Source: Candidatus Poribacteria bacterium (GTDB lineage Bacteria > Poribacteria > WGA-4E > JAJDTR01). Taken from it: DNA of 64,000 nucleotides. The translations under genes and the position numbers were made by a program. The DNA is taken from positions 512,519 through 576,518 of the forward strand of contig CBDDPW010000022.1 of the NCBI GenBank assembly GCA_965232535.1, in the 5' to 3' direction. The notes below the pieces were generated by a model. That model did no database searches, was not told where the DNA came from, and saw nothing but the letters and a program-made list of their open reading frames with translations. This document shows, one piece after another, positions 1 through 64,000 of the stretch (positions within the stretch are counted from its first letter, which is position 1; each line of letters opens with the position of its first letter).

Positions 1-1387
<1,387 letters not shown>

Positions 1388-1394
1388 CTAAAAT

Positions 1395-1685
1395 TTAGGT
1401 AATTTTTGCCAGAATATCGTCTTCGCGCAGAATCAGATACTCAAGGTTGTCATGAGTGGCTTCGGTACCACCGTACTTACCGAACAGCACTTTATCCCCG
1501 GCGACGACATCCACAGGTTGACGCTCGCCATTGTCAAGCAGGCGGCCCTTACCAACCGCGATAACTTCACCTTCCTGCGGCTTTTCTTTGGCGGTGTCGG
1601 GAATGATGATTCCGCCGCTAGTTTTCTGCTCATCTTCTTCAATACGCTTAACGAGAATTCTATCTCCAAGCGGTACAAGTGCCAT
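1395..1685 (-). CDS. groES: co-chaperonin GroES
   Basis: 96-aa [50 protein letters not shown]... is a typical Cpn10. An AAGGAGG RBS sits 7 nt upstream on the minus strand. Confidence 0.95.
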
Positions 1686-2059
1686 TAGTCGTATTCCTCC
1701 TTATAGGCTTTTTACTGACACTGTAGGATTAGATTGCGTTACCCCGTTCAAAGGCGGGGTTTACGATTGGTGTGAATAGCAGCAAGTGTCGTGCCATAGC
1801 CGGAAACCTGAGTCTGACGACGTATGGCGACATTTTGTCACCTACCTGGTGGTGCTAAAATGTCGTTATCTGCAGATATGGCCAGTTGAGTGACATTATG
1901 TCGCTAAAGTAGTTGACTTTAGGCATACCCCGTACGCCATACAATTTTCCTATTGAGTATATCTTAGCATGCAGGTATAATTAAATCGTTTCTTGGCTGT
2001 GAGCAATGACAACCGTAATCATTAGGGATTCCATCATCCGTTTGATAAGCGAGTTATTA

Positions 2060-2230
2060 AACCTTTGGTGCTAGTTAATTGGTACATGATTTTCAATGAC
2101 ATACTATATCTAGGTTGTTAGCAGGTCAGGTAGGCGCAACATTTGTCAACCGCGCATAATCGCACATCATCGTGTCAGTATATAGTATGTCATTTATGAT
2201 TTAAATACTACATATACTAGCACCATTGGT
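2060..2230 (-). mobile_element. MITE-like ~170-bp element, copy 1 (reverse orientation)
   Basis: Near-identical reverse complement of the elements at 5569-5738 and 18744-18913. Imperfect 15-bp terminal inverted repeats (ACCAATGGTGCTAGT / ACCTTTGGTGCTAGT). Flanked by TATTA on both sides, with a 1-nt boundary ambiguity. No coding capacity. Confidence 0.75.
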
Positions 2231-2374
2231 TATTAATCTATACTTCACGCTGCTAAAACTTGCGTGTTTTCATGCGTCTGGTAGGTAGGTGCGGTTTCCA
2301 ACCGCACCAATGCTCCGATCCGTGTAGGAGCGATCTCCAGGTCGCGACCTCCTGTTGCTGCGTAAATCCCAATT

Positions 2375-2950
2375 TTGTTTAGAATGTCCCATACCAATTC
2401 CAATCCGATTGTCGAAAATTACAAAGGTTTGCTCCAAGAGTATTGCCATGTGAGGAATCTCGGAGATCCGTCTTACGAGGTTACCCAATTCGGGAGTCCG
2501 AATGAGCCGAGTTGGGGTGTGGAGATCAGGTACGGCGGCGCGCGGCATAGTACGCCGGAACCGCTACGCGGCTCCAAACGATTGGCGGAGCAGATTGCGG
2601 CGAGGCAGGTGCTTGAGATCTTGGAATCACGGCAGGAGGCGTTCTTGGCAGGAGAACCGCTAGAAAACAAGGAATCGGCTACAGCAGCATTCACGCACGA
2701 GGCGCAGTCCAACGCCATAGAGGAAGCAGCGCTGCCGCCCATTGATGCGCCGGTTGAACTCGTTGCAACAGCCTTAACCGTGGCAAGTCAGCGTATGGCT
2801 GGGGTTTCGCGCCGCGGGGCAAAGTACCGCGAATCCTCGGATTCAAGAAAAGACAATGAAATCTACGCTCGAAACTTGGCGGAGCTAACGGTACAAATCG
2901 TAAGAGAACTCACCGCCGCCGCCGAATCAAACAACGTCAAGATTACATAG
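2375..2950 (+). CDS. hypothetical protein with N-terminal double-stranded-RNA-binding domain (dsRBD)
   Basis: Residues ~10-80 (NPIVENYKGLLQEYCHVRNLGDPSYEVTQFGSPNEPSWGVEIRYGG...GSKRLAEQIAARQVLEIL) fit the alpha-beta-beta-beta-alpha dsRBD consensus. This includes the conserved GxG-SKK/R-x-AEQxAAxxAL C-terminal helix of RNase III-type dsRBDs. The C-terminal ~110 aa have no recognisable domain. Start could be 2375 or 2384. Confidence 0.6.
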   Translation: MFRMSHTNSNPIVENYKGLLQEYCHVRNLGDPSYEVTQFGSPNEPSWGVEIRYGGARHSTPEPLRGSKRLAEQIAARQVLEILESRQEAFLAGEPLENKESATAAFTHEAQSNAIEEAALPPIDAPVELVATALTVASQRMAGVSRRGAKYRESSDSRKDNEIYARNLAELTVQIVRELTAAAESNNVKIT

Positions 2951-2958
2951 AGATAGTA

Positions 2959-2975
2959 GGGTGCGCACTGCGCAC
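2959..2975. repeat. REP-like palindrome GGTGCGCACTGCGCACC (variant of the GGTGGGCAGTGCCCACC family)
   Basis: Perfect 8+1+8 palindrome. The same variant recurs at 59040-59057 next to canonical family members. Confidence 0.5.
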
Positions 2976-3722
2976 CAGCCTTTTTGTACGTCTCACCCTC
3001 CTCTCTCCATGAACAACCCGACCCACCCACCGGACCGAATCTCCAAAATAAAACATCGCCTGCGCCAGTCCCGCTTTCTTTCGATCTTTATGGGATGCCC
3101 CTATCCGGCGCCGCGCTGGTCGAAAGCCGTGAAAAAGGTCTTGGGTGAACTCGGTCCGGAGGCAAAAATCCTTGATCTGGGGTCGGGGCTTGATCGGCGC
3201 ACGCCGAACACGATTAACCTCGAAATCGAAGCAACGCCGAATGTAGATGTGCTCGGGGACGGGCATAGGCTGCCGTTCAAGGATGCGGTTTTCGACGCCG
3301 TCATCTCGGAAGCCGTGCTTGAGCACGTGCAAGATCCGAATCGTGTCGTCTCGGAAATGCATCGCGTTCTGAAACCCGGCGGGTATGTGTGCGCCGCGGT
3401 GCCGTTCCTGCAGGGGTTTCACGCCTCGCCGCACGATTACCAGCGTTACACGGTGCCAGGATTCAATCATCTGTTTTCGGCGTTTGCGCAAATTGAGAGC
3501 GGAGCGTGTGCGGGACCGACGACGTCGTTGCACTGGATCTTCCGGGAGTATGTGGGACTGCTTTTCTCGTTCGGGAATCTGTTGTTGGCGAAGCTGATTT
3601 CGCTGATTATGGGGTGGATTACATTTCCAGTGGTTTGGCTGGATTATCTTTTGATGCGGAACAGGCATGCGCATATTTTGGCGTCGGCGGTGTATTTTAT
3701 TGGCAGGAAGGGGGAGAGGTAG
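2961..3722 (+). CDS. class I SAM-dependent methyltransferase (Methyltransf_11-like) with hydrophobic C-terminal segment
   Basis: Motif I LDLGSGLD and the post-I acidic and DAVIS..VLEH..D motifs are typical of small-molecule/UbiE-type MTases. The true start is probably internal (MNNPT at 3008 or MGCPY at 3092). The C-terminal ~60 aa are hydrophobic. Confidence 0.7.
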   Translation: MRTAHQPFCTSHPPLSMNNPTHPPDRISKIKHRLRQSRFLSIFMGCPYPAPRWSKAVKKVLGELGPEAKILDLGSGLDRRTPNTINLEIEATPNVDVLGDGHRLPFKDAVFDAVISEAVLEHVQDPNRVVSEMHRVLKPGGYVCAAVPFLQGFHASPHDYQRYTVPGFNHLFSAFAQIESGACAGPTTSLHWIFREYVGLLFSFGNLLLAKLISLIMGWITFPVVWLDYLLMRNRHAHILASAVYFIGRKGER

Positions 3723-3889
3723 AAAGGATTGTCTGAATCGCGGATTAAGAGGATTACGCAGATTACGCGGATTAAAACCAGAGCACATTTTTGCGTCGGC
3801 GGTGTATTATGTTGGTGGGAAGGGAGAGTGGTAGAAGAGCTTGTCTGAATCGCGGATTAAACAGATTAGGCAGATTACGCGGATTAAAT
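3672..3889. repeat. tandem duplication (2 x ~106-112 bp) spanning the 3' end of the methyltransferase gene
   Basis: 3672-3777 and 3784-3889 are ~85% identical (..ttttggcgtcggcggtgtatt..gtctgaatcgcggattaa..gattacgcggattaaa). Each copy carries internal GATTA(C/G)GC sub-repeats. Copy 1 contains the MTase stop codon. Confidence 0.75.
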
Positions 3890-4061
3890 ACGTGCTTTGC
3901 TCGGTGCACGGGAATAGTCCGTGGTATCCTCCGAACCGTGCAAATCCGCGATTTGGGTTTTTATACAAACACTCATGAGTTGGGTTTCACGAAGTTCAAC
4001 CCAACCTACGGACCGAGAAAGAGGGTATCTAACCTTAACCAAAACATACGGAGAATAAGAC

Positions 4062-5569
4062 ATGAACGGGCAAAAAAAGAAAATCGAAGATGCGCTGCAC
4101 CAATTCGCCGACGGTGACCTCGCCGACAACGCGAAACACCTTCTCAATGTCCTCGGCACGAAAGCGGACGAACCATGCGTCTTAGACCGAACGCCGCCGA
4201 GAGATTTCTTGAAGTTTTCAATCAAGATCCAGAGCGTCGCATGAACCCGGATAGGGCTCTGACGAAAAAATGGAAATCTATTGACCTTCTGTTTCAGTTG
4301 ACGGAGGAGGAAATCAGTAACAATCCCAATCTTGAGATTGACTTCGGAGGCGGCGGCATTGACAAGACGCGCATGGAATCCTACCTCTTTTTCGCCATCA
4401 AGCTAAGCGGTGGCCATTACACGCGGACACAACTGTCCCAGATTACGCGCGAAATCAACAAACCGTTCGACATGCCGGCAATGATTCTCTTTCAACACGG
4501 TGAGGCGCTCACCTTTGCTGTGATTGACCGCCGTCTCAACAAGCGCGACGAATCCAAAGATGTCCTCCTGAAGGCAACGCTCATCAAAGACATCAACGCC
4601 GCCGATCCCCACCCCGCCCACATTCTAATACTGTTCGACCTCTCAATTGCCAAGCTGCACGAGAAATACAGGTTCAGAAACTTTGAGCAACTTCATGAGG
4701 CATGGAAGAAGACGCTGGACACATCGGAACTCAACAAACGATTTTACGAAGAAATTGCTAACTGGTATTTCTGGGCTGTCAATGAGGTGACGTTCCCGGA
4801 CGGTGCCGAGAAGAACAAGGAAATTCGCAACGCGACCAGCGTTATACGGCTAATAACACGCCTGATTTTCGTCTGGTTCATCAAGGAAAAGGGGTTGGTA
4901 CCCGATGCTCTATTCAATGAAACGAAGATTCAAGAGCTTCTTGTCAACACCGACCTACGGGAGTGCACCTACTACAAGGCAATTCTTCAGAACCTGTTCT
5001 TCGCCACGCTGAATCAGGAAATGAACACGAAGAAAATGAACACGCCAACAAAATCCGATAACCGCAAATTCAGAAATCGGGCTAAGCACTCCAATGGACG
5101 TGATCAAAACTACATGGTGCATTCCTTGTATCGGTATGAGAAATTCTTCAGCGACAAGGATGAAGCTCTCGCTTTGTTTGACAAAATACCTTTTCTTAAC
5201 GGTGGTCTTTTCGAGTGTCTTGACAAATTTCTAGAAAACGAACACGAAAACGGAGGTACGAAGGAAATCCGGATTGACGGCTTTTCCGACAATAAAAAGA
5301 ACAAATTGGACGTGCCCAATCTTCTGTTTTTCTCTGACAAGAAAATCATTGACCTCAACGCTGCCTACGGCACAAGGAACAAGCAATATGAGGTACGCGG
5401 GCTAATTCACATTCTTGACAGTTACAAGTTCACCGTCACCGAAAACACTCCGATAGAGGAGGAAGTGGCGCTTGACCCGGAACTATTGGGAAGAGTGTTT
5501 GAAAACCTTCTCGCCGCTTACAATCCAGAAACCGGTGCGACTGCCCGCAAGTTGACCGGCTCCTATTAA
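4062..5569 (+). pseudogene. N-terminal fragment of a type IIG restriction-modification enzyme / BREX PglX-like protein, disrupted by a frameshift at ~4118-4244 and truncated by a MITE insertion at 5569
   Basis: The 464-aa ORF 4175-5569 has MmeI/PglX-like N-terminal-half motifs (LIFVWFIKEKGL, IPFLNGGLFE, LDPELLGRVFENLL). It ends ...ARKLTGSY* exactly at the MITE boundary. The YYTPREIV motif X continues on the other side of the MITE. ORF 4062-4244 overlaps in another frame (both frames open across 4118-4244). This suggests a frameshift, or alternatively a separate tiny ORF. Confidence 0.7.
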
Positions 5570-5738
5570 CCAATGGTGCTAGTATATGTAGTATTTAAAT
5601 CATAAATGACATACTATATACTGACACGATGATGTGCGATTATGCGCGGTTGACAAATGTTGCGCCTACCTGATCTGCTAACAACCTAGATATAGTATGT
5701 CATTGAAAATCATGTACCAATTAACTAGCACCAAAGGT
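5569..5738 (+). mobile_element. MITE-like ~170-bp element, copy 2, inserted inside the type IIG RM gene
   Basis: Identical to copy 3 except for 1-2 nt. Flanked by a TATTA direct repeat (5564-5568 and 5739-5743). Removing the element plus one TATTA restores the in-frame sequence GSYYTPREIV. The element supplies an in-frame ATG (5697) and a TTGACA box. Confidence 0.85.
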
Positions 5739-8084
5739 TATTACACGCCGCGCGAGATTGTCAACTACATGACCGATGAATCGCTGATTGCGTACCTGAA
5801 GAATGAATTCATCGCCTATCGTGAATCCGAAAGTGCATTCGCTCCCGCTACGCCGCCCTCACAGATAGATTTCAGCGGACAGACAGAACCCATACAGACT
5901 CAGCTTGATATGGGTACGGTAGTCCTATCCAATGAACAAAAAGAGGCGATAGAGAGCGATCTCCGCGCGCTGATTTCGTACAAAGGTCAGCCGCGCAAAT
6001 TCACTACAGGCGAAACGCAAACCCTGATAAAAGCCATTGACGGGCTAAAGGTTCTCGACCCGGCGTGCGGTTCGGGCGCATTTCCGATGGGCGTACTGCA
6101 AAAACTGGTGTTCGTTCTGGGAAGGCTAGACCCGCGCAACGAGGAGTGGAGACAGCGGCAGATTGACAAAGTTCGACACACCATTAAAACTGCCGAAGAG
6201 ATTGAAGATAGCACGGTACGTGAAAATACTATCCGTGATCTTGAACGCGAAATTGACAACATCAACGACGCCTTCGAGCGGAATGAACTCGACTACGGAC
6301 GCAAACTCTACCTAATTGAAAACTGCATCTACGGCGTGGACATCCAACCCATCGCCGTCCAAATCTCTAAACTCCGCTTCTTCATCTCGCTCGTCGTCGA
6401 TCAGAAGATTGATAGAGAGCGCGAAAATCTCGGCGTGCGTCCCCTGCCCAATTTGGAAACAAAGTTTGTGGCGTCGGACGCCCTAATTGATGTGGAAAAG
6501 CCTACCCAAATCGAGATTCGCAACCCGCACGTTGTGCGTAAAGAGAAGGAATTATCGGAGGTGCGTCGGAAACACTTTACCGCTCGGACGCCCCCAACGA
6601 AGAAAAAGTATCGAGATTTGGACACCGCTCTCCGCTCCGAACTCAGCGAGTTGCTCAAACGCGACGGTTTCCCCGATGACACGACCGAAAAAATCGCATA
6701 TTGGGATCCTTACGACCAGAATACATGCACAGATTGGTTTGATCCGGAATGGATGTTCAATACTAAGAACGGGTTTGATGTAGTGATTGGTAACCCCCCT
6801 TATGTTCAATTACAAAAAAACGGCAGTAAATTAGGGCGTTTGTATGAACCGTGCAATTTTGACAGTTTCACGAAGACAGGGGATATTTACTGTCTGTTCT
6901 ATGAGAAAGCGAATCAGTTGTCAAGAGACGGTGGACATGTCTGTTTTATCACATCCAACAAATGGCTGCTCACCGCATATGGGAAAGCGTTGCGAGATTA
7001 CCTTGTAAGACAAACCCAACCTGTTCAACTACTGGACATGGGACCGGGTGTGTTTGACGCGACTGTGGATACCAACATCCTACTGTTTCAAAACACGGCG
7101 CGCGATCTTCGCGCGACGCTCAGAGCAACAACCATCCGAGCCGACTTTGACGCACATACTGATAACATCGCCCAATATATGGGCAATAACGGTGTGGCGA
7201 TGGAACTACCCCCCAAAGGCAAGCCGTGGACAATCTGCTCTCCAGCTGGACTTGCCCTGAGATACAAGATAGAAGACGTTGGCATACCACTGAAAAAGTG
7301 GGATGCAAAAATCTACTACGGAATAAAAACAGGCTGCAACGAAGCGTTTTTCATAGACGAAGTCAAGCGAGAAGAATTGGTGAAGCAAGACCCGAAATCA
7401 GTCGAAATCATCAAACCACTTCTGCGTGGGCGCGACCTTAAACGCTACCATGTCCATCGGTCACAGTTGTATATGCTAGCAACCGGTTACGATTTAGACA
7501 TTCCAACTAAGTATCCCGCCGTCTACAATCATCTCCAAACATTGGGAAGCCAAATAGAATTGGGGAAGATGAAGGTAAGAGGCAAAGGGCTATTCAATAG
7601 AGATGATCAGGGAGAGAATTGGTGGAACCTCAGAGCTTGTGCATACTATTCCGCGTTTGAAAAAGAGAAGATTATTTATCCCAACATGACTAAGTTTCTA
7701 CCATTCGTTTACGACGTGAGGGGGTTTTATACTAATGATAAGAGTTTTATCATTACAAGCGGAAACTATCTGAAATATCTTACAGGCTATTTTAACTCAA
7801 GAATCGCAGCAAGATGGGTTCGCGAAAACTGCCCGGAATTACAAGGTGGGACGAGAGAATTGAGAAAAGTATTTTTTGAGAATATCCCCATTCCCCGTGT
7901 CACAGAAGCGAACCAACATCTTGTCGCGACGATTGAAGAGCGAGTTGACGGAATTCTCGCCGCTAAACGTACAAATCCAGATGAGGACACAACCGCGCTT
8001 GAAAAAGAGATTGATGAGATAGTATACTCATTGTACGATTTATCGCCTGAAGAAATTGCGATTGTGGAAGAAGCGGTGGATTGA
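5697..8084 (+). CDS. C-terminal fragment of type IIG RM / PglX-like enzyme: complete gamma-class N6-adenine DNA methyltransferase domain plus target-recognition region. The ORF begins at a MITE-provided ATG
   Basis: Carries motif X (GYYTPREIV), motif I (LDPACGSGAFPMGVL) and motif IV (VIGNPPYV). About 450 aa of C-terminal TRD-like sequence follow. It is continuous in frame with the upstream fragment if the MITE is removed. Confidence 0.75.
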   Translation: MSLKIMYQLTSTKGYYTPREIVNYMTDESLIAYLKNEFIAYRESESAFAPATPPSQIDFSGQTEPIQTQLDMGTVVLSNEQKEAIESDLRALISYKGQPRKFTTGETQTLIKAIDGLKVLDPACGSGAFPMGVLQKLVFVLGRLDPRNEEWRQRQIDKVRHTIKTAEEIEDSTVRENTIRDLEREIDNINDAFERNELDYGRKLYLIENCIYGVDIQPIAVQISKLRFFISLVVDQKIDRERENLGVRPLPNLETKFVASDALIDVEKPTQIEIRNPHVVRKEKELSEVRRKHFTARTPPTKKKYRDLDTALRSELSELLKRDGFPDDTTEKIAYWDPYDQNTCTDWFDPEWMFNTKNGFDVVIGNPPYVQLQKNGSKLGRLYEPCNFDSFTKTGDIYCLFYEKANQLSRDGGHVCFITSNKWLLTAYGKALRDYLVRQTQPVQLLDMGPGVFDATVDTNILLFQNTARDLRATLRATTIRADFDAHTDNIAQYMGNNGVAMELPPKGKPWTICSPAGLALRYKIEDVGIPLKKWDAKIYYGIKTGCNEAFFIDEVKREELVKQDPKSVEIIKPLLRGRDLKRYHVHRSQLYMLATGYDLDIPTKYPAVYNHLQTLGSQIELGKMKVRGKGLFNRDDQGENWWNLRACAYYSAFEKEKIIYPNMTKFLPFVYDVRGFYTNDKSFIITSGNYLKYLTGYFNSRIAARWVRENCPELQGGTRELRKVFFENIPIPRVTEANQHLVATIEERVDGILAAKRTNPDEDTTALEKEIDEIVYSLYDLSPEEIAIVEEAVD

Positions 8085-8455
8085 GTAACTGGTATACTGA
8101 TGCGTGAAGAAGGGCAAATCAGATAAAGATGGCGTCACCTTCCATAATCCGTAATTTAGTCAATGGCTAAAAAGACAGGGCACGAGATTGTCTTACGAAA
8201 AGCGATAGCGATACAACGCTAAGGGGATGGAAATAAATAACCTTTCAATATACGCCAAACCGTGCTATGCCCTGCGCTATTAAACCCCCAAAACTGGTGA
8301 AATGTTATTCTTTTCCAGCCCCTAACTGTAGAATTTGCTTGAACAATCTTATCGAGCGCCTCACGTAGTGCGATAGTCAATTGTGATAACGCAGGGAAAA
8401 TCATAGGCACTTGGCAATCGTGTGGTGATACGGCACCGATTGTGGAGGTATCAGT

Positions 8456-11098
8456 ATGAATGAAAGAGAATATGCAGGGGCTAAGTGGTGGAAATTTGAT
8501 TTTCATACTCACACACCTGCCTCGGAAGACTTCAGTCAAAGCGGAGTTTCACCTGAATCTTGGTTGAAAGCATTCATGGATGAGGGAATTGATTGTGTCG
8601 CGATTACCGACCATAACAGCGGCGGCTGGATAGACCACTTGAAGAATAAGTTGCAGGAATTGGCCAGCAGCCAGTCCGATTGGTACCGACCCCTGTATCT
8701 GTTTCCGGGGGTGGAAATCTCAGCAAATGGCAACGTGCATATTTTAGCGATATTTGGACATGAGAAGCATAAGAGCGATATCGATCAGTTGCTTGGTGCG
8801 GTTAGTTATTCGGGGACAAAGGGCAAAAGCGATGCAGTAACGAACACGACCGTTACCGAGGTCGTCAATGCAGTTGCGGAACAGGGAGGTATCCCTATTC
8901 CGGCGCATGCCGACACTGCCAATGGGTTGTTTAAACTGCAAGGACTAACATTGGACAATGCGATGGATAATCCCAACCTCTACGCGATGGAGTTATGCGA
9001 CACCGATTACCAAAAGCCCCAACTGTATACTGACATGAAGGTGCGGTGGACTGAAGTCCGAGGCTCCGATACGCATAACTTCAGCGACAGTGCATTTGGT
9101 ACGTTTACCTGGATTAAAATGGATAAACCTTCCATTAACGGATTGAAGCTAGCGCTGATTGATGGAACCGTCTCCGTTAATCGCAAAATGCACGCTGACC
9201 CCAACCGGCACGCGCCGCACTATCTAGAGGAACTCAAAATATGCAAAGCAAAACACATTGGCCGTACAGAGCCCCTCAATTGCAGATTTAGCCCCTTTCT
9301 TAACGCTATAATTGGTGGACGCGGAAGCGGTAAGTCCACATTGGTGGAATTCATGCGCCTAAGCCTGCAGCGCGTTGCGGAACTTCCGGAGTCACTAGAA
9401 AAAGGAACCCGTCAGTATTTTGATGTGAAGGAGGTTAACAGCTTACTGATTGAGAACAGCACGATTTCGCTAATCTATCGCAAAGGTGAGGTGCGGTACC
9501 GGTTGAAATGGTCAGCCGAAGCGGGTAGCACCTCTTTGGAGGAGGAAAAAGATGGCATTTGGAAACCTAGCCCCGGAGAAATACATTCGCTATTTCCTGT
9601 ACGAATTTATAGCCAGAGGCAAATCCTTGAACTAGCAAATGATACAGGCGCGCTGATTCAAGTTATTGATGAAGCGCCCGAAGTTGACTCTTGGACGTTT
9701 AAGACACAACACACGGATTTGGTCAACCAGTACAAACAGATTGAAGGTGAACAAAGAGAACTGAAGCATAAAATTTCCCACGAAAATCGGCTACAAGGAG
9801 AGTCAAACGACCTCGCACGGCAGATTGAGCAAATAGAAAAATCTGGGCACGAGGCTGTACTGCGAAATTTTAGTAAACGGCAGAGGCAGTTAAGCGAGAT
9901 TGACAGCTTGGAAGGAAAATGGAAAGAGATGAGTTGTCGTCTTGCTGACACGCTGCATGACATTACCCCGGCGCATTTCGATAAGCAGCATTTTGCCGAC
10001 GATACCGATATTCTTTCGGTTTTACAAAAAACAAACGAAAAATGGCAAACGATTCAAGACCAATTAGACCAATTGGTACAAGACGCTCAATTATCTATTC
10101 ACAACTGGAATACTGAAAAGAGTGCTGCAGACTGGATGCGACGCCTCAAGACAGATATGAAAAAGTACGAGTCTTTGTCCTCGGAAATGAAACAGCATAA
10201 TATTGATCCACAGCAGTACCCTTGGCTATTGACGAAACAGAAAAGTATACAGACGGAATTGAATCTCATTGCCGATTATCGTTCGCAGTGGCAAGAATTG
10301 GAACATGCGAAGAAACAAGTGTACAACCAGATAAATACAAACAGAACGAAGCTCTCGCAAAAAAGGAAAGAATTTCTAACGCGTGTTCTACGCGATAACT
10401 CTTCGGTCAGCATTGAAGTCAATCCGTTTGGCGAAGATTGGGGCGGCGAACACGGTATAGAAGAAGAGATCCGTAGAATATTACAATGCCAAGATGGCTT
10501 CGAAAAAGATATTGATGCCCTGAAAGAGGTTTATCTACGGGACGGTGGTGGAAAGGTTGAAGAACTCAAAACGGCAGTTAAAGATATTCGCGATGAAAAG
10601 CTGGCTGCCAAAGATAACCGCTTTACCCGACGTTTGCAGAACTTACCTCAAGAATCAATGATTGATTTCATCTTGTGGTTTCCCGAGGATGATTTGAAAG
10701 TTACCTTTGGCCCCAGAAATCAGCACATAGAACAGAGTTCTCCGGGACAGAAAACCGCCGCGTTGTTAGCATTTATCCTTTCCTACGGAGATGAGCCACT
10801 GTTGCTCGATCAACCTGAAGATGATTTGGATAACGAATTAATCTACAAGTTGGTTGTCAAACAGTTGCGAGGAATGAAAAGCAAAAGGCAGATTATCATC
10901 GTTACGCACAACGCCAACATAGTAGTCAACGGCGATGCGGAGATGGTTCTACCGCTTCAGGTCGGCGGTGGTGAAACCCACGTAAGGCGGGCTGCGAGCA
11001 TTCAGGAAAAAGATGTCCGGGAATCCATATGCGAAATTCTGGAAGGGGGGCGACACGCATTTGAAGAGCGCTATAAACGTATTCATTTGGGAACTTAA
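8456..11098 (+). CDS. PHP-domain phosphoesterase fused to Rad50/SbcC/SMC-like ABC ATPase (880 aa; Ppl-like defence protein)
   Basis: The N-terminus (WWKFDFHTHTPASEDF...VAITDHN...PAHADT) is a PHP metal-dependent phosphoesterase fold. A Walker A follows (IIGGRGSGKSTLVEFM). Then comes a ~400-aa coiled-coil-like insertion. The C-terminus has an ABC signature-like SSPGQKTAALLAFIL, a Walker B/D-loop LLLDQPEDDLD and an H-loop IIIVTHNAN. RBS GGAGGT lies upstream. Confidence 0.8.
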   Translation: MNEREYAGAKWWKFDFHTHTPASEDFSQSGVSPESWLKAFMDEGIDCVAITDHNSGGWIDHLKNKLQELASSQSDWYRPLYLFPGVEISANGNVHILAIFGHEKHKSDIDQLLGAVSYSGTKGKSDAVTNTTVTEVVNAVAEQGGIPIPAHADTANGLFKLQGLTLDNAMDNPNLYAMELCDTDYQKPQLYTDMKVRWTEVRGSDTHNFSDSAFGTFTWIKMDKPSINGLKLALIDGTVSVNRKMHADPNRHAPHYLEELKICKAKHIGRTEPLNCRFSPFLNAIIGGRGSGKSTLVEFMRLSLQRVAELPESLEKGTRQYFDVKEVNSLLIENSTISLIYRKGEVRYRLKWSAEAGSTSLEEEKDGIWKPSPGEIHSLFPVRIYSQRQILELANDTGALIQVIDEAPEVDSWTFKTQHTDLVNQYKQIEGEQRELKHKISHENRLQGESNDLARQIEQIEKSGHEAVLRNFSKRQRQLSEIDSLEGKWKEMSCRLADTLHDITPAHFDKQHFADDTDILSVLQKTNEKWQTIQDQLDQLVQDAQLSIHNWNTEKSAADWMRRLKTDMKKYESLSSEMKQHNIDPQQYPWLLTKQKSIQTELNLIADYRSQWQELEHAKKQVYNQINTNRTKLSQKRKEFLTRVLRDNSSVSIEVNPFGEDWGGEHGIEEEIRRILQCQDGFEKDIDALKEVYLRDGGGKVEELKTAVKDIRDEKLAAKDNRFTRRLQNLPQESMIDFILWFPEDDLKVTFGPRNQHIEQSSPGQKTAALLAFILSYGDEPLLLDQPEDDLDNELIYKLVVKQLRGMKSKRQIIIVTHNANIVVNGDAEMVLPLQVGGGETHVRRAASIQEKDVRESICEILEGGRHAFEERYKRIHLGT

Positions 11099-11100
11099 CC

Positions 11101-12321
11101 ATGTTTGACAGCCTGACTGAACTCCGTGAGAAAATATTCCTGGGTGAGGACTCAATGATTGAGTTCAAGAGAGAGTTGCCCGAACGAAAAGAACTCTCCG
11201 ATGAGATGGCGGCTTTCGCTAACGACCGTGGCGGGGTGATACTCATCGGTGTTGAAGATAACGGCGGCATCGTCGGGATTGATCGCGAGAGCTTGGAAAG
11301 GGTTGAGAAAACGGTGGTTGAAATATGCCAAGACAGCATCGATCCGCCGGTTCACATTGTGACGGAGAAGTTGTGCATTGACGAGAAGAACCTGATAAAA
11401 ATTGATGTGTCTCGCACCCCGTTTGTGCATCGATCAGCCAACGGTTATTTCATCCGTCAGGGCAGCACCAAGAGAGAGATGACCACCGAGCAGTTAGGGC
11501 GATTGTTACAAAATCGTTCGCAAGTGCATCGTATGGCTTTTGATGAACAGTTCGTGCCGAACACTCACAGAGACACATTGAGCAGATCGCTTTATCAGCG
11601 GTTTATAACCCCTGGCGTGGCTGAAGGCGAAGAGGAGAACCTGCTCCTTAAGCGGCGTTTGCTTGTCAAGGAAGGCGAGAATTACCGAGCATCCGTCGCC
11701 GGGGTGTTGATGTGTCATCACAAACCCGATGATTACCTCTATAATAGTTTCATTCAGGCGGTCTATTACAATGGCGTGGAAAAGGATGCCAACTACCAGA
11801 TTGACGCCAAGGATTTCAAGGGACCGCTGGATGAACAAATTGTGGACGCCTTCAAATTCGTTGAAAAGCACAACCAAGTGTCCGCGCGAAAGGAGATTGG
11901 CAGAATCGAGCGGCCGCAGTACAGCATGAGAGCCGTTTTTGAGGCAGTCGTTAATGCCGTCGTACACAGAGATTACTCAAAAGCTGGCTCAAAAATTCGA
12001 CTGTTTATGTTTGCGGATCGGCTGGAGCTTTATTCGCCCGGTGCGTTGGGGTACACCTTGACTGTGGAAGATTTGCCCTATAACCAAGCGACCCGTAATG
12101 AGCTCCTTGCCCGGCTACTTTCGGAAACGACGCTTGAGGACCATCTGGCAACTAAGACAACCCGGCGCCACTTTTTGGAACGCCGCGGCGAGGGCGTCGG
12201 TATCATTCTGAACGAGAGCGAGAGACTGAGCGGTAAAACGCCGGTATACGAGGTGTTTGGCGAAGAATTACGCTTGACAATCTTCGCGGCGGAATCTTTG
12301 CAAGACGACATTGCTGTCTGA
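11101..12321 (+). CDS. AlbA_2 (Schlafen-like divergent AAA) + HATPase_c_4 domain protein (putative DNA-binding / RecG-C-terminal-like ATPase)
   Basis: Starts 2 nt after the upstream stop, so it is translationally coupled. The N-terminus (IEFKREL..AFANDRGGVILIGVEDNGGIVGI) is an AlbA_2 fold. The C-terminus (AVVNAVVHRDYS...IRLFMFADRLELYSPG) is the HATPase-like module typical of this family. Confidence 0.8.
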   Translation: MFDSLTELREKIFLGEDSMIEFKRELPERKELSDEMAAFANDRGGVILIGVEDNGGIVGIDRESLERVEKTVVEICQDSIDPPVHIVTEKLCIDEKNLIKIDVSRTPFVHRSANGYFIRQGSTKREMTTEQLGRLLQNRSQVHRMAFDEQFVPNTHRDTLSRSLYQRFITPGVAEGEEENLLLKRRLLVKEGENYRASVAGVLMCHHKPDDYLYNSFIQAVYYNGVEKDANYQIDAKDFKGPLDEQIVDAFKFVEKHNQVSARKEIGRIERPQYSMRAVFEAVVNAVVHRDYSKAGSKIRLFMFADRLELYSPGALGYTLTVEDLPYNQATRNELLARLLSETTLEDHLATKTTRRHFLERRGEGVGIILNESERLSGKTPVYEVFGEELRLTIFAAESLQDDIAV

Positions 12322-12351
12322 ACTGTGATTTTTGTGATGAAGTGATGGACT

Positions 12352-12738
12352 ATGATTAAAGAGGAGTATAAGTATTCGGCGTTGACGGAAAAAGTGATTG
12401 GCTGTGCCATGCGGGTACATTCTAAGTTAGGCAGTGGATTTCAGGAAGTAATCTATCAGAGGGCATTAGCGCTCGAAATGGCTGCTCAAAAAATTCATTT
12501 CAGTCGTGAGCATGAGATGCCTGTCTACTACAGAGAGCAACAAATTGGCACGCGAAGAGCCGATTTCTTGATAGAGGGCGTTGTCTCCGTCGAATTGAAG
12601 GCTATTATCCAACTGGATGACATCCACCTGGCGCAAGCAATCAACTATCTGGAGGCGTACAATCTGGAGGTTGGGTTGCTAATCAACTTTGGCGCACGAA
12701 GCCTTGAATTCAGAAGAGTTACGAACACAAAACTTTAA
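12352..12738 (+). CDS. GxxExxY family protein (small PD-(D/E)xK-like nuclease-fold protein)
   Basis: 128-aa ORF with KVIGCAMRVHSKLGSGFQEVIYQRAL...ADFLIEGVVSVELKAI, the hallmark GxxExxY motif region. Confidence 0.75.
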   Translation: MIKEEYKYSALTEKVIGCAMRVHSKLGSGFQEVIYQRALALEMAAQKIHFSREHEMPVYYREQQIGTRRADFLIEGVVSVELKAIIQLDDIHLAQAINYLEAYNLEVGLLINFGARSLEFRRVTNTKL

Positions 12739-12801
12739 TCAACAAAATCATGGCAATCACCATAATCTCATGAATCACAGTTCAGACAAAGGGAAAAAAC
12801 C

Positions 12802-15800
12802 ATGGCAGAAAACACCTCACTATTCCCTTCCGGTATTCGTGATAACCGCCATCGCGGCACGGTCGGCAGATTCCTGCAGGACTATATCAAAGACGGATCG
12901 TCACTCTCTATCGTCTCAGCCTACTTCACGATTTACGCCTTCGACGCCTTGAGATCGTCTTTGCTCGGAATCAATGACCTTCGCTTCCTCTTCGGCGAAC
13001 CGCGATTCATCAACCGGTTAGATCCCGAAAGAACGGAAAAGAAATCATTCATCATAGACAGCGGCGGCTTGCAGTTGACGAACCAGCTTGAACTCAAGCG
13101 GGTGGCAAGGGAATGCGCCGCGTGGATTGAAGACAAGGTCGAGATTCGCTCAATCCAAAAGGAAAACCTGCTGCACGGCAAGATGTACCACATCGACGAT
13201 ACCAACCGGGAACACGCGATTCTCGGTAGTTCCAACTTCACCGTGCGCGGCTTGGGATTGGGCGAAAGTGAAGGCAACATCGAACTCAATTTGAAGGTTG
13301 AGGACAACCGGGATGTTACCGACCTGAAACAATGGTTTAACGAACTGTGGTATGACGAGAAACAGGTCGTGGATGTTAAGGATGAAGTGTTGTCCTACCT
13401 TAATCAACTCTATGAGAATTACGCGCCGGAGTTCGTCTACTACAAGACGCTTTATCATCTCTTTGAGCGGTACTTGAGCGATCAGGAGGGGTGGGGCCTG
13501 CTGGACACACCGCCGCAACTCGTCGACACGCAAATCTGGAACGCGCTCTACGGTTTCCAGAAGGACGGCGTAAAAGGGGCAATCAACAAAATCCTGACGC
13601 ACAACGGCTGTATTATCGCAGACAGCGTCGGCTTGGGAAAGACATACGAAGCCCTTGCGGTGATAAAATACTTTGAACTGCGCAACGAAAACGTGCTGGT
13701 GCTATGTCCCAAGAAACTACGAGAGAACTGGACCATCTACCCTGCATATACGGGCAACACACTCAATCCCTTCCCAAATGACCGCTTCGGCTATACCGTT
13801 CTCTCGCATACTGACCTGAGCCGGGCGGACGGCATGTCGGGGGATGTGGATCTGTCGTCGTTCAATTGGGGTAATTACGGTCTGGTGGTTATTGACGAGT
13901 CGCACAATTTCCGAAACAACACCCCCGGAAAAAAAGATCGGGACGGCAACCTGATACGCTTGAGCCGCTACAAACGGCTGATGGATGACATTGTCAAGAG
14001 CGGCGTAAACACCAAGATGCTGTTGCTGTCCGCGACGCCGGTCAACAACGATCTACGCGATCTGCGCAACCAACTTTACTTTCTTACAGAGGAACGCGAC
14101 GACGCTTTCAAGGATTCACTCGGCGTCGCCAATCTGAGAGAAACCATCTCAAGCGCCCAAACCGCCTTCAACAAGTGGGCAAAGCAGGAGGGGACGCGCA
14201 GCAGCCAGAATCTGCTGGAAGAACTGAGTACCCACTTCTTCAGACTGCTTGACGGTTTGACCATCGCGCGGTCGCGGAAGCAAATTCAAAAATACTACCC
14301 CGACTCGATGAGAGAATTGGGCGGCTTCCCGAAACGCGGCAAGCCCGAATCCATCTATACCAAAATAGATCTCAAGGATGAGTTCCTGTCTTACGACGCG
14401 CTGAACGATGAGATTTCCGAGTATCAACTGTCGCTCTACAATCCGACCAAATATCTCCGACCCGAACACGAGTCCGAATACAACTTGGAGTTGGTAAAAA
14501 ACTTTACGCAGATTGACCGTGAGCACTTCCTGATTGGCATGATGAAGGTAAACTTCCTCAAACGCTTGGAGAGCTCCGTCCACTCCTTCAAGATTACGCT
14601 GGAGCGTACGCTTGATAAGATTGAAAAGTTGGAGGAACGTATCCGGCGGTTTCAGGAGTTCCGCGACGAAAACCCCGACCTCGATCCGGCGGAGATGGAG
14701 ATTGACGCCGGTGATGACGAAGACCTGCAAGCGGCTTTGGAGGTGGGGAAGAGCCTGAAATTCAAGACGGCGCACCTTGACGTGGAGCGGTGGTTGGAGG
14801 ATTTGCGGCAGGACAGAGAACAGCTTGAGCGCCCCCTCCGCTCCGCGGAAAAAGTCAACCCGGCCCGTGACGCAAAGCTCACCAGACTGAAGCAGTTGAT
14901 TCGAGAGAAAGTTAAGAATCCTTCAACCACCAAGCGTGGAACTCTAAATCGAAAGGTATTGGTATTCACCGCCTTTGCGGATATCGCCGACTACCTCTAC
15001 GGGGAGTTGCATGAATGGGCGCAGACGGAATTGGGCATCCGTACCGGGATGGTGACGGGGGGCACCATGCCCAACAGAACCACCCTGGGCAAAACCAACT
15101 TTGTCGACATCCTTACCAATTTCTCGCCAATTGCGAAGAACCGGAGCAGCGATAGGGAAATGCTTCAGGACGAGGAAATAGACCTACTCATCGGCACGGA
15201 TTGTATCTCGGAAGGCCAGAACCTGCAAGACTGCGACTACCTGATCAACTACGACATCCACTGGAATCCGGTGCGCATCATTCAGCGCTTCGGACGGATT
15301 GACCGTATTGGAAGCGTCAACAACCGAGTTCATTTAGTGAACTTCTGGCCCACCCCCGACCTGAATCGTTACATCAACCTGAAAAATCGGGTTGAAGCGC
15401 GGATGGCGCTGGTGGATGTCACGGCTGCGCAGGGAGATAACCTGCTTGACCCCGACGCGCTCTCCGAAGCCATTGAAGGGGACCTCAAATACCGCGACCA
15501 ACAACTCCTGAAACTTCAAGAGGAAATCCTTGACCTTGAAGAGTTTGACGAAAACGTCTCCCTCAACGAGTTCACGCTTGACGATTTCCGTATGGAACTC
15601 ATCAGGTACATCGAAAGCAACAAAAAGAAACTTGAGGAGGCGCCTTTCGGGCTTTACGCCGTTGTGCCTCCGCCCGCGGGAGATCCGATAATTAAACCCG
15701 GTGTTATCTTTTGCCTCAAACAGAAATCGAAGTCGGAGGAGAACGAAAAGTTGAATCCGACCCATCCCTACTTCCTGGTCTACGTTCGAGAGGAAGGCGT

Positions 15801-16206
15801 CGTGCGGTTTACGTTTGCCCAGCCGAAGCAAATCCTTGAGATGTACCGTCAATTGTGTGAGACGAAGACCAGTCCGTATGACGAACTCTGTGCGTTGTTC
15901 GATGAACACACGGAAAACGGCGCCGACATGTTGGGTTACGACAAACTACTCCGGGAAGCCGTTAAATCCATTTCGCATACCTACGAGAAGCGCGCTTTCA
16001 CCAATCTTCGATCCGGTCGCGGCGGGGTATTGCCGCTCGAATCCGAGCAGGTTGGCGACACGACGGATTTTGAGTTAGTGACGTGGTTGGTGATTAAGGA
16101 CGAATCGTCTCCCATGAAGCTGAATGAGCTTCTGGATCAAGTGACAGAGTACAATATTCATGGCGAAGTTGACACCGGTTCTCCGGTGGGGCGTGAAGAA
16201 TGGTAA
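12802..16206 (+). CDS. PLD-family nuclease / SNF2-family helicase fusion with MazE-like antitoxin C-terminal tail (1134 aa)
   Basis: N-terminal HKD motif (HGKMYHIDD...GSSNFT). SNF2 motifs: I GLGKTYEAL, II VIDESHNFRN, III LLSATPVNN, V/VI QRFGRIDRIGS. The last ~45 aa (PMKLNELLDQVTEYNIHGEVDTGSPVGREEW) closely resemble the C-terminal half of MazE/PemI antitoxins (..[28 protein letters not shown]). Confidence 0.85.
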   Translation: MAENTSLFPSGIRDNRHRGTVGRFLQDYIKDGSSLSIVSAYFTIYAFDALRSSLLGINDLRFLFGEPRFINRLDPERTEKKSFIIDSGGLQLTNQLELKRVARECAAWIEDKVEIRSIQKENLLHGKMYHIDDTNREHAILGSSNFTVRGLGLGESEGNIELNLKVEDNRDVTDLKQWFNELWYDEKQVVDVKDEVLSYLNQLYENYAPEFVYYKTLYHLFERYLSDQEGWGLLDTPPQLVDTQIWNALYGFQKDGVKGAINKILTHNGCIIADSVGLGKTYEALAVIKYFELRNENVLVLCPKKLRENWTIYPAYTGNTLNPFPNDRFGYTVLSHTDLSRADGMSGDVDLSSFNWGNYGLVVIDESHNFRNNTPGKKDRDGNLIRLSRYKRLMDDIVKSGVNTKMLLLSATPVNNDLRDLRNQLYFLTEERDDAFKDSLGVANLRETISSAQTAFNKWAKQEGTRSSQNLLEELSTHFFRLLDGLTIARSRKQIQKYYPDSMRELGGFPKRGKPESIYTKIDLKDEFLSYDALNDEISEYQLSLYNPTKYLRPEHESEYNLELVKNFTQIDREHFLIGMMKVNFLKRLESSVHSFKITLERTLDKIEKLEERIRRFQEFRDENPDLDPAEMEIDAGDDEDLQAALEVGKSLKFKTAHLDVERWLEDLRQDREQLERPLRSAEKVNPARDAKLTRLKQLIREKVKNPSTTKRGTLNRKVLVFTAFADIADYLYGELHEWAQTELGIRTGMVTGGTMPNRTTLGKTNFVDILTNFSPIAKNRSSDREMLQDEEIDLLIGTDCISEGQNLQDCDYLINYDIHWNPVRIIQRFGRIDRIGSVNNRVHLVNFWPTPDLNRYINLKNRVEARMALVDVTAAQGDNLLDPDALSEAIEGDLKYRDQQLLKLQEEILDLEEFDENVSLNEFTLDDFRMELIRYIESNKKKLEEAPFGLYAVVPPPAGDPIIKPGVIFCLKQKSKSEENEKLNPTHPYFLVYVREEGVVRFTFAQPKQILEMYRQLCETKTSPYDELCALFDEHTENGADMLGYDKLLREAVKSISHTYEKRAFTNLRSGRGGVLPLESEQVGDTTDFELVTWLVIKDESSPMKLNELLDQVTEYNIHGEVDTGSPVGREEW

Positions 16207-16553
16207 GACCAACCAACTACGTTCCACGACGCGGTGATGCGGTGTGGGTTGACTTCAATCCTCAAGCCGGGCACGAGCAAGCGGGACGGCGTCCTGCCGT
16301 TGTACTATCACCAGAGTCTTATAACAGCACCGTAGGTCTGGCAATTCTGTGCCCAATTACCAGTAGAGTGAAGGGGTATCCTTTTGAGGTTACAATCCCA
16401 GCCGGGCTAGATGTAAATGGGGTTATTCTTGCGGACCAACTCAAGAGCGCGGATTGGCGTGTGAGAAATGCGGAGTTGATATGTTCTTTGCCCATGACCA
16501 CAGTTGACACAGTTTTGCAGAGAGTCCAAACGCTCTTAGGAAGAGATGGTTAA
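16200..16553 (+). CDS. mazF: MazF/PemK-family type II toxin endoribonuclease
   Basis: Has VPRRGDAVWVDFNPQAGHEQAGRRPAVVLSP...LCPITS, the MazF/Kid signature. The ATG overlaps the helicase stop (ATGGTAA), the classic antitoxin-toxin overlap geometry. Confidence 0.85.
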   Translation: MVRPTNYVPRRGDAVWVDFNPQAGHEQAGRRPAVVLSPESYNSTVGLAILCPITSRVKGYPFEVTIPAGLDVNGVILADQLKSADWRVRNAELICSLPMTTVDTVLQRVQTLLGRDG

Positions 16554-16689
16554 CTATTTGGCTCAAGTAACAAATCAAGGTGTTTTCAAGGTCGTTGGGT
16601 GCGCCGACAGAACGTGCTGTGGTAGCATCTCATCATTCCTTTCGGGATGATTCATTCAGCAAGCACCACTCGTTTTTCAATCCTCGGTT

Positions 16690-17557
16690 AGCTTTGAAAA
16701 AGCGTTCCTTAATAGCGCGCCATTATCCCTGTCGGAATAATTCTTTCAGCAAGTAACTACCTCACATTTCCATGTAGGAGGGGCATCTTGCCCCGACGGT
16801 TTGTCTATAGCGCACATTATCCTTGGCGGAATAATTCTTTCAGCAAGTAACACTCATCTTCGGATCTATGACAGGCTTTGGGGAGGTGTTCCTTCGTAAA
16901 ATGCTTTTCACTCCAGAGGATCAAGCGACTGAATAGGGAGCGCGATAGTAAATCCTATGCAATGTCAATAGAATCGCGGTGTCTCCCAATCTCCGCGCTC
17001 CAGCGGAGCGCAATGTGTCTAGCGCATCATCAAGTGTCACTCATATTTCGTTCTATGGCTAGCTCTGAAAAAGTGTTACTTGGTAGCGCCCCATTATCCC
17101 TGTCAGGATAATTCATTCAGCAAGTAACACTCATTTTTCGCTCTATGACAGGTTTTGAAAAAGCGTTCCTTCGTAGAATGGTTTCACTCCAGAGGAGTGA
17201 GATGTCAATAGAACACGATTCCCCATCGCGTCTGCACTCCAGAGGAGTGCAATGTGGAGTGTTACTTGAGAGCGTGCCATTATCCCTGTCGCGATAATTC
17301 TTTCAGCAAGCAACACTCTTGTACCGCAAACTGTCAGTTTGTGATCACAATTCATCAGCGGTACACGTTCATTTTTCGCTCTATGGCTGGCTTTCCGAGA
17401 GTGTTACTTGATAGCGCGCCATTATCCCTGTCGGAATAATTCTTTCAGCAAGCAACACTCTTGTACCGCAAACTGTTAGTTTGCGATCGCAATCCATCAG
17501 CGGTACACGTTCATTTTTCGCTCTATGACTGGCTTTCCGAGAGTGTTACTTGATAGG
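16690..17557. repeat. array of nested palindromic REP/MITE-like units (family A: GTGTTACTTG-N-CCATTATCCCTGTCGGAATAAT-N-CAAGTAACAC), including two tandem ~142-bp composite units (17269-17556)
   Basis: Full family-A units occur at 17073-17130, 17269-17316 and 17401-17458. Degenerate copies lie at 16718-16776 and 16806-16853, and a truncated copy at 17540-17556. The units are interleaved with other palindromes (CACTCCAGAGGAGTG, CAAACTGTCAGTTTG, GCGCTCCAGCGGAGCGC). The spacers are not unique. Confidence 0.8.
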
Positions 17558-18547
17558 TCATAATTGGGTTAGCGAATCCGCTCCGCTTAGGAATCCTTCA
17601 ATCCACGGGCGTACCCGCTCGCGCATACCTCCAAGATCGTGGAGATGCAGCCACAGCGTCATGCCCCGGAGGTAGGCGAGCCTGAGATGTGCGGGGAGAG
17701 CGCTTCGTTCCTCTTCTGTTAAAGGACAAACCGCCTCGTAAGCTTCAAGGAAAATAGACTTTTGCTGGGGCGTTAAAGGAGTGTCTTGGTAAACGGAGGG
17801 GAAGAAGACCAAGGCGTACGCGAGATCGTAGGCACGGTTGGCGGGTCGTGCGGAGTCGAAATCCAAAATAGCTTTCACTTTTCCCTCGGCATCGAATTTC
17901 AAATTTTGTGCGCGATAGTCGCCGTGGATAATCCAGTCTCCGTCGTCCGACTCGGAGATTTCCGCCGCCAATCTTTCCACTTCCCCCATCCATTCATCAA
18001 TCCGATTCCGCGATACGGGATACCCGTCAGCTTCCGACGCGGCGATACGTATCCGTTCAAGCCGCAGGCGCAGCAGATTGATAACCTCCTCGTGCATAGG
18101 TAGCCACTTGAAGCCGACCGTTGGTTGAAAGCCCTGCAATTTTCTGTGAATGCGTCCCAGGGTTTCGCCCGCGGAATGCAGCGCTCCAATCGGTTGTGCA
18201 ACGTCGTAACCCTGTCCTTCCACGAATTCAAAAATCGCGTAGATGTCGCTTCCTTCAACCGATAGCGTGTCGCCGTCACGATTTCGGAGGAGGCGAGGGA
18301 TAGAGAACTCCGGTTTCCCAAGATATTCCTGTACCGCATGGGTGAAGGCGATGCGGGGGATGTGCATTGACGGGCTGAGGTCAAGGTCGGATGCAGGTTT
18401 ATAGCGTTTTAGAAACAGTTTTCCCTGATCGGTATTGAGCGCCATTGTGGAACTCATGGCGCCTGTACCTATCGGGACAGCGGTGGTAACCTCTAGTCCG
18501 TAGTGTTGGTGGATATTTTCCTCTTGCTGAGGCGAAAGCGATTCCAT
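17558..18547 (-). CDS. phosphotransferase-family (APH/choline-kinase fold) protein kinase-like enzyme
   Basis: 329-aa ORF with the catalytic HGDYRAQNLKFD (HGDxxxxN) and a downstream DFDSA (DxD) motif of aminoglycoside/homoserine-kinase-type phosphotransferases. Confidence 0.8.
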   Translation of the reverse strand: MESLSPQQEENIHQHYGLEVTTAVPIGTGAMSSTMALNTDQGKLFLKRYKPASDLDLSPSMHIPRIAFTHAVQEYLGKPEFSIPRLLRNRDGDTLSVEGSDIYAIFEFVEGQGYDVAQPIGALHSAGETLGRIHRKLQGFQPTVGFKWLPMHEEVINLLRLRLERIRIAASEADGYPVSRNRIDEWMGEVERLAAEISESDDGDWIIHGDYRAQNLKFDAEGKVKAILDFDSARPANRAYDLAYALVFFPSVYQDTPLTPQQKSIFLEAYEAVCPLTEEERSALPAHLRLAYLRGMTLWLHLHDLGGMRERVRPWIEGFLSGADSLTQL

Positions 18548-18667
18548 TTGTTTGGGCGTTTACCTCAATTTAACGACTTCTCGCGATATTTTCAATCGTA
18601 GCGAAATCGTTGTCAAGTTTTAATCGAGATTGATTTCGCTTTGGTGATGGAGATTGTGCCAAAAAGG

Positions 18668-18700
18668 AATGGTGAGCCGTGCCCACCCTACTACAAGCAA
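18668..18700. repeat. REP-B family variant (AATGGTGAGCCGTGCCCACCCTACTACAAG)
   Basis: Matches the AATGGTGGGCAGTGCCCACCCTACA.. consensus seen at 51893 and 59066. Confidence 0.5.
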
Positions 18701-18743
18701 TACGCATCTGATTTTGCATTGACAACTTTACACGTGTATAGTA

Positions 18744-18913
18744 ACCAATGGTGCTAGTATATGTAGTATTTAAATCATAAATGACATACTATATACTGAC
18801 ACGATGATGTGCGATTATGCGCGGTTGACAAATGTTGCGCCTACCTGACCTGCTAACAACCTAGATATAGTATGTCATTGAAAATCATGTACCAATTAAC
18901 TAGCACCAAAGGT
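18744..18913 (+). mobile_element. MITE-like ~170-bp element, copy 3
   Basis: Full-length copy flanked by a TAGTA direct repeat (18739-18743 and 18914-18918). Same TIRs as copies 1 and 2. Confidence 0.85.
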
Positions 18914-19117
18914 TAGTATGATAAGGAACGGACTAATAAGTTGCGGAGTGGATGCGCTACTCTTCAAATTGCCGATTTCCCGTGTTCGAACGGGGCGGCG
19001 CTTCGGCTTCGCGCGTACTTAAAAACCTGTTTGAAATGCCGTTTCGAGTAAAATCATGCGTGTCGAAACCGAGTTTTTTCTTCAAAACTTGGTTTCTTTC
19101 TCGCACAATTCTGTAGG

Positions 19118-19245
19118 ATCAACCGACTGAATAGGGAGGGCGATAGAGATCCTTCAACCGACTGAATAGGGAGGGATCAAGTGAGTGAATAGCGAACGCG
19201 ATAGAGATCCTTCAACCGACTGAATAGGGAGGGCGATAGAACTCC
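19118..19245. repeat. tandem ~35-bp repeats (TCAACCGACTGAATAGGGAGGGCGATAGAGATCCT), 3.5 units with one nested variant unit
   Basis: Head-to-tail units with no spacers. Related single units lie at 16919-16952, 19770-19838 and 27440-27476, and in reverse orientation at 33181-33198 and 58911-58975. Confidence 0.7.
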
Positions 19246-19699
19246 CCTGCGCACCTGACAAATCGTGCGTTTCAAACAGGCTTTAAGAGTGACCTTTATG
19301 GCGACGAACTTTTTTTCTGTTAACATCTTGTTCACATTTGCTTACCTATGGACCCACGCTATCAAAGGAAAGTACTGAATCAAACCATGTGAACACCCTC
19401 TTGAAATCATGCCTCCGTTCACATTTTTGTACCTATATTTTGGGGAATTTTACAAGAGAAATAGGTACAAGTTCAGCCGAAAACGTCCGAAATGGGTAGT
19501 AGATCGGCATTTTGTTCACATTTTCGAGTTCTTGAGCGACAGAACAAGGGGCAATCAAAGGACCGTGAACATCTACTGATTTTATACACCTTCCACTCCG
19601 ATGATGTTGTAGTGTGAAGGGCCCATGAAGCCGCAAACAGCCGCCATGGTTAGTTTGAACGCGAGGCCGATGAAGTGATTTCAGATGCTTTTTCCTATA

Positions 19700-20165
19700 G
19701 AGCATGCCATTATCCCTATTGGAATACTTCTTTCAGCAAGTAACTGCCTCACATTTCCATGTAGGAGGGAATCAAGCGAACGGATAGTGAGTAATCAAGT
19801 GAATGGATAACGAACGCGATAGAGCTCCCATAAAGATCTTCTTGCCCCGACGGTTTGTCTATAGCGCACATTATCCTTGGCGGAATGATTCCCTCATCAA
19901 GCGACACTCAACTCTCGCTCTGTGACTGGTTCCGAAAGAGTGTTACTTGGTAGCGTACCATTGTCCCTGTCGGAATAATTCTTTCCACAAGTAACATTCA
20001 CGGGTAAAGGTTCTTAGCCCCAGCGGGGCGGCAGGTGTATAGAAAACCGGAATCCCATAGAAACCTAGCCCCAGAGGGGCGACACGTGTATAGAAATCGA
20101 GAGTGTTACTTGAGAGCGTGCCATTATCCCTGTCGGGATAATTCTTTCAGCAAGTAACACATATG
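19700..20165. repeat. second cluster of family-A palindromic units, with a segmental duplicate of 16718-16860 and 42-bp tandem hairpin repeats
   Basis: 19706-19905 duplicates 16718-16860 with a ~70-bp insertion inside the GGGGCATCTTGCCCC hairpin. Family-A units lie at 19938-19997 and 20103-20160. Tandem TAGCCCCAG(C/A)GGGGCG..TGTATAGAAA units lie at 20015-20100. Confidence 0.7.
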
Positions 20166-20229
20166 CTACAATAATGAGGTTTGGTTTAGGCATTGCAAAG
20201 ACGGAAATTTTCTTGGTGTTTGTAAACCC

Positions 20230-20418
20230 GCTTGAGAGCGTCGTCCGGGTTATGCATGTTTTGTTCATTGGTGGACGCAAGCAAGATTCCCTTTCATGGG
20301 ATTTACTGCTTTGGTACCCCGTTTGGTAGACTAGAGATTCGAAGCATAACCCCGCCTGAACCGGTTTTGAAACCCATGTTGTATATTCCGAACCCTATCT
20401 CGGCAAGGAGAACTCGCC
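20230..20418 (+). ncRNA. candidate structured non-coding RNA in the IS110 5' region (possible bridge/seek RNA)
   Basis: Non-coding sequence directly upstream of the IS110 recombinase. It has a long-range 9-bp stem (CGGGTTATGC 20245-20255 / GCATAACCC 20344-20352) and further local hairpins. IS110-family recombinases are known to use an element-encoded guide RNA. No homology test was possible. Confidence 0.2.
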
Positions 20419-21825
20419 ATGAAAAGACGGCGTAAAACCGGCATTTCGAGAAAAGGACGATTCAAAGAACGTCCTCCTACCCAAGAGATTCAAGACGTGA
20501 ACGCTCTTGAACAAATAAATTATAACGCGGCAGGTCTCGACATCGGAGACGCTGAAATTTATGCCGCTGTCCCTGAAGGACGAGATAAAGACTGTGTGCG
20601 AGTCTTTAAGACTTTTACCGAAGACCTCCATCTCTTAGTGGATTGGTTACAGCATTGTTGCGTGACCACGGTGGCGATGGAATCAACAGGTATCTACTGG
20701 CTTCCAATCTATGAAATGCTTGAAGCACGCGGCTTTGAAGTGTATCTGGTGAATGCGCGTCATATTAAAAACGTTAGCGGTAAGAAGACTGACATCGAAG
20801 ATTGTCAATGGATACAGCAGTTGCATACCTATGGGCTGCTTTCGACTTCATTCCGCCCGGCTGAAGAGATTTGTGCCTCGCGCTCATTGGTGAGACATCG
20901 AGCCAATCTAATCGCTATGTGCTCGACACAAGTGCAGCATATGCAGAAGGCATTGCAACTGATGAATCTTAAGCTGACCAACGTCATCTCAGACATTACC
21001 GGTTTGACAGGCATGCGTATCATCAGAGACATCGTCAAGGGTGAACGCGATGCCCACCAATTGGCAGCCCATCGTGATGAGCGATGTACCAAAAGTGAAA
21101 AAGAGATTCGCAAATCTCTTGAGGGCAATTACAAGTCCGAACATGTGTTCGCCCTCAAGCAAGCGTTGCAAGCCTACGATTTTTATCAGCAGCAAATCAG
21201 CGATTGTGATGTAGAAATCGAAAAGTTTTATCAGAGGATTGAACCCCAGATTGACATCAAAGCGCACCCATTGCCGGAGAGTCAAAGAAAGCGGCGGCGT
21301 CCAAAGGGGAATGAGCCCTGTTTTAATTTGCGTCAACATCTGTATCAACTGAGCGGGGTAGATCTCACTCAGATTGAGGGAGTCAATGTGCTCAATGCAC
21401 AAGCGATATTGAGTGAAATCGGCATCGATATGAGCAAATGGCCTTCAGTCAAACATTTCACCTCCTGGCTGGGTTTATGTCCGAACAACCAAATCACGGG
21501 TGGCAAAGTGATGCAGCGTCAAACGCAGAAAAACAACAATCGTGCGGCACGCGCTCTGAGGCTGGCGGCGCAAGGCGTGTCAAATAGCAAAGGCGCCCTC
21601 GGCGGTTATTATCGTCGTCAGCGAGCGAGGCTCGGTCCTGCTCAAGCCATCACGGCAATCGCTCATAAACTCGCACGTATTATCTATGCCATGTTGAGAA
21701 ATCGGACGCCCTACCGTGAACCTCCTTCCGGCTACTATGAAGAACAGGCTCGCCAAAGGGCGGTTAAAAACCTGAAACGCAAAGCCAATCAGTTGGGATT
21801 TCATTTGGTTGCACAAGCAGCTTAA
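20419..21825 (+). CDS. IS110-family transposase/recombinase (DEDD N-terminal domain + Transposase_20 C-terminal domain)
   Basis: LDIGDAEIYAAV..., MESTGIYWLPIYEMLEARGFEVYLVNARHIKN and a C-terminal ...WLGLCPNNQITGGK... are IS110-family hallmarks. The N-terminal 30 aa of the 468-aa ORF are probably 5' UTR, so the true start is likely internal. Confidence 0.9.
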   Translation: MKRRRKTGISRKGRFKERPPTQEIQDVNALEQINYNAAGLDIGDAEIYAAVPEGRDKDCVRVFKTFTEDLHLLVDWLQHCCVTTVAMESTGIYWLPIYEMLEARGFEVYLVNARHIKNVSGKKTDIEDCQWIQQLHTYGLLSTSFRPAEEICASRSLVRHRANLIAMCSTQVQHMQKALQLMNLKLTNVISDITGLTGMRIIRDIVKGERDAHQLAAHRDERCTKSEKEIRKSLEGNYKSEHVFALKQALQAYDFYQQQISDCDVEIEKFYQRIEPQIDIKAHPLPESQRKRRRPKGNEPCFNLRQHLYQLSGVDLTQIEGVNVLNAQAILSEIGIDMSKWPSVKHFTSWLGLCPNNQITGGKVMQRQTQKNNNRAARALRLAAQGVSNSKGALGGYYRRQRARLGPAQAITAIAHKLARIIYAMLRNRTPYREPPSGYYEEQARQRAVKNLKRKANQLGFHLVAQAA

Positions 21826-22014
21826 ATCGGTTTTCCCATCTACGAAATTGAGGTGAAATCGAATTGTCGAAAACGCCTTCCAACACGCTTATTTTGTTAG
21901 TGTTACTTGGTAGGTTATCTATATCTGTTGATTCACGCACGTCCTTTGATGTATGATGAGGAAAACGATCAATTTGGCGATGCTCATTTTTTTGTGAACG
22001 TTAAATTTACGTAG

Positions 22015-24036
<2,022 letters not shown>

Positions 24037-24114
24037 GATCTCTTGGGTTGCCATCGAAACTCGACGTTTTCCTCCATCCCACCGGTCTTTTCATTTACCC
24101 ATTCTCGGATTGGA

Positions 24115-24143
24115 TTGATACGTTGACGTCAACCTGTTATAAT
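24115..24143 (+). promoter_or_regulatory. candidate sigma70 promoter TTGATA-N17-TATAAT with a 12-bp perfect palindrome GTTGACGTCAAC in the spacer
   Basis: TTGATA at 24115-24120 and TATAAT at 24138-24143. The palindrome lies at 24122-24133. This is ~40 bp upstream of the 24182 CDS start. Confidence 0.45.
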
Positions 24144-24181
24144 GCGGCCGCGCCAAGATGAAACTTCAAAGGAGTTAAGTT

Positions 24182-24946
24182 ATGCCTACATCGCAAATTG
24201 CAGCGCAACTGTATACCGTGCGCGATTTCACTAAAACGCCGGCTGATGTCGCCCAGACATTGAAGAAGGTGAAGCAACTCGGTTACGATGCCGTTCAATG
24301 TTCAGCGCTTGGTCCGATTGAGCCCGCCGAACTGAAACGACTCGTTGATGGAGAGGGATTGTGCATATGCGCGACGCACACCGACTATGAACGCATGCGC
24401 AATGAACCCCAGTCCGTGATTGATGAACATCAACTATTGGGCTGTAAGTACGTGGCGATAAGCAGCATACCCGGCGCCGATCGCAGCGCCGAAGGGTTTG
24501 CACGTTTCGCCAAGGAGGCCTCTGACGTGGCGCGGCGCCTCGGCGAAGGCGGACTCGTCGTATCCTACCATAACCACAGCTTTGAGTTGGAGCGATTTGA
24601 TGGTCGTACTGGCTTGGAAATACTATACGATGAAAGCGATCCCGATCTTCTAAAGAGCGAGCTTGATACGTATTGGATTCAACACGGGGGCGGCGATCCG
24701 GCGGCATGGATTCGCAACTTAAAGGGACGCATCCCGACAATTCATGTCAAGGATATGGAGATGAAGGGGAGCACTCAACTGTTTGCCGAAGTGGGAGAGG
24801 GAAATCTGAATTGGTCGGCAATTCTTGAGGCGAGCAGAGCTTCGGGCGTGGAGTGGTACATCGTCGAACAGGACACCTGCCAGCGCGATCCGTTTGAGAG
24901 TTTGGGAATCAGTTTGAGGAATTTGAAGGCGATGGGAGTTGAGTAG
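24182..24946 (+). CDS. sugar phosphate isomerase/epimerase (xylose-isomerase-like TIM barrel)
   Basis: 254 aa. The pattern ...YVAISS...YHNHSFE...IHVKD...WYIVEQD is typical of AP-endonuclease-2/xylose-isomerase-fold enzymes. Confidence 0.85.
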   Translation: MPTSQIAAQLYTVRDFTKTPADVAQTLKKVKQLGYDAVQCSALGPIEPAELKRLVDGEGLCICATHTDYERMRNEPQSVIDEHQLLGCKYVAISSIPGADRSAEGFARFAKEASDVARRLGEGGLVVSYHNHSFELERFDGRTGLEILYDESDPDLLKSELDTYWIQHGGGDPAAWIRNLKGRIPTIHVKDMEMKGSTQLFAEVGEGNLNWSAILEASRASGVEWYIVEQDTCQRDPFESLGISLRNLKAMGVE

Positions 24947-25275
24947 GGGACGGATCGTCTAGAATCTCGAATTAGTTTTCCTACCGAAGGGTGTTGTGTC
25001 AGATTTTTGCTTGTAGGGAGTTGCTATCTAGGCGTACATTAAAGATAGGAGTTCTGCGATTTGCAATTCCGGATGGTGGGCAGTTACGAGTTGAGTTTTA
25101 CTCGAAGTTCGATATGTTACGGCGGCATGAAACCCGGAAACGCGCTTTCTGAACACGATCTCTCATGAATTTCAGTTCGACCCAACCTGCGTATCAAATA
25201 ACGTGACCGGTCAACCCTGAAGACGGTTCCTGTTTTCGCACGAAATCTAAATTATCAACTAGGAATGGAAGTTTT

Positions 25276-26236
25276 TCTTAGAGCCTGTTTGAAAAGTCAT
25301 TTGATTCGATTTCGCATCAAGTAGATGGAAGCGATGTATACCATAGTTTCAGCAGTCTTAGGAAAGCGTTCATAATCCAAAGTCAATCGACGAAACCAAC
25401 CAAGCCAAGAGAATGTGCGTTCAACAATCCATCGTAACGGAACAACTTCAAACCCCTGCTGCCCTAGCGTAGATGCAATCTCTAGTTGACACTGATGAGC
25501 CAGATATAACCAGTCTTCTAATTCGCCGCGATAGGCGGCATCGGCACACACCAACTGAATTGTTATGTACCAGCTAAACACTTCTGTTAGTAACTCGATA
25601 GCTATCTGATTGTCACTAACATTGGCATCAGTGACTTTGACCATCAATGGAATACCCGTCGTATCCGTTACCAGATGGCGTTTGCGTCCTTTGACCTTCT
25701 TGTGACCATCAAATCCTCTAGTCTCCGCCAGTTCCGTCGTCTTAACGGATTGGCTGTCAATGATAGCTGCTGTCGGTGATGGTTGTTTGCCGCCATCACA
25801 ACGTGTTTGTTCGCGAAGTGCCTGATGAATCAAGAGCCATGTGTTGTCGACTTGCCACTTTCTGAAATGGTAATAGACGGTTTGCCACGGTGGCATATTA
25901 TGGGGTAGCATTCGCCACTGTCAACCGGACTTGACGACATAAAAGATAGCATTGATGATTAAGCACATCTCCCATTTTGGAGGTCTGCCTAATGGTTGAG
26001 GGGCTGGCAGAAACGAGGACAGTTTCTCCCACTGTGCATCAGTCAAATCACTGGGATAACGCTTGCGGTTCATGTTTACTCCTTTCATTGGTTCAGATTT
26101 AACTGCTCCAATGAGTAAACGTAAACATCAACCGTTCAGACAACTTTTTTCTTTTTCTAATAGGTTCTTGAGGGCATTTACCCCAAAATAGCCCTTTCTC
26201 TAAGGCGATTCCGGACTTTTCAAACAGGCTCTTAGC
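25276..26236 (-). mobile_element. IS5-family insertion sequence (DUF4096 + DDE_Tnp_1_2 type), ~960 bp, with ~21-bp terminal inverted repeats
   Basis: TIRs are CTTAGAGCCTGTTTGAAAAGTC (25276-25297) and GACTTTTCAAACAGGCTCTTAG (26215-26236). The element encloses the transposase gene. Confidence 0.8.
25297..26072 (-). pseudogene. IS5-family transposase with in-frame TGA stop (25921-25923) separating N-terminal DUF4096 part from DDE part
   Basis: Minus-strand translation from the ATG at 26070-26072: MNRKRYPSDLTDAQWEKLSSFLPAPQPLGRPPKWEMCLIINAIFYVVKSG*QWRMLPHNMPPWQTVYYHF... The stop replaces the Cys codon of the conserved GCQWR motif (TGC to TGA). Downstream is the DDE domain (..LVTDTTGIPL..CADAAY..ERTFSWL). 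Confidence 0.8.
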
Positions 26237-26599
26237 TCGACTTTGTACAAAAGTATAACGATTGGATTAGACGGGAAGCCATATAACACCAAACCTGTAG
26301 GCGGGGCATCTTGCCCCGCTGTGATGATACTGAAAACGGCTACCGACTTTTTCACAGGTCAACCGAAAAGACCAGATGGTTAAAATCTCTCCCGCTTTTC
26401 TCCAACGCTTTATTACCACCATCTGTTATACGGCTTGAATGTACAGAGTCGAGCTTAGTTGTTAAGTTCCGCATTATTTACGCACGTAAAAAAGGCGTTG
26501 AAAAGCTGAGCCCCCTTTGGCGCCGAATAGTGACTGCCTAGCCGCCCAACCCAACCTACGGTGCTAAAGTCATCGGACGGCACGGAGCCCGACTCTTAA

Positions 26600-26863
26600 T
26601 TATTCGGATTTGGATGACTTGACCGTATAGAATTTTTGCTTGCAATAGCCTTCAAATTGTGATACTATTTCTGTCCAGCCGCGAAGAACCTTTCCATCAG
26701 TGGAGGGAAAAACATCGCGGTTTTTTTGTGCGTCTGGCACTGCTGACAGGTGTTGAATCGCCGATGTTGAGAGACTTGAAATATCAGGTATAAATGGCGT
26801 TAGTGGCGCATTTGGGGCGCCTTTATGCGCCTGGTCGTCCGTGAAAGTCTTGTTGAGCGGCAT
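26600..26863 (-). CDS. hypothetical small protein (weak call)
   Basis: 87-aa ORF with no recognisable motif. It lies in a non-coding gap between IS5 and rimP and could be spurious. Confidence 0.25.
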   Translation of the reverse strand: MPLNKTFTDDQAHKGAPNAPLTPFIPDISSLSTSAIQHLSAVPDAQKNRDVFPSTDGKVLRGWTEIVSQFEGYCKQKFYTVKSSKSE

Positions 26864-26920
26864 TATTCTGAGAGTGGGGTGTTATTCCCGCTCTTTTATT
26901 TTTAGTGCACTAAATTCCAA

Positions 26921-27379
26921 ATGTCATCTTTGCTGAAATCCTCAATGGTCGAACTTCTTTCGCCTGTGCTCGATCGAGAGGGAATTGAGTTTGTCGATGT
27001 CGAATTTCAGGGTGAAGGCAATGCAAGGACGATACGATTTCTGATCTACAAACCCGGCGGTATCACTGTAAGGGATTGCCAACAGGTAAGCCGGATGGTT
27101 CACCCAATCCTTGAAGTTCACGGGTTGATAGATAGCGGAGTATCTCTCGAAGTTGCTTCACCGGGAATCGACCGACCGCTTGCCACCGAGGCAGATTTTC
27201 GCAGGAATGTTGGCCGGGCGGTTGAGATAGAGGCAACCTCTTCAACAGGCGAATCACTAAGATTGAACGGAATCATAACGGATGTCAAGGACGGAATGGT
27301 TTCCCTTGATGAATCCGGAAAATTAACCGAACTTCAAATTACAACTATCATAAGAGCTCAAATCCAACTGATGTGGTAA
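26921..27379 (+). CDS. rimP: ribosome maturation factor RimP
   Basis: 152 aa, ...LEVASPGIDRPL...F.R..GR.VEI.., immediately upstream of nusA. Confidence 0.85.
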   Translation: MSSLLKSSMVELLSPVLDREGIEFVDVEFQGEGNARTIRFLIYKPGGITVRDCQQVSRMVHPILEVHGLIDSGVSLEVASPGIDRPLATEADFRRNVGRAVEIEATSSTGESLRLNGIITDVKDGMVSLDESGKLTELQITTIIRAQIQLMW

Positions 27380-27575
27380 TACCATTTCTCTTGAATAACA
27401 GTGCGTATCATGTCTGAATCATATCGTTCACTTTCTACGTAGGCGGGGATCAAGTGACTGAATAAGGAACGCGATAGAGATCCCATCTTGCCCCGCCTTG
27501 AAAGAACTTGATTGACGCTATTAATGCACTGCGAATGTAGAGAAATGGTATAACATCTTGGGTAGTGGAGAGTAC

Positions 27576-28874
27576 ACCATGACAAGTGATTTGCTGATGA
27601 TTGTTCGTCAAATCATGGATCAAACGGAATTGCCGCAAGAGACCTTCATCGAAGCGATAGAAGCCGCACTCTATTCCGCAGCGAAGAGACGTTACGGTTC
27701 AACGCACGGGGTTACCATCAGGATAGACCCCGAGTTAGGCGAAATCAAGTGTTTTGTGCCTAAGAAGGTCGTCGAAATCATGCAGAGTTTCGCTAAAGAG
27801 ATTCCGATTGAGGAGGCGGTAAAACTTAAACCCGACGCCCAACTGGACGAGATGCTTGAGGTTGAAGTAGATCCTAAAGAGTTTGGAAGAATCGAGGCCC
27901 AAACAGCACGTCAGATTCTCGTTCAGAAAATCAAGGAAGCGGAACGGCAACAGGTCTATGAGGAATACAAAGACCGGGAGGGCGAGGTGGTTACCGGGCA
28001 CGTGCAGCGAATGGAGCGCGGGAGCCTTATTCTTGATCTGGAGCGGACGGAAGGGGTATTGCCGTTTAGCGAAATGCCTCATCCGAACAATTATCAGCGG
28101 AACGACGTTTTGAAGTGCCTTATCTTGGAAGTTCAAGACAGCGTTAAGGGGCCGCAGGTTGTCCTCTCTCGCACTCACAAGACTTTGGTTGCCCGTTTAT
28201 TTGAGATGGAAGTTCCCGAGATTTATGATGGGCTGGTCCGCCTGAAAGCCATTGAGCGAGATCCGGGCGATCGCGCGAAAGTCGCTGTTACCTCGACCGT
28301 TGATGATATAGATGCCGTTGGTACCTGCGTTGGTGTCAAGGGTTCTCGTGTGCAAACAGTTGTCCGCGAGTTGGATGGTGAAAAGATTGATCTCCTCGAG
28401 TGGGACGAAGATCCTAAAGTGTTTATAGCCAATGCGCTGCAGCCTGCCACGGTAGCTCGTGTCACGATTGGCGAGGATGAGAATGCGGAGGTTATTGTAC
28501 CGGACGACCAACTTTCGCTGGCGATAGGGAGACGCGGACAGAACGCCCGGCTTGCCGCACGGTTGACGGGGTGGAAAGTTGATATCAAGAGTGAGTCTGA
28601 GGCGGGGTCGCAATTCAAGGAAGAGATTGTTGGCGAACTCTTTGGAACAGAACCCGATGAAGTAGACGCGGCTTCAACTCAAAATACAGAGCCAGACTTG
28701 TCTGAGTTGGACGGAGTCGGCTCAAAAATTGCCACCGCTCTCAAAGATTCAGCATTTCCAACTGTTGAACTGGTTGCAAATGCTTCGTTGGAGGATTTAT
28801 CATCTATCCCGGGTATTGGCGTCAAGACGGCTGAGAAGATACAGCAATCCGCATTGGAAATTCTTGAACCATAG
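27576..28874 (+). CDS. nusA: transcription termination/antitermination factor NusA
   Basis: N-terminal NusA domain, S1 domain, two KH domains (..GRRGQNARLAARLTGWKVDI..) and a C-terminal HhH-like tail. The ORF opens at 27558 and the likely start is MTSDLL at 27576. Confidence 0.9.
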   Translation, partial: TMTSDLLMIVRQIMDQTELPQETFIEAIEAALYSAAKRRYGSTHGVTIRIDPELGEIKCFVPKKVVEIMQSFAKEIPIEEAVKLKPDAQLDEMLEVEVDPKEFGRIEAQTARQILVQKIKEAERQQVYEEYKDREGEVVTGHVQRMERGSLILDLERTEGVLPFSEMPHPNNYQRNDVLKCLILEVQDSVKGPQVVLSRTHKTLVARLFEMEVPEIYDGLVRLKAIERDPGDRAKVAVTSTVDDIDAVGTCVGVKGSRVQTVVRELDGEKIDLLEWDEDPKVFIANALQPATVARVTIGEDENAEVIVPDDQLSLAIGRRGQNARLAARLTGWKVDIKSESEAGSQFKEEIVGELFGTEPDEVDAASTQNTEPDLSELDGVGSKIATALKDSAFPTVELVANASLEDLSSIPGIGVKTAEKIQQSALEILEP

Positions 28875-28923
28875 ATAGACTGAAGAGAGTTAGCGCGAGA
28901 GGCTTCCAAAGTAAGGAGGCAAT

Positions 28924-29223
28924 GTGGCTGCTATTGCTCTACGTACCTGTATCGGATGCCGCGGAAAATTTCCGAAGAAAACATTGCTACGATTCGTGAA
29001 TCATTTAGAGTCACACCTCCGTGCGGACGTAACAGGAAAATTGCCCGGACGCGGGGCGTATGTGTGCGAGTCAAAGGATTGTATTACGGAGGCTTTCAAA
29101 TCACACAAGCGCGTCAATTCACTGTTGCGAACCAATCTCTCAAAAGAGGTTGTTATGCAGTTCAAACAGTGTCTTCTACATTCGGTGAGCCAAGATAGCG
29201 CAAGAGGGGGAGGACATCAATGA
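28924..29223 (+). CDS. ylxR: YlxR/DUF448 family RNA-binding protein
   Basis: RTCIGCRGKFPKKTLLRF...GKLPGRGAYVCESKDC, the conserved YlxR signature. It sits in its canonical place between nusA and infB. Confidence 0.8.
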   Translation: MAAIALRTCIGCRGKFPKKTLLRFVNHLESHLRADVTGKLPGRGAYVCESKDCITEAFKSHKRVNSLLRTNLSKEVVMQFKQCLLHSVSQDSARGGGHQ

Positions 29224-31298
29224 GAAAACGCAACGAGAAAAAGAAACCAGCCGTTGCTAAAAGGCAGGCAGAAGAAGCCAAGAACATCCGAATATATGAG
29301 TTGGCAAAGCAGTATGAGATAACTAGCAAGGATTTGATTGAAGAACTCCAACGCTATGGCATTGCAGTCAAGAATCATATGAGTTCTCTTGACGCCGAGA
29401 CGGTTGCACTGATCGAAGCGGAACGTAAGGGATCGGAGTCGCCCAAGCCAAAAAAACCTCAGAAAAAAGCCAAATCAGATACCAAGTCCTCTCGTGACAA
29501 ACCAACCGAGGCAGTTGTCGAATCAAAGCAGCCTATACCGGACGAATCTGCGCGATTGCAAATTCAGGAAAACGTCACGGTTGGGGAATTGGCTTCAACC
29601 TTGGGTTTCCGACCGCCGGAGATGATCATGCGCTTGATGAAGTTGGGCATAATGGCAAATGTAAACCAACGTCTTGGTTATGATGCCCTCCAAGCGATTG
29701 GAGAAACGTTTGATTTCGACGCACTCCGCGAATTGACCTTAGCAGAAAAGTTGCTGGTAGATGAAGAGGACAATCCGGCGGACATGGTTCCACGCGCACC
29801 GGTGACCACGATCATGGGGCATGTGGACCACGGTAAGACCTCTCTGCTCGATGCAATTCGAGAGTCGAACATCATGGAATCCGAGGCAGGGAATATCACT
29901 CAACACATTGGCGCGTATAATGTAAAATTTGAAACGGGAAACGTCGTTTTTCTTGATACGCCCGGGCATGCGGCTTTCACTGCCATGCGCGCCCGCGGTG
30001 CGCAAGTGACAGACGTGGTTGTTCTTGTGGTGGCTGCAGACGATGGCGTTATGCCGCAGACAATCGAGGCAATTAACCATGCAAAGGCAGCGGATGTTCC
30101 GATAGTTGTAGCTATCAACAAAATTGACACGGAAGGCGCCCGCATTGATTATGTGAAAGAGCAGTTGGGAAATCAGAATCTGATACCGGAAGATTGGGGC
30201 GGTCAGACGGTCTTCGTCGAGATATCGGCAAAGGAGAAGATTGGTATTGACTTCCTTTTGGAGATGCTACTGCTGGAAGCCGAGTTGCTTGAGTTAACGG
30301 CAAATCCGAGAGGGCCTGCGCGCGGTACGGTTGTCGAGGCAAAGTTGGATAAAGGGCGCGGTCCCGTGGCAACCGTGCTGATGCAAAACGGGACGTTGAA
30401 GGTAGGGGATGCATTCGTAGCCGGACGCTATTATGGAAAGGTTCGAGCGATGATGGACGACCTCGGACATCGGGCCAAAACAGCGGGACCATCAACTCCG
30501 ATAGAGGTTTTGGGTTTCACCGGGGTTCCCGAGGCGGGTGACCGATTCTATGCCGTCGAATCCGAGCGGGATGCGAAAGCGATTAGCGATTCTCGACTGG
30601 AAGAACATCGACAAGTTCAGCTCGGCCCACATAGTCACGTAAGCTTGGAAGACCTGTTCCAACACATTCAAGAGGGTGAAATCAAGGAGTTGAATATCAT
30701 TGTTAAAGGTGATGTTCAAGGGTCGGTGCAGGCAGTTTCAGATGAATTAAACAAGTTGAGCACGGCTGAGGTTAAAATTAATGTCATCCACCAAGCCGTA
30801 GGCGGAATTACAGAACCGGACATTTTGTTGGCTTCCGCATCGAATGCGATCGTCGTCGGATTCAACGTGCATCCCACGACGGGCGCCGTGCAACTGAAAG
30901 AGACCGAAAAAATTGATGTGCGAACTTACAACATCATCTACAATCTGATTTCCGATGTTCAGTCAGCCATGGAAGGTTTATTAGATCCGGAGGTCCGCGA
31001 GGTGGTTATCGGCAGAGCCGTAGTGCGAGACTTGTTCAAAGTGCCGCGCATGGGAACCGCCGCTGGCAGCTATGTCAATTGGGGTCGAGTAGCGCACAAC
31101 CGGCCGGTGCGAGTACTGCGCGATAACCGTCTGGTGTATGATGGCAAGGTCGATTCGCTTCGCCGATTCAAAGAAAATGTTAATGAAGTCCAAGCCAATT
31201 ACGAATGTGGGATTGGCATCAATGACTTCTCGGATTTCAAGATTGACGATGTCTTAGAATGTTACGTCTACGAACACGTTCGCCGAACCCTCAAGTAG
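29220..31298 (+). CDS. infB: translation initiation factor IF-2
   Basis: 692 aa. G-domain motifs [17 protein letters not shown] and NKID. The C-terminal IF2 beta-barrel domains are present. Confidence 0.95.
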
Positions 31299-31342
31299 AG
31301 ACGTAGCATTCGTGCAATGCAGGTCAGTAATCAAGAAGGCAC

Positions 31343-31624
31343 ATGCAAGTTGGTGTATGCAGGATTTTCTTGAGGATCCCGGAGAGCCAGTCTCTAAAGC
31401 AGAAACGTCAGGTGGTAAAAAGTGTCATTGATCGCGTAAAGAATCGGTTCAATGTCGCAATTGCGGAAGTTGGTGCTCTTGATTCCCATCAAACCGCGGT
31501 TCTCGCAACCGTGACCGTTTCGAACGATTCCAGACACGTCAACCGTATCTTATCGCATGTCGTAAACTTCATTGAAGATTCCGCCGCCGCCGAATTGACC
31601 GACTACGAGATTGAGTTGAACTGA
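31343..31624 (+). CDS. DUF503 family protein (YlxP-like)
   Basis: MQVGVCRIFLRIPESQSLKQKRQVVKSVIDRVKNRFNVAIAEV... matches DUF503. Conserved position between infB and rbfA. Confidence 0.8.
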   Translation: MQVGVCRIFLRIPESQSLKQKRQVVKSVIDRVKNRFNVAIAEVGALDSHQTAVLATVTVSNDSRHVNRILSHVVNFIEDSAAAELTDYEIELN

Positions 31625-31638
31625 GAGGGTGAGCCGAA

Positions 31639-32019
31639 ATGTTGGACTATAATCGTTCGGATCGTGTGGGTGCTCTCCTACAAAGGGAGTTAAGCGACAT
31701 TATCCATCGTTCTCTTAAAGATCCGCGCGTTAGCTTCTGCACCGTTGGTCATGTTGAAGTGTCCTCAGACTTGAAATATGCCGATGTCTTGGTTAGCGTA
31801 GTGGGCGATAATAAACAGAAGCAAGCAACGCTTGCCGGCTTGAAAAGCGCCAGTGGTTTCCTGAGGCGAGAGGTTGGGAATCGAATCGACTTGCGTTATA
31901 CTCCCGAACTCCGTTTTGCGCTGGATAAGTCCGCGGACCATCTAATGAAGATAGATCGTCTCCTAAAGCAGGTGCAACAAGATACAGAAGAAGATGGTCC
32001 TGCGGCGACCGGCGAGTAG
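31639..32019 (+). CDS. rbfA: ribosome-binding factor A
   Basis: 126 aa, RVGALLQRELSDII...DPRVSFCTVGHVEVSSDLKYADVLVSV, a KH-like RbfA fold. Confidence 0.9.
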   Translation: MLDYNRSDRVGALLQRELSDIIHRSLKDPRVSFCTVGHVEVSSDLKYADVLVSVVGDNKQKQATLAGLKSASGFLRREVGNRIDLRYTPELRFALDKSADHLMKIDRLLKQVQQDTEEDGPAATGE

Positions 32020-32021
32020 CC

Positions 32022-33020
32022 ATGAACAATTATCAAGCGATTCTCGATGTGTTCGACCAACATCACTCATTTGCCCTGTCGGTGCACATCAATCCTGATG
32101 GAGACGCGTTTGGCTCACAGTTGGCGCTCTATTCGTTTCTCCGCGACCTTGGAAAGCAGGTCCGGGTCTTCAATACGGACGCAGTTCCTAACAACTACCA
32201 CTTCCTCCCTTTCAGCGAAGTCATCCAAGGGCCCGACGATGTTCATGACTATTCACCCGAGATTCTTGTCATCCTTGATGCTAGTACGCGGCGACGCATC
32301 GGAGACAAATTGTGCCAAACGCTTATTCCAACCAATGCAGTTGTCAACATAGATCATCATGACACGGGCGATCGGTTCGGTGATTATAACCTTGTAGAAA
32401 CAACTGCTTCATCAACGTCAGAGATTATTTATCGCTTAATCAAACTTCGTGAGATGCCTATCGGAAAAGATCGCGCGCTTTGCCTCTACACCGGTATCAT
32501 GTTTGACACCGGCTGTTTCCGATACGGCAATTCCGCTCCAGTTGCGCATCGAATCGCCGCAGAACTCATTGAACAGGGCGATTTTCCCGTTGATGGAGTG
32601 TATCGGCAGGTGTATGAGTCAGTACCGCTGGGGAAAGTGCGACTTTTGGCAGAAGTGTTGCCAACATTGCGTCTGACTCCGGACGGCAAGATCGGTTGGT
32701 TATGCGCAACACAAGAGATGTTTAGGAAAACCGGCACCACTCCCCATGACGTAGAGGGCTTCGTGAATCATGTTCGCGCGATTGATACTGTCGAGGTTTC
32801 GATTTTTGTAAGCGAACTTGAGGATGGAACATCGAAAGCCAGCTTACGGAGCGAGTCTTATGTTGACGTTGGCAAAGTCGCAGCCGATTTTGAGGGAGGT
32901 GGACACCAACGCGCCTCCGGGTGTGTAATCAGAGCGCCGCATCAGTTGGCAATTAAACGGCTCGTGAAAAACGCACAGGAACGAATTGAGCCTTCTACGA
33001 ATGGTGGTTCAAGGAGATAG
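32022..33020 (+). CDS. nrnA: DHH-family phosphoesterase (NrnA-like bifunctional oligoribonuclease / pAp phosphatase)
   Basis: HINPDGDAFGS (DHH motif I), DHH at NIDHHDTGD, and a C-terminal DHHA1 GGGH motif (FEGGGHQRASG). Confidence 0.85.
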   Translation: MNNYQAILDVFDQHHSFALSVHINPDGDAFGSQLALYSFLRDLGKQVRVFNTDAVPNNYHFLPFSEVIQGPDDVHDYSPEILVILDASTRRRIGDKLCQTLIPTNAVVNIDHHDTGDRFGDYNLVETTASSTSEIIYRLIKLREMPIGKDRALCLYTGIMFDTGCFRYGNSAPVAHRIAAELIEQGDFPVDGVYRQVYESVPLGKVRLLAEVLPTLRLTPDGKIGWLCATQEMFRKTGTTPHDVEGFVNHVRAIDTVEVSIFVSELEDGTSKASLRSESYVDVGKVAADFEGGGHQRASGCVIRAPHQLAIKRLVKNAQERIEPSTNGGSRR

Positions 33021-33223
33021 TTCGGCAATGCCTTCGGTGTTAAAGCGGGTTTGAATATAGTTGCATAGTAATGCGTGCACATTTGAGTTGTTATCACTTG
33101 TGAGATTTCGGTAGCATTCGTAATTAGACGCTCCTATTGCACTTGTTTGGGAAGATTTTTAAGGCATATCTATTGCGCCCGCTATTCACTCGCTTGATCG
33201 CAACGAGCATACTCTGAAAAACT

Positions 33224-33238
33224 GTGGGCAGTGCCCAC
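33224..33238. repeat. REP-B family partial copy (GTGGGCAGTGCCCAC)
   Basis: Core palindrome of the AATGGTGGGCAGTGCCCACC family. It is preceded at 33181-33198 by a reverse-oriented ATCAAG-CGAGTGAATAGC unit. Confidence 0.5.
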
Positions 33239-33281
33239 CTTACAACTTATTTGGCCCCATTTGTTCGCTTGGCTGGTCATT

Positions 33282-34016
33282 ATGCAGGTAGACGGTGTCT
33301 TCAATCTAAATAAACCGCCTGGAATAACGTCTAGACAGGCCGTCGATCGAGTGAAGCACGCCTTGAGAGTTCCGAAGGCTGGGCATGGGGGCACATTGGA
33401 TCCGGATGCCACAGGCGTTCTACTCGTTTGCTTGGGGAAGGGAACGAAGCTGTTCGATCAGCTACAGCAGGGAACCAAGGAGTACGAGGGTACGCTGACG
33501 TTGGGGATTACAACGGACACGCTGGACGCCAGTGGCAGTGTCCAAAAAGTGTCTGATGTCGGTCAATTTTCAGATGAAGAGATCCGAGTTGTTGTTCAGC
33601 AATTTGTGGGCGAGATTGAGCAGGCGGTTCCCATGTTTTCAGCCGTAAAGCACAAAGGCAAGCGATTGTACAAGTTGGCCCATCAAGGCGTCGCGTTGGA
33701 GGAATTGCCGAAGAGAACGGTTCACGTCAAATCACTTGAGGTGTTATCGGTGCGTCCCCCGCACGTTCGGTTCCGAGTTGTGTGCTCAAAGGGCACATAC
33801 ATTCGCGTTCTCGCTGCGGATATTGGTGTATCCCTCGGGTGCGGGGCTCATCTCTCACAGTTAACTCGTACACGTTCAGGGGATTTCACGCTCGAATCGT
33901 CTCATACTCTTGATTGGCTTGAGCAGCAGCCCTCTCGCGCATGCGAGGCTATTGTACCGGTGGATGATGTTTATGACATGGGTGTTGGAACGCCACCGAA
34001 TAAAGACTGTCGCTGA
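33282..34016 (+). CDS. truB: tRNA pseudouridine(55) synthase TruB
   Basis: GVFNLNKPPGITSRQAVD...GHGGTLDPDATGVLLVCLGKGTKL carries the catalytic Asp motif. The ORF opens at 33231 and the likely start is MQVDG at 33282. Confidence 0.9.
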   Translation: MQVDGVFNLNKPPGITSRQAVDRVKHALRVPKAGHGGTLDPDATGVLLVCLGKGTKLFDQLQQGTKEYEGTLTLGITTDTLDASGSVQKVSDVGQFSDEEIRVVVQQFVGEIEQAVPMFSAVKHKGKRLYKLAHQGVALEELPKRTVHVKSLEVLSVRPPHVRFRVVCSKGTYIRVLAADIGVSLGCGAHLSQLTRTRSGDFTLESSHTLDWLEQQPSRACEAIVPVDDVYDMGVGTPPNKDCR

Positions 34017-34140
34017 GTGCTTAGCGAAATCGAAATCTTCCCTTGGTCGGAACCCCTGTTGCACAGGAGCGCTCCTCATGAAATCCACTTTTCCGGGTAT
34101 GCGATTGGCATGTCCGATCCGAAGCCTTGGGGATTGAAGT

Positions 34141-35070
34141 TTGCAGATTTACTACAATCTGGAAGATTTTCCCGTACTTAAACGAGACTCGGTTACAACT
34201 TTTGGCGTGTTTGATGGATTGCACCTCGGTCATCAAGCCGTCATTCATCAAGTAGTCAAAGACGCAACCGTTCGTGACCTCTCGAGAACCGTTCTCGCGT
34301 TTTATCCCCATCCGATGGCGTTTCTCGCCCCTGAAAGGTGCCCGCCGATTCTTACCCCTCGACATAAGCGACTTGAGCTTCTTGAAGCACAAAGTGTTGA
34401 CATCGCTATCTTTGTTCGATTCGACGCATATTTGGCAGAAATGTCACCGCGAGTCTTTGTTGAAGACGTACTTATTGGCAAATTGCGTACGAGGCAGGTC
34501 ATTGTCGGATACGAGTGCCAATTTGGCAAGAATCGAGCAGGCAATACGGAAGTTTTACAGTCGCTCGGCACGCAGTACAACTTTGATGTCACTATTATGC
34601 CTCCAACATTGGTCGAAGGTATGCCAGTCCATAGCACTCGTGTCCGTGACGCTGTGGTACAAGGTAAGTTGAAACTCGTGGCGGAGTTACTCGGACGCCC
34701 TCACTCCATCATCGGCAAGATCGTTCAAGGCGACGGTCGGGGCCGCCAAATTGGATACCCGACAGCTAACATTCACGCCGAGAATCAGATTCACCCCCCA
34801 AACGGTGTTTATGCCATTCAGGCTAAACTGAAGGACGGGCTCTACGGGGGAATACTGAATATGGGGATGCGACCTACCGTTGGTGGAGAGAAGTTTCAAA
34901 TTGAGGCACACTTGTTCAATTTTAATGAGAATGTGTACGACAGGGAGATTGAAGTCTTTTTCATCAAGAATATCCGCGATGAACGGAAGTTTCCGGACGT
35001 GGAGTCCTTGGTCAAACAGATTAATCAGGATGTCGAATTTGCACACGGTATTCTGGACACCGAGGTATGA
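34141..35070 (+). CDS. ribF: bifunctional riboflavin kinase / FMN adenylyltransferase
   Basis: N-terminal FAD synthetase (FGVFDGLHLGHQAV). C-terminal riboflavin kinase (..GRGRQIGYPTANI...GVYA..). Confidence 0.9.
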   Translation: MQIYYNLEDFPVLKRDSVTTFGVFDGLHLGHQAVIHQVVKDATVRDLSRTVLAFYPHPMAFLAPERCPPILTPRHKRLELLEAQSVDIAIFVRFDAYLAEMSPRVFVEDVLIGKLRTRQVIVGYECQFGKNRAGNTEVLQSLGTQYNFDVTIMPPTLVEGMPVHSTRVRDAVVQGKLKLVAELLGRPHSIIGKIVQGDGRGRQIGYPTANIHAENQIHPPNGVYAIQAKLKDGLYGGILNMGMRPTVGGEKFQIEAHLFNFNENVYDREIEVFFIKNIRDERKFPDVESLVKQINQDVEFAHGILDTEV

Positions 35071-35344
35071 AGAACAGGTGAGTGTTCATGGTGTTGGCTA
35101 CTCACGGCGTACAACAGTCTATTGAAGAATATGGGATTACGGGGCAACAGAAGGTCGCGATTCGACACTCGCTCCTACAAGAGGACGATTTGGTGATCGC
35201 GGAAACTTCAGTGCCGGGAGTCGGCCTTAGTTGTTCCGCAGTCCCTTGAACTTTCCCTTTCGCAATTTTGACGCCGTGTGATATAATATGATTCAACCAC
35301 GCAGAGAGAAATGAATAATGTAATGAATAAGGAGGTGAAACTCG

Positions 35345-35635
35345 GTGGCACTGAATGCAGAAAAGAAGGAAGAACTGCGCCAAACGTACAGGCAGCACGA
35401 TAAGGATACCGGGTCGCCAGAAGTTCAAGTGGCACTCATCAACACTCGGATTCGGCAATTGACCGACCATTTTCGCACGCATAGAAAAGACCATCACTCA
35501 AGATACGGACTCTTCAAACTTGTGGGAAAACAACGTCGATTATTACGCTACCTTTATAAGAAGGACAGTCAAAGATATTATCAACTTATTAATCAACTCG
35601 GAATACGGGACACACTAGGATCGAGAGGGAATTGA
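35345..35635 (+). CDS. rpsO: 30S ribosomal protein S15
   Basis: DTGSPEVQVALINTRIRQLTDHFRTHRKDHHSRYGLFKLVGKQRRLLRYL is the canonical S15. Confidence 0.9.
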   Translation: MALNAEKKEELRQTYRQHDKDTGSPEVQVALINTRIRQLTDHFRTHRKDHHSRYGLFKLVGKQRRLLRYLYKKDSQRYYQLINQLGIRDTLGSRGN

Positions 35636-35669
35636 CCATCCACCGTAGGAGTGTTGAGGAGGAAACAAC

Positions 35670-37925
35670 GTGAAAGTAGAAATGCAACTTGGAGGGGAGC
35701 AACTTTCAATTGAAACAGGAAAAGTTGCCAAGCAGGCAGACGGAGCTGTCTGGGTACAATACGGTGGAACGGTCGTCTTAGTGACAGTCGTTGCCGAAAC
35801 AAAAGAAAGTAATCTCGATTTTTTTCCGTTAACGGTAGATTATCGAGAGCGCGCTTATGCCGCTGGACGAATTCCAACGGTTTATGGAAGGCGTGAGCCA
35901 CGCCCAGGGGTAGGAGAGCAGTTGGTCTCGCGTTTAATCGATCATTGCATTCGGCCTCTGTTTCCGAAGGACTTTAAGGCGGAAGTGCAAGTTCTGTGCA
36001 ATGTTCTTTCTTCGGATCAGGTGCATCCGGCTGATGTTCCGGCGCTGATTGGAACCTCAGCAGCGTTATGTATTTCAGATGTCCCGTTCAATGGCCCGGT
36101 TGGAGCGGTTACCGTGGGTAAGCTGGATGGGTCGTTGGTCATCAATCCGGTTTACGAACAACTGGAACCGGCCCAGATGGAACTTTTCGTCAGCGGTACG
36201 TCAGAAGCAGTGATGTCTGTCGAAGGCGGCGGGCACGAAATACCGGAGGACGAAGTAATTGACACAATCATTGTGGCGCACGAGGAAATTAAAGAAATCA
36301 TCAGGTTACAAGAAGGTTTGATAGCCCTCTGTGGGAAACCGACTCGTGAATACCAAACGAAGGAGATTGGCGAAGCGTTAAACACTCGAATCCGCAGCCT
36401 AGCTACCTCTAAGATTCAGGAATCCATCGGAATGGAGGACAAGAAAACCCGAGAGGATTACCTGGAGCAAGTTCAAGTGGATGTCCTGTCGGAAATCCTT
36501 AATGATGATGTCGAAGAGGAAGCCGTTGTCGCGATGGAGAAGGATACGATCTCCATATTGGGCGACATCGAAAAAGAGCAGATGCGCCAATCCATTCTGA
36601 ATGAAGGAAAACGGGTTGACGGACGAAGTACGACGGATATTCGGCAGATCTCGGGAGAGGTCTCGGTGCTCCCTCGGACACATGGTTCATCCATCTTCAC
36701 TCGCGGACAGACTCAAGCTCTCTGCGTGACGACACTTGGAACGGCTGGAGATGAAGACCTTCAACGCCGGCTAGACGGTGAAACAAGACATGCGTTTTTC
36801 CTGCATTACAACTTTCCGCCGTTTAGCACCGGCGAGGTAAAGCGAATGATGGGGCCGGGCCGGCGGGAGATTGGCCACGGATCGCTTGCCGAAAAAGCAA
36901 TCGAGCCGGTCATTCCATCCAAAGACGATTTTCGCTATACGATTCGAGTTGTGTCGGAGATACTTGAATCAAATGCCTCGTCATCAATGGCTAGTGTCTG
37001 CGGTGCGACTCTGGCACTCATGGATGCGGGTGTTCCCATTACGAAACCTGTCGCCGGGATTGGTGTTGGATTAATCAAGGAAGGCGATCAGGAGGTCATT
37101 CTGACCGATATGCTTGGCACGGAAGATTTCCTCGGAGATATGGATTTCAAAGTTGCGGGAACTCGCGACGGTGTCACGGCGATCCAGATGGATATCAAAA
37201 TTGATGGCGTTACTCCGGACTTGATGAAGAGAGCTATTTATCAAGCACGGGAAGGGCGTTTGGCTGTGCTCGATAGGATGGGGGAGGTAATCGCCGAACC
37301 GCGGTCTGACATCTCCGTGTATGCGCCGCGTATTTACAACATCCAGATTTCTCCGAACAAAATCAAGGATCTCATTGGGCCGCGCGGCAAGGTAATTCAA
37401 ACAATTCAGGAAGAGACGAATACCACGGTAAACGTTGAAGACAGTGGTAACGTCGAAATTGCCGCAACGAGCGCCGAAGCTGCGAATAAGGCGGAGGAGA
37501 TGATCCGCGAAGTCACCGCCATGCCAGAGGTCGGCAAGGAATACAACGGAAAAGTTGTGCGAACAACGACCTTTGGAGCCTTTGTAGAGATCCTTCCCGG
37601 GCAAGATGGGTTGGTGCACATTTCACAAATGGGTGATGGCTACGTCCGTAAAGTCGAAGATGTGATGCAGGTCGGAGATGAGGTTACAGTGAGTGTGATC
37701 ACTATTGATGACCAAGGAAGGGTAGATCTTTCTCTCGCCGGTGCAAGTGCAGAGTTGTCATCGACAGATTCTGCAACGGGCGAGGGAGAACGTGGTGCAC
37801 CTCGCGATGGTGATCGCGGACGTTCCGCCTCACGCGACTCCCGAAACAACCGACAGGGGCGCGGTGACAATTCACGCGATTCTCGTAACCGGAGATCACC
37901 ACGCATTCCGAAGGGACGGATCTAA
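35670..37925 (+). CDS. pnp: polyribonucleotide nucleotidyltransferase (PNPase) with Arg/Asp/Ser-rich C-terminal tail
   Basis: GTG start. Two RNase PH domains, KH and S1 domains. A ~55-aa low-complexity tail follows the S1 domain (GERGAPRDGDRGRSASRDSRNNRQGRGDNSRDSRNRRSPRIPKGRI). Confidence 0.95.
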   Translation: MKVEMQLGGEQLSIETGKVAKQADGAVWVQYGGTVVLVTVVAETKESNLDFFPLTVDYRERAYAAGRIPTVYGRREPRPGVGEQLVSRLIDHCIRPLFPKDFKAEVQVLCNVLSSDQVHPADVPALIGTSAALCISDVPFNGPVGAVTVGKLDGSLVINPVYEQLEPAQMELFVSGTSEAVMSVEGGGHEIPEDEVIDTIIVAHEEIKEIIRLQEGLIALCGKPTREYQTKEIGEALNTRIRSLATSKIQESIGMEDKKTREDYLEQVQVDVLSEILNDDVEEEAVVAMEKDTISILGDIEKEQMRQSILNEGKRVDGRSTTDIRQISGEVSVLPRTHGSSIFTRGQTQALCVTTLGTAGDEDLQRRLDGETRHAFFLHYNFPPFSTGEVKRMMGPGRREIGHGSLAEKAIEPVIPSKDDFRYTIRVVSEILESNASSSMASVCGATLALMDAGVPITKPVAGIGVGLIKEGDQEVILTDMLGTEDFLGDMDFKVAGTRDGVTAIQMDIKIDGVTPDLMKRAIYQAREGRLAVLDRMGEVIAEPRSDISVYAPRIYNIQISPNKIKDLIGPRGKVIQTIQEETNTTVNVEDSGNVEIAATSAEAANKAEEMIREVTAMPEVGKEYNGKVVRTTTFGAFVEILPGQDGLVHISQMGDGYVRKVEDVMQVGDEVTVSVITIDDQGRVDLSLAGASAELSSTDSATGEGERGAPRDGDRGRSASRDSRNNRQGRGDNSRDSRNRRSPRIPKGRI

Positions 37926-37977
37926 GTGTTTGGTGCCAACAACCGGATCAGTACTTCGTGTGTAGATGAATCCGTGC

Positions 37978-38010
37978 GGGTTCAGAAGTGGCTTAGCCAC
38001 ATCTGAACCC
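37978..38010 (+). terminator. candidate intrinsic terminator / stable hairpin downstream of pnp
   Basis: GGGTTCAGA-agtggcttagccacat-TCTGAACCC: a 9-bp stem enclosing an inner GTGGCT-T-AGCCAC palindrome. It is followed by a T-rich stretch (atcttctattctatctcttt) rather than a clean U-run. Confidence 0.4.
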
Positions 38011-38062
38011 ATCTTCTATTCTATCTCTTTCAGTCGATGAATTTTAGCGAGAGTTTTTTCCG

Positions 38063-38428
38063 ATGCAAGCAAGGAACCGCGTACCAAGGAGAACTCGCCT
38101 TTCAAAGGGCGATTTATTAGATCAGAAATGGCTAACATATCTCTTGGTATTGATTCTGATTGTGTTAATCGGTGTTTTTGTGGCATCGTTGAGATACCAA
38201 GACGCACTTGTTCGGTACGCTAAGGACTTTGTGCAGCGTGCAAAGGATGCGGTCGCCGCCAGTCTTGGTCTGAAAGAGATAATTAGAGGGCTTGAATACC
38301 GAAGTTTCGTAAACCGATTCGCATTCGCAACGGCTGCCGCGCTACCCAAACCGTGTAATTTCTCTCCTATTGATTCTTTCCTCCATATCCTGACAGTATC
38401 CGAATCCAAATCAATTGCCATTGAATAA
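38063..38428 (+). CDS. hypothetical small membrane protein (one predicted TM helix)
   Basis: 121-aa ORF with a basic N-terminus then LTYLLVLILIVLIGVFVASL. No recognisable family. Confidence 0.4.
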   Translation: MQARNRVPRRTRLSKGDLLDQKWLTYLLVLILIVLIGVFVASLRYQDALVRYAKDFVQRAKDAVAASLGLKEIIRGLEYRSFVNRFAFATAAALPKPCNFSPIDSFLHILTVSESKSIAIE

Positions 38429-38449
38429 CACGTGCCGGAGGACTGCCAC

Positions 38450-38965
38450 ATGCGCACTGTGATCCTTCATAGGTGTTTCCCAATCTTGACATGCCTCGTA
38501 CTCGGATGTGGTTACGTTTCAACCTCTTCCTACCTCGAACACATCAAAACCGTTCAAATTGCTCCAGTCCAAATCGAGGACTCGGATATTACGTACGATG
38601 TCCAGTCTGATCGACCTTACGATGAAATCCTTCAAGAAAAACTGACAGAGCGTTTTACGCGAAAGTGGCGCGACGGAAACGACGCAGTGCTTGAAGTTAG
38701 AATCATGGACTATGATTTGAGAGAGATTGACTTCGGGGCAACCAATCAAGCGGAAAAGTTACGCATGAGTCTGCAGGTTGATTATAGGTTTTTAGACCGC
38801 GTCAATAACAAGATTATAGATCAGGATGATAGTTATTTTCAGGTTTTCGACTTCTTTATCGTCTCGGGAAGAGATGAAGAGCCGAGAACGGTTCAACAAG
38901 CGCGTACCGAGATCTTTGAGGAGCTTGTTGACGATCTCTTTCAACAGCTTGCCGAGCAGTGGTGA
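38450..38965 (+). CDS. putative lipoprotein (signal peptide with lipobox LVLGC; LptE-like size)
   Basis: MRTVILHRCFPILTCLVLGCGY... is a type II signal peptide. The mature protein is ~150 aa with no strong motif. The alternative start is 38432. Confidence 0.55.
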   Translation: MRTVILHRCFPILTCLVLGCGYVSTSSYLEHIKTVQIAPVQIEDSDITYDVQSDRPYDEILQEKLTERFTRKWRDGNDAVLEVRIMDYDLREIDFGATNQAEKLRMSLQVDYRFLDRVNNKIIDQDDSYFQVFDFFIVSGRDEEPRTVQQARTEIFEELVDDLFQQLAEQW

Positions 38966-38986
38966 TATCGGGAAGGCAACTGCGTA

Positions 38987-39979
38987 ATGAAGACGTCGAG
39001 CACGAATTTCCTTACATGTTGCATTGCGGTTCTCCTGTGTTGCAGTGCCGACCAAAGGGACTACACCGCCCTCACTCGCGAAGGGCGATATCTGGTTGGT
39101 GTTTGGAATACACATTCGGAGAAAGTCGCGACGAAATTAATAGATCAGATGACCAATACAGGCGCCGAGGAAAGCGGGCGAATTCGGTCTTTAGCGATTG
39201 AAACATCTGTAAAACCCGTTGACCTACTACCCGTCAATGATGATGTCGCCGACTGGGTCAGATCGCGTAAACCTAGCGGTTATACTGCGGAGAACTTGTA
39301 CAAAGATACCCTTGGCGGGCACCCAGAGTTGTATCGTGCTTATGGTGTTATTGAGCAAGCCGAAGTGGAGTACCAAACTCCTCTTCTCGGCTCCTACCCG
39401 CTAATCCGAGTTGAAATTTTTGACATGGGCACCGCCGAAAACGCATTCGGGATATACAGTTTCAACCAATATCCGGAAGCGGAATTCGAATGGGTTGGCA
39501 ACCGAGCTGTCATTTCAGGAAAATTTTTGCGGTTTTGGAAAGGGAAGTATTTTGTTGAGATCGAAGGGTACGAATTTGCTACGAAGGTTCAGGAAGGGAT
39601 AGTTGAGTTGGCAAAGTCGGTTGCCAGTCGAATCAAAGATTCGCCGACTAAACCACACCTTCTAAAGCTACTTCCGGCAAACAAAGTTCCACACAGTGTA
39701 AAGTATTTCTTTGATGATACTACGTTGCGGAAAATCTATAGTTTTCTACCAGATGATGGTCTTGAGTTAGGTTCCAACTCAACGGGAATCACTGCTTCCT
39801 ACGCGCATAAAAAGAGCGAAAATAAGCATTGGGCGGACACCATGGTTGCCTTTCTCATTCGATATCCCACCGAGTCGGTGGCGACGGAAGCCTACAACCA
39901 CTATCGGAATTTCCTGGAGGCACAGGCTGTTTCCGTTCGTTCGCTTGAGGGAAGAGGAATTTTGGTTCAGCAACAGTAA
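38987..39979 (+). CDS. hypothetical secreted protein
   Basis: 330-aa ORF with an N-terminal hydrophobic signal-like segment (FLTCCIAVLLCCSA). No recognisable domain. Confidence 0.65.
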   Translation: MKTSSTNFLTCCIAVLLCCSADQRDYTALTREGRYLVGVWNTHSEKVATKLIDQMTNTGAEESGRIRSLAIETSVKPVDLLPVNDDVADWVRSRKPSGYTAENLYKDTLGGHPELYRAYGVIEQAEVEYQTPLLGSYPLIRVEIFDMGTAENAFGIYSFNQYPEAEFEWVGNRAVISGKFLRFWKGKYFVEIEGYEFATKVQEGIVELAKSVASRIKDSPTKPHLLKLLPANKVPHSVKYFFDDTTLRKIYSFLPDDGLELGSNSTGITASYAHKKSENKHWADTMVAFLIRYPTESVATEAYNHYRNFLEAQAVSVRSLEGRGILVQQQ

Positions 39980-40068
39980 AAATCAGATCTCGGATTGAAC
40001 AAAAAATTGGGAATGGTGTGAGGTTTCGTTGCATTGTTTTTTCACGCATCATGCTTTATTAAACCGCC

Positions 40069-41166
40069 ATGTCAGACAATCTAAAGCGTACCTCGCTCTT
40101 CAACATTCACAAACAACTCGGCGCGCGGATGATTGAATTTGGCGGTTGGGAAATGCCGGTCCAATATAGTAGCATAGTTGCAGAACATCTGGCGGTTCGG
40201 TCAAATGTAGGTATTTTTGATCTGTCGCATATGGGTGAGATTGAGATTAAGGGTTCTGGAGCGCTACCTCTAATCCAAAAACTCATCACCAATGATGCCT
40301 CGAAGCTCAGTGATGGACGAATTCTATATTCTCCGATGTGCACAGACACCGGCGGTATCGTGGACGACCTACTCGTATATCGTTTCAGTGCCTCCAAATA
40401 TATGCTGGTCGTTAATGCATCAAATACCGATAAGGACTATGATTGGATTCGTGTCCATAATAGAAATGGTGCGGAGGTCTCCAATTTAAGCGACGACATT
40501 TCCCTCATCGCGTTGCAAGGCAGAAATGCCCCAATTATCTTAGAGGCGCTGACAGATGTCAACGTCTCAGCTATTGAGTATTACGCCTTCAAGGAGGGCG
40601 AGATTGGCGGAATTCCAACCTGCATCTCGCGTACCGGATACACGGGGGAAGCGGGGTTTGAGCTGTATGTGGGTGCGAGTCGCGGCGCGGACTTGTGGAA
40701 CGCACTTCATGAGGCTACGATAAATGCGGGCGGAAACGCTGTAGGGCTCGCAGCAAGAGATACGCTGCGGCTAGAAATGAAGTTCTGTTTGTATGGGAAC
40801 GATATTGACGAGACGACTACACCGCTGGAAGCGGGGCTGCGCTGGACGGTGGCATTTGACAAGGAGGATTTCACCGGGAAAAACGCATTGACCCAGCAGC
40901 GTGACCGTGGGATCAAACGACGCCTCGCCGGATTCAGAATGCTAGACCGAGGAATTGCACGGTCGCATCATAACGTGTATCATGGGGACTTGTCCATCGG
41001 TGAGGTTACCAGCGGGGCACCGTCACCAAGCCTAGGGTATAATATCGGGCTCGCATACCTGCCGATAGAATGGAGTAAGAAAAAGACGAAAATCGACATT
41101 GAAATTCGAGGGAAGCGCCACTCTGCGGAGGTGGTAGCAACCCCATTTTATAAATCATCAAATTAA
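40069..41166 (+). CDS. gcvT: glycine cleavage system aminomethyltransferase T
   Basis: 365 aa, ...GGWEMPVQYSSIVAEHLAVRSNVGIFDLSHMGEIEIKG... is the canonical GcvT. Confidence 0.95.
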   Translation: MSDNLKRTSLFNIHKQLGARMIEFGGWEMPVQYSSIVAEHLAVRSNVGIFDLSHMGEIEIKGSGALPLIQKLITNDASKLSDGRILYSPMCTDTGGIVDDLLVYRFSASKYMLVVNASNTDKDYDWIRVHNRNGAEVSNLSDDISLIALQGRNAPIILEALTDVNVSAIEYYAFKEGEIGGIPTCISRTGYTGEAGFELYVGASRGADLWNALHEATINAGGNAVGLAARDTLRLEMKFCLYGNDIDETTTPLEAGLRWTVAFDKEDFTGKNALTQQRDRGIKRRLAGFRMLDRGIARSHHNVYHGDLSIGEVTSGAPSPSLGYNIGLAYLPIEWSKKKTKIDIEIRGKRHSAEVVATPFYKSSN

Positions 41167-41209
41167 GCAGCGCTAACTGTGAATTTTAGCGTGAATTTCA
41201 GGAGAATGG

Positions 41210-41599
41210 ATGTTTCCAAAAGATCTAAAGTATATGGAGAGTCACGAATGGGCAAAAAGTGAAGGTGATGTTGTTATCGTTGGTGTCTCCGACTATGCCC
41301 AGCAACAAATTCAAGATGTTGTCTACGTTGAACTTCCGGAAATTGGCCAAGAACTTGAACAAAAAAAGGAGTTCGCCGTAATCGAATCTGTCAAAGCGGC
41401 GTTCGACATCTACGCTCCCGCTAGCGGTGAGGTTGTTGAAATCAACAGGGAACTGGAGGACGCTCCTGAATGTATCAATGACGATCCTTATGGAGCTGGA
41501 TGGATAGTCAAGATTCTTTTGAGCAATCCCGGCGAACTAAACAACCTTATGTCTGTTGAAGAATATCGGACGAATCTTGAGGGTGACGTGGAAGCGTAG
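41210..41599 (+). CDS. gcvH: glycine cleavage system H protein
   Basis: 129 aa with the lipoyl-lysine motif ESVKAA. Confidence 0.95.
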
Positions 41600-41600
41600 G

Positions 41601-44504
41601 ATGGAAGCAACAAGAAGCAAAGCAGCCGAAGCTCTCGAAATTACTGATGCATTCGTTGATCGACACAATGGTCCCCGGTCAGACGACATTGAACTGATGT
41701 TGAAGAAGGTTGGTTACAGTTCCCTGGGCGCATTCATTGAAGATGTAATCCCATCTCACATCCGCCTGAACCGACCCCTAACCATTGACACCGGGTATAC
41801 CGAACACGACGCCTTGCAGAGGTTGAAGCAAATTGCCTCGCAAAATCAGGTGTATCGTTCATTCATCGGAATGGGCTATTATGATTGTATCCTTCCACCC
41901 GTAATCCAGCGAAACATCCTCGAAAACCCTGGCTGGTATACCGCGTACACACCGTATCAAGCGGAGATTTCGCAAGGGCGCCTGGAGGCCTTGTTGAATT
42001 TCCAAACGATGGTTATCGATCTTAACGGATTACCAGTCGCCAATTCCTCACTTCTGGACGAGGCGACTGCAGCGGCTGAAGCTATGGGAATGTGCCTCGC
42101 CACGACGAAACATCGGAACACGCCGACGTTTTTCATATCGGAAACTTGCCATCCTCAGACAATCGCTGTCCTCCGCACGCGAGCAGAATCAATGGGAATC
42201 AGTTTGGTTCACGGCGATCATCGTAAAGTGCAATTCGATGAACCTATTATCGGGGCAATTGTGCAATATCCTGCCAGCGATGGAGTAATTCACGACTATC
42301 ACAAATTCACGGAACAGGTTCACGAAGCCGGCGGATTGTTAGTTGTTGCGACCGATCTTCTAGCGTTGACTCTGCTCCTTCCACCGGGTGAGTTTGGCAC
42401 CGATATTGCGGTTGGATCTGCGCAGAGATTTGGGGTGCCCGTCGGGTACGGCGGTCCACACGCGGCATTCTTGGCGACAAAAGAGAAATTTAAACGCAGG
42501 GTGCCCGGGCGAATTGCCGGACTTTCGCGAGACACCGAGGGGCGAGCGGCAATCCGGCTTGCGCTTCAGACTCGAGAACAACATATCCGTAGAGAAAAAG
42601 CGACGAGTAATATCTGCACGGCGCAGGTGTTGTTAGCTGTGATAGCGGGCATGTACGCCGTTTATCACGGTCCGGCAGGGCTGCGCCGGATTGCGACGCG
42701 TATTCATGAACAGACCAGAGTTTTGCGGCGGGGTTTGGAATTATTGGGGTACACGATTGTCGACGGGGTGTTCTTTGATACCATATGTGTCGAGCTTGGT
42801 TCGACCAATTTAGAACGGCTGTTAGAAGCGGCTCGCAGAATGAAGATAAATTTCCGAGTGTTTGACCGTAGTCGTGTCGGAATTTCGCTCGATGAAGCAA
42901 CAAGGACTAAGGATGTTCAAGATTTGCTTCATGTCTTTGCGCTTGAAAGAAAACAGCCAACCGAATTTGAGAGTCTGGTTTTGGAAGGTGCCGTTCCGAC
43001 AGCGGAACTTCCGGTAGCGCTGCAGCGAAATACTCCGTATCTTTCACACCCCGTCTTTAACACCTACCATTCGGAGACGGAGATGTTGAGATACATCCAC
43101 AGACTTCAGGAGAAGGACATTTCCTTAACTCGTTCGATGATACCACTTGGCTCCTGCACGATGAAATTGAACGCGACAGCCGAAATGATTCCGGTGACTT
43201 GGAAGGAGTTTTCGCTGGTGCATCCGTTTGCATCTCGCGAGCAGGCAATCGGATACCAAACACTCTTTTCGCAACTTGAATCGTGGTTCTCCGAAATCAC
43301 AGGATTTGCCGGCATTTCATTTCAGCCTAACGCCGGATCTCAAGGAGAATATGCCGGGTTGTTAGTGATACGCAAATACCATAAGAGCCGAGGTGCAGAG
43401 AATCGAAATATCTGCTTAATCCCGACGTCTGCGCACGGGACGAATCCCGCCAGTGCCGTGATGGCGGGAATGAAAGTCGTCACAATTGATTGCGACGATG
43501 CGGGTAACATTGACCTCATTGACCTGAGAAGAAAGAGCGAGGAACACAGTCAAAATCTGGCGGCTGCCATGATTACCTACCCTTCCACACACGGTGTTTT
43601 CGAGAAGGAAATCCGGCAAATCTGCGAGGTTGTGCATCAACACGGCGGTCAGGTTTATATGGATGGCGCTAACATGAATGCCATGGTGGGCTTGTGTCGT
43701 CCAGGTGATTTTGGACCGGATGTCTGTCATCTGAACCTTCACAAGACATTCTGTATTCCACATGGCGGCGGCGGTCCCGGAATGGGGCCTATCGGAGTAA
43801 AAGAACACCTCACTCGTTTTCTCCCGACACATCCGCTTGTATCTGTGGGGGGAGAGGATGGAGTGGGAGCGATTTCGGCGTCGCCGTGGGGAAGTCCGAG
43901 TATTCTCCCAATCTCGTGGGCGTACATCGCGATGATGGGGGCGGAAGGTTTGAAGAGAGCCAGTGAGGTCGCTATTCTAAATGCCAACTATATTGCACGC
44001 TGTTTGGAACCACACTATTCAGTGCTTTACAAGGGTAGTCACGGGCTTGTTGCGCACGAATGCATTGTCGATCTTCGCGACATAAAGAAAGCAACGGGTG
44101 TCGGAGTGGGTGACATCGCGAAGCGCCTGATGGACTACGGTTTTCATGCCCCGACGGTGTCGTGGCCCGTCAATGAGACGATGATGATCGAACCCACGGA
44201 AAGCGAATCGAAACAGGAATTGGATCGGTTCTGCGAGGCGCTGATTTTAATCCGCGAAGAAATTTCCGAAATTGAAAACGGGGATGCGGATCGCTCGGAT
44301 AATGTCCTCAAGAATGCGCCTCATACCGCGTTCCACGCTACGCAATCGGAGTGGGCGCACCATTACACTCGGGAAAAAGCGGCGTTCCCCGCATCTTGGA
44401 CACGCGGAAATAAATACTGGCCACCGGTTTCGCGGGTTGATGAAGTGCAAGGAGATCGAACACTGATCTGCGCTTGTCCTCCCATTGACTCTTACGGCAG
44501 TTAA
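41601..44504 (+). CDS. gcvP: glycine dehydrogenase (decarboxylating), single-chain P protein
   Basis: ~965 aa from MEATRS (the ORF opens at 41556 and overlaps the gcvH end). PLP-lysine region ...[22 protein letters not shown]. Confidence 0.95.
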
Positions 44505-44555
44505 AGCGACGAACTCGTCATTGACGATTTACTTTTGATGTAGTCGTCTAACCAG

Positions 44556-45923
44556 ATGAAAGCAATTATAATAGGAGCCGGGGAAGTTGGCTTCCACACT
44601 GCGCGGGTGCTAACGGCCGAAAGGGACAACGATGTTGTGCTTATCGACCAGTCAGCTACGGTCTGTCAACGTGCCCAAGAACAGTTGGATCTAATTGCGC
44701 TTCAAGGATCGGGCGCGTCTCCAACCCTTCTGAAGAGGGCGGGGATTGAAGATGCGGGTTTGTTAATTGCCGTGACAAACAGTGATGAAATAAATATCCT
44801 CGCGTGCACGATTGCAGCCCAATTCCGAGTCCGAACAAAAGTCGCGCGCGTCTCCTCGCCGGAATACTTTGAAGAGCAGAGCAGCCTCCGTCCGGAAGAC
44901 CTGAAGATAGATCTTCTCATCAATCCTGAACAACTCTGTGCACAAGAATTTTATCGTCTCCTGAACACGCCTGAAACGCGTGAAATCGTCGAATTTGAGG
45001 ATGGAAAAGTTCGGTTAGTTGCCTTCCGCGTAAAATCGCCGAACCCGTTTCAGGGAAAATCCATGATTCAGCTTGGTAGGGAAGGGCTGGTTTCCAATCT
45101 GAGATTCACCGGGATTAAGCGCGTAGACGGCGCAACAGTTGTTCCTAAAGGCAACGACGTGATTTACGAAGGGGACGAGGTATTTGCAATCGGAAGTCAA
45201 GAAGCCATTGCAGTTCTGCTAGAACGTTCAGGGGTTTCCCTTGATGAAAAATTGAATCGCGTGGCTATCGCGGGAGCAGGACGAATCGGGATATATCTCG
45301 CTCAGACGCTTGAACAGGACGGCGTGAGCGTCAAGCTAATCGAAGTGGATAGAGAAAAGGCGGAGATTGCCTCAAGGACTCTGAAACGCACTACCGTTCT
45401 CCATGGGGATTACCTTAAACCCGGTTTTCTTGAGGAGGCGGGTGTCCAAGAAGTCGACGGATTCGTCTCCGTGACCGGGGATGATGAGAATGACGTTATG
45501 GCCTGTGTCACGGCAAAACAGAGCGGCGCCGCGCGTGTTCTGGCATTGGTTCAGCAACCGCGTTATCTACCCATCCTCGCAGCCATTCCCACACTTGATT
45601 CGGCGGTGAGCCGCCATTTGACCGCGGTCGGAAGCATCTTAAGCCTTGTTCGAAGAGGGCACATCGTATCGGTAGCATCACTTCGAGAAATAGACGCGGA
45701 AGTCATTGACATCGTAGCGGAAGCCGATTCCAAAATCGTTCGCAAAGATTTGATTTCACTGGGACGAAGGTTTCCTCGTGACGCACTCATTGGTGCCATT
45801 GTGCGGCGCGAAAAAGTGTTAGTACCTACGGGGAAAAGCGTTATTCAGGTGGGTGACCGCGTCATTATCTTTAGCATGCCCCACGCGATCCCAGAAATTG
45901 AGGATCTTTTTACGGCGCGGTAG
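44556..45923 (+). CDS. trkA: Trk potassium uptake system NAD-binding protein TrkA
   Basis: Two Rossmann GxGxxG regions (IIGAGEVG, IAGAGRIG), each followed by a TrkA_C domain. Confidence 0.9.
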   Translation: MKAIIIGAGEVGFHTARVLTAERDNDVVLIDQSATVCQRAQEQLDLIALQGSGASPTLLKRAGIEDAGLLIAVTNSDEINILACTIAAQFRVRTKVARVSSPEYFEEQSSLRPEDLKIDLLINPEQLCAQEFYRLLNTPETREIVEFEDGKVRLVAFRVKSPNPFQGKSMIQLGREGLVSNLRFTGIKRVDGATVVPKGNDVIYEGDEVFAIGSQEAIAVLLERSGVSLDEKLNRVAIAGAGRIGIYLAQTLEQDGVSVKLIEVDREKAEIASRTLKRTTVLHGDYLKPGFLEEAGVQEVDGFVSVTGDDENDVMACVTAKQSGAARVLALVQQPRYLPILAAIPTLDSAVSRHLTAVGSILSLVRRGHIVSVASLREIDAEVIDIVAEADSKIVRKDLISLGRRFPRDALIGAIVRREKVLVPTGKSVIQVGDRVIIFSMPHAIPEIEDLFTAR

Positions 45924-46100
45924 CTCTTTAGCAGTTGATTCCACGGTGCCCCGGACAGTGGGTTCGGTTGCCGCATGCGGCAGTATTAAGCGCTTCCGGG
46001 AATCGAGTTCTTACGCAGACAAGCACAACCCATCCCTTGTGCGATTTTAACCGTACTCCGCGATCCAATGGATCACAAATTTCCTACCCTCTAGTCAATC

Positions 46101-47597
46101 TTGAATTTTAGATTAGTTCTTTACACACTTGGCAACCTGCTGATTTTCCTCTCCGGGTCGATGCTCCTTCCTCTCGTTGTGACCTTGATTTATAGAGGGA
46201 CTAAAGGCGATACCGACCTTTGGGCATTCGTGTATTCTTTTGCGATTACATGTCTGATAGGTGTTGTCTTGCGCTTTACTACCAGGTCGAAGCAAGAACT
46301 GCGGAATAAGGAGGGAGCCGCAGTTGTCGCGTTCGGTTGGACCGCATGCGCGCTATTCGGGGCCCTCCCCTACCTCTTCCATGGCGTTTTTGGCGACATC
46401 GACGGGAATATCTTGCTTGAGTTTTCGTTCTGTTTTTTTGAATCCATGTCGGGGTTTACGACTACGGGAGCGACAGTCCTCACGCAGATTGAAGGGATTC
46501 CCGAAGGCATACTCTTTTGGCGCAGTTTTACCCACTGGCTAGGCGGGATGGGAATCGTTGTTTTGGCCGTCGCAATTCTGCCGATGCTCGGCGTCGGAGG
46601 GATGCAGTTGTTCCGTGCGGAAGCGCCGGGGCCTCAAAAAGAGCGTTTAACACCGCGAATCGCCCAGACGGCGAAATTACTCTGGGGCGTCTACGTGCTC
46701 CTTTCGGCGGTCGAGGTTTTATTGTTATGGTTAGGGGGCATGACGTGGTTCGACGCGCTTTGTCATACGTTTGGCACGATGGCGACTGGGGGGTTTTCTA
46801 CCAAAAATCTGAGCATTGGTCAGTATGACAGTGTTTATTTCGATGTAGTGATTACTATCTTTATGTTCCTCGCCGGGACCAATTTTGCTCTGCATTACCG
46901 CGCGCTGCGCGGAAACTTTAACAGTTATCTCAGAGACGCCGAATTTCGCTTTTACGGACTCATCTTCCTTCTGTGTACAGGGTTAATCGTTTGGAACACG
47001 ATGAGCATGAAAGTGGGAGAAACTGTCGTCTATGATTCGTTTGGAGACGCGCTGCGCTATGCTTCCTTTCAGGTCGGCGCCATCATTACAGGGACCGGTT
47101 ATGGAACTTATGACTTCGAATCATGGCCCGCACTTTCGCAATTTCTATTGGTGGTTCTCATGTTCTTTGGCGGGTGCGCCGGATCTACGACCGGCGGGTT
47201 GAAGCAGATACGATTTCTACTCCTAATCAAACAGGGGTATGTGGAGATAGAAAGATTTATACTCCCGTACGCGGTATTACCTGTCAAAGTGGGCGATCGA
47301 GTCGTTCCACAGGAGGTCATGACCAATGTGCTCGGATTCTTTTTTCTCTTTATCGGCATCTTCGCCATTGTGACCTGCTTAATGGCGGCGCTTGGATTGG
47401 ATCTCGTTAGCGCGGCGGCCTCGACTATTGCAACGATGGCAAACATTGGCCCGGGACTGGGCAGCGTGGGGCCTACTGACAATTACGCCCACATCCCGAC
47501 AGTCGGGAAACTCATTCTTAGCTTCTGTATGTTGCTGGGACGTTTGGAGTTATATACCGTGCTGGTTCTGTTCGCCCCCGAGCTATGGAGAAAATGA
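46101..47597 (+). CDS. trkH: Trk-type K+ transporter membrane subunit TrkH
   Basis: Multi-pass membrane protein with repeated selectivity-filter-like TTTGATV / TGGFST / GTGYGT / TNIGPG motifs. Confidence 0.9.
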   Translation: MNFRLVLYTLGNLLIFLSGSMLLPLVVTLIYRGTKGDTDLWAFVYSFAITCLIGVVLRFTTRSKQELRNKEGAAVVAFGWTACALFGALPYLFHGVFGDIDGNILLEFSFCFFESMSGFTTTGATVLTQIEGIPEGILFWRSFTHWLGGMGIVVLAVAILPMLGVGGMQLFRAEAPGPQKERLTPRIAQTAKLLWGVYVLLSAVEVLLLWLGGMTWFDALCHTFGTMATGGFSTKNLSIGQYDSVYFDVVITIFMFLAGTNFALHYRALRGNFNSYLRDAEFRFYGLIFLLCTGLIVWNTMSMKVGETVVYDSFGDALRYASFQVGAIITGTGYGTYDFESWPALSQFLLVVLMFFGGCAGSTTGGLKQIRFLLLIKQGYVEIERFILPYAVLPVKVGDRVVPQEVMTNVLGFFFLFIGIFAIVTCLMAALGLDLVSAAASTIATMANIGPGLGSVGPTDNYAHIPTVGKLILSFCMLLGRLELYTVLVLFAPELWRK

Positions 47598-47633
47598 TCC
47601 GTACGGCACATAGCGTGAAAGCATGGGATAAAT

Positions 47634-48272
47634 ATGGAAACAGATGAACTTCGTCGAGAGTACAATTCCGACGGCTTGCGAGAATCGGATGCGGCTGAAA
47701 ACCCGTTTGACCAATTTGAACTTTGGTTGCAACAGGCAGTTGACGCGAAAATCGATCTGCCGGACGCCATGACGCTCGCCACGGTGTCAAAGGATGGAAT
47801 CCCGTCGGCGAGAATAGTTCTGCTCCGGGGATTCGATGAACGCGGTTTGGTATTTTTTACGGATTACCAGAGTCAAAAAGGACAGGAACTGGATGAAAAC
47901 CCGCATGCCGCATTGGTTTTCTATTGGCGGGAGTTAGACCGGCAAATCCGGGTTTCGGGAACAGTAAACACGGTTTCGCATGAAGAATCGGAAAAATATT
48001 TCCGAAGCCGCCCTGTCGGTAGTCAGTTGGCAGCTTTGGCGTCAAACCAAGGCGAAGTCATTCCTGACCGGCAAAAATTAGAGAGTAAATACAAGCAACT
48101 GGCGGAAACCTATCGGCATAAGGAGATTCCACTTCCGTCGCACTGGGGCGGATTTCGTCTATCGCCCCACTGGTTCGAGTTCTGGCAGGGGCGCCCCAAC
48201 CGCCTGCATGATCGTCTCCGCTATACCCGGCGTTCCGATGAAGGCTGGAAAATCGAACGGCTATCACCATAG
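47634..48272 (+). CDS. pdxH: pyridoxamine 5'-phosphate oxidase
   Basis: 212 aa, ...RIVLLRGFDERGLVFFTDYQSQKG...FYWRELDRQIRVSG...HWGGFRL...EFWQGRPNRLHDR. Confidence 0.9.
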   Translation: METDELRREYNSDGLRESDAAENPFDQFELWLQQAVDAKIDLPDAMTLATVSKDGIPSARIVLLRGFDERGLVFFTDYQSQKGQELDENPHAALVFYWRELDRQIRVSGTVNTVSHEESEKYFRSRPVGSQLAALASNQGEVIPDRQKLESKYKQLAETYRHKEIPLPSHWGGFRLSPHWFEFWQGRPNRLHDRLRYTRRSDEGWKIERLSP

Positions 48273-48325
48273 AATATTTTCGTAAAGACACCAATTCAGC
48301 TCGTGTTCGAAGTCGAAAAAAGTCT

Positions 48326-48360
48326 TGACACCGTTCACAGAGTATGTGATAATATAGCCG
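48326..48360 (+). promoter_or_regulatory. candidate sigma70-type promoter upstream of the nuo operon
   Basis: TTGACA (48326-48331) followed ~18-19 nt later by TGATAATAT. It is ~310 bp upstream of nuoA. The spacing is slightly long. Confidence 0.3.
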
Positions 48361-48668
48361 CTTTTCGACTAATTGGCAGGTAGCATAGAGGACGGGTTGT
48401 TGTAACCTGTTCCCAAGAGTTGACACGGATTGTCCCACGGGTGAACCACGCGATTGGATATTGCGTGTGTCCGATGTCTTTGTCTTCTATATGGAATTAG
48501 GATTTGCCCCGTTGCAATGTATCTTCGTTCTTCGTAAATCGGATTTTGAAACTAGAAAATGGGCTGCATCTTGCCCACTTCTTTTTGGTTTGGGCATGTG
48601 AAAAATTTCACAAGCGCAACCGTCCCGGCGACATATCTTGATCTGAGCACATCGTTCAGCGCACACGA

Positions 48669-49037
48669 ATGCTAATTGATTACCTGCCTATTCTGCTGTT
48701 ATTGGTTTTTGCCATCGGGTTTGCGGCTATCAACCTCGTCCTTTCTCATCTCCTCGGTCCAAAGAAACCGACCCCATCGAAGCTTTCCGTCTACGAATCC
48801 GGCGTTCAACCTGTGGGAAACGCGCGCCAGCGATTCACCATTCGATTCGATCTCATCGCCATGCTTTTCATTATTTTTGATATTGAGGTGGTGTTTCTGT
48901 ATCCTTGGGCGATTGTATTCAAGAAATTCTCGGAGAGCAGCGGCTATTTCATTTTAATCGAGATGCTGGTTTTCATCGGCATTCTCTTTTTGGGTTACAT
49001 CTACGCGTGGAAGAAAGGTGGTTTGACATGGGATTAG
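48669..49037 (+). CDS. nuoA: NADH-quinone oxidoreductase subunit A
   Basis: 122 aa, three TM helices, conserved ...[23 protein letters not shown]. Confidence 0.9.
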
Positions 49038-49540
49038 AAAATAAATCTGACGATAATATCATCACCACCACTGTCGACAAGGTGATCAATTGGGGACGAA
49101 AAAACTCGCTCTGGCCGATGCCGTTCGGGACAGCATGTTGCGCCATTGAAATGATGGCTACGCTCGCATCGAAGTATGATCTGTCGCGCTTTGGGGCGGA
49201 AGCCATCCGATTTTCACCTCGCCAATCGGATTTGCTAATTGTTTCCGGTCGAATTTCGCTCAAAATGATGCCGGTGCTGAAGAAAATTTACGATCAGATG
49301 CCGGAACCCAAGTGGGTTATCTCAATGGGGGCGTGCGCGTCTTGTGGCGGCGTGTTTGATACGTACACGTTGATCCAGGGTGTCGATCAGTTTCTTCCCG
49401 TTGATATGTATATTCCCGGTTGCCCACCCCGCCCCGAGGATTTGATTGATGCGGTGATGCAGATTCAGCGCCAAATCGACGCGGGTGAATTGCCCAAAGG
49501 TACAATTCCCGACGCGAACAGCGCTAGTGTCGCAGGATAA
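49028..49540 (+). CDS. nuoB: NADH-quinone oxidoreductase subunit B
   Basis: Start MGLENKS (the ORF opens at 48905 and overlaps the nuoA end). N2 cluster cysteines are present (..[10 protein letters not shown].., [12 protein letters not shown]). Confidence 0.9.
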
Positions 49541-49546
49541 ATCATC

Positions 49547-50101
49547 ATGAGCGAAGAAGAAAAAGACACCACGAGTTCAGGAAAATCACCTGTTGTTTTT
49601 GAGAGGGTCAAGAAACAATTTCAGGATGGTGTCCTTGATCTCTCGGAGGAGTTTGACGAGTTATCGCTTGTCGTGCGCAAAGATTCTGTATACGAAATCT
49701 TGGAATTCCTCAAAAACGACGCCGAGCTCTCGTACGATTTTCTCGTTGATGTCACCGCGGTTGATTATTCTCAGATGGAGGACGTGCTGACGAAGTACGA
49801 TTATGCACGATTCATGGTGGTCTATCACCTTTACTCCTATAAAACGGGTAACCGCCTGCGTGTTAAGGCGCCGGTGCATGAAAAAGAGTTGTCGGTCCGC
49901 TCGGTAATATCACTTTGGAAGGGCGCGGCTTGGCTGGAGCGAGAGGCGTATGATATGTTTGGGATTACCTTCGAGAACCACCCGGATCTTCGACGAATTT
50001 TGATGCCGGACGATTTTGAAGGGTACCCGCTCTGCAAAGATTATCCGTTGCGCGGTCGCGGCGAACGTGAAACCTTTGATTTTGAACGTCAAAATGCCTA
50101 A
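49547..50101 (+). CDS. nuoC: NADH-quinone oxidoreductase subunit C
   Basis: 184 aa, 30-kDa subunit fold (..LWKGAAWLEREAYDMFGITFENHPDLRRIL..). Confidence 0.9.
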   Translation: MSEEEKDTTSSGKSPVVFERVKKQFQDGVLDLSEEFDELSLVVRKDSVYEILEFLKNDAELSYDFLVDVTAVDYSQMEDVLTKYDYARFMVVYHLYSYKTGNRLRVKAPVHEKELSVRSVISLWKGAAWLEREAYDMFGITFENHPDLRRILMPDDFEGYPLCKDYPLRGRGERETFDFERQNA

Positions 50102-50142
50102 CCTCAATTCAAACCGGTCTTGACGAGGGAGACAAACGAGAT

Positions 50143-51339
50143 ATGCACGCAGATATGGAACGGGTCGCGGGCGAAAAGATGATGTTGAACTTCGGTCCTC
50201 AACATCCGGCGACGCACGGCACGCTCCGGATCGTTTTGGAACTTGACGGCGAAACGGTCGTCAAAGCCACGCCTCATCTCGGCTACCTCCATACCGGTTT
50301 TGAAAAACTCGGTGAACACCTTGACTACAATCAGTACATTGTTGTCACGGACCGGATGAATTATCTCTCGCCCCTTTCCAACAACTTTGGCTACGTCCTC
50401 GCTGTTGAAAAACTGCTCGGCTTAGAAATACCCAAGCGCGGCGAGTACGTGCGGGTTATCATGGCGGAGTTGTCTCGTCTTGCCGATCATCTCATCTGGT
50501 TGGGAATGGGCGCTCTCGATCTTGGCGCTTTCACCGCGTTTCTCTACGGATTCAAAGAGCGTGAAAAACTGTACAATATCTTCGAAAAGACGACAGGAGC
50601 CCGCTTGACCACGAGCTACACCCGCGTCGGCGGTGTCTTGAGAGATTTGTATGACGGATTTGAGGAAGAAGTCAATGCGTTTCTTTCAGCGTTTCCGAAA
50701 ACGCTCAAGGAGGTGCACACGCTTCTCACACGAAATCGTATCTGGATGGATCGGACGAAGGAGGTTGGCGTTATCTCAGGCGAAGATGCCATCAGTTACG
50801 GTTTGACGGGACCTTGTCTGCGAGCCTCCGGCGTAGGACATGACCTGAGAAAGGCTGAACCCTATTCGTCTTACGAGGATTTCGATTTTGACGTGGCGGT
50901 GGGCGACAACGGAGACGTGTACGACCGCTATCTCGTTCGGATGGAGGAGATGGTGCAGAGTTGTCATATCGTTAGACAGGCGATGGACAATCTTCCCGAT
51001 GGGCCCGTCAATGTTCCGGATAACAAGATTATTCTCCCCGAGAAAAAAGACGCTTACAGTCACATCGAGGGGTTAATCCACCACTTCAAGATAATTATGG
51101 ATGGGCACGGCGTTCAGCCGCCGCGCGGTGAGATTTATTCCGCCACCGAGTCGCCGAACGGAGAACTCGGATTCTACATCGTCAGCGATGGAAGTGGCAC
51201 TGCCTATCGGATACGTATTCGTCCACCGAGTCTGCTGCAATACCAGGTGGTACCTCACATGATCGAGGGGGGCATGGTATCGGACGTCGTTGCTGTGCTG
51301 GGAAGCTTGAACGTTATTGCCGGGGAGTTGGATCGATAG
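50143..51339 (+). CDS. nuoD: NADH-quinone oxidoreductase subunit D
   Basis: 398 aa, ..FGPQHPATHGTLRI.. is the 49-kDa subunit. Confidence 0.95.
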   Translation: MHADMERVAGEKMMLNFGPQHPATHGTLRIVLELDGETVVKATPHLGYLHTGFEKLGEHLDYNQYIVVTDRMNYLSPLSNNFGYVLAVEKLLGLEIPKRGEYVRVIMAELSRLADHLIWLGMGALDLGAFTAFLYGFKEREKLYNIFEKTTGARLTTSYTRVGGVLRDLYDGFEEEVNAFLSAFPKTLKEVHTLLTRNRIWMDRTKEVGVISGEDAISYGLTGPCLRASGVGHDLRKAEPYSSYEDFDFDVAVGDNGDVYDRYLVRMEEMVQSCHIVRQAMDNLPDGPVNVPDNKIILPEKKDAYSHIEGLIHHFKIIMDGHGVQPPRGEIYSATESPNGELGFYIVSDGSGTAYRIRIRPPSLLQYQVVPHMIEGGMVSDVVAVLGSLNVIAGELDR

Positions 51340-51388
51340 ATTAGGCTGCCGCTTATGTTTAAGTTAAGATAACATTCGAGGGAGTTGT

Positions 51389-51730
51389 GTGAATCTCGGG
51401 GGCATCATACTCTTTATCAAGGATATGCAGGCTGCTATCGCGTATTACCGGGATATCATCGGCCTGCATCCGGACGAAGAGCAACCGTATTCGGCTGAGA
51501 GTTTTTTCCGCTTTGACACCGGACAGTGTAAACTCTGTCTCCACAAAGCGGGTAAGCCGAACGGCGGGAGACAGAAGATTGTCTTTCACGTTGAGAGCGT
51601 CAACGACATCCATCGAAACTTGAAGGCTAAAGGATTGCAACTGAGACCATTGAAGAACGAGGATGGGCTAGCCGTATTTGACATTAGAGACCCTGAAGGA
51701 AACCGGATTCAGTTTTGGGGGGCCTACTAG
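51389..51730 (+). CDS. VOC-family (glyoxalase/bleomycin-resistance fold) protein inserted between nuoD and nuoE
   Basis: 113 aa, GTG start, IILFIKDMQAAIAYYRDIIGL...DPEGNRIQFW is a typical VOC beta-alpha-beta-beta-beta module. Confidence 0.8.
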   Translation: MNLGGIILFIKDMQAAIAYYRDIIGLHPDEEQPYSAESFFRFDTGQCKLCLHKAGKPNGGRQKIVFHVESVNDIHRNLKAKGLQLRPLKNEDGLAVFDIRDPEGNRIQFWGAY

Positions 51731-51892
51731 CCGGTTTCATCTGTAAAATTTTTCACGTTCGCGTTGAGATTCTGTTTGAAGAATAGGTGGCAAACCAATC
51801 TTAGGTCATTTGAATTGGGATATACTCATAAATTCTATCGCACAAGTATCTCTATTGCCCTCCTTTATCGGTCGGTATCGCACCTGACAAGG

Positions 51893-51938
51893 AATGGTGG
51901 GCAGTGCCCACCCTACAGTTGTAAAAAGTCAGCTCAGG
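51893..51938. repeat. REP-B family element (AATGGTGGGCAGTGCCCACCCTACAGTTGTAAAAAGTCAGCTCAGG)
   Basis: Near-identical to 59066-59112. The core is an 8-bp perfect palindrome pair, GGTGGGCA/GTGCCCACC. Confidence 0.6.
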
Positions 51939-52051
51939 TATACCCCGGAAATCTGTACATCTTGCGAGCGTCGAATTGCATGAAGTGGGGTAAACTTAAA
52001 GGCTGCAAAAGGTTATAGTAACTTTACCTTTGGCTTAGAAGGAAATTGTAG

Positions 52052-52573
52052 ATGTCTGATGAGTTGATTCATATCGAATCACCATTTCAATTCTCAGAAT
52101 CAAACAGACAGGAAGTTGATGAACTCATCCAGCGGTATCCGGTGAAGGAAGCCGCTATGCTGCCCGTTCTCCATATCGCACAGAAGCAGGCAGGATACAT
52201 TACGCCGGGAGTCATGAGACACGTCGCAGAACTCTTGGAGGTGTCCGTGATGAAGGTCAAGGATGTGGTGACGTTCTATCCGATGTTCTTTGAGGAGCCT
52301 GTGGGCAAGTATGTGATTCGTGTTTGTTACACGCTGCCCTGCGCACTGCGCGATTGCAAATTGGTGCTGGATCATCTTAAAGAGAAACTCGGCACAGGAG
52401 TGGCTTCCGAGACGGACTTGGCGAAGGGAACAACCGATGACGGAAAATTTACCGTTCTCAAGTCGGAGTGCCTCGCGTCTTGTGATGTTGCACCGGTAAT
52501 GATGGTCAACGATGACCTATACAAAAACCTCACTCCGGAAAAAGTCGACGAAATTCTGGGCGGCCTAACGTAA
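52052..52573 (+). CDS. nuoE: NADH-quinone oxidoreductase subunit E (2Fe-2S)
   Basis: 173 aa with the thioredoxin-like [2Fe-2S] cysteines (..VCYTLPCAL..CLASCDVAP..). Confidence 0.9.
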   Translation: MSDELIHIESPFQFSESNRQEVDELIQRYPVKEAAMLPVLHIAQKQAGYITPGVMRHVAELLEVSVMKVKDVVTFYPMFFEEPVGKYVIRVCYTLPCALRDCKLVLDHLKEKLGTGVASETDLAKGTTDDGKFTVLKSECLASCDVAPVMMVNDDLYKNLTPEKVDEILGGLT

Positions 52574-52588
52574 GGTGAGGACAGAGCC

Positions 52589-54061
52589 ATGATTCAAGAA
52601 CGACGAATACTTTACGAACACCTTGATGTCCCAGGTATGAACACTTATGATGTGTTTCGCCAGTACGATGGCTACAAACGCTTCGAGCAGGCGCTTGAGG
52701 AGTATCAACCGGACGAGATTTCCGACATGGTGATGAAGTCGGGATTGAAAGGCAGAGGCGGCGCGGGATTCTCGACCGGACTAAAATGGAGTTTTGTGCC
52801 GCGCGATATCGAGCCACGTTACCTGTGTTGCAATGCCGATGAGAGCGAACCCGGCACCTTCAGCAATCGATATGTCTTGGAGAAAAACCCGCACCTGCTC
52901 ATTGAGGGCATTCTTATATGTTGCTACGCGATGGGGATTCATACCACATACATCTATATTCGCGGCGAATTTACACTCGGCAAGCAAATGCTCGATCAAG
53001 CGATCGCGGAAGCCTACGAGCACGGGTATTTGGGCAAGGATATCCTCGGCAAGGGTTTTGATTTGGATGTGTATTCTCACCCGGGCGCCGGAGCCTATAT
53101 CTGTGGCGAGGAGACGGGGCTGATTGAATCGCTGGAAGGAAAACGGGGCCAACCTCGAAACAAACCGCCATTCCCGGCAGTGTCCGGCGTGTTCAACAAA
53201 CCGACTGTCGTGCAGAATGTGGAGACATTGTGCAATTTGCCGTTCATCATTGATAAAGGCGTCGAATGGTACACGAGCATGGGTCCCACCTACGGCGACA
53301 CGAGATTCGATCCGCCTCAGGCTGACCAAAACACCGGCACAAAACTTTACTGCATCAGCGGAGATGTAGAAAAACCCGGCGTTTATGAGCTAGACCTCGG
53401 ACTCACCTGCGAAGAACTGATTGAAGTTGCGGGAGGACTCAGGGGCGATCGCGTAAAAGCCGTCATCCCAGGTGGCAGTTCGGCACCAATCCTGACGCAC
53501 TATGAGTTGGACACGCGCTTGGACTTCACTTCCCTGACGTTGGCAAAGTCGATGCTCGGCTCCGGGGGTATCATTGTAATGAATGATTCCCGAAACATCG
53601 TCGATTGTCTGCTGAACATCATAAAATTTTATGCCCACGAATCGTGTGGACAGTGCACACCGTGCCGTTGGGGGACACCTTGGGTGCGGGATATCGTTCA
53701 ACGAATCGCGGATGGCGAGGGACGTAAATCCACGATTGCCCGACCAAAGTTTGGTGTCGCGGAAAACGGCAGATGGGGCGACACCGGGGAGATGGAGGAA
53801 ATCTTTGAGGATCTTGACTTGCTGGAGAGCGTTGCGAACAACATCGCGAATGTGGATACGATGACGTGGAATACGATTTGTGTCTTTGGTATCGCTGTTT
53901 CATGGCCTGCCGTGAGCTACATGCGCAAGTTCCGACCCGAGTTTGAAGCCTGCATTCGCGAGAGCAAGCTGGTTACCCTCCCGGTCGACGAAGCGACGGT
54001 TCCACCCGAAGAAAATTATGCGTACCAACAGCGGATTATCCCCAAGCTGCTTGAAACGTAA
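52589..54061 (+). CDS. nuoF: NADH-quinone oxidoreductase subunit F (FMN, 4Fe-4S)
   Basis: 490 aa, GRGGAGFSTGLKW (FMN/NADH site) and the ESCGQCTPCR N3 cluster motif. Confidence 0.95.
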   Translation: MIQERRILYEHLDVPGMNTYDVFRQYDGYKRFEQALEEYQPDEISDMVMKSGLKGRGGAGFSTGLKWSFVPRDIEPRYLCCNADESEPGTFSNRYVLEKNPHLLIEGILICCYAMGIHTTYIYIRGEFTLGKQMLDQAIAEAYEHGYLGKDILGKGFDLDVYSHPGAGAYICGEETGLIESLEGKRGQPRNKPPFPAVSGVFNKPTVVQNVETLCNLPFIIDKGVEWYTSMGPTYGDTRFDPPQADQNTGTKLYCISGDVEKPGVYELDLGLTCEELIEVAGGLRGDRVKAVIPGGSSAPILTHYELDTRLDFTSLTLAKSMLGSGGIIVMNDSRNIVDCLLNIIKFYAHESCGQCTPCRWGTPWVRDIVQRIADGEGRKSTIARPKFGVAENGRWGDTGEMEEIFEDLDLLESVANNIANVDTMTWNTICVFGIAVSWPAVSYMRKFRPEFEACIRESKLVTLPVDEATVPPEENYAYQQRIIPKLLET

Positions 54062-54437
54062 ATTGTAGTGTAACGGATTGCGCGTCTTGGATTAGATGTC
54101 ACATGTAGATTCGAAATTGTATAAGTACCTGTTTGAAGAGTCCGAATCCGTCTTGGACGAAGGCTATTTTGAGTTAGATGCCTTGAGAATCCGATGACTT
54201 TACCCCTCAAATGACCAAACAATAACTTTACTACCTACTTTTCAAACTGGTTCTAAGCTGGGCTTTGTACATTTGAAAGACACAACAGTCAGCAATAATC
54301 AATTGTTTCCGGATAACGGAGAAGATTTTTATTCTCTCGGCCTTTGTGGTTGACCTTTGAAAAAATCGCTGGTAATTTCCAGTACCATCACGACGGGGCA
54401 AGGTGCCCCGCATGATTCCTATGAAGGAGATAAATTC

Positions 54438-57400
54438 ATGAGAGTCAAATCTTTGTTGCTTCTGTTGATATTCGTCTCAATCTCGCTGACGGCAACGGCA
54501 CAAACGACGGTGGATATCCCCGATCCCAACCTCCGCGCAGCCATCGCGGAGGCGCTCAGCAAAGCGCCGGACGACCCGATCCTCACGAGCGAGATGGCAA
54601 CACTAACCCAACTTTTGATGGGCGATGCCGGAATTAGCGATTTAACCGGGCTTGAGTGGGCAACCAACCTGACAGGGCTTAATCTTGAAGGCAACTCACT
54701 ATCGGATATCTCGCTCTTGGCGAACTTGACCAACCTGAGAGTGCTTTCTCTTGGTTTTAACTCACTATCGGATGTCTCGCCCTTGGCGGACTTAACCAAC
54801 CTGACACAGCTTTCTCTTGGTTTTAACTCACTATCGGATATCTCGCTCTTGGCGAACTTAACCAACCTGAGCGTGCTTTCTCTTGGTTTTAACTCACTAT
54901 CGGATATCTCGCTCTTGGCGAACTTAACCAACCTGACAGTGCTTAATCTTAGTGGCAACCCACTATCGGATATCTCGCCCTTGGCGGACTTAACCAACCT
55001 GACACAGCTTGCTCTTGGTTTTAACTCACTATCGGATATCTCGCTCTTGGCGAACTTAACCAACCTGAGCGTGCTTTCTCTTGGTTTTAACTCACTATCG
55101 GATATCTCGCCCTTGGCGGACTTAACCAACCTGACACAGCTTGCTCTTGATGGCAACTCACTATCGGATATCTTGCCCTTGGCAAACTTAACCAACCTGA
55201 CAGTGCTTAATCTTAGTGGCAACTCACTATCGGATATCTCGCCCTTGGCGGACTTAACCAACCTGACACAGCTTGCTCTTGGTTTCAATTCACTATCGGA
55301 TATCTCACCCTTGGCGAACTTAACCAACCTGAGCGTGCTTTCTCTTCGTAGCACCTCAACATCGGATATCTCGCCCTTGGCGAACTTAGCCAACCTGACA
55401 CAGCTTAATCTTGAGAGAAACCCTCTGAATTACCCGGCAATTCATACGCACATCCCAGCCCTCGAAAGCAAAGGGGTTAGCGTCTCTTATGACGATCGCA
55501 CCCCGGCCTCACTTCACAAAATCTCCGGTGACGAGACCGCGTCAGATAACTCGCTGCTGATTGTGGAGGTCAAAGGGAGCGACAACCGCCCGTTCGAAGG
55601 GGTTCCGGTGACGTTCGCCATTGTGTCGGGCGGAGGCGCTCTCGGTGTCACAAGCACAACCACCGATGCGCAAGGCAGGGCACAGAGTGAACTCACCTTG
55701 GGTTCCGACGGGGAACCGAACCGTGTCGCCGTGTCTGCTGTCCCGTTCGGGCTGGAGACGCTCTTTAATCTGTCGGCGGCGGTGAATGTCCCCGATCCCA
55801 ACCTCCGCGCCGCCATCGCGGAGACGCTCGGAAAAGCGCCGGACGACCCTTTTTTCACGCATGAGATGGCAACCCTAACCGAACTTGTTGCGGGTGCGTG
55901 GGCGATCAGAATTAGCGATTTGACCGGGCTTGAGGAGGCAACCAACCTGACCTACCTTCATATTTCTAACACCTCAACATTGAGTCTCTCGCCCTTGGCG
56001 GACTTGACCAACCTGACAACGCTTACTCTTTCTAAATCAATATCGGACCTCTCGTCCTTGGCAGACTTAACCAACTTGACAGCGCTTTCTCTTTCGCCTT
56101 CTTCAACATCGGATCTCTCGCCCTTGGCGAGCCTAACCAACCTGACAACGCTTACTCTTGGCGGCTCAATATCGGACCTCTCTCCCTTGGCGAGCTTAAC
56201 CAGCCTAACAACGCTTACTTTTGATGGCTCAAAATCGGACCTCTCTCTCTTGCCGAACTTGACCAACCTAACAGCGCTCTATATTTATAACACCTTAATA
56301 TCGGATCTCTCGCCCTTGGCGAATTTAACCAACCTGACACACCTCAATCTTAGTCTTTCGTCAACATCGGATCTCACTCCCTTGGTGAACTTGACCAACT
56401 TGACAACGCTTACTCTGGGTGGATCAATATCGGATATCTCGGGCTTGGCGAACTTAACTAGCCTGACAGAGCTTGATCTTCATGGCTCAATATTGGATCT
56501 CTCGCCCTTGGCTATCTTAACCAACTTGACACAGCTTCGTCTTCGTCTTTCGCCCGACTCAACATCGGACATCTCGCCCTTGGCGAACTTAACCAATCTG
56601 ACACAGCTTTTTCTTGGTCTTTCCCCCAACTCAATATCGGACATCTCGCCCTTGGCGAACCTAACCAACCTGACAGACCTTACTCTTTATGGCTCAATAT
56701 TGGATCTCTCGCCCTTGATGCACTTAACCGACCTGACATACCTTAATATTCGCGGAATCCCACTGAGTTATCCGGCCATTCATACGCACATTCCAGCCCT
56801 CCAAAGCAAAGGGGTTAACGTTTCTTATGACGATCGCACCCCGGCCTCACTTCATAAAATCTCCGGCGACGAGACCGCGTCAGATAACTCGTTGCTGATC
56901 GTGGAGGTCAAGGGAAGCAAAAACCTCCTGTTCGAAGGGGTTCCGGTGACGTTCGCCATCGTGGCTGGCGGAGGCGCTCTCAGTGTTACAAGCACAACCA
57001 CGGATGCGCAAGGCAGGGCACAGAGTGAACTCACATTGGGATCCGACGGGGAACCGAATCGTGTCACCGCGTCTGTCGTCCCGTTCGGGCTGGAGGCGCT
57101 CTTTAGTGTCGGGCAGTCGGCTGTGGATATCCCCGATCTCAACCTCCGCGCTGCCATCGCGGAGGCGCTGGGCAAAGCGTTGAACGACACATTCTTCACG
57201 AGCGAGATGGCAACCCTAACCGAACTTGCGACGACGCGGGGAGGCGGAATTAGCGACTTGACCGGGCTTGAGAGGGCAACCAACCTGACAACGCTTAATC
57301 TTCGTCTTTCGTCAGGCTCAATTCCGGGACTCTCGTCCTTGGCGAAATTAACCAACCTGACACAATTTTCTCTTCAAGGCTCAATATCGGACCTCTCGCC

Positions 57401-58846
57401 CTTCGCGAACCTAACCAACCTGACAGGCCTTTATCTTTGGGCAAATTCAATATCGGACTTCTCGCCATTGGCAGGATTAACAAATCTAAAAGAACTCTCC
57501 CTTGGCGACCCTGTCCGATTAGACTCTTCAACCCTGCCAAGTTTAGCCAACCTTCAAGTGTTGAATATTTTTGGCTTCACCTGGCAGTGGGCAGGCGACC
57601 CGCCATTTCATGGACTCAGTGGGTTGTTAGACCCGACATTCTTGGCAGGATTTCCGAACCTGACAGAGTTAGTTATTTCCAACGCTGGCTACGCAAACTA
57701 CAATCTTTCAAACATTTCGCCCGTAGCAGGTTTAAGCAGGCTGGAAAAAATCACTCTCAGTCATTGCCTAATTTCTGACATTTCGCCTCTGTTAGAAAAC
57801 ACGGGCTTAGGACAGGGCAGCATAGTCGATGTACGAAGAAACCCTCTCAGTTATGTTTCCCTGCACACCCATATTCCCGAACTCCAAAGCAGGGGCGTCA
57901 CCGTACACTTTGACGATGGAGCATCCCCGGCGCTGCTTAGGGTCTCGGGCGATTACCAAAACGGCGCGGTCTCCACTCCACTGCCTCAACCGTTAGTTAT
58001 TGAGGCGCACGACGAAAACGGTTTTGCAGTCGCAGGGGTTCAGGTCGAATTCACCGTATCTCAAGGCGATGGCGCGCTTGGCGCCGCAATCGCAACGACC
58101 GATGAAAACGGCAGAGCGAAGACTACATTCACACTTGGACCGAATCCCGGAACGAACTCCGTTCACGTGTATGCCCCTGAATTTGAAGGTCACGCTGTGT
58201 TTCACGCTTTCGCCGATTCTGAAATGCCACCGGTTTCGTCAGATGTCAACGACGATGGAACTACGAACATCTTGGATTTGGTTTTGGTCTCCTCCGCGTT
58301 GGGGAGCGCAGGCGACAATCTTGCGGCGGATGTGAATGGAGACGGGGTTGTCGATATTCTGGATTTGGTGTTGGTTGCGGGTATGCTTGGGGATGCGGCG
58401 GCTGCGCCTTCGGCGCGTCTACAAGCGCTTGAGACATTTACGGAGGCGGAGGTCAAGCAGTGGCTGAACGATATAAGACTCTTGCGGTTAGAGGATCCCA
58501 TAGCGCAAAGAGGGATAATGATGCTTGAGCGGCTTTTGGCATTACTAATCCCGGAAGAGACGGAACTGTTAGCGAACTATCCGAATCCGTTCAACCCGGA
58601 AACGTGGATACCGTATCGACTGGCGGAGAGCGCTTTCGTAACGTTGACTATCTATGACCTAAGTGGTCAGGTGGTACGGACTCTGGATGTTGGGCGCCAA
58701 ATTGCGTCCGCCTACGAGAATCGGTCAAAAGCAATCTACTGGGACGGCAGAAACGAGTTGGGTAGCGGGCGGCAAGCGGCGTCTATTTCTATCACCTGTC
58801 TGCCGGGGATTATTCGGCGACGCGGAAAATGCTGATTCTGAAGTGA
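54438..58846 (+). CDS. large secreted surface protein: signal peptide + three internalin-like LRR blocks + three Ig-like (Big) domains + type I dockerin repeat + T9SS C-terminal sorting domain (frameshift near 58783)
   Basis: Start MRVKSLLLLLIFVSISLTATAQ (the ORF opens at 54357). 22-23-aa LRR units (LSxNxLSDISPLAxLTNLTxL). Ig-like modules (..LLIVEVKGS..VPVTFAIVSGGGAL..TTDAQGRAQSELTLG..). Dockerin (DVNDDGTTNILDLV..DVNGDGVVDILDLV). CTD (NYPNPFNPETWIPYRL..LTIYDLSGQVVRTLD..WDGRNELG). The annotated frame ends at 58835. The canonical CTD end (..SGVYFYHLSAGDYSATRKMLILK*) is in the -1/+2 frame and ends at 58846. Confidence 0.85.
54640..55410. repeat. ~11 tandem 69-bp (23-codon) LRR units, nearly identical at DNA level, inside the surface-protein gene
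   Basis: Units such as aacctgacacagctttctcttggttttaactcactatcggatatctcgc(c/t)cttggcg(a/g)acttaacc recur with >90% nucleotide identity. They generate long antisense ORF artefacts (54419-55393 minus). Confidence 0.8.
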
Positions 58847-58904
58847 ACGCGCCGGCGCCCTATCGGATCTCTACCGCCTTGGGATCTATATAGGAGTTCT
58901 ATCG

Positions 58905-59112
58905 AGTTCGTTAATCACTCACTTGATCACTCGCTATTCGCTCGCTTGATTTATTCGCTCAGTTGATCCCACGCTGAGGCTTTGGTTTAGTGTGGCTTGG
59001 CCTGCTATACACCTTTCGCGCCGCTGCGCTCTCAAAGGCTGGTGCGCAGTGCGCACCTTACAAGAAATGGTGGGCAGTGCCCACCCTACAAATGTACAAA
59101 GTCGAGCTTAGC
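58905..59112. repeat. cluster of small palindromic elements between the surface-protein gene and nuoG: reverse-oriented ATCAAG/GAATAG units (58911-58975), GGTGCGCAGTGCGCACC (59040-59057), REP-B (59066-59112)
   Basis: Direct sequence matches to the families seen at 19118-19245, 2959-2975 and 51893-51938. Confidence 0.65.
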
Positions 59113-59144
59113 ATCATACTCTTTGCCTAGATTTTGAGGAAATC

Positions 59145-60815
59145 ATGGCACTCATCAAACTAAACGACCTTGAAGTTGAAGTACCGGACGGAATCAATGT
59201 TGTCGAAGCTGCGCGCATGCACGGCATCGAGGTGCCGCACTATTGCTATCATCCGGGATTGAGCAGTCCGGCGAACTGCCGCATGTGCCTTGTAGAGCCT
59301 CATGTGTTTTTCCCACCCGCCGGTAAGGTGGTGCCAGACCGCCAGTTAGCGACGGGATGCACCGCCGTGATTAGAACCGCGCCGCCCGACCGGAAACTTG
59401 ATGGGAAATTTGACTACATCGTTCAGACAGACTCCCCGCGTGTCAAGAAGGCACGTGAGGATATCCTTGAGTTTTTGCTGGTTCATCACCCATTGGATTG
59501 CCCGGTGTGTGATCAGGCTGGCGAGTGCGACCTCCAGGACTTCAGTTACCGGCACGGGCATGACAAGAGCAGGTATGTCGAGGTCAAGAACGTTCCGCCC
59601 AAGAAGGATTTGGGACCCGATGTTCTTCTTTATTCCACGCGATGTATTGTCTGCACCCGCTGCATCCGATTTTGTGACGAAGTGGCGGGTTCCGGAGAGC
59701 TGGGACTAATTCAACGCGGCTCACATGATGAGATTGACATCCCACGCGCGCATGATGGAACTCCTCTGCAACTGTTGGACAACAAGCTAGCTGGCAATGT
59801 CGTGGATATCTGCCCCGTGGGAGCGCTGATTAGCAAAGATTTCCTGTTCAAGTCCCGACCATGGTTCATGAAGAAGGTGAACAGCGTCTGTCCCGGATGC
59901 AGCGTGGGGTGCAACATCACGGTTGAATTCAAAGAGGATGGCGTTTACCGCTTGAAACCGCGATACCACGCGGACATCAACGAGCACTGGATGTGCGACG
60001 ACGGTCGTCTCGGTTACGAATATGTCAATAGCGAGGACCGGCTCCAAATTCCGATGAAACGAGAAAACGAGGAACTTGCCCCGACCTCTTGGGAGGACGT
60101 GCTACAACTGATGGCGGACAGGCTGTCGGCAGCGGAAGCGGATTCTATCGTCGTCATAGGATCGGCGCAGGGCACCAATGAGGAGAACTATCTCTTGAGG
60201 AAATTGGCGCATGATGTGCTCAAAACGGATCGGATCGGTTTGTTCGGGCGAAAGGCGGGCGAAGAACACAAGTTCCCGCAGTTCACGATTGAATCGGACA
60301 AGAATCCGAACACACGCGGCGCACGAGATATGCTGGGCGCATCTACAAATGGAAATGGGACCGCTACAGCCGTCATTGAGGAGGAAAAACTCTGGGAGAG
60401 TTTATCCGATGCGAAGGTCGTGTACCTCGTAAACGGCTCGCCGGAACGTCCTCTCACCGATACGGAGAGAGCCGCTTTAGAAAACGTGGATTTTCTCATT
60501 GTGCAGGATATCTTCCTGTCCGATGTTGCACAACTCGCGGATGTGGTCTTGCCGAGTACAACCTTCACGGAAAAGGATGGCAGTTTTACCAATTCAGCGG
60601 GATGGGTACAGCGCATCCACAAAGCCACGGATCCCCCCGGTGAAGCGCGCATTGATTGGGAGATTATCCAGCAGGTAGCAAAGCGGCTGGCTGGGGAGTT
60701 CGAATACCACTTTGCAGGAGAGATTGCGGCGGAGATTGCAGCCACCGTGCCCGGTTATTCTGAGGCAACGCATCAGCAGATTGGGGATAGTGGCGTGAAA
60801 CTTCAGGACGAATAA
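59145..60815 (+). CDS. nuoG: NADH-quinone oxidoreductase subunit G (short form, 556 aa)
   Basis: N-terminal 2Fe-2S ferredoxin (CYHPGLSSPANCRMC), a His-ligated 4Fe-4S (HHPLDCPVCDQAGECDLQ) and further 4Fe-4S cysteines (CIVCTRCIRFC). The molybdopterin-like domain is truncated. Confidence 0.9.
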   Translation: MALIKLNDLEVEVPDGINVVEAARMHGIEVPHYCYHPGLSSPANCRMCLVEPHVFFPPAGKVVPDRQLATGCTAVIRTAPPDRKLDGKFDYIVQTDSPRVKKAREDILEFLLVHHPLDCPVCDQAGECDLQDFSYRHGHDKSRYVEVKNVPPKKDLGPDVLLYSTRCIVCTRCIRFCDEVAGSGELGLIQRGSHDEIDIPRAHDGTPLQLLDNKLAGNVVDICPVGALISKDFLFKSRPWFMKKVNSVCPGCSVGCNITVEFKEDGVYRLKPRYHADINEHWMCDDGRLGYEYVNSEDRLQIPMKRENEELAPTSWEDVLQLMADRLSAAEADSIVVIGSAQGTNEENYLLRKLAHDVLKTDRIGLFGRKAGEEHKFPQFTIESDKNPNTRGARDMLGASTNGNGTATAVIEEEKLWESLSDAKVVYLVNGSPERPLTDTERAALENVDFLIVQDIFLSDVAQLADVVLPSTTFTEKDGSFTNSAGWVQRIHKATDPPGEARIDWEIIQQVAKRLAGEFEYHFAGEIAAEIAATVPGYSEATHQQIGDSGVKLQDE

Positions 60816-60837
60816 CCCGTGCCCAAAATAGGTCGAT

Positions 60838-62022
60838 ATGGATTTACCACTTCATGTTTTCATCATTAGTTCGCTAATCAAGATTCTCATCGTCGTCCAT
60901 GTGCTACTGATTGGAGTCATGGCGATGATTCTCGCGGAACGAAAGGTAAGTGGATGGATACAGGATCGGCATGGGCCGAACCGTGTCGGACCGTGGGGGA
61001 TATTGCAGCCTATTGCCGACGGCATCAAATTTTTCCTGAAGGAGGACTTGATTCCCGACCATGTGGACAAACCGATATATGTGCTTGCGCCCGCGATACT
61101 CCTCGTACCGGCGCTTATCATCTGTGCGGTCGTCCCCTTCGGGAGTTCGATCACGGTCGCCGGATATGAGATTCCACTCCAGATTGCGGACATAAATATC
61201 GGTATTCTTTATGTTCTGGCGATTACTTCGTTAGGGGTATACGGGGTTGTGCTTGGCGCCTGGTCATCGAATAACAAATACTCGTTACTCGGCGGCTTGC
61301 GGTCTTCGGCGCAAATGATCAGCTATGAGCTAACGTTGGGGCTCGCCATTATCGGAGTGCTCATGTTGTCGGGTTCACTCAGTCTGCGAGAGATTGCCAT
61401 AGCGCAGGGCGCCAACCCCTGGAATTGGAATTTCCTGATTCATCTCCCCGCGTTCCTGGCTTTCACGACGGCCGCATTTGCGGAAACCAATCGCTTGCCC
61501 TTTGACCTCGCCGAAGCCGAACAGGAACTTGTCGCCGGATACCACACCGAATATAGCAGCATGAAGTTTGCCATGTATTTCATGGCGGAATACATGAACA
61601 TGATTGTGGGTTCGGCCGTCGCAGTTACGCTGTTTCTCGGCGGTTGGCACCTCTTCGGATTGGAGAACCTCGGCGGTCCCTTTTGGAGTGGCGTGATTTC
61701 AATCGCAATATTCTCCGCCAAGACGGCGCTCTTCCTTTTTGTATTCATCTGGGTTCGCTGGACACTGCCGCGATTCCGATACGACCAGTTGATGAATCTG
61801 GGATGGAAATTCCTGCTGCCGGTCGCTCTCACTTCAATCGTTGTTACGGCGATAGTATGGATTGGAACGCAGTCGAAGTTGTTGGTAGGGGTGTGCAACA
61901 TCGTAGCCGCCTCTGTTGTTGTCGCAATCGTGGCAAGTACGCTGGCGATGCGCCGTGAACCGGAGCAGGTTGAACGTCAGGAACCTAGCTTCATGGAAGG
62001 ATCCTCGTCTGGAAGGACTTAG
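60838..62022 (+). CDS. nuoH: NADH-quinone oxidoreductase subunit H
   Basis: 394 aa, ..AERKVSGWIQDRHGPNRVGPWGILQPIADGIKFF.. is the ND1 signature. Confidence 0.9.
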   Translation: MDLPLHVFIISSLIKILIVVHVLLIGVMAMILAERKVSGWIQDRHGPNRVGPWGILQPIADGIKFFLKEDLIPDHVDKPIYVLAPAILLVPALIICAVVPFGSSITVAGYEIPLQIADINIGILYVLAITSLGVYGVVLGAWSSNNKYSLLGGLRSSAQMISYELTLGLAIIGVLMLSGSLSLREIAIAQGANPWNWNFLIHLPAFLAFTTAAFAETNRLPFDLAEAEQELVAGYHTEYSSMKFAMYFMAEYMNMIVGSAVAVTLFLGGWHLFGLENLGGPFWSGVISIAIFSAKTALFLFVFIWVRWTLPRFRYDQLMNLGWKFLLPVALTSIVVTAIVWIGTQSKLLVGVCNIVAASVVVAIVASTLAMRREPEQVERQEPSFMEGSSSGRT

Positions 62023-62058
62023 CGATGGGTTGCGGTATTGTGCAGGGTAAGAAGAGAG

Positions 62059-62766
62059 ATGAACGCTGAACCGATTCTATTCATCGCATTCGGAGCACTC
62101 GCCCTCATTGGCGCGGTTGCCGTCATCGGGTTCAAGAATCCGGTCTATAGCGCCATTGCCTTAATCGTCACATTTTTCGCGCAAGCGGGGCTTTTTATCT
62201 TGCTCGGCGCGCACTTTGTCGCCGCCGTGCAGGTCATCGTTTATGCAGGTGCGATCATGGTGTTGTTTCTGTTTGTAATCATGCTGCTCAACTTGGGTAG
62301 CGTTGGCGTAGATCGTCCGAAGGCTGGAATAGCAAAAGGCGCGGCGGTCATTCTGGGCATTGTATTCGCGCTTGAAGGCGTCTATATCGCCGTAAATGCG
62401 TCCAAAGATACGGCTGTGGCGCGAGTGAAGCAGGAAAGCGCTGTTGGCGGAGGGGCAATAAGCGCAAAGCAACTTAAAGAATTGAACAAGATACAAACGA
62501 CCTATCAGCTAACGCGCGATGAGATTAACACGGAATACGTCCCGAAGGTAGCTGCGGCAGACAAAACAATGGAAGATCTGACAGCGGACGAGGCTCAGGG
62601 GCTAATTAAAACACTTCAAGGTGAAATGGGGAAAACCGAACGAATCGGAACCGTGTTGTTTAGCAAATTCCTTCTTCCTTTTGAGGTAACTTCGCTAATT
62701 CTCCTCGCTGCCCTGATTGGCGTTATTGCGCTGGTGAAACGGGAGGAACCGAAAGAGGTTTCCTAG
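62059..62766 (+). CDS. nuoJ: NADH-quinone oxidoreductase subunit J, with extended hydrophilic loop
   Basis: Start MNAEP (the ORF opens at 62038). ND6-like TM helices. A ~90-aa hydrophilic insertion (..KDTAVARVKQESAVGGGAISAKQLKELNKIQTTYQL..TLQGEMGKTERIG..) precedes the last TM helix. Confidence 0.85.
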   Translation: MNAEPILFIAFGALALIGAVAVIGFKNPVYSAIALIVTFFAQAGLFILLGAHFVAAVQVIVYAGAIMVLFLFVIMLLNLGSVGVDRPKAGIAKGAAVILGIVFALEGVYIAVNASKDTAVARVKQESAVGGGAISAKQLKELNKIQTTYQLTRDEINTEYVPKVAAADKTMEDLTADEAQGLIKTLQGEMGKTERIGTVLFSKFLLPFEVTSLILLAALIGVIALVKREEPKEVS

Positions 62767-62796
62767 CCGCGACTTGAGATCGTTGAGGATTGAGAT

Positions 62797-63096
62797 ATGA
62801 GTTTGGAATGGTATCTGGGTTTAAGCGCCCTACTTTTTACCGTTGGCGTAATTGGGGTGTTGATTCGAAGGAATGCCATCATTATCTTCATGTGTATCGA
62901 GTTGATGCTCAACGCGGCGAATCTTGCCTTTGTGGCTATATCGCGTGAATTGGGAGACCCTTCGGGACAGGTTTTTGTCTTCTTCGTGATGACCGTCGCG
63001 GCTGCCGAGGTGGCTATCGGACTGGCGATTATTGTGAGTGTTTTCAAGCATCGCGAAACGGTGAATGTTGATGAGGTTGATTCGCTAAAGGGATAA
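62797..63096 (+). CDS. nuoK: NADH-quinone oxidoreductase subunit K
   Basis: 99 aa, three TM helices, conserved ..[16 protein letters not shown].. with the essential Glu residues. Confidence 0.9.
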
Positions 63097-63120
63097 GCAG
63101 TCTCAACGTAAAGATTTGAT

Positions 63121-64000
63121 ATGTCCATAAACCTCATAGTTCTTCTTCTAATTTCTCCGCTGATTGGGTTCCTCATCAACGGCCTCTTCGGCAAATGGTT
63201 GAAAAATGCCGAAAAGTTGAGTGGATGGATTGCGTGCCTTGCCGTCCTAGTTTCATTGATTTGCTCGATTATCGTGTTTACACACGTTAAGGGCGGAGCA
63301 GAGCTGAATCAGACACTCTACCAATGGATTGCCGCCGAATCTTTTGGGTTTAGCAAAGCCGAACTAGGATCTGCCGAGTCACCTACCCCTATATTCGAGT
63401 GGATTACCGGCAACTTTGCGTTCAACATCGGGTTTCACGTCGATTCCCTTACCGCCGTGATGCTGCTGATTATTACCGGTATCGGTTTTCTCATCCACGT
63501 TTATTCGATCGGCTACATGCACGGTGATCCGGGGTACACGCGCTATTTCGCCTATCTCAACCTCTTCGTGTTCGCGATGTTGATTCTAGTCTTGGCGGAC
63601 AACTATCTGATGATGTTCGTCGGTTGGGAGGGCGTTGGACTGTGTTCCTATTTGTTAATCGGCTTTTGGTATGAGAAAAAGTCTGCCACCGACGCGGGCA
63701 AGAAAGCCTTCATCGTTAACCGCATCGGTGATTTCGGCTTCCTGCTTGGCATGTTTACCCTCGTCGCCGCGTTTGATGGGCTAGATTTTATTCCTATCTT
63801 TGAACGCGCCGAATCCGGAGGCTTCATCCCAGTGTTCGGGGAGCATACGCTCGCCGTTGCGACCTTACTGCTATTTGTGGGTGCCGTGGGAAAATCGGCG
63901 CAAATCCCGCTGTATGTCTGGCTGCCCGATGCGATGGAGGGACCAACGCCCGTGAGCGCACTCATTCACGCCGCGACAATGGTCACGGCGGGTGTCTATA
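63121..64000 (+). CDS. nuoL: NADH-quinone oxidoreductase subunit L, 3'-partial (continues past window end)
   Basis: From the ATG at 63121: [27 protein letters not shown]...[45 protein letters not shown]... is the ND5/NuoL N-terminal half. It is absent from the ORF track because no stop lies within the window. Confidence 0.9.

Follow-up and report, generated by a model that had tools for sequence, protein, structure and literature searches.

Pseudogenes made by MITEs are a documented class, and in Anabaena sp. 90, 15 of the 147 MITEs lie in disrupted ORFs (PMC3542288). The MITEs of that genome, 77-541 bp long, are small, non-coding, multi-copy elements with TIRs and a strong hairpin, whose insertion into an ORF gives a pseudogene, and restriction-modification genes are abundant in genomes of this type (PMC3542288). 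We analysed a 64,000-nt stretch of DNA from a Candidatus Poribacteria bacterium (GCA_965232535.1 CBDDPW010000022.1:512519-576518), called the window below, which holds an insertion of this kind. In it, a DNA-methyltransferase gene of about 1280 codons is split by a 170-bp MITE, which separates the paired Tyr codons of motif X (Table 1). Unlike the Anabaena sp. 90 cases, a long ATG-started ORF remains downstream of the element, and no parent IS was found. Judged from its sequence, the locus is probably a very recent insertional knock-out, an ordinary event that has turned the gene into a pseudogene.

The disrupted gene was compared with the described systems that contain related methyltransferases. 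Its C-half codes for a single polypeptide in which a gamma-class N6-adenine methyltransferase (motifs X, I and IV) precedes a TRD (Pfam Eco57I 3.5e-37, TaqI_C 3.2e-11), and the best PDB sequence matches of the family profile are CamA (E 9e-39), M.BseCI (2e-31) and M.TaqI (1e-6). Like these stand-alone gamma-class enzymes, the C-half consists of a catalytic core with a C-terminal TRD. Whereas those enzymes are natively solitary or of Type II, the C-half ORF (ORF795) is a fragment that lacks about 500 upstream residues, and it has long insertions between motifs X and I and between motifs I and IV. The type IIL/IIG enzymes MmeI (5HR4), DrdV (7LO5) and BpuSI (3S1S) differ in that the D...(D/E)XK motif is unconserved here and in that a gene for a PLD-SNF2 helicase-nuclease accompanies the methyltransferase gene, being found within 5 kb of it in 9 of the 13 loci examined. 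BREX PglX/BrxX (8C45, 9EWZ) was rejected: none of the BREX genes BrxA, BrxB, BrxC, PglZ and BrxL lies nearby, and no score reaches its cut-off (NCBIfam BREX_1_MTaseX 72 bits against 500; other NCBIfam PglX profiles 63 against 400 and 53 against 900 bits). DISARM was also rejected, since a scan of the window ORFs from 4 to 24 kb gave no match to DrmA or DrmB and the remaining matches are partial (DrmMI 88 bits; DrmD 145 bits, below its cut-off of 610). The DUF499-centred, BREX-related Type-2 BR / Hma systems (PMC12839542) likewise combine an HKD-SNF2 helicase with an N6 methyltransferase; the present methyltransferase is set apart by its TaqI_C TRD and by its N-half. The PADLOC HmaA profile matched the helicase weakly (5.7e-20). 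A DUF499 ATPase and DUF3780 were missing both from the scanned window ORFs and from the Pfam lists of related loci, and membership in this group was rejected on that account.

Table 1. Features of the disrupted methyltransferase locus, numbered from the first nucleotide of the window.
Feature	Position	Strand	Remarks
MITE copy A	2061-2230	-	TSD TATTAA at 2055-2060 and 2231-2236; between groES and dsRBD gene
Original gene start, first 32 codons	4062-4157	+	MNGQKKKIEDALHQFADGDLADNAKHLLNVLG; aligns with N-termini of intact homologues
1-nt deletion (T lost), -1 frameshift	4157-4158	+	DNA alignment with L001, L002, L004
ORF464, detached N-half, 464 aa	4175-5569	+	Ends ...RKLTGSY, then stop
TSD of copy B, TATTA, left copy	5564-5568		Tyr-Tyr codons TAT TAc
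MITE copy B, 170 bp	5569-5738	+	TIRs 5569-5583 and 5724-5738
ORF795, C-half, 795 aa	5697-8084	+	Starts MSLKIMYQLTSTKGYYTPREIV; ATG inside MITE
TSD of copy B, TATTA, right copy	5739-5743		
ORF795 motif X	5739-5762	+	Now KGYYTPREIV
ORF795 motif I	6057-6083	+	DPACGSGAF
ORF795 motif IV	6789-6803	+	GNPPY
ORF795 TaqI_C-type specificity domain (TRD)	about 7413-7892	+	
Ppl/TrlF-type PHP-ABC ATPase	8456-11098	+	Separate defence gene between methyltransferase gene and partner
Schlafen AlbA_2 + HATPase_c_4 gene	11101-12321	+	
PLD(HKD)-SNF2 helicase-nuclease, 1134 aa	12802-16206	+	Intact; likely restriction partner
PLD-SNF2 HxK motif	13174-13200	+	
PLD-SNF2 GSSNF	13225-13239	+	
PLD-SNF2 GLGKT	13630-13644	+	
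PLD-SNF2 DESH	13894-13905	+	
PLD-SNF2 QRFGRIDRIG	15283-15312	+	
MITE copy C	18744-18913	+	TSD TAGTA at 18739-18743 and 18914-18918

The restored gene is 3848 bp long, and its original start is preceded by GGAGA at a distance of 9 nt. An earlier note on this DNA had placed two ORFs around the element, one ending at its boundary and one beginning inside it, and the coordinates of both were reproduced. The TAA stop codon of ORF464 is formed by the TA of the TSD and the first base of the MITE. On the other side, the ATG within the element opens the 795-codon ORF, whose first 14 residues are encoded by the MITE and directly precede motif X; a further ATG in the same frame, at 5712, is the start of the 790-aa product recorded as P0122 (NCBI, ENA). 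Removal of the element together with one TATTA (5569-5743) yielded, as the note had proposed, a continuous ORF. This ORF of 1244 codons is 71% identical to P0001 (1266 aa) over 100% of its length, with no gap at the junction, and is collinear without gaps with intact homologues of 1240-1270 aa. The sequence TGS[YF]YTPREIV is kept across the junction in all aligned homologues. The motifs X, I and IV and the TRD that the downstream product was said to retain were all located in ORF795.

That the insert is a genuine MITE, a non-autonomous TIR transposon, is seen from its size, TIRs, TSDs, empty sites and copy number. Copy B has a GC content of 36%, against 50% for the window, and is bounded by the 15-nt TIRs ACCAATGGTGCTAGT and ACCTTTGGTGCTAGT, which match at 13 of 15 positions. 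It contains a perfect internal 15-bp inverted repeat (5605-5619 and 5690-5704) and has no coding capacity, with a stop within 58 nt in every inward reading frame. Three copies are present in the 64 kb, of which A and C are identical and B differs by a single base; the 15-mer and 9-mer cores have 6 occurrences in the window, where 0.06 and 0.14 are expected by chance. With at most one difference among the three copies, transposition was recent, and the integrity of ORF795 is therefore uninformative on selection. No parent IS with matching TIRs was found, as TGGTGCTAGT does not recur in the window or in 91 loci and the fetched loci contain no TIR core. The 20-mer GGTGCTAGTATATGTAGTAT has no match in GTDB representative genomes, and the internal inverted-repeat pattern has none in IMG/VR. 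The one match to the 20-mer in JGI metagenomes falls within coding sequence of a TARA contig and was dismissed as a chance match. Since these three collections hold no true match, the MITE family appears to be undescribed.

The claim that the gene was split exactly at motif X holds for the position, which lies between the motif X Tyr codons, but target choice is enough to explain it. The TSDs of the three copies (TATTA, TAGTA and TATTAA) indicate a preference of the element, and the only TATTA in the restored gene is that of the Tyr-Tyr codons TAT-TAC of motif X. The element would thus be a TIR-bounded MITE that targets TA-N-TA sites and found in this gene a single TATTA to enter. Selection for an insertion at motif X was rejected for the same reason.

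A comparison with MITE-free orthologues, proposed in the earlier note, is provided by four related loci (L001-L004), all of which carry a single TATTA and an empty copy-B site. The blastn alignments end precisely at 5568/5739, overlapping by 5 bp, and the empty site of L004 reads GACCGGCTCCTATTACACGCCGCGCGAG, which is the restored window sequence. Copy A is missing from L001, L002 and L004. The frameshift suspected near 4118-4244 is also real. One T is missing exactly between 4157 and 4158, where the window reads ctcggc-acgaaagc and L004 reads ctcggcTacgaaagc; the T is present in L001 and L002 too. After this deletion, in codon 33, the original frame runs into a stop at 4244. The MITE recurs together with the T deletion in a contig of a second assembly (ENA ERZ26168041 ctg83518, L095), which matches window positions 4138-12248 with 0 mismatches and 1 gap. 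The closest allele, that of L004 (88% identical), is itself broken by an ISL3 transposase immediately 3' of NPPY (motif IV), so that the lineage shows no need to keep the methyltransferase.

The detached N-half had been described as nuclease/translocase-like, a description that our searches do not bear out. ORF464 comprises an α/β domain, weakly REase-like and DUF4391-like, and a helical HsdM_N / MmeI-spacer-like domain of roughly 300 residues that matches chains of PglX, HsdM and MmeI. In these three proteins such a helical domain directly precedes the catalytic domain. Translocase motifs are absent from the N-half. Nor does it have a conserved nuclease motif, since the catalytic residues of D...(D/E)XK are not kept across 95 homologues. 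Its residues 1-300 were assigned to no family by Pfam, NCBIfam or PADLOC, with DUF4391 and MmeI_hel appearing only below threshold. The PADLOC IIG profiles gave no match before residue 328 of the 464-aa ORF, and a Foldseek search of the N-half model against the PDB returned nothing better than E 0.1. The gene would have encoded the large methyltransferase/specificity subunit of a defence system, with a predicted order of REase-like N-domain, HsdM/PglX-like helical domain, gamma-class N6-adenine methyltransferase and TaqI_C TRD.

The nuclease function probably resides in a separate protein. To our knowledge, canonical IIG/IIL enzymes need no PLD-SNF2 helicase-nuclease and act without a partner gene, whereas the family found here, although 'type IIG' in name, is usually paired with one. 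Orthologues of the PLD-SNF2 gene adjoin the methyltransferase gene in L001, L086, L087, L089, L090, L091, L092 and L094, and in L087 and L092 the stop and start codons of the two genes overlap. The separate PLD-SNF2 protein is thus likely to be the nuclease/translocase partner of the methyltransferase subunit, an arrangement that speaks against the self-contained, 'suicidal' type IIG enzyme of the earlier note. If the partner nuclease needs the specificity subunit for targeting, loss of that subunit would be harmless and the locus would simply lose its restriction-modification function. We infer that the PLD-SNF2 protein depends on the methyltransferase subunit in this way, that ORF795 is not expressed and that the loss was neutral.

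The two lesions, the MITE and the one-base deletion, would both be disabling, yet both spare the C-half. ORF795 is intact, with motif X regenerated and motifs I, IV and the TRD kept. Expressed by read-through or from a promoter in the MITE, it or its 790-aa form might act as a solitary, specificity-retaining m6A methyltransferase uncoupled from restriction. CamA, M.BseCI and M.TaqI work as stand-alone enzymes, M.TaqI itself starts only about 20 residues upstream of motif X, and the insertion is seen in two assemblies. With such a product, a transposon would have turned a defence system in a single step into an epigenetic orphan methyltransferase that still marks the old recognition site while restriction is off. 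The expression signals agree poorly with this. The TTGACA box that the MITE was said to supply is present (5650-5655), but no acceptable -10 hexamer lies 16-18 nt 3' of it and it was rejected as a promoter. The element does contain a weak, 9/12 promoter-like site at 5594-5622, whose transcript would leave the start codon unsequestered; promoter-like sites in the region number 8, against 6.5 +/- 2.7 in shuffles, which is chance level. The element also provides a new start codon, as claimed, but ATG 5697 is preceded by no Shine-Dalgarno sequence and lies within the right arm of the perfect 15-bp stem (element hairpin -48 kcal/mol), where it would be buried in any read-through RNA. Of the six ways in which orientation and frame of the element can combine, one gives an ATG-started outward ORF, so that the new start is about a 1-in-6 accident. 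Moreover, the helical domain is left behind in the N-half, an intact ORF is no sign of selection after so recent an insertion, L004 has destroyed the methyltransferase domain itself, and the upstream frameshift would be expected to favour transcriptional polarity. We regard a working orphan enzyme as unlikely, and nothing in the sequence favours an active ORF795. It is more probably a by-product of the single open outward frame of the element, with little or no translation. The absence of a Shine-Dalgarno sequence is in itself indecisive, as an inspection of 22 gene starts in the window showed one at roughly half of them, and several other window genes also lack it.

The same expression problems apply to a reading in which the cell makes both ORF464 and ORF795 and the two fragments reassemble non-covalently, so that the methyltransferase and PLD-SNF2 restriction still work. 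The split does fall at the boundary of the helical and catalytic domains, and the PLD-SNF2 partner gene is intact. It also lies inside the conserved motif X, with no linker, and ORF464 lacks the first 38 residues of the original protein because of the frameshift; functional reassembly is extremely unlikely. The insertion, the frameshift or both might rather be assembly or consensus artefacts, or minority alleles beside a dominant intact genotype, since the source is apparently a metagenome assembly, repeated elements can mislead assemblers and the L095 contig has a coverage of only about 2x. A repeat mis-join, however, would not produce a perfect 5-bp duplication together with in-frame restoration. 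The same structure is found with 0 mismatches in L095, and the deleted T lies outside any homopolymer run. We therefore hold this explanation to be very unlikely. The recent knock-out is supported by the exact restoration, the empty sites, the second lesion, the weak expression signals and the ISL3 break in L004; the completeness of ORF795, the sparing of the C-half and the stand-alone relatives are the points against it.

As a recent knock-out, the locus would be a clean case of a recently active MITE inactivating a defence gene, with empty-site controls in four relatives. Loss of this gene appears to have recurred in the Poribacteria-like lineage, once through the MITE and once through ISL3. 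The 790/795-aa product calls for caution in annotation, as it resembles a normal methyltransferase yet is a fragment.

The methyltransferase gene lies among groESL, the dsRBD gene, a methyltransferase-11 gene and the Ppl, Schlafen and PLD-SNF2 genes. A fixed association of Ppl with the methyltransferase was rejected, as the syntenic loci L001, L002 and L004 have no Ppl gene. The Schlafen and PLD-SNF2 genes are also neighbours in L089 and L091.

ORF464 (464 aa), the N-half of the broken methyltransferase gene, ends in ...RKLTGSY*, and ORF795 (795 aa), its C-half, begins with MSLKIMYQLTSTKGYYTPREIV. Between them lies MITE copy B, a 170-bp AT-rich element (36% GC, versus 50% for the window) with terminal inverted repeats ACCAATGGTGCTAGT and ACCTTTGGTGCTAGT, a perfect internal 15-bp inverted repeat (5605-5619/5690-5704) and TATTA on either side (5564-5568, 5739-5743). 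Copies A and C are identical and copy B differs by one base (identity at least 99.4%). The core motifs occur 6 times in the window, against about 0.1 expected by chance. Its size, inverted repeats, target-site duplications (TSDs) and copy number, together with the absence of coding capacity, identify the element as a MITE with very recent activity. Its family had no match in the three sequence collections searched. Copy A occupies the divergent spacer between groES and a dsRBD gene, about 375 nt upstream of groES, and the end bearing the outward ORF and promoter-like sites points toward groES. A transposase gene of the IS110 family (NCBIfam, 266 bits) is found 1.5 kb from copy C, in the repeat-rich stretch at 16.6-20.2 kb; it is not related to the MITE through terminal inverted repeats.

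In silico deletion of 5569-5743 yields a 1244-codon ORF that aligns over 100% of its length with an intact 1266-aa homologue (P0001; 71% identity). The alignment is gap-free over the junction with 23 full-length homologues, each of which carries TGS[YF]YTPREIV, and both features hold across 95 full-length homologues. Blastn alignments with four related loci break off precisely at 5568 and 5739, their two parts overlapping by 5 bp in the subject, and the empty site of the closest allele, L004 (88% identical), equals the restored sequence base for base. Loci L001, L002 and L004 share the order groEL-groES, dsRBD gene, methyltransferase-11 gene, large methyltransferase gene; they are syntenic, and the positions therefore orthologous to the window site. 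Copy A is absent from their matching spacer. The earlier note's observation that a MITE splits a single gene is confirmed in all structural details. The TSDs of the three copies define a TA-N-TA target preference. The restored gene (3848 bp) contains ten TANTA sites but just one TATTA, formed by TAT-TAC, the codons of the conserved Tyr pair in motif X. The gene is indeed split exactly at motif X, a position explained by target preference; functional selection is not needed.

Homologues share the N-terminal consensus MN..KKKIE.AL..F..G.LA.NA..LLN.LGY.S.RTM.L.PNT. In the window this N-terminus runs in frame 0 to ...NVLG and continues in another frame. DNA alignment with L004 places the frameshift at one T lost between 4157 and 4158 (window ctcggc-acgaaagc, L004 ctcggcTacgaaagc). 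A contig of an independent assembly (L095; ENA ERZ26168041) matches 4138-12248 with a single gap and no mismatches and carries both the T deletion and the MITE, which makes a simple assembly artefact an unlikely source of either.

PADLOC labels the broken gene REase_MTase_IIG. No library matched residues 1-300 of the N-half, which gave only sub-threshold DUF4391 and MmeI_hel hints. In the AlphaFold model of ORF464 (pLDDT 75), an alpha/beta domain precedes a helical one; a Foldseek search of the PDB found nothing for it, and the modelled N-domain may have a restriction-endonuclease-like fold. Even so, the 95 homologues share no conserved D...(D/E)XK triad, and no helicase motif occurs in the N-half. 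Of 13 loci examined, from Poribacteria-like, Gemmatimonadota, cyanobacterial and Bacteroidota sources, 9 have a PLD(HKD)-SNF2 helicase-nuclease gene (product about 1100 aa) near the large methyltransferase gene. This gene is downstream in L001, as in the window, and upstream in L086, L087/L088, L089, L090, L091, L092 and L094; in L087 and L092 the stop and start codons of the two genes overlap. The window protein is intact (HxK...GSxN, GLGKT, DESH and motif VI), and those of other loci are 27-77% identical to it. In L089, L091 and the window, the PLD-SNF2 gene has a Schlafen AlbA_2-HATPase gene as its neighbour. The broken gene is therefore best interpreted as coding for the methyltransferase/specificity subunit of an RM-like system of several genes, probably ATP-dependent, and not for a "suicidal" self-sufficient enzyme. 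Methyltransferase and PLD-SNF2, in some loci together with Schlafen, look like a poorly described RM-like system of two or sometimes three genes; PADLOC treats it as single-chain type IIG. The pairing of a "type II RM" gene with a PLD-SNF gene is mentioned in passing in PMC9881135. DUF499-centred systems pair HKD-SNF2 effectors with N6 methyltransferases (PMC12839542); the window ORFs scanned include no DUF499 or DUF3780 gene.

In every locus without PLD-SNF2, the methyltransferase gene is immediately followed by one or two TIR-TPR genes, and L089 has both TIR-TPR and PLD-SNF2; TIR-TPR may be an alternative effector or merely share the defence island. In L087 an inverted partial TaqI_C ORF and then a Phage_integrase gene directly follow the methyltransferase gene, the layout of the recombinase-driven TRD-switching (shufflon-like) locus in PMC9881135. 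An intact Ppl/TrlF-type PHP-ABC ATPase gene (PADLOC Ppl, E 5e-150; NCBIfam TrlF, 568 bits, cut-off 350) separates the methyltransferase gene from PLD-SNF2. It is absent from syntenic L001, L002 and L004, which marks the spot downstream of groESL as a variable defence island.

The earlier note proposed that the MITE had created an orphan methyltransferase. ORF795 does retain motifs X (regenerated as KGYYTPREIV, 5739-5762), I (6057-6083) and IV (6789-6803) and the TaqI_C specificity domain. Its nearest solved relatives by sequence, CamA, M.BseCI and M.TaqI, are stand-alone methyltransferases; an enzyme with this domain layout can therefore exist alone. The expression signals of ORF795 are poor. 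The TTGACA box is present (5650-5655), but no -10 hexamer follows it at a distance of 16-18 nt; the best promoter sites within copy B reach only 9/12, and the region as a whole is not enriched in promoter-like sites (8, versus 6.5 +/- 2.7 in shuffled sequence). The new ATG (5697) is indeed inside the element, yet neither it nor ATG 5712 is preceded by a Shine-Dalgarno sequence, found in about half of 22 inspected gene starts, the gene's original start included. ATG 5697 lies in the right arm of the 15-bp stem and copy B has a predicted fold of -48 kcal/mol, so the start codon would be paired in read-through RNA. Since an ATG-started frame stays open to the element's end in only one of six orientation/frame combinations, about one insertion in six should yield an outward ORF.

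The near-identity of the copies also makes the insertion too young for the intact ORF795 to indicate purifying selection. In L004 the methyltransferase gene (L004 6616-11669) is interrupted by an ISL3 transposase gene that immediately follows NPPY; the lineage thus tolerates total methyltransferase loss. L004 has an additional frame break near codon 137, possibly a sequencing error given the contig's coverage of about 2x. We consider an active solitary methyltransferase improbable: the mechanism proposed in the earlier note is possible, but it is not the preferred one. The reading with the best support, which we consider likely, is that recent MITE insertion and the frameshift knocked out a defence gene, the downstream ORF being incidental. 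Pseudogenes created by MITEs are well known (PMC3542288). If the PLD-SNF2 nuclease needs the subunit for targeting, as the analogy to Type I and III systems suggests, its loss would be harmless.

Positions of MITE copies, neighbouring genes and repeats (window coordinates unless a locus is named)
Feature	Position	Remarks
MITE copy A	2061-2230	opposite to copy B; TSD TATTAA
MITE copy B	5569-5738	TSD TATTA
MITE copy C	18744-18913	TSD TAGTA
ORF464	4175-5569
ORF795	5697-8084
Ppl/TrlF gene	8456-11098
PLD-SNF2 gene	12802-16206
IS110 transposase gene	20419-21825
TIR-TPR genes	L002 11976-14509; L003 11962-14079; L004 11908-14400; L093 13929-17909; L089 12880-17631
TaqI_C ORF, Phage_integrase gene	L087 12862-14673
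Tandem duplication, 106 nt	3671-3888	86% identical
Relatives of the duplication, about 50-110 nt	L002 11781-11832; L004 11663-11773	downstream of methyltransferase gene
78-nt unit (approximate length)	16631-17540; 19692-20183	related copies, L004 1370-1610
35-nt repeat clusters	16918-16977; 19096-19266; 19772-19828; 27427-27504
REP-like unit	18654-18705; 33192-33245; 51879-51930; 59038-59103
Leucine-rich-repeat protein	54357-58835	1492 aa

The tandem duplication spans the methyltransferase-11 gene's 3' end together with the spacer before the broken gene. A small repeat family comprises seven copies of the 78-nt unit (TTACTTGATAGCGCGCCATTATCCCTGTCGGAATAATTCTTTCAGCAAGTAAC...). The 35-nt repeat GGATCAAsCGACTGAATAGGGAGsGCGATAGAGATCC forms short intergenic tandem clusters, and a REP-like palindromic unit, GGTGGGCAGTGCCCACCCTACAA, is dispersed between genes. 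The leucine-rich-repeat protein is internalin-like and built from 66-nt tandem repeats (at least 11 units); eukaryote-like repeat proteins are typical of Poribacteria. In line with a Poribacteria-like organism, the PNPase shares 85% identity with that of an uncultured MAG and 72-74% with those of Candidatus Poribacteria MAGs.

What the first reader, a model, noticed from the sequence alone, without database searches (positions are those of the whole stretch)
8456..16553. Compact five-gene candidate defence operon: PHP-phosphoesterase::Rad50-like ABC ATPase, Schlafen-like AlbA_2/HATPase protein, GxxExxY protein, PLD-nuclease::SNF2-helicase::MazE fusion, MazF
All five genes are co-directional, with 2-64 bp gaps or overlaps. 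They sit immediately downstream of a disrupted type IIG RM gene, inside a MITE-bounded accessory island. Every component is a defence-island hallmark domain. The 880-aa PHP+SMC-like ATPase looks like a single-chain SbcCD analogue, and resembles the single-gene Ppl (polymerase/histidinol-phosphatase-like) defence family. The PLD+SNF2 fusion resembles DISARM DrmC+DrmD, but no DrmA/DrmB (DUF1998) partner is present, and no BREX genes (brxA/B/C, pglZ, brxL) accompany the PglX-like gene. This combination does not match a named system. It could be a new multi-gene system or a stack of Ppl-like, SNF2-PLD and toxin-antitoxin modules.
Basis: partly seen in the sequence, partly recalled or inferred. Interest (0 to 1): 0.8.

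Follow-up and report, generated by a model that had tools for sequence, protein, structure and literature searches.

The report
Stacked defence genes, helicase-anchored MazF toxin
The five genes are not one new immune system but a stack of separate defence modules sitting inside a widespread two-gene restriction-like system, and the one unusual feature is that the helicase of that system has taken over the toxin-binding tail of the MazE antitoxin and so appears to be what now neutralises the neighbouring MazF toxin.

Summary
The five ORFs, their spacing and their domains are real. The "one new five-gene system" reading fails.

- **PLD-SNF2 helicase (12802-16206).** Its conserved partner is the upstream type IIG-like methyltransferase gene (4175-8084, split here by a MITE). 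The two are adjacent in 73 of 80 loci from many phyla, and no third gene is conserved.
- **Variable slot.** In the Poribacteria lineage of this window the pair frames a slot. Eight loci carry eight different contents (TIR-TPR, FRG-TPR, SMC-like ATPases, IS elements, Ppl).
- **Ppl/TrlF (8456-11098) plus the Schlafen-like gene (11101-12321).** This is a mobile two-gene cassette. It recurs in seven contexts with the same 2-nt spacing, three of them away from the helicase.
- **GxxExxY gene.** A PD-(D/E)XK_3 protein seen in only one sister locus.
- **"MazE fusion".** This is only the last ~30 residues of a cognate MazE, the MazF-binding tail. A deletion that removed the AbrB DNA-binding domain fused it in frame to the helicase.

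Twelve protein clusters of 85-95% identity keep the fusion. Tail and mazF are under purifying selection (dN/dS 0.04-0.28 and 0.08-0.16).

Verdict: known kinds, a new arrangement, and one unusual helicase-antitoxin chimera.

The parts
2060..2235 (-). MITE copy, same family as the one that splits the IIG gene
   Evidence: 99% complementary to 5564-5739 and 18739-18914
4175..5569 (+). N-terminal fragment (464 aa) of the type IIG-like methyltransferase, the conserved partner of the PLD-SNF2 gene
   Evidence: tblastn finds it beside PLD-SNF2 in 73 of 80 loci. PADLOC REase_MTase_IIG. Conserved NGGLF and ENTP..ALDPELLG motifs, with no conserved D..ExK.
5564..5743 (+). MITE insertion that splits the IIG gene; TIR ACCAATGGTGCTAGT, target duplication TATTA
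   Evidence: Sequence read directly. Three copies at 98-99% identity. The orthologue in L170 is an intact 1220-aa gene.
5697..8084 (+). C-terminal fragment (795 aa) of the IIG-like gene: gamma-class N6-adenine methyltransferase plus TaqI_C target-recognition domain; its start codon lies inside the MITE
   Evidence: Pfam Eco57I 128 bits, TaqI_C 44 bits. PADLOC REase_MTase_IIG 421 bits, DrmMI 88 bits.
8456..11098 (+). Ppl / TrlF-family protein: PHP phosphoesterase plus ABC/SMC-like ATPase
   Evidence: PADLOC Ppl 499 bits over the full length. NCBIfam TrlF_fam_ATP 567.6 bits, above the cut-off of 350.
11101..12321 (+). Schlafen-like AlbA_2 plus HATPase_c_4 protein, the recurrent partner of this Ppl clade
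   Evidence: Pfam. It follows Ppl with the same 2-nt spacer in L164, L165, L166, L167, L169 and L175.
12352..12738 (+). GxxExxY / PD-(D/E)XK_3 small nuclease-fold protein; a lineage-specific passenger
   Evidence: Pfam PDDEXK_3 131 bits, TIGR04256 134.6 bits. Found elsewhere only in L171, at 97.7% identity.
12802..16104 (+). Body of the PLD(HKD)-SNF2 helicase-nuclease (aa 1-1101), the effector of the two-gene IIG/PLD-SNF2 module
   Evidence: Pfam PLDc_2, SNF2-rel_dom, Helicase_C. PADLOC C3a139 'HKD+Snf2' 407 bits. H125/K127/N145, GLGKT 277-281, DESH 365-368 and motif VI are invariant in 58 homologues. dN/dS 0.09-0.12.
16105..16206 (+). MazE C-terminal MazF-binding tail (33 aa), fused in frame to the helicase
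   Evidence: The top three of six PDB matches (the only ones with E <= 0.03) are MazE C-termini, aligned end to end. Ungapped homology to the last 30 aa of free-standing cognate MazE proteins. DNA junction mapped. Conserved in 12 protein clusters. dN/dS 0.04-0.28.
16200..16553 (+). MazF endoribonuclease toxin; its start overlaps the helicase stop (ATGGTAA), as in canonical mazEF
   Evidence: PemK_toxin 93.5 bits. NF007386 127.4 bits, above the cut-off of 120. dN/dS 0.08-0.16.
18739..18918 (+). Third copy of the MITE

Best explanation
The region is a layered defence locus, not a single operon-encoded system. It has four layers.

**1. Core two-gene restriction-modification-like module.** It consists of a ~1,250-aa type IIG-like N6-adenine methyltransferase with a target-recognition domain (4175-8084, split here by a recent MITE) and a PLD(HKD)-SNF2 helicase-nuclease (12802-16206).
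- Shown: the pair is conserved across phyla, normally as a tight operon.
- Inferred: the methyltransferase marks self DNA and supplies sequence recognition, and the dimeric PLD-SNF2 motor cuts unmarked DNA. This follows MtsC/MtsD of MANTIS and DrmMI/DrmD/DrmC of DISARM.

**2. Cassette slot.** The space between the two core genes accepts other defence cassettes.
- Shown: it is small in most phyla and 8-9 kb in this Poribacteria lineage, and its content differs in every sister genome.

**3. Cassettes in this genome.**
- The Ppl/TrlF + Schlafen-like pair. E. coli Ppl is reported as an NTP-inhibited 3'-5' ssDNA exonuclease that senses 3'-OH ends. The role of the Schlafen-like partner is unknown; I infer a sensor or regulator.
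- A GxxExxY PD-(D/E)XK gene.

**4. mazEF remnant.**
- Shown by sequence: a mazEF cassette once lay 3' of the helicase. A deletion removed the helicase stop codon and the first ~50 codons of mazE.
- Inferred from what is known of MazE peptides: the helicase now carries the MazF-binding tail and is the only visible antidote to MazF.
- Inferred consequence: loss, truncation or frameshift of the 3.4-kb helicase gene would free MazF, so the toxin locks the helicase gene in place. MazF might also be released if a phage destroys or blocks the helicase.
For: **Core pair**
- tblastn of the window's IIG halves finds them on the same strand beside PLD-SNF2 in 73 of 80 species loci.
- Six of the seven loci without IIG are contigs that end within about 1 kb.
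- The gap is 250 bp or less in 43 of the 71 loci where IIG lies downstream.
- De novo clustering of 943 neighbouring ORFs finds only these two families in more than 16 of 79 loci.
- The pairing was also noted in passing in PMC9881135.

**Slot**
- Eight loci with the order IIG, slot, PLD-SNF2 (window, L001, L003, L005, L164, L167, L170, L171) carry eight different gene sets.
- L005 has the same frame at a different chromosomal site.

**Ppl + Schlafen-like pair**
- The stop/start spacing is the same 2 nt in the window and in L164, L165, L166, L167, L169 and L175, at 60-77% Ppl identity. L166, L169 and L175 show neither IIG nor PLD-SNF2 in their 6-10 kb flanks.

**Tail**
- A PDB sequence search returned six chains; the top three are MazE C-termini aligned end to end, and the other three are unrelated weak matches.
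- About 78 of 80 free-standing relatives of this MazF are preceded by an ~80-aa MazE ending ...LTLKQLLAKVTKENLHHEVDTGSAVGNETW. The stop/start overlap is the same as in the window.
- The DNA breakpoint is mapped.
- The Met that starts the tail segment in the window is Thr or Ile in most relatives. The tail can therefore be made only as a fusion.
- Purifying selection acts on the tail and on mazF, at dS up to 0.5-0.6.
- A C-terminal MazE peptide of 23-35 aa suffices to inhibit E. coli MazF, even when attached to another protein (PMC3281143).
Against: - No experiment was done; every functional coupling is inferred.
- The IIG partner is interrupted in this genome, and apparently also in L164. The core module may therefore be inactive here.
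- No nuclease motif was found in the IIG N-terminus, and no reliable structure was obtained. The division of labour between the two core proteins is not established.
- The Trp of E. coli MazE that inserts into MazF is Thr in this tail. It is also Thr in the free cognate MazEs, which weakens the objection.
- L171 keeps the tail after losing mazF. The tail can therefore persist for a time without its target.
- The Schlafen-like gene also occurs without Ppl (L171, L173/L174). Ppl also occurs without it (L168, enterobacterial plasmids). That pairing is facultative.
Confidence: 0.75

Rival explanations
1. The five genes form one integrated, previously unnamed multi-gene defence system whose parts need each other.
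For: - All five genes are co-directional and tightly spaced.
- No strong + strand terminator-like site lies in the gene junctions.
- L164 and L167 repeat the order Ppl, Schlafen-like gene, PLD-SNF2.
Against: - Among 80 PLD-SNF2 loci from other species, Ppl and GxxExxY each hit 0 loci.
- Sister genomes with 85-95% identical helicases carry entirely different genes in the same position.
- The Ppl + Schlafen-like pair occurs with no PLD-SNF2 or IIG in view.
- Ppl is described as a single-gene system in E. coli (review PMC12904381).
Confidence: 0.05
2. The MazE tail and MazF form an adaptive second line of defence. The helicase holds MazF inactive. When a phage inhibitor, degradation of the helicase or its engagement on foreign DNA frees MazF, translation stops and the infection aborts. 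This is a guard or abortive-infection coupling, not merely addiction.
For: - The fusion persists across 12 clusters of 85-95% identity under purifying selection.
- One MazE tail can silence a MazF dimer (PMC3281143).
- The single HKD motif implies a helicase dimer, and so two tails per dimer (compare MtsD).
Against: - Purifying selection on the tail is expected from toxin addiction alone.
- The fusion is confined to one narrow clade, and none of the 80 free MazF relatives is fused.
- L171 has lost mazF but keeps the helicase.
- No release mechanism can be read from the sequence.
Confidence: 0.25
3. The locus is decaying. With the IIG partner split by a MITE, the PLD-SNF2/MazF unit is a non-functional remnant kept only because the tail cannot be lost while MazF is present.
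For: - A MITE interrupts IIG inside a methyltransferase motif.
- IIG is also split in L164, next to an IS element.
- The neighbourhood holds IS110 and repeat clutter.
Against: - The helicase body has dN/dS 0.09-0.12 with no stop codon in any of five sequences.
- All catalytic motifs are intact.
- The MITE copies are 98-99% identical, so the insertion is recent.
- The 795-aa C-terminal ORF keeps the whole methyltransferase and target-recognition domain, and promoter-like sites lie inside the MITE.
- IIG is intact in L003, L005, L170 and L171.
Confidence: 0.2
4. Ppl and the Schlafen-like gene are two independent single-gene defences that often travel together, not a functional pair.
For: - Each occurs without the other: L168 and the plasmid TrlF lack the Schlafen-like gene, and L171 and L173/L174 lack Ppl.
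- AlbA_2/HATPase_c_4 genes also sit alone in the PLD-SNF2/IIG slot of other phyla.
Against: - The same 2-nt stop-start spacing is kept in seven contexts despite 23-40% divergence of Ppl.
- The partner protein is more conserved than Ppl itself. Its best 120 hits are all at least 76% identical, while the best 120 Ppl hits fall to 59%.
Confidence: 0.35

Closest known systems
MANTIS (Gao_RL; BREX-related type 2; Hma-like): MtsA DUF499 AAA+ ATPase, MtsB (written DUF3870 in the MANTIS preprint; PMC12839542 calls the type-2 BR small protein DUF3780), MtsC N6-adenine methyltransferase, MtsD HKD/PLD + SF2 helicase-nuclease (bioRxiv 10.64898/2026.09.23.753747; PMC12839542)
   Same: - The effector has the same layout: an N-terminal single HKD/PLD nuclease followed by an SF2/SNF2-type motor.
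- The catalytic His and the Walker A Lys lie at similar positions: H122/K260 in MtsD, H125/K280 here.
- It is paired with an N6-adenine methyltransferase that presumably sets self identity.
- Other defence genes are embedded in such loci (the Hma-embedded candidates of PADLOC).
   Different: - No DUF499 ATPase and no DUF3780/DUF3870 gene lies in the window.
- No third gene family is shared by more than 16 of the 79 related loci.
- The methyltransferase is a much larger type IIG-like protein with its own TaqI_C target-recognition domain.
- The PADLOC HmaA score is only 69 bits, against 407 bits for the separate 'HKD+Snf2' model.
DISARM class 1 (DrmD SNF2, DrmMI, DrmA, DrmB/DUF1998, DrmC PLD) and ARMADA II
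   Same: - It combines an SNF2 helicase, a PLD nuclease and a large adenine methyltransferase.
- The scores are weak but significant: DrmD 122-145 bits, DrmMI 88 bits.
   Different: - No DrmA/YprA helicase and no DUF1998 protein is present. These define DISARM and ARMADA.
- PLD and SNF2 are fused in one protein.
- The scores lie far below the NCBIfam cut-offs (144.6 against 610).
Type IIG restriction-modification enzymes (Cj0031/Eco57I/MmeI-like single-chain enzymes)
   Same: - The IIG-like gene has the Eco57I-type methyltransferase core, a TaqI_C target-recognition domain and the NGGLF helical region.
- The best PADLOC model is REase_MTase_IIG, at 421 bits.
- PMC9881135 describes Cj0031 homologues with an adjacent PLD+SNF CDS.
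   Different: - Classical type IIG enzymes work alone and carry an N-terminal PD-ExK nuclease.
- Here a PLD-SNF2 partner is almost always present.
- No conserved D..ExK motif is seen in the first 150 residues of 44 homologues.
Ppl (Gao et al. 2020 single-gene system; NCBIfam TrlF family)
   Same: The 880-aa protein matches over its full length, with PHP plus ABC/SMC-like ATPase.
   Different: - It scores below the NCBIfam Ppl equivalog cut-off (570.6 against 1000) but above the TrlF-family cut-off.
- It is 39.6% identical to the enterobacterial plasmid TrlF proteins.
- This clade usually carries a Schlafen-like gene 2 nt downstream, which the plasmid and E. coli versions lack.
Canonical mazEF type II toxin-antitoxin module
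   Same: - MazF is complete.
- The stop/start overlap is the same (ATGGTAA).
- The antidote segment is homologous to the MazF-binding C-terminus of MazE.
   Different: - The antitoxin has no AbrB/SpoVT DNA-binding and dimerisation domain, so the usual autoregulation is impossible.
- The tail is the C-terminus of an 1,100-aa helicase-nuclease.
- This resembles engineered MazF 'zymoxins', in which a MazE peptide is attached to another protein (PMC3281143).

Membership tests
Ppl / TrlF family | Full-length PHP + ABC-type ATPase protein that passes the family HMM | tested here: met
   PADLOC Ppl 499 bits, residues 8-876 on profile positions 4-892 of 894. NCBIfam TrlF_fam_ATP 567.6 bits, cut-off 350.
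Ppl / TrlF family | NCBIfam Ppl_antiphage equivalog cut-off (orthologue of the tested E. coli protein) | tested here: not met
   570.6 bits against a cut-off of 1000
Ppl / TrlF family | Anti-phage activity as a single gene; NTP-inhibited 3'-5' exonuclease | not testable with these tools
   Known only from the literature on E. coli Ppl (PMC12904381)
DISARM | DrmA helicase plus DrmB (DUF1998) core | tested here: not met
   No such domain in any ORF of window 1-24000. No third gene family is conserved around 79 PLD-SNF2 loci.
DISARM | DrmD / DrmMI at family score | tested here: not met
   NCBIfam DISARM_DrmD 144.6 bits against a cut-off of 610. PADLOC DrmMI 88 bits against REase_MTase_IIG 421 bits.
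BREX | PglZ and BrxC/PglY with PglX | tested here: not met
   No PglZ or BrxC among the window ORFs. BREX_1_MTaseX 72 bits against a cut-off of 500.
BREX-related type 2 / MANTIS / Hma | DUF499 AAA+ ATPase and a DUF3780 (DUF3870 in the MANTIS preprint) protein with the methyltransferase and HKD-helicase | tested here: not met
   Neither is present in the window. No further gene family is conserved in the 79 related loci by sequence clustering; Pfam was run on only a few of those ORFs. Definitions taken from PMC12839542 and the MANTIS preprint.
BREX-related type 2 / MANTIS / Hma | Effector with an N-terminal HKD nuclease fused to an SF2/SNF2 motor | tested here: met
   PLDc_2 at residues 94-183, SNF2 from residue 252, Helicase_C at 715-837. 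HxK, GKT and DESH are invariant.
Type IIG restriction-modification enzyme | Methyltransferase and target-recognition domain in one polypeptide | tested here: met
   Eco57I 128 bits and TaqI_C 44 bits. The orthologues are single genes of 1,150-1,250 aa.
Type IIG restriction-modification enzyme | N-terminal PD-(D/E)xK nuclease in the same polypeptide | tested here: inconclusive
   No Pfam or PDB match for the 464-aa N-terminal part. No conserved D..ExK in an alignment of 44 homologues. No usable structure model.
Type IIG restriction-modification enzyme | Intact gene in this genome | tested here: not met
   Split by a MITE at 5564-5743
mazEF type II toxin-antitoxin | MazF/PemK toxin | tested here: met
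   NF007386 127.4 bits, cut-off 120; PemK_toxin 93.5 bits
mazEF type II toxin-antitoxin | Separate MazE antitoxin with an AbrB/SpoVT DNA-binding domain | tested here: not met
   Only the last ~30 residues are present, fused to the helicase. No Pfam hit at E up to 10. The free relatives have the full 80-aa MazE.
mazEF type II toxin-antitoxin | Antitoxin segment binds and neutralises MazF | not testable with these tools
   Inferred from homology to the MazE C-terminus and from MazE peptide work cited in PMC3281143

The most novel reading that the evidence does not exclude
A restriction-like helicase-nuclease has become the antitoxin of MazF. By capturing only the MazF-binding tail of MazE, the PLD-SNF2 protein ties the cell's survival to the integrity of its own 3.4-kb reading frame. 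It may also release the RNase when a phage disables it. This would be a natural guard or addiction link between a DNA-targeting defence and an abortive-infection toxin. It sits in a widespread, still unnamed two-gene methyltransferase/PLD-SNF2 system that also serves as a docking slot for other defence cassettes.
Probability: 0.3. Interest if true: 0.7.

Novelty: new variant of a known kind. Interest (0 to 1): 0.5.

Why it matters
**Annotation.** A tidy co-directional gene row in a defence island need not be one system. Only comparison with sister genomes separated the frame (IIG + PLD-SNF2) from the passengers.

**Three leads that are cheap to test.**
1. A very common two-gene methyltransferase/PLD-SNF2 module. 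It lacks the extra ATPases of MANTIS, BREX and DISARM, so it could be the simplest member of that mechanistic class.
2. A clade of Ppl that travels with a Schlafen-like partner.
3. A natural chimera in which a toxin's antidote peptide is carried by a large defence enzyme. This bears on how toxin-antitoxin modules stabilise or back up other immune genes.

Tried and rejected
- **Literature on "TrlF".** Two searches returned only unrelated hits.
- **Structure of the PLD-SNF2 protein.** AlphaFold2 with 58 homologues gave a poor model (mean pLDDT 52, pTM 0.36). All homologues are at least 65% identical. I ran no fold search and draw no structural conclusion.
- **PDB sequence searches.**
  - The IIG N-terminal fragment found nothing.
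  - The IIG C-terminal fragment found only distant methyltransferases.
  - The helicase found only distant SNF2/RapA proteins.
- **Pfam on the tail.** No match, even at E up to 10.
- **Metagenome scan with MazF.** It did not recover the fused clade (best 74% identity). It did supply the free mazEF comparison set.
- **Rfam and tRNA scans of the window.** Both were empty, so there is no tRNA-linked integration site.
- **Promoter and terminator scans.** Hits did not exceed the shuffled expectation, so they say nothing on operon structure.
- **"MITE-bounded island".** Rejected, because the flanking genes are syntenic in sister genomes.
- **Tail as a separately translated mini-ORF.** Rejected, because its Met is Thr or Ile in most relatives.
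- **Membership in DISARM, ARMADA, BREX, MANTIS or Hma.** Rejected for lack of their defining genes.

Full report
**1. The observation**

ORF listing reproduces the five co-directional ORFs at exactly the reported coordinates. The gaps are 2, 30 and 63 nt, and the last pair overlaps by 7 nt. Profile searches confirm the domain calls:
- The 880-aa protein matches PADLOC Ppl over its full length (499 bits). It also matches the NCBIfam TrlF family (567.6 bits, cut-off 350). It falls below the narrower Ppl equivalog cut-off (570.6 against 1000).
- The 406-aa protein is SLFN_AlbA_2 plus HATPase_c_4.
- The 128-aa protein is GxxExxY, which is also Pfam PDDEXK_3.
- The 1134-aa protein is PLDc_2 plus SNF2 plus Helicase_C. 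Its best PADLOC model is "HKD+Snf2" (C3a139, 407 bits), and that profile ends at residue 1097.
- The 117-aa protein is MazF.

Upstream, ORFs 4175-5569 and 5697-8084 are the two halves of a type IIG-like gene (REase_MTase_IIG, 421 bits).

**2. The IIG gene is split by a MITE, but the locus is not a MITE-bounded island**

The sequence at 5564-5743 is a 176-180 nt element with terminal inverted repeats and a TATTA target duplication. It is inserted between ...TGSY and YTPREIV. Two more copies at 98-99% identity lie at 2060-2235 and 18739-18918.

The flanking genes are the same in sister genomes:
- Left flank: a SAM methyltransferase at 2961-3722.
- Right flank: APH at 17558-18547, then LigA at 22018-24036.

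The locus therefore sits at a conserved chromosomal position. The window also carries an extra IS110 transposase at 20419-21825.

**3. The true partner of the PLD-SNF2 gene**

The helicase family is large and well conserved, at 65-69% identity across phyla. The 80 best loci were kept. The closest are Candidatus Poribacteria, which is probably the source of the window.

tblastn with the window proteins gave these results:
- The IIG halves lie on the same strand next to PLD-SNF2 in 73 of 80 loci.
- Six of the seven loci without IIG are contigs that end within about 1 kb.
- In 43 of the 71 loci where IIG lies downstream, the gap is 250 bp or less.
- Ppl and GxxExxY each hit 0 of these loci. MazF and the tail hit only the sister Poribacteria locus.

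De novo clustering of 943 neighbouring ORFs found only these two families in more than 16 of 79 loci. The next most frequent families are:
- an SMC_N/AAA_23 ATPase downstream of IIG (16 loci);
- an AlbA_2/HATPase_c_4 protein (10 loci);
- a DUF1016 protein (10 loci).

No DUF1998, PglZ, BrxC, DUF499 or DUF3780 gene was seen. This excludes membership of DISARM/ARMADA, BREX and BREX-related type 2/MANTIS/Hma as those are defined in PMC12839542, the MANTIS preprint and the ARMADA II paper. The pairing [quoted passage not shown] was recorded in passing in PMC9881135. I found no name or experiment for it.

**4. A cassette slot**

In the Poribacteria lineage the order is IIG, then a slot, then PLD-SNF2. 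Eight loci show eight different slot contents:

| Locus | Slot content |
|---|---|
| window | Ppl, Schlafen-like gene, GxxExxY |
| L164 | IS, cNMP-TIR, TIR-TPR, DUF3644, Ppl, Schlafen-like gene, TPR |
| L001 | TIR-TPR, a 745-aa protein, a truncated Schlafen-like gene, TPR |
| L170 | a 767-aa protein, a 195-aa protein, TPR |
| L171 | TIR-TPR, DUF2971, FRG-TPR, Schlafen-like gene, a 191-aa protein, GxxExxY |
| L003 | a 1016-aa protein and a 474-aa SMC_N/AAA_15 ATPase |
| L005 | FRG and TPR genes, at a different chromosomal site |
| L167 | IS630, Ppl, a Schlafen-like/deoxyribosyltransferase fusion |

In other phyla, 28 of 71 loci have a gap of 0.4-3.6 kb between the two core genes. At least seven of these gaps hold an AlbA_2/HATPase_c_4 gene. 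This resembles the defence genes known to be embedded in Hma, BREX and type I RM loci.

**5. Ppl and the Schlafen-like gene**

In seven contexts the Schlafen-like gene starts 2 nt after the Ppl stop codon: the window, L164, L165, L166, L167, L169 and L175. Ppl identity in these contexts is 60-77%. In L166, L169 and L175 no IIG or PLD-SNF2 gene is in view. Matching contig lengths in the two homologue lists indicate at least nine more pairs that share a contig.

The pairing is facultative:
- Ppl stands alone in L168 and on enterobacterial plasmids, where TrlF (39.6% identical) sits beside a type II RM.
- The Schlafen-like gene occurs without Ppl in L171 and in L173/L174. In L173/L174 an AAA_15/AAA_21 ATPase occupies the upstream position instead.

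E. coli Ppl is described as a single-gene, NTP-inhibited 3'-5' ssDNA exonuclease that senses 3'-OH ends (PMC12904381).

**6. The MazE tail**

The last 33 residues are SSPMKLNELLDQVTEYNIHGEVDTGSPVGREEW. They extend past the point where the family profile and the closest 1103-aa relatives end (...WLVIKDAGE*).
- **Homology to MazE.** Against PDB sequences the tail returned six chains. The top three are the extreme C-termini of MazE proteins: 7d2n_E at E = 0.001, and 1mvf and 1ub4 at E = 0.03. The other three are unrelated matches at E about 0.6.
- **Free-standing relatives.** Eighty free relatives of this MazF (62-74% identical) were fetched. About 78 are preceded by a normal ~80-aa MazE. Its last 30 residues align without gaps to the tail, and its stop codon overlaps the mazF start in the same way.
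- **Breakpoint.** A DNA alignment places the breakpoint right after AAGGACG. The event removed the helicase stop codon and the AbrB/SpoVT half of mazE.
- **Distribution.** Twelve protein clusters of 85-95% identity (62 member sequences) carry the fusion. In most of them the Met is replaced by Thr or Ile, so the tail can be made only as part of the helicase.
- **Selection.** Nei-Gojobori estimates give dN/dS of 0.09-0.12 for the helicase body. The values are 0.04-0.28 for the tail (dS 0.15-0.51) and 0.08-0.16 for mazF.
- **An exception.** One relative, L171, has lost mazF but keeps the tail.
- **Published work on E. coli MazE.** The acidic C-terminus makes the contacts with MazF. A peptide of 23-35 residues inactivates the MazF dimer, even when fused to another protein (PMC3281143).

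**7. How it most likely works**

*Shown*
- The gene families and their intact catalytic motifs: HxK and N of the PLD domain, GLGKT, DESH and motif VI.
- The conserved IIG/PLD-SNF2 adjacency.
- The variable slot.
- The recurrent Ppl + Schlafen-like pair.
- The origin and conservation of the tail.

*Inferred*
- The IIG-like protein methylates self DNA and supplies sequence recognition. The PLD-SNF2 dimer translocates on and cleaves unmarked DNA, as in MANTIS MtsC/MtsD.
- The cassettes act independently.
- The helicase tail neutralises MazF. Truncation or loss of the helicase gene would therefore be punished.

A true abortive-infection role for the tail/MazF pair is possible but unsupported. In this genome the MITE may have inactivated the methyltransferase partner, and that cannot be decided from sequence.

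**8. Novelty and score**

Ppl, MazF, type IIG-like methyltransferases and HKD-SNF2 effectors are all known kinds. The five-gene "system" is not real as a unit. Three things are new or under-described:
- the two-gene IIG/PLD-SNF2 module acting as a frame for cassettes;
- the Ppl + Schlafen-like pairing;
- above all, the helicase-MazE-tail chimera.

I rate the finding a new variant of known kinds, with interest 0.5.

Noticed in passing
window 2060-2235, 5564-5743, 18739-18918: A recently active MITE family: 176-180 nt, copies 98-99% identical, TIR ACCAATGGTGCTAGT, TATTA duplication at the IIG insertion. Promoter-like hexamers lie inside the element just upstream of the ATG of the 795-aa IIG fragment.
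   Followed up: partly
window 16631-17540 and 19692-20183: A second family of short dispersed repeats. The units are 78-142 nt with the core TTACTTGATAGCGCGCCATTATCCCTGTCGGAATAATTCTTTCAGCAAGTAAC, and there is a tandem pair at 17257-17540. They fill the 1-kb gap between mazF and APH, which is only about 75 bp in the sister locus L001. They occur again upstream of the IS110 gene.
   Followed up: no
window 19096-19266: A short array of ~35-nt units (TCAACCGACTGAATAGGGAGGGCGATAGAGATCCT) spaced 23 or 35 nt apart. There are no spacers, so it does not look like CRISPR. Its nature is unknown.
   Followed up: no
window 20419-21825: An IS110-family transposase (DEDD_Tnp_IS110 + Transposase_20) lies between APH and LigA. 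It is absent from that position in L001, L003, L170 and L171.
   Followed up: partly
L001 2610-3077; L164 185-3626; window 5697-8084 residues ~490-790: The target-recognition part of the IIG-like gene differs sharply between close relatives: 72% identity up to residue 488, then little or none. L001 has an extra TaqI_C fragment, and L164 has a split gene next to an IS element. This fits specificity swapping. PMC9881135 reports programmed inversions in such Cj0031-like genes.
   Followed up: no
L167 8637-10337; L166 7470-9169; L173 6001-7715: The Schlafen-like protein is fused to, or directly followed by, a nucleoside 2-deoxyribosyltransferase-like domain in several genomes. This hints at an effector partner of its own.
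   Followed up: no
L173/L174 4106-5880: At the position syntenic with Ppl in L166, a 383-aa AAA_15/AAA_21 ATPase and a 207-aa protein precede the Schlafen-like gene instead of Ppl. The Schlafen-like gene may therefore be a constant neighbour of interchangeable ABC-type ATPase modules.
   Followed up: no
window 2375-2950: An ORF with a double-stranded-RNA-binding motif (dsrm, 41 bits) lies just after the first MITE copy, upstream of the SAM methyltransferase gene.
   Followed up: no
L171 13399-13760: In this sister genome mazF has been deleted: only the codons MVR remain, followed by unrelated sequence. The helicase still carries an intact MazE tail.
   Followed up: yes

Follow-up and report, generated by a model that had tools for sequence, protein, structure and literature searches.

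Toxins held by partner proteins in described systems

Toxin-antitoxin modules are common in defence islands, and to our knowledge the wiring of their release to infection is mostly unknown. In the canonical mazEF module, MazE is a dimer whose C-terminal segment is wrapped around the MazF dimer so that the RNA-binding groove of the toxin is blocked, and whose N-terminal domain adds avidity. The N-terminal domain of MazE also binds DNA, and the C-terminal region that wraps MazF is disordered (PMC4803016). In Myxococcus xanthus, the transcription factor MrpC is reported to neutralise the solitary toxin MazF-mx (reviewed in PMC4803016), and the type Ic restriction enzyme EcoprrI keeps the PrrC anticodon nuclease in a latent state (PMC1484252). 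Domain-centric mining has further yielded helicase-toxin systems, among them type II Gabija (GajB helicase plus the MazF-like GajC), DarHTG and ietHAS (PMC13069673), and single-chain fused toxin-antitoxins are represented by CapRel (PMC9712102) and EzeT (PMC4803016).

Here we describe a locus, contained in a 64-kb window (the whole stretch of DNA that was analysed), in which a mazF gene appears to depend on the upstream nuclease-helicase for its antidote in a group of sponge-associated Candidatus Poribacteria. Its features are as follows.

12739..12766, + strand: candidate sigma-70-like promoter (consensus scan only), TCAACA-16-CATAAT, a short way before the helicase start
12802..16102, + strand: HKD(PLD)-SNF2 nuclease-helicase body, codons 1-1100, homologous over its full length to tail-less helicases of ~1100 aa
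16103..16206, + strand: MazE-derived tail, ESSPMKLNELLDQVTEYNIHGEVDTGSPVGREEW followed by the stop, codons 1101-1134 plus stop codon; linker and C-terminal toxin-binding segment of MazE
16200..16206, + strand: ATGGTAA, mazF start overlapping the helicase stop; predicted translational-coupling junction, inherited from mazE-mazF
16200..16553, + strand: mazF, 117-aa endoribonuclease toxin, intact (Pfam, NCBIfam, PDB)

Like canonical type II mazEF (E. coli MazE-MazF; PDB 7d2n), the locus encodes a MazF/PemK endoribonuclease toxin scoring above the NCBIfam MazF cut-off and a predicted antidote homologous to the C-terminal toxin-binding segment of MazE, joined by the ATGGTAA junction found in most relatives. 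In contrast to it, the fused locus has no separate antitoxin gene, no AbrB/SpoVT DNA-binding and dimerisation domain and no dedicated promoter/operator, and hence no autoregulation, and the antidote segment forms the C-terminus of a 1134-aa nuclease-helicase. With MazF-mx it shares a mazF without a cognate mazE gene and a putative antidote that is a protein with another main job, as reported for MrpC; however, MrpC is unrelated to MazE and encoded far from mazF, whereas here a real MazE fragment is encoded directly upstream and overlaps the toxin gene. In PrrC/EcoprrI, too, an RNase toxin gene lies in or next to a restriction-type locus (compare the relative L014 below, in which mazF lies between helicase and methyltransferase), and a DNA-targeting defence enzyme silences the RNase, as is proposed here. 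PrrC, however, is an ABC-ATPase/anticodon nuclease, whereas the window encodes a single-domain 117-aa MazF without the PrrC domains; PrrC is silenced non-covalently, with no antitoxin-derived peptide; and activation by a phage factor, demonstrated for PrrC, is purely hypothetical for the helicase-MazF pair. The likeness to PrrC/EcoprrI is thus one of logic alone. Type II Gabija, DarHTG and ietHAS likewise pair a helicase with a TA-type toxin or MazF-like nuclease, in operons experimentally validated as anti-phage, but their helicase is a separate partner without an antitoxin segment, and the GajC of type II Gabija is a split MazF-like domain without a MazE-derived partner. CapRel and EzeT also carry the antitoxin element inside a larger polypeptide rather than as a free small protein; there it is fused to its own toxin, whereas here it sits on a third protein, with mazF a separate ORF in another frame than the helicase.

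A full-length HKD-SNF2 nuclease-helicase in a defence neighbourhood

The helicase ORF, taken from the ORF listing of the 64-kb window, spans 12802..16206 (+) and encodes 1134 aa with the Pfam domains PLDc_2, SNF2-rel_dom and Helicase_C. It matches the PADLOC candidate family 'HKD+Snf2' (C3a139) at 3.8e-122, residues 106-1097 aligning with positions 94-946 of the 948-position profile; a single protein combines an N-terminal HKD/PLD nuclease with a SNF2 helicase, and the family model is matched lengthwise. An alignment of 62 homologues leaves invariant H125, K127 and G142-S143-S144-N145, which we read as the HKD-type site, as well as G277-L278-G279-K280-T281 and D365-E366-S367-H368, read as helicase motifs I and II, respectively. 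Helicase dN/dS is ~0.1. An AlphaFold model of the full helicase using the 62 homologues was poor (mean pLDDT 47.9, pTM 0.33), and a scan of metagenome contigs with the helicase C-terminus returned one relative at 46% identity. Classification as DISARM DrmD was rejected: the helicase reaches 144.6 bits where NF038317 demands 610, and 95.3 where NF038318 demands 950, both far too low, and no DrmA or DrmB partner was found among the neighbouring genes scanned with PADLOC. DrmA appeared as a weak secondary PADLOC match of the helicase itself.

In the gene neighbourhood, PADLOC recovered Ppl, a pAgo-model (Schlafen/AlbA_2-type) region and a type IIG methyltransferase, which is disrupted in the window; a PD-(D/E)XK gene also lies nearby (Pfam only). 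The promoter-like site at 12739..12766 is the likely source of a joint helicase-mazF transcript: on the + strand, the consensus scan showed neither a promoter-like site within the helicase gene or ahead of mazF nor a terminator-like site between the two genes. Rfam detected no RNA family in 12000-20500.

The helicase C-terminus is homologous to the toxin-binding half of MazE

We compared all 1889 six-frame ORFs of the window with a MazE HMM; its 76 source sequences are free-standing MazE proteins whose genes each precede that of a MazF relative. The helicase was matched at E=4e-9 (33.6 bits) over profile positions 41-80 of 80, whereas the next-best ORF reached only E=1.5. This comparison, proposed with the original prediction, bears out its claim of a MazE-like tail. 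A PDB search with the tail returned three matches, all MazE-type antitoxins and each aligned through its own last residue: 7d2n_E (E=0.0065) and E. coli MazE in 1mvf and 1ub4 (E=0.1). By name, two of the three are MazE/PemI and one is an AbrB/MazE/SpoVT-family protein; the entry holding the best match, 7d2n_E, also holds the MazF chain that best matches the window MazF. An exhaustive phmmer search of 1.84 billion representative proteins with the 34-residue tail gave 29 matches at E<=0.001; almost all of them lie at the very C-terminal end of small proteins, and the full-length ~80-aa matches that were retrieved are MazE-like. A word-indexed homologue search with a 51-aa tail query, too short for that method, gave no match. 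The positions conserved across free MazE proteins are the positions kept in the tail.

From these alignments, we take the tail to be truly MazE-derived and to comprise the C-terminal toxin-binding half only; the HMM and PDB matches thus place at this locus the predicted toxin-binding segment expected of a type II mazEF antitoxin. Neither the helicase nor any other six-frame ORF of the 64-kb window showed an N-terminal AbrB/SpoVT/MazE domain, so the separate small antitoxin gene with an AbrB/SpoVT DNA-binding domain that characterises such modules is absent from the locus. The MazE HMM likewise found no other mazE-like ORF in any frame, which extends to the whole window the earlier statement that no free-standing mazE precedes mazF. 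The length first given for the MazE part, ~45 residues, did not hold: it comprises ~30-34 residues (16103-16203), because the sequence up to ...TDFELVTWLVIKD is ordinary helicase common to tail-less homologues.

An intact mazF behind an ancestral junction

The mazF product matches PemK_toxin (Pfam) at 1.2e-26 over positions 1-109 of 109, scores 127.4 bits against the NCBIfam MazF equivalog cut-off of 120, and has MazF of 7d28/7d2n as its best PDB match (6e-38). It is 45% identical to E. coli MazF, with R31 and T54 aligning to R29 and T52, which we take to be the catalytic Arg and Thr of the E. coli enzyme. The window protein is thus predicted to have the MazF/PemK fold and catalytic residues of a type II toxin. 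The motifs AG(R/H)RPAVV and CPIT are present in all intact MazF sequences of the fused clade, and mazF dN/dS is 0.06-0.26. A look-up for sequences identical to the window MazF gave no record, and a plasmid search returned ordinary mazF genes only.

As first predicted, mazF starts inside ATGGTAA: positions 16195-16206 read gaa gaA TGG TAA, with the mazF ATG at 16200-16202 and the helicase TAA at 16204-16206, so that the ATG begins 4 nt before the TAA and the overlap is 7 nt. The upstream antitoxin-bearing ORF therefore directly abuts and overlaps the toxin gene, as in type II mazEF. The identical overlap occurs in 48 of the 80 related mazEF loci (the best 80 MazF loci) and in every fused locus that retains mazF. 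Nearly all of these closest 80 loci encode a full ~80-aa MazE, whose C-terminus, LLAQVTExNLHGEVDTGxxVGxExW before the stop, matches the tail. On this comparison, ATGGTAA is the ancestral mazE-mazF junction.

A clean breakpoint and a tail under purifying selection

The helicase homologues terminate a short way past ...TDFELVTWLVIK. Tail-less alleles can be aligned, as protein and as DNA, exactly up to ...GTGATTAAGGACG (codon 1100), with the DNA homology to one of them (L003) stopping at window position 16102, and the breakpoint is clean; the closest tail-less alleles terminate at ...WLVIKDAGE, that is, with DAGE and a stop after codon 1100. The more distant relative L014 retains the unfused order helicase, mazE, mazF, methyltransferase: its helicase is 67% identical and stops at 3698, and after a 67-nt spacer follow an 80-aa mazE (3766-4007), mazF (4001-4348) and a type IIG-like methyltransferase. 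In a neighbour-joining tree, which lacks bootstrap support, tail-less alleles are nested among fused ones, and the helicase therefore does not need the tail.

The identical 1134-aa fusion recurs in nine other independent assemblies from several studies and several samples, and across 14 homologue clusters with 85-95% identical helicases all proteins are 1134 aa and all 14 carry the tail. The comparison with other genomes suggested earlier gave a shared tail, no tail and, in L014, a separate mazE. By parsimony, tail changes comprise 14 synonymous and 8 non-synonymous substitutions (binomial p=8e-5), and the tail has a pooled pN/pS of 0.17, beside 0.15 and 0.17 for helicase and mazF, respectively. 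Purifying selection acts on the tail in the helicase frame, as it does on the helicase and mazF. Fused alleles differ at helicase pS of ~0.2-0.5 with the frame, length and sequence of the tail kept throughout, which gives no support to the suggestion that the fusion arose recently, by accidental loss of a mazE start.

Among ~7 distinct fused alleles, mazF has been lost twice, once by deletion from codon 4, just after the helicase stop (L085), and once by a nonsense codon (L087); the tail is intact both times. This decay of mazF in two lineages means that the module can, on occasion at least, be dispensed with. Retention of the tail in them could reflect recent loss or a MazF-independent function of the tail; for a comparison of relaxed selection, these two tails offer few substitutions only. 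The converse case, mazF without the tail, did not occur among the sampled loci, where every intact mazF is accompanied by a tail.

Proposed working of the fused module

We favour, at a probability of roughly 70%, the reading that in-frame fusion cost the mazEF module its promoter and MazE its DNA-binding domain, so that the antitoxin is now borne by the helicase and translationally coupled to MazF. A mazEF module adjoining a defence-island HKD-SNF2 nuclease-helicase would have been joined to it in frame through a loss at the helicase end, where the final few codons went together with the stop, and on the mazEF side, where the short intergenic stretch bearing the mazEF promoter/operator went together with the first ~50 mazE codons, which correspond to the AbrB-type DNA-binding and dimerisation domain; the remainder, the disordered C-terminal segment, would now be the helicase C-terminus. 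A single transcript would yield helicase and mazF, and ribosomes ending the helicase at TAA would re-initiate at the ATG 4 nt upstream; synthesis of MazF would therefore always accompany that of its antidote and could not outpace it. With MazE autoregulation lost, the toxin level would track helicase expression. One tail per MazF dimer would give a latent helicase-MazF2 complex, although the binding of MazF by one lone tail of a 125-kDa protein may be weaker than that by the MazE dimer. Whatever removes the tail but not MazF would free the RNase, for instance degradation of the tail by proteases, a helicase ORF that is lost or truncated, or an attack on the helicase by a phage factor.

Binding, neutralisation, translational coupling, stoichiometry and release trigger are all what we infer from this arrangement. 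The original proposal that the helicase itself neutralises MazF fits the purifying selection on the tail, the recurrence of the fusion in nine further assemblies and the presence of the tail beside every intact mazF of the sampled loci. For the biological role, we infer a restriction "guard", abortive infection or gene addiction, and the likeness to PrrC/EcoprrI suggests a guard that may fire when the first defence line is attacked. Only tentatively, and with more doubt than belief, do we extend this to an immune device with two layers, of the PrrC/EcoprrI type but with the antitoxin covalently part of the guarded protein: the helicase would hold a MazF dimer on the MazE peptide and release it if disabled, degraded or sequestered by a phage, or upon engaging foreign DNA, with translation shutdown and abortive infection as the outcome. 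Since a truncating mutation in the 3.4-kb helicase gene would remove the antidote, the toxin of such a device would also police the integrity of the defence gene.

Alternative explanations

It is improbable that the locus is a decaying relic, in which the fusion is a neutral deletion scar, the tail is functionless and MazF is inactive or held by a MazE encoded elsewhere. The two losses of mazF would fit such decay, as would the disrupted methyltransferase of the window, by which the island shows decay, and other Poribacteria genomes do carry a complete mazEF with a MazF ~73% identical (L008, L013, L024). Neutrality, however, is at odds with the preservation of the tail over the observed synonymous divergence at a pN/pS of 0.17 (p=8e-5), and inactivity of MazF with its dN/dS of 0.06-0.26 and retained catalytic Arg and Thr; moreover, the complete genome OZ240209.1 contributes a single locus to the best 80 MazF loci, and that locus is the fused one.

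We likewise consider it very doubtful that the antitoxin is a free mini-peptide of ~30-40 aa, started internally in the helicase frame (ATG 16114 or an upstream GTG/TTG), with attachment to the helicase incidental. The window does have an ATG (M1105) before KLNELL..., with AAGGA 13 nt upstream, but this codon is ATA or ACA in four of seven distinct alleles; a mini-antitoxin start there is therefore not conserved, and a conserved internal ATG start is ruled out. A start at one of the in-frame GTG and TTG codons in ...LVTWLVIK... is conceivable; these codons are equally present in tail-less helicases, and the consensus scan found no promoter-like site on the + strand near the internal starts. 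Short tail-only ORFs exist in databases, for example P0130 (44 aa), which has no adjacent mazF and so is no evidence for a functional mini-antitoxin.

Co-option of the tail for some helicase role that has nothing to do with MazF, for instance as a peptide for interaction or regulation, with mazF a passenger, would account for the intact tail in both mazF-less lineages. It strikes us as highly improbable given that all positions conserved in free MazE are kept, that mazF is intact and constrained in most fused alleles, and that tail-less alleles are nested among the fused ones (in the tree without bootstrap support). An assembly or sequencing artefact, in which a missed stop codon or frameshift hides a normal mazE, is excluded, since the same 1134-aa ORF occurs in nine further assemblies of differing study, sample and contig-name format, no MazE N-terminal domain is encoded in any frame, and the DNA breakpoint is clean.

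Implications

The favoured reading places the MazF-binding peptide of MazE on a restriction-type nuclease-helicase, where it has been selected across species-level divergence. If the tail neutralises MazF, the disordered MazE C-terminus alone would be a portable and sufficient antidote module in vivo, and the arrangement would offer a simple route from a DNA-targeting defence enzyme to control of an RNA-targeting suicide effector. Under the same condition, the locus would be an example of a toxin enforcing the retention and ORF integrity of a neighbouring gene. For annotation, it is a warning that the antitoxin of a "solitary" mazF may hide at the end of the upstream gene.

The helicase and mazF genes

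Helicase and toxin genes overlap on the forward strand, and the helicase ends in a short tail.

12802–16206, +: helicase ORF, 1134 aa
16103–16203, +: MazE-derived tail of the helicase, ~34 residues, delimited by a DNA homology breakpoint
16200–16553, +: mazF ORF, 117 aa

The helicase carries PLDc_2, SNF2-related and Helicase_C domains and matches the PADLOC candidate family 'HKD+Snf2' across nearly its whole length (3.8e-122); identity with DISARM DrmD was rejected, the score of 144.6 bits lying far under the cut-off of 610. The 117-aa protein is MazF by its PemK_toxin match (1.2e-26), its NCBIfam MazF equivalog score (127.4 bits; cut-off 120) and its PDB match to the MazF of 7d28/7d2n (6e-38). 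It is 45% identical to E. coli MazF and retains the counterparts of the catalytic R29 and T52. The junction reads gaa gaA TGG TAA, with the mazF ATG 4 nt before the helicase TAA, and so bears out the 7-nt overlap within ATGGTAA described in the original prediction. Promoter-like sites on the + strand occur only at 12581 and 12739, both upstream of the helicase.

MazE identity of the helicase C-terminus

Searched against the PDB, the last 101 helicase residues recovered three matches only, every one a MazE-type antitoxin: two carry the name MazE/PemI, and one belongs to the AbrB/MazE/SpoVT family. All three align to the helicase end through their own last residue, with E-values of 0.0065 for 7d2n_E and 0.1 for E. 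coli MazE. Entry 7d2n contains both the MazE-type chain matching the tail and the MazF chain closest to the window MazF. As a comparison set, we used the best 80 genome loci encoding MazF relatives (61–91% identity). Nearly all encode a free-standing ~80-aa MazE with an N-terminal QKWGNSLALRIPK domain and a C-terminus of the form ...LLAQVTExNLHGEVDTGxxVGxExW*, and 48 of the 80 have a 7-nt overlap identical to that of the window. Among the window's 1889 six-frame ORFs, a profile built from 76 of these MazE proteins matched the helicase alone (E=4e-9), with profile positions 41–80 of 80 falling on LVIKDESSPMKLNELLDQVTEYNIHGEVDTGSPVGREEW, and the second-best ORF reached E=1.5. No further mazE is thus present in the window, which extends to all 64 kb the earlier claim that none stands free upstream. 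The predicted MazE/PemI likeness of the helicase end is likewise upheld, and by these sequence comparisons the tail is MazE, its C-terminal half only.

A search of 1.84 billion representatives with the 34-residue tail by itself retrieved 29 proteins at E<=0.001. Almost without exception the match was the extreme C-terminus of a small protein, those of ~80 aa retrieved in full length were MazE-like, and none of the 29 was another large enzyme bearing the tail. The MazE C-terminal peptide is in tandem duplicate in P0129 and sits on an N-terminal region without the usual QKWGNSLALRIPK motif in P0156, while P0130 and P0150 are short tail-only ORFs (44–68 aa), the former with no mazF adjacent (locus L095). 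At the poribacterial locus L024 (OZ244587.1, 3879–4007), the MazE N-terminus is RLGLDKYSLALRIPK instead of QKWGNSLALRIPK, so that its DNA-binding domain may be degenerate or its start misplaced; another SNF2-type helicase, not the same one (28% identical), is encoded ~1.7 kb downstream.

Boundary, conservation and selection

By length, the best 120 helicase homologues form two classes. Fourteen clusters, at 85–95% identity, are each exactly 1134 aa and each carry the tail; the other homologues whose C-termini were inspected (two truncated fragments set aside) are ~1090–1115 aa long and end a few residues past the conserved ...TTDFELVTWLVIK, three close relatives (P0011, P0012 and P0015; 85–89% identity) among them. 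DNA homology between fused and closest tail-less alleles ends directly after GTGATTAAGGACG, past which the tail-less allele reads GCA GGT GAG TGA (AGE*) and the fused allele GAA TCG TCT CCC ATG AAG .... The MazE part thus measures ~34 residues (16103–16203); the predicted MazE origin stands, and the predicted length of ~45 does not.

The fused architecture recurs in nine assemblies besides that of the window (L001, L002, L004 and L085–L090). These come from several studies and samples and differ in contig-name format, which disposes of an assembly error hiding a normal mazE. One of the nine loci lies on a complete 6.63-Mb Candidatus Poribacteria chromosome (OZ240209.1), and all loci reaching far enough share one chromosomal site, upstream of ligA and an opposite-strand APH-family gene. 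A recent accidental fusion, the alternative originally entertained, is also rejected: helicase pS between fused alleles is 0.22–0.51, and over this range the tail keeps its frame and length.

The pooled pN/pS of the tail (0.17) equals that of mazF (0.17) and is close to that of the helicase (0.15). Across 30 tail codons, parsimony counted 14 synonymous changes and 8 non-synonymous ones, against a neutral expectation of 76% non-synonymous (binomial p=8e-5); three of the eight lie in the junction linker. The abundance of synonymous changes argues against a purely nucleotide-level constraint on the tail. A conserved internal start at the Met codon 16114 was ruled out because this codon is ATA or ACA in 4/7 alleles.

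Retention and loss of mazF

An intact mazF occurs in the window, L001/L002, L004, L086 and L088–L090. In L087 its codon 16 (about 5944–5946) is a nonsense codon, and in L085 (5905–6277) the gene is deleted from codon 4 onward, homology to the window ending at 16208, two bases past the helicase stop; both retain an intact tail. Our census of genes downstream of the helicase, covering about a dozen loci and about seven distinct alleles, contained no mazF without the tail. This asymmetry is as expected of an operative antidote tail, and at about seven distinct alleles is only suggestive.

Origin of the fusion and allele polymorphism

A more distant locus, L014 (helicase 67% identical), has an unfused array spanning 228–7986, in which the helicase stops at 3698 (...WLVIR*) and is separated from mazE by 67 nt that include a strong ribosome-binding site.

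3766–4007: L014 mazE, 80 aa
4001–4348: L014 mazF
Following mazF: L014 type IIG-like methyltransferase, 1236 aa

From this gene order, the helicase and mazEF families are neighbours in at least one other lineage. In L014, a putative helicase–methyltransferase pair encloses mazEF, an order reminiscent of prrC inside an hsd locus. The fusion would follow from a join between helicase codon ~1100 and the MazE linker that skips the intergenic stretch and the AbrB domain; it may have arisen by in-place deletion, or a mazEF fragment truncated at its 5' end may have been inserted. In both cases, if MazF was active, the only viable junction would have been one in frame with an expressed ORF.

Within the fused clade, an alternative allele occupies the same site (L003, L092), ordered helicase (AGE*), Y1 transposase, APH; an outgroup, L094, likewise has a Y1 transposase after the helicase.

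L003 9497–10054, L092 3744–4301, L094 6444–7004: Y1-transposase-like gene of tail-less alleles, 185 aa

Flanked likewise by the helicase 3' end and APH, this gene takes the place of the mazE'-mazF cassette, and a neighbour-joining tree (no bootstrap) nests tail-less P0011 and P0012 among fused alleles. The cassette is therefore polymorphic, and was probably exchanged by recombination between shared flanks.

Defence island and neighboring DNA

The defence island is variable, and the helicase lies at its edge; genes upstream of the helicase differ between strains.

4175–8084: type IIG-like methyltransferase, broken into ORFs of 464 and 795 aa
8456–11098: Ppl-type PHP/ATPase protein (PADLOC Ppl 5.4e-150)
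11101–12321: Schlafen/AlbA_2-HATPase_c_4 protein
12352–12738: PD-(D/E)XK (PDDEXK_3) protein

The methyltransferase break (~5615–5730, ~115 nt) falls within an ...ARKLTGS(F)YTPREI... motif; residues 70–564 of the L014 orthologue align in one frame to 5614 and residues 543–1231 in another from 5730, and the split is probably a small inactivating insertion. The mazF–APH spacer (16580–17540) is a patchwork of ~90–140-nt direct repeats, including a 101-nt family in five copies and a 142-nt unit in tandem duplicate (94% identity), with related copies in L004 and no Rfam match; alleles without mazF have the Y1 (IS200/RAYT-like) transposase at this position. An IS110-family transposase (DEDD_Tnp_IS110 and Transposase_20; 20419–21825) lies between the APH gene and ligA, an interval with no gene called in the syntenic L001, L003 and L004.

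Proposed working and comparison with known systems

MazE is described as contacting the operator through its N-terminal domain and as blocking the active site of MazF with its disordered C-terminal region, which wraps across the toxin (PMC4803016). Only the latter region survives here, ending a 125-kDa enzyme. mazF would be co-transcribed with the helicase and translated by termination–reinitiation at ATGGTAA, the tail would bind the MazF dimer, and autoregulation would be lost. MazF might be released by tail proteolysis, by phage interference with the helicase, following the logic of PrrC and EcoprrI (PMC1484252), or, in the manner of addiction, when the helicase ORF is lost or truncated.

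Recent experimental work offers precedents for helicase–toxin pairs: DarHTG, ietHAS and type II Gabija, whose GajC is MazF-like (PMC13069673). Unlike the window helicase, theirs lack a fused antitoxin peptide, and no account of such a fusion turned up in full-text literature searches. The best-supported reading, to which we assign a probability of about 0.7, is that the antidote for MazF is the helicase itself. Judged from sequence, the system would be a mazEF whose antitoxin shrank to its toxin-binding peptide, grafted onto a defence helicase.

Follow-up and report, generated by a model that had tools for sequence, protein, structure and literature searches.

Three near-identical copies of a 170-bp MITE in a Poribacteria-like bacterium carry the ends of IS982-like insertion sequences and were probably mobilised in trans

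A 170-bp MITE is present in three copies in the 64,000-nucleotide stretch of DNA analysed here (hereafter the window). Its terminal inverted repeats (TIRs) are very probably those of a widespread group of ∼900-bp IS982-like insertion sequences, a transposase of which would have moved it in trans. We infer both the mobilisation in trans and the existence of an active transposase copy in the source genome. The window is chromosomal, containing ligA, infB, pnp, gcvTHP, trkAH and nuoGH, and the named best matches of its PNPase are all from Candidatus Poribacteria (73–75% identity). The three copies, with the parts of the element at their positions in copy 3, are located as follows.

2061–2230, minus strand: MITE copy 1, 170 bp, intergenic between groES and dsrm; no difference from copy 3
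5569–5738, plus strand: MITE copy 2, 170 bp, within a type IIG restriction-modification gene; one C>T change
18744–18913, plus strand: MITE copy 3, 170 bp, between an APH-family kinase gene (17558–18547, minus strand) and a repeat-rich spacer
18744–18758, plus strand: left TIR ACCAATGGTGCTAGT of copy 3, with equivalent positions in the other copies; fits ACCWWTGGTGCTAGT
18899–18913, minus strand (read on the minus strand): right TIR ACCTTTGGTGCTAGT of copy 3
18780–18794, plus strand: inner inverted repeat arm 1, AATGACATACTATAT, element positions 37–51, pairing with 122–136
18865–18879, plus strand: inner inverted repeat arm 2, element positions 122–136

In a three-way alignment copies 1 and 3 are 100% identical and copy 2 is 99.4% identical to them, with a single C/T difference, and the identity begins and ends precisely at the inverted ends. 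An earlier note, made from the sequence alone, had listed three non-coding copies that were >97% identical. All three are present, the start of copy 1 being 2061 rather than 2060, and no ORF of 20 aa or more lies fully within the element. The same note described imperfect 15-bp TIRs, and the ends are indeed as it gave them, the left and right repeats agreeing at 13 of 15 positions. When the TIR 15-mer was searched against the window with up to three mismatches, six matches were found, all of them element ends; 1.06 were expected, and six were reached in none of 100 shuffles. Further or degenerate copies of the MITE were not detected in the window by sensitive blastn, the plasmid and phage collections contained no blastn match to it, and a MITE-specific 24-mer had no matches in the JGI metagenomes. 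The inner 15-bp inverted repeat allows a long hairpin to form over the whole element. The predicted folding energies are −48.7 and −55.4 kcal/mol for the RNA of the two strands (z = −4.4 and −5.5, respectively) and −24.5 kcal/mol for the DNA, with z-scores of −4.0 to −5.5 across the folds.

Bacterial MITEs, exemplified by Correia of Neisseria and Nezha of cyanobacteria, are small, have TIRs, target-site duplications (TSDs) and hairpin potential, and occur as near-identical copies in or near genes. The window element is likewise short, lacks a transposase gene, and has TIRs, TSDs with matching empty sites and near-identical dispersed copies. In addition, its ends are common to autonomous elements that encode a transposase. 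Its end sequences and duplication rule differ from those of Correia and Nezha.

Related strains or genomes contain unoccupied sites for all three copies; the loci of the nearest deposited strain and its relatives were obtained through identical GroES and RimP proteins. These sites hold a single TATTAA, TATTA and TAGTA, respectively, and the TSDs of copies 1, 2 and 3 are therefore 6, 5 and 5 bp. The 5-bp flanking repeats reported in the earlier note are thus correct for copies 2 (TATTA) and 3 (TAGTA), while the repeat at copy 1 is the 6-bp TATTAA defined by the empty site in locus L129.

2055–2060, no strand assigned: copy 1 TSD, left, TATTAA (written on the plus strand); single TATTAA in L129
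2231–2236, no strand assigned: copy 1 TSD, right, TATTAA; single TATTAA in L129
5564–5568, no strand assigned: copy 2 TSD, left, TATTA; in L107 one TATTA, in GGCTCCTATTACACGCC
5739–5743, no strand assigned: copy 2 TSD, right, TATTA; in L107 one TATTA
18739–18743, no strand assigned: copy 3 TSD, left, TAGTA; one TAGTA in L132 and L133
18914–18918, no strand assigned: copy 3 TSD, right, TAGTA; one TAGTA in L132 and L133

The site of copy 1 is empty in L123, L127 and L129, where window position ∼2059/2060 is joined straight to ∼2229/2230; in L129 the flanks are identical to those in the window. At L107, which is more distant, the intergenic sequence had diverged too far for this site to be aligned. 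That locus does, however, contain the empty site of copy 2 within the syntenic order groEL-groES-dsrm-methyltransferase-type IIG gene-SNF2/PLD. Window positions 4034–5568 and 5739–7677 align to L107 positions 9973–11457 and 11453–13391, respectively, and the 5-bp overlap of the two flanks is the single TATTA. For copy 3, window positions 17541–18743 and 18914–19000 correspond to 3959–5164 and 5160–5246 of L132. The same empty site is found in L133, the window flanks overlap by 5 bp in both strains, and the unoccupied sequence reads CTGTATAGTATGATAAGG. A TA-only duplication, of the IS630/Tc1-mariner type, was considered and rejected, as it leaves the gene interrupted by copy 2 out of frame and the empty sites display 5–6 bp.

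These empty sites prove that the three copies are true insertions, arising through transposition and not segmental duplication, an alternative that the earlier note had itself raised. Descent of the copies by segmental duplication, gene conversion or an assembly artefact might be entertained on the grounds that all of them are found within 17 kb of a repeat-rich, hypervariable part of the window. Its probability is, however, negligible: it is already refuted by three orthologous sites that are precisely empty and retain one copy of the repeat. Moreover, each copy has unique flanks and its own 5–6-bp direct repeat, the shared sequence stops exactly at the inverted ends, and unrelated genomes hold elements with the same ends and duplication rule (see below).

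Transposition of the MITE also appears to have been recent, as the earlier note proposed. Among deposited contigs, the closest to the window (ENA ERZ25069412, ctg853796_17x_l) shares 98.8% identity with it over 21.5 kb and, judged by its sequence, is from a close strain. That it is nevertheless a different strain explains why the kinase, the DUF6599 protein and LigA had no exact-protein match. Flank identity to the near-identical strains is 98–99% for copy 1 and ∼92% for copy 3, and both sites are empty in these strains; copy 2 was compared with more distant relatives only. As copies 1 and 3 are absent from close strains they are specific to the strain of the window, and therefore recent. The 99.4–100% identity of the three copies, together with the empty sites of copies 1 and 3, thus supports recent movement of the MITE. 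No MITE copy was found in ∼260 kb of related sequence (L106, L107 and L120–L133). In L123, from a conspecific strain, a 38-nt stretch (709–746) that lies downstream of a Schlafen gene matches positions 11–48 of the MITE, in its left subterminal part, with 82% identity. This stretch was ruled out as a MITE copy as it has no adjacent inverted ends; a remnant, a source for the core of the MITE and a chance similarity are all conceivable. The data document very recent transposition in an uncultured Poribacteria-like bacterium, with the element, its ends, its duplication rule and the empty sites all defined, and illustrate that insertion polymorphism between near-identical strains can be resolved with long-read metagenomes.

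Copy 2 is located in a hypervariable defence island, where it divides a type IIG restriction-modification gene in two and is predicted to knock it out.

4175–8084, plus strand: type IIG restriction enzyme/methyltransferase gene, interrupted by copy 2; Pfam Eco57I and TaqI_C

The gene is now present as two ORFs (4175–5569 and 5697–8084). Removal of copy 2 and one TATTA restores a 1244-aa ORF, in which the junction reads ...KLTGSYYTPREIVNYM..., and the repaired protein has more than 100 full-length homologues displaying 50–71% identity. Ten full-length homologues aligned with the 1244-aa protein are colinear with it, with no gap across TGSYYTPREIVNYM, and the intact homologue P0121 is classified by PADLOC as REase_MTase_IIG. 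The neighbours of the type IIG gene encode a Ppl-like ATPase, a Schlafen/AlbA protein, a PemK toxin and an HKD+Snf2 helicase. The predicted loss of the enzyme would illustrate concretely how mobile elements remodel a defence island.

The island itself, which extends from 4175 to 16553 in the window, downstream of groES-dsrm-methyltransferase, differs in content in all ten strains with an identical GroES. At this location L122–L131 instead hold TIR-domain proteins, IS3 and IS4/IS5-like elements and other type IIG variants.

The other two insertions are intergenic. Copy 1 is located between groES and the dsrm-domain gene, upstream of the latter and 3′ of a conserved TTGAGT-N17-TATAAT motif, while copy 3 precedes the start of the APH-family kinase gene by 197 bp. 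It is conceivable that the MITE serves first of all as a structured RNA or regulatory module (a small RNA, terminator or promoter cassette), with a function for which its spread was selected. The strong hairpin described above is consistent with this proposal, as are the five marginal sigma-70-like sites detected between 18600 and 19050, where 1.0 was expected, four of them within the MITE. Furthermore, the ATG that the earlier note placed at the right end is present at 18872 and reads out across that end. In copy 2 its frame continues into the 3′ part of the interrupted gene, such that the 795-aa ORF at 5697–8084 starts within the MITE. Hairpin potential is, however, inherent to any inverted-repeat element, and the promoter-like sites all score a marginal 9/12, none facing outward near an end. 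The TTGACA box that had been described as outward-facing in fact sits at 18825–18830, 83 bp inside the right end, and a consensus scan revealed no −10 partner. The contexts and orientations of the three copies share nothing, one copy destroys a gene, and the ATG frame ends after 22 codons at copy 1 and within the TSD at copy 3. The in-frame ATG at copy 2, a single instance, is most simply a coincidence. Rfam returned no match at any threshold, whether the MITE was searched with a permissive E-value or the whole window at the gathering score, and there are no tRNA genes in the window. A primarily regulatory element is therefore highly unlikely.

The earlier note had called for a parent element with the same TIRs, and such a parent exists as a family. 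A scan of one genome per species (596 Gb) with the end pattern ACCWWTGGTGCTAGTWWWT returned at least 105 loci. By our own estimate ∼140 chance matches to this 19-mer pattern are expected in 596 Gb, and many of the unpaired matches may therefore be fortuitous. At 40 of the at least 105 loci, in contrast, a homologue of one 261-aa protein adjoins the match. Among the loci listed, 43 non-redundant elements, a total that counts the three window copies, possess an inverted second end; 30 of these are 873–919 bp in length and 13 are 116–411 bp. The full-length elements (873–919 bp) contain a single ORF of 261–269 aa, their DDE transposase being 261–265 aa in length. For example, the element at 1883–2780 of L067, from a Competibacteraceae MAG, is 898 bp long with one 261-aa ORF, its stop codon 4 bp from the right end. 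Elements with the same ends are found in at least six phyla. Among the hosts are Competibacteraceae and Methylococcales within the Gammaproteobacteria, Dehalococcoidia, Anaerolineae and Chloroflexia within the Chloroflexota, and members of the Acidobacteriota, Latescibacterota, Calditrichaceae and Poribacteria.

The invariance of the ends across phyla arises in part by construction, as the loci were retrieved with that end pattern. A control for this ascertainment was provided by elements retrieved through the protein clusters P0249, P0250 and P0243 (loci L108–L116). These carry ACCTTTGGTGCTAGT at every end that is within the contig, except for the right end of L112, which has two mismatches. 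The right TIR of the MITE is identical to both ends of the elements in L001, L067, L109–L111 and L113–L116, and the left TIR conforms to ACCWWTGGTGCTAGT, the sequence found at the ends of the ∼900-bp IS982-like elements. Overall the MITE ends agree with those of the 261-aa-transposase elements at 15–16 of 16 bases. Beyond the terminal 16–20 bp the MITE core shows no similarity to the full-length elements; as the core matches none of them, internal deletion of an insertion sequence is no more than a possible origin of the MITE. A single full-length element was encountered in the Poribacteria MAGs (L001), and it is a pseudogene with a frameshift.

The duplications provide a second link between the MITE and these elements. 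Perfect direct repeats of 5–7 bp flank 30 of the 43 paired elements (5 bp in 19, 6 bp in ten and 7 bp in one), most of which are TAnTA or TAnnTA. A further 11 of the 43 share only TA, yet a TAnTA-like sequence stands on both sides, as would be expected after recombination between copies. The window TSDs TATTA, TAGTA and TATTAA conform to the TA-anchored rule of the ∼900-bp elements. The MITE is thus tied to its parent as a family, because the ∼900-bp IS982-like elements share both its ends and its duplication rule. In the proposed mechanism, a transposase from a full-length element that is elsewhere in the genome, or was recently present, would bind the two ACCWWTGGTGCTAGT ends and insert the MITE at a TA-rich TA-N(1-3)-TA site by staggered cleavage, and repair of the stagger would duplicate 5–7 bp.

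The transposase itself, as the earlier note had stated, is not encoded in the 64-kb window (tblastn, best E = 1.5), and tblastn also failed to identify it in the ten groES loci of related strains. This gives some room for mobilisation by a different enzyme, either the IS110-family transposase encoded at 20419–21825 or one of the IS630, IS5 or IS1 type encoded elsewhere, particularly as the IS110-family element is 0.8 kb from copy 3 and likewise strain-specific. IS110-family elements are generally devoid of TIRs and rely on a DEDD enzyme. The ORF at 20419–21825 is of this kind (DEDD_Tnp_IS110), while the MITE has clear inverted ends that match those of a DDE-transposase element. The duplications of 5–6 bp at the empty sites are also a misfit with both IS630 (TA only) and IS5/Harbinger-type (3-bp TTA/TAA) transposition. 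Set against the near-complete agreement of the MITE ends with those of the 261-aa-transposase elements, and the common duplication rule, a different transposase is very improbable as the mover of the MITE, and an enzyme of the IS982-like group remains the preferred candidate.

The 261-aa transposase matches Pfam PF13612 (DDE_Tnp_1_3) at 30.5 bits, compared with a gathering score of 27. Its top named match is the NCBIfam IS982 model (NF033520), although the scores of 53–71 bits (E = 5e-14 to 1e-19) are below the curated cut-off of 130. A tblastn search of plasmids returned genes annotated as 'IS982 family transposase' that display 22–28% identity, with coverage of up to 99%. Alignment with two canonical IS982 transposases showed that an N-terminal D.I..L.C..DD motif, two Asp residues and the Glu of a (V/I)ETV motif are conserved, while the new group is ∼25 residues shorter between the second Asp and the Glu. 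A phmmer-type search, with the repaired Poribacteria pseudogene as the seed, retrieved 3,239 clusters at E ≤ 1e-10. These are mostly on ∼1-kb contigs, as expected since repeats break short-read assemblies, and none of the best 120 of the 3,239 clusters is on a long contig that can be linked to the source genome. A relative on a Deinococcus plasmid (42% identity) was discarded, being a pseudogene with different ends (ACCAGTTGTGCGGG).

Members of the IS982 family are about 1 kb in length with a single ORF, have termini that begin with AC and generate duplications of 3–9 bp. The putative parents of the MITE display the corresponding features, namely ACC...GGT ends, 5–7-bp duplications, a length of ∼0.9 kb and a single ORF. 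They resemble the canonical IS982 copies in Acinetobacter lwoffii pALWEK1.1 and in a Salmonella India plasmid, which are ∼0.9–1 kb with a single DDE ORF that ends near the right inverted repeat. The canonical copies end in ACCTGAG...CTCAGGT, and the putative parents also begin with ACC. The Acinetobacter copy is flanked by TATTTA/TATTTA, a 6-bp TA-rich repeat that is comparable to the TA-rich duplications of the parents. The parents differ, however, in their inverted repeat, which is ACCWWTGGTGCTAGT rather than ACCTGAG..., and in their shorter and distantly related transposase. On the basis of sequence, therefore, the parents are a divergent IS982-like group. These transposases are missed by current NCBI naming models, and the conserved 15-bp end offers a simple search handle for annotating what is a large and poorly annotated group.

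MITEs derived from an IS982-family element have previously been described: MITECca01 and MITECca02, from the Cardinium endosymbiont of Oedothorax gibbosus, derive from ISCca4 (PMC9769881). Like the window MITE, MITECca01/02 (∼240 bp) are short and non-coding, have inverted repeats that closely resemble the ends of an IS982-family element, and are lineage-specific; their maintenance has been attributed to the parental transposase (PMC9769881). There is, however, no sequence relationship between these elements and the window MITE, whose host is a Poribacteria-like bacterium and whose parent belongs to a far more divergent IS982-like group with ACCWWTGGTGCTAGT ends. In addition, intact ISCca4 coexists with MITECca01 (PMC9769881), whereas the parent of the window MITE was not found in the 64-kb window. 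No paper on MITEs in Poribacteria, or on the end sequence GGTGCTAGT, was found in the literature searched. The window MITE is thus a new family of a known kind, IS982-derived MITEs having already been described in Cardinium. The novelty claimed in the earlier note also holds only at the level of the MITE itself because diverged copies of it occur in other Poribacteria MAGs. These comprise a 170-bp element in L026 that is 91% identical to the window MITE, with a TTATA duplication, and a related 159-bp MITE in L031 with a TATTA duplication. The finding leaves unchanged what is known of how MITEs work.

Short elements with the same ends (116–617 bp) occur in several Chloroflexota and Poribacteria, which suggests that the IS group gave rise to MITEs repeatedly in Chloroflexota. 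A wider interpretation, which we consider possible but hold with considerable doubt, is that the ∼900-bp ACCWWTGGTGCTAGT-ended elements constitute an undescribed, phylum-spanning IS982-like subgroup with TA-set duplications, a repeated origin of MITEs and an ongoing burst. In this interpretation the length of the duplication (5, 6 or 7 bp) seems to depend on the two flanking TA dinucleotides and not on a fixed stagger, and MITE-like short derivatives appear to have arisen repeatedly, at 11 loci in Chloroflexota and Poribacteria. If it were true, the three strain-specific insertions would represent an ongoing burst that is concentrated in a hypervariable defence island and is switching off a type IIG restriction-modification enzyme.

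Individual short elements with ACCWWTGGTGCTAGT ends were also observed at 3450–3662 of L011 and 6813–7025 of L088, both from Chloroflexota CFX11. Others are in L047, L055, L079, L084 and L005. The elements at these seven loci span 116–258 bp, and some have TA-rich duplications.

The window contains several other repeats and mobile elements. An IS110-family element of ∼2.2 kb, with its DEDD_Tnp_IS110 ORF, occupies 19703–21911. It is absent from conspecific strains, as window positions 19285–19702 and 21912–22999 are contiguous in L132 (5267–5685 and 5684–6772, respectively) and also in L133, and so is a second strain-specific insertion in the vicinity of copy 3. Hairpin repeats of 54–78 nt, with a unit of roughly GTTACTTGATAGCGCGCCATTATCCCTGTCGGAATAATTCTTTCAGCAAGTAAC, are present in at least seven copies at 16631–17540 and 19692–20183, and include a 142-bp tandem pair at 17257–17540. 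One of these repeats straddles the junction at the left of the IS110 element, whose non-coding left part contains two more; the family could be an IS110 target or part of an IS110 non-coding RNA region. Repeats of ∼35 nt (GGATCAACCGACTGAATAGGGAGGGCGATAGAGATCC), partly in tandem, are located at 19096–19266, with others at 16918–16977, 27427–27504 and 58892–58949 (inverted), and the motif is also found in the Poribacteria-related loci L025 (∼6420–6480) and L107 (∼14145–14231).

A 33-nt hairpin with the core GGTGCGGTTTCCAACCGCACC occurs at 2321–2353 and 19065–19098 in the window. At least nine copies are found at 20142–20733 of L107, four of them at a regular spacing of 186 bp, and the hairpin could be a REP-like element or a periodic array. 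The palindromic motif GGTGGGCAGTGCCCACCCTAC is located downstream of genes at 18654–18705, 33192–33245, 51879–51930 and 59038–59103, one copy scoring as terminator-like (18671–18687, minus strand). Finally, a 1492-aa ORF at 54357–58835 consists mostly of 66-bp (22-aa) and 63-bp tandem repeats, with 11 in-register 66-bp units at 54530–55489, and the GC skew of the window is reversed over 54–58 kb.
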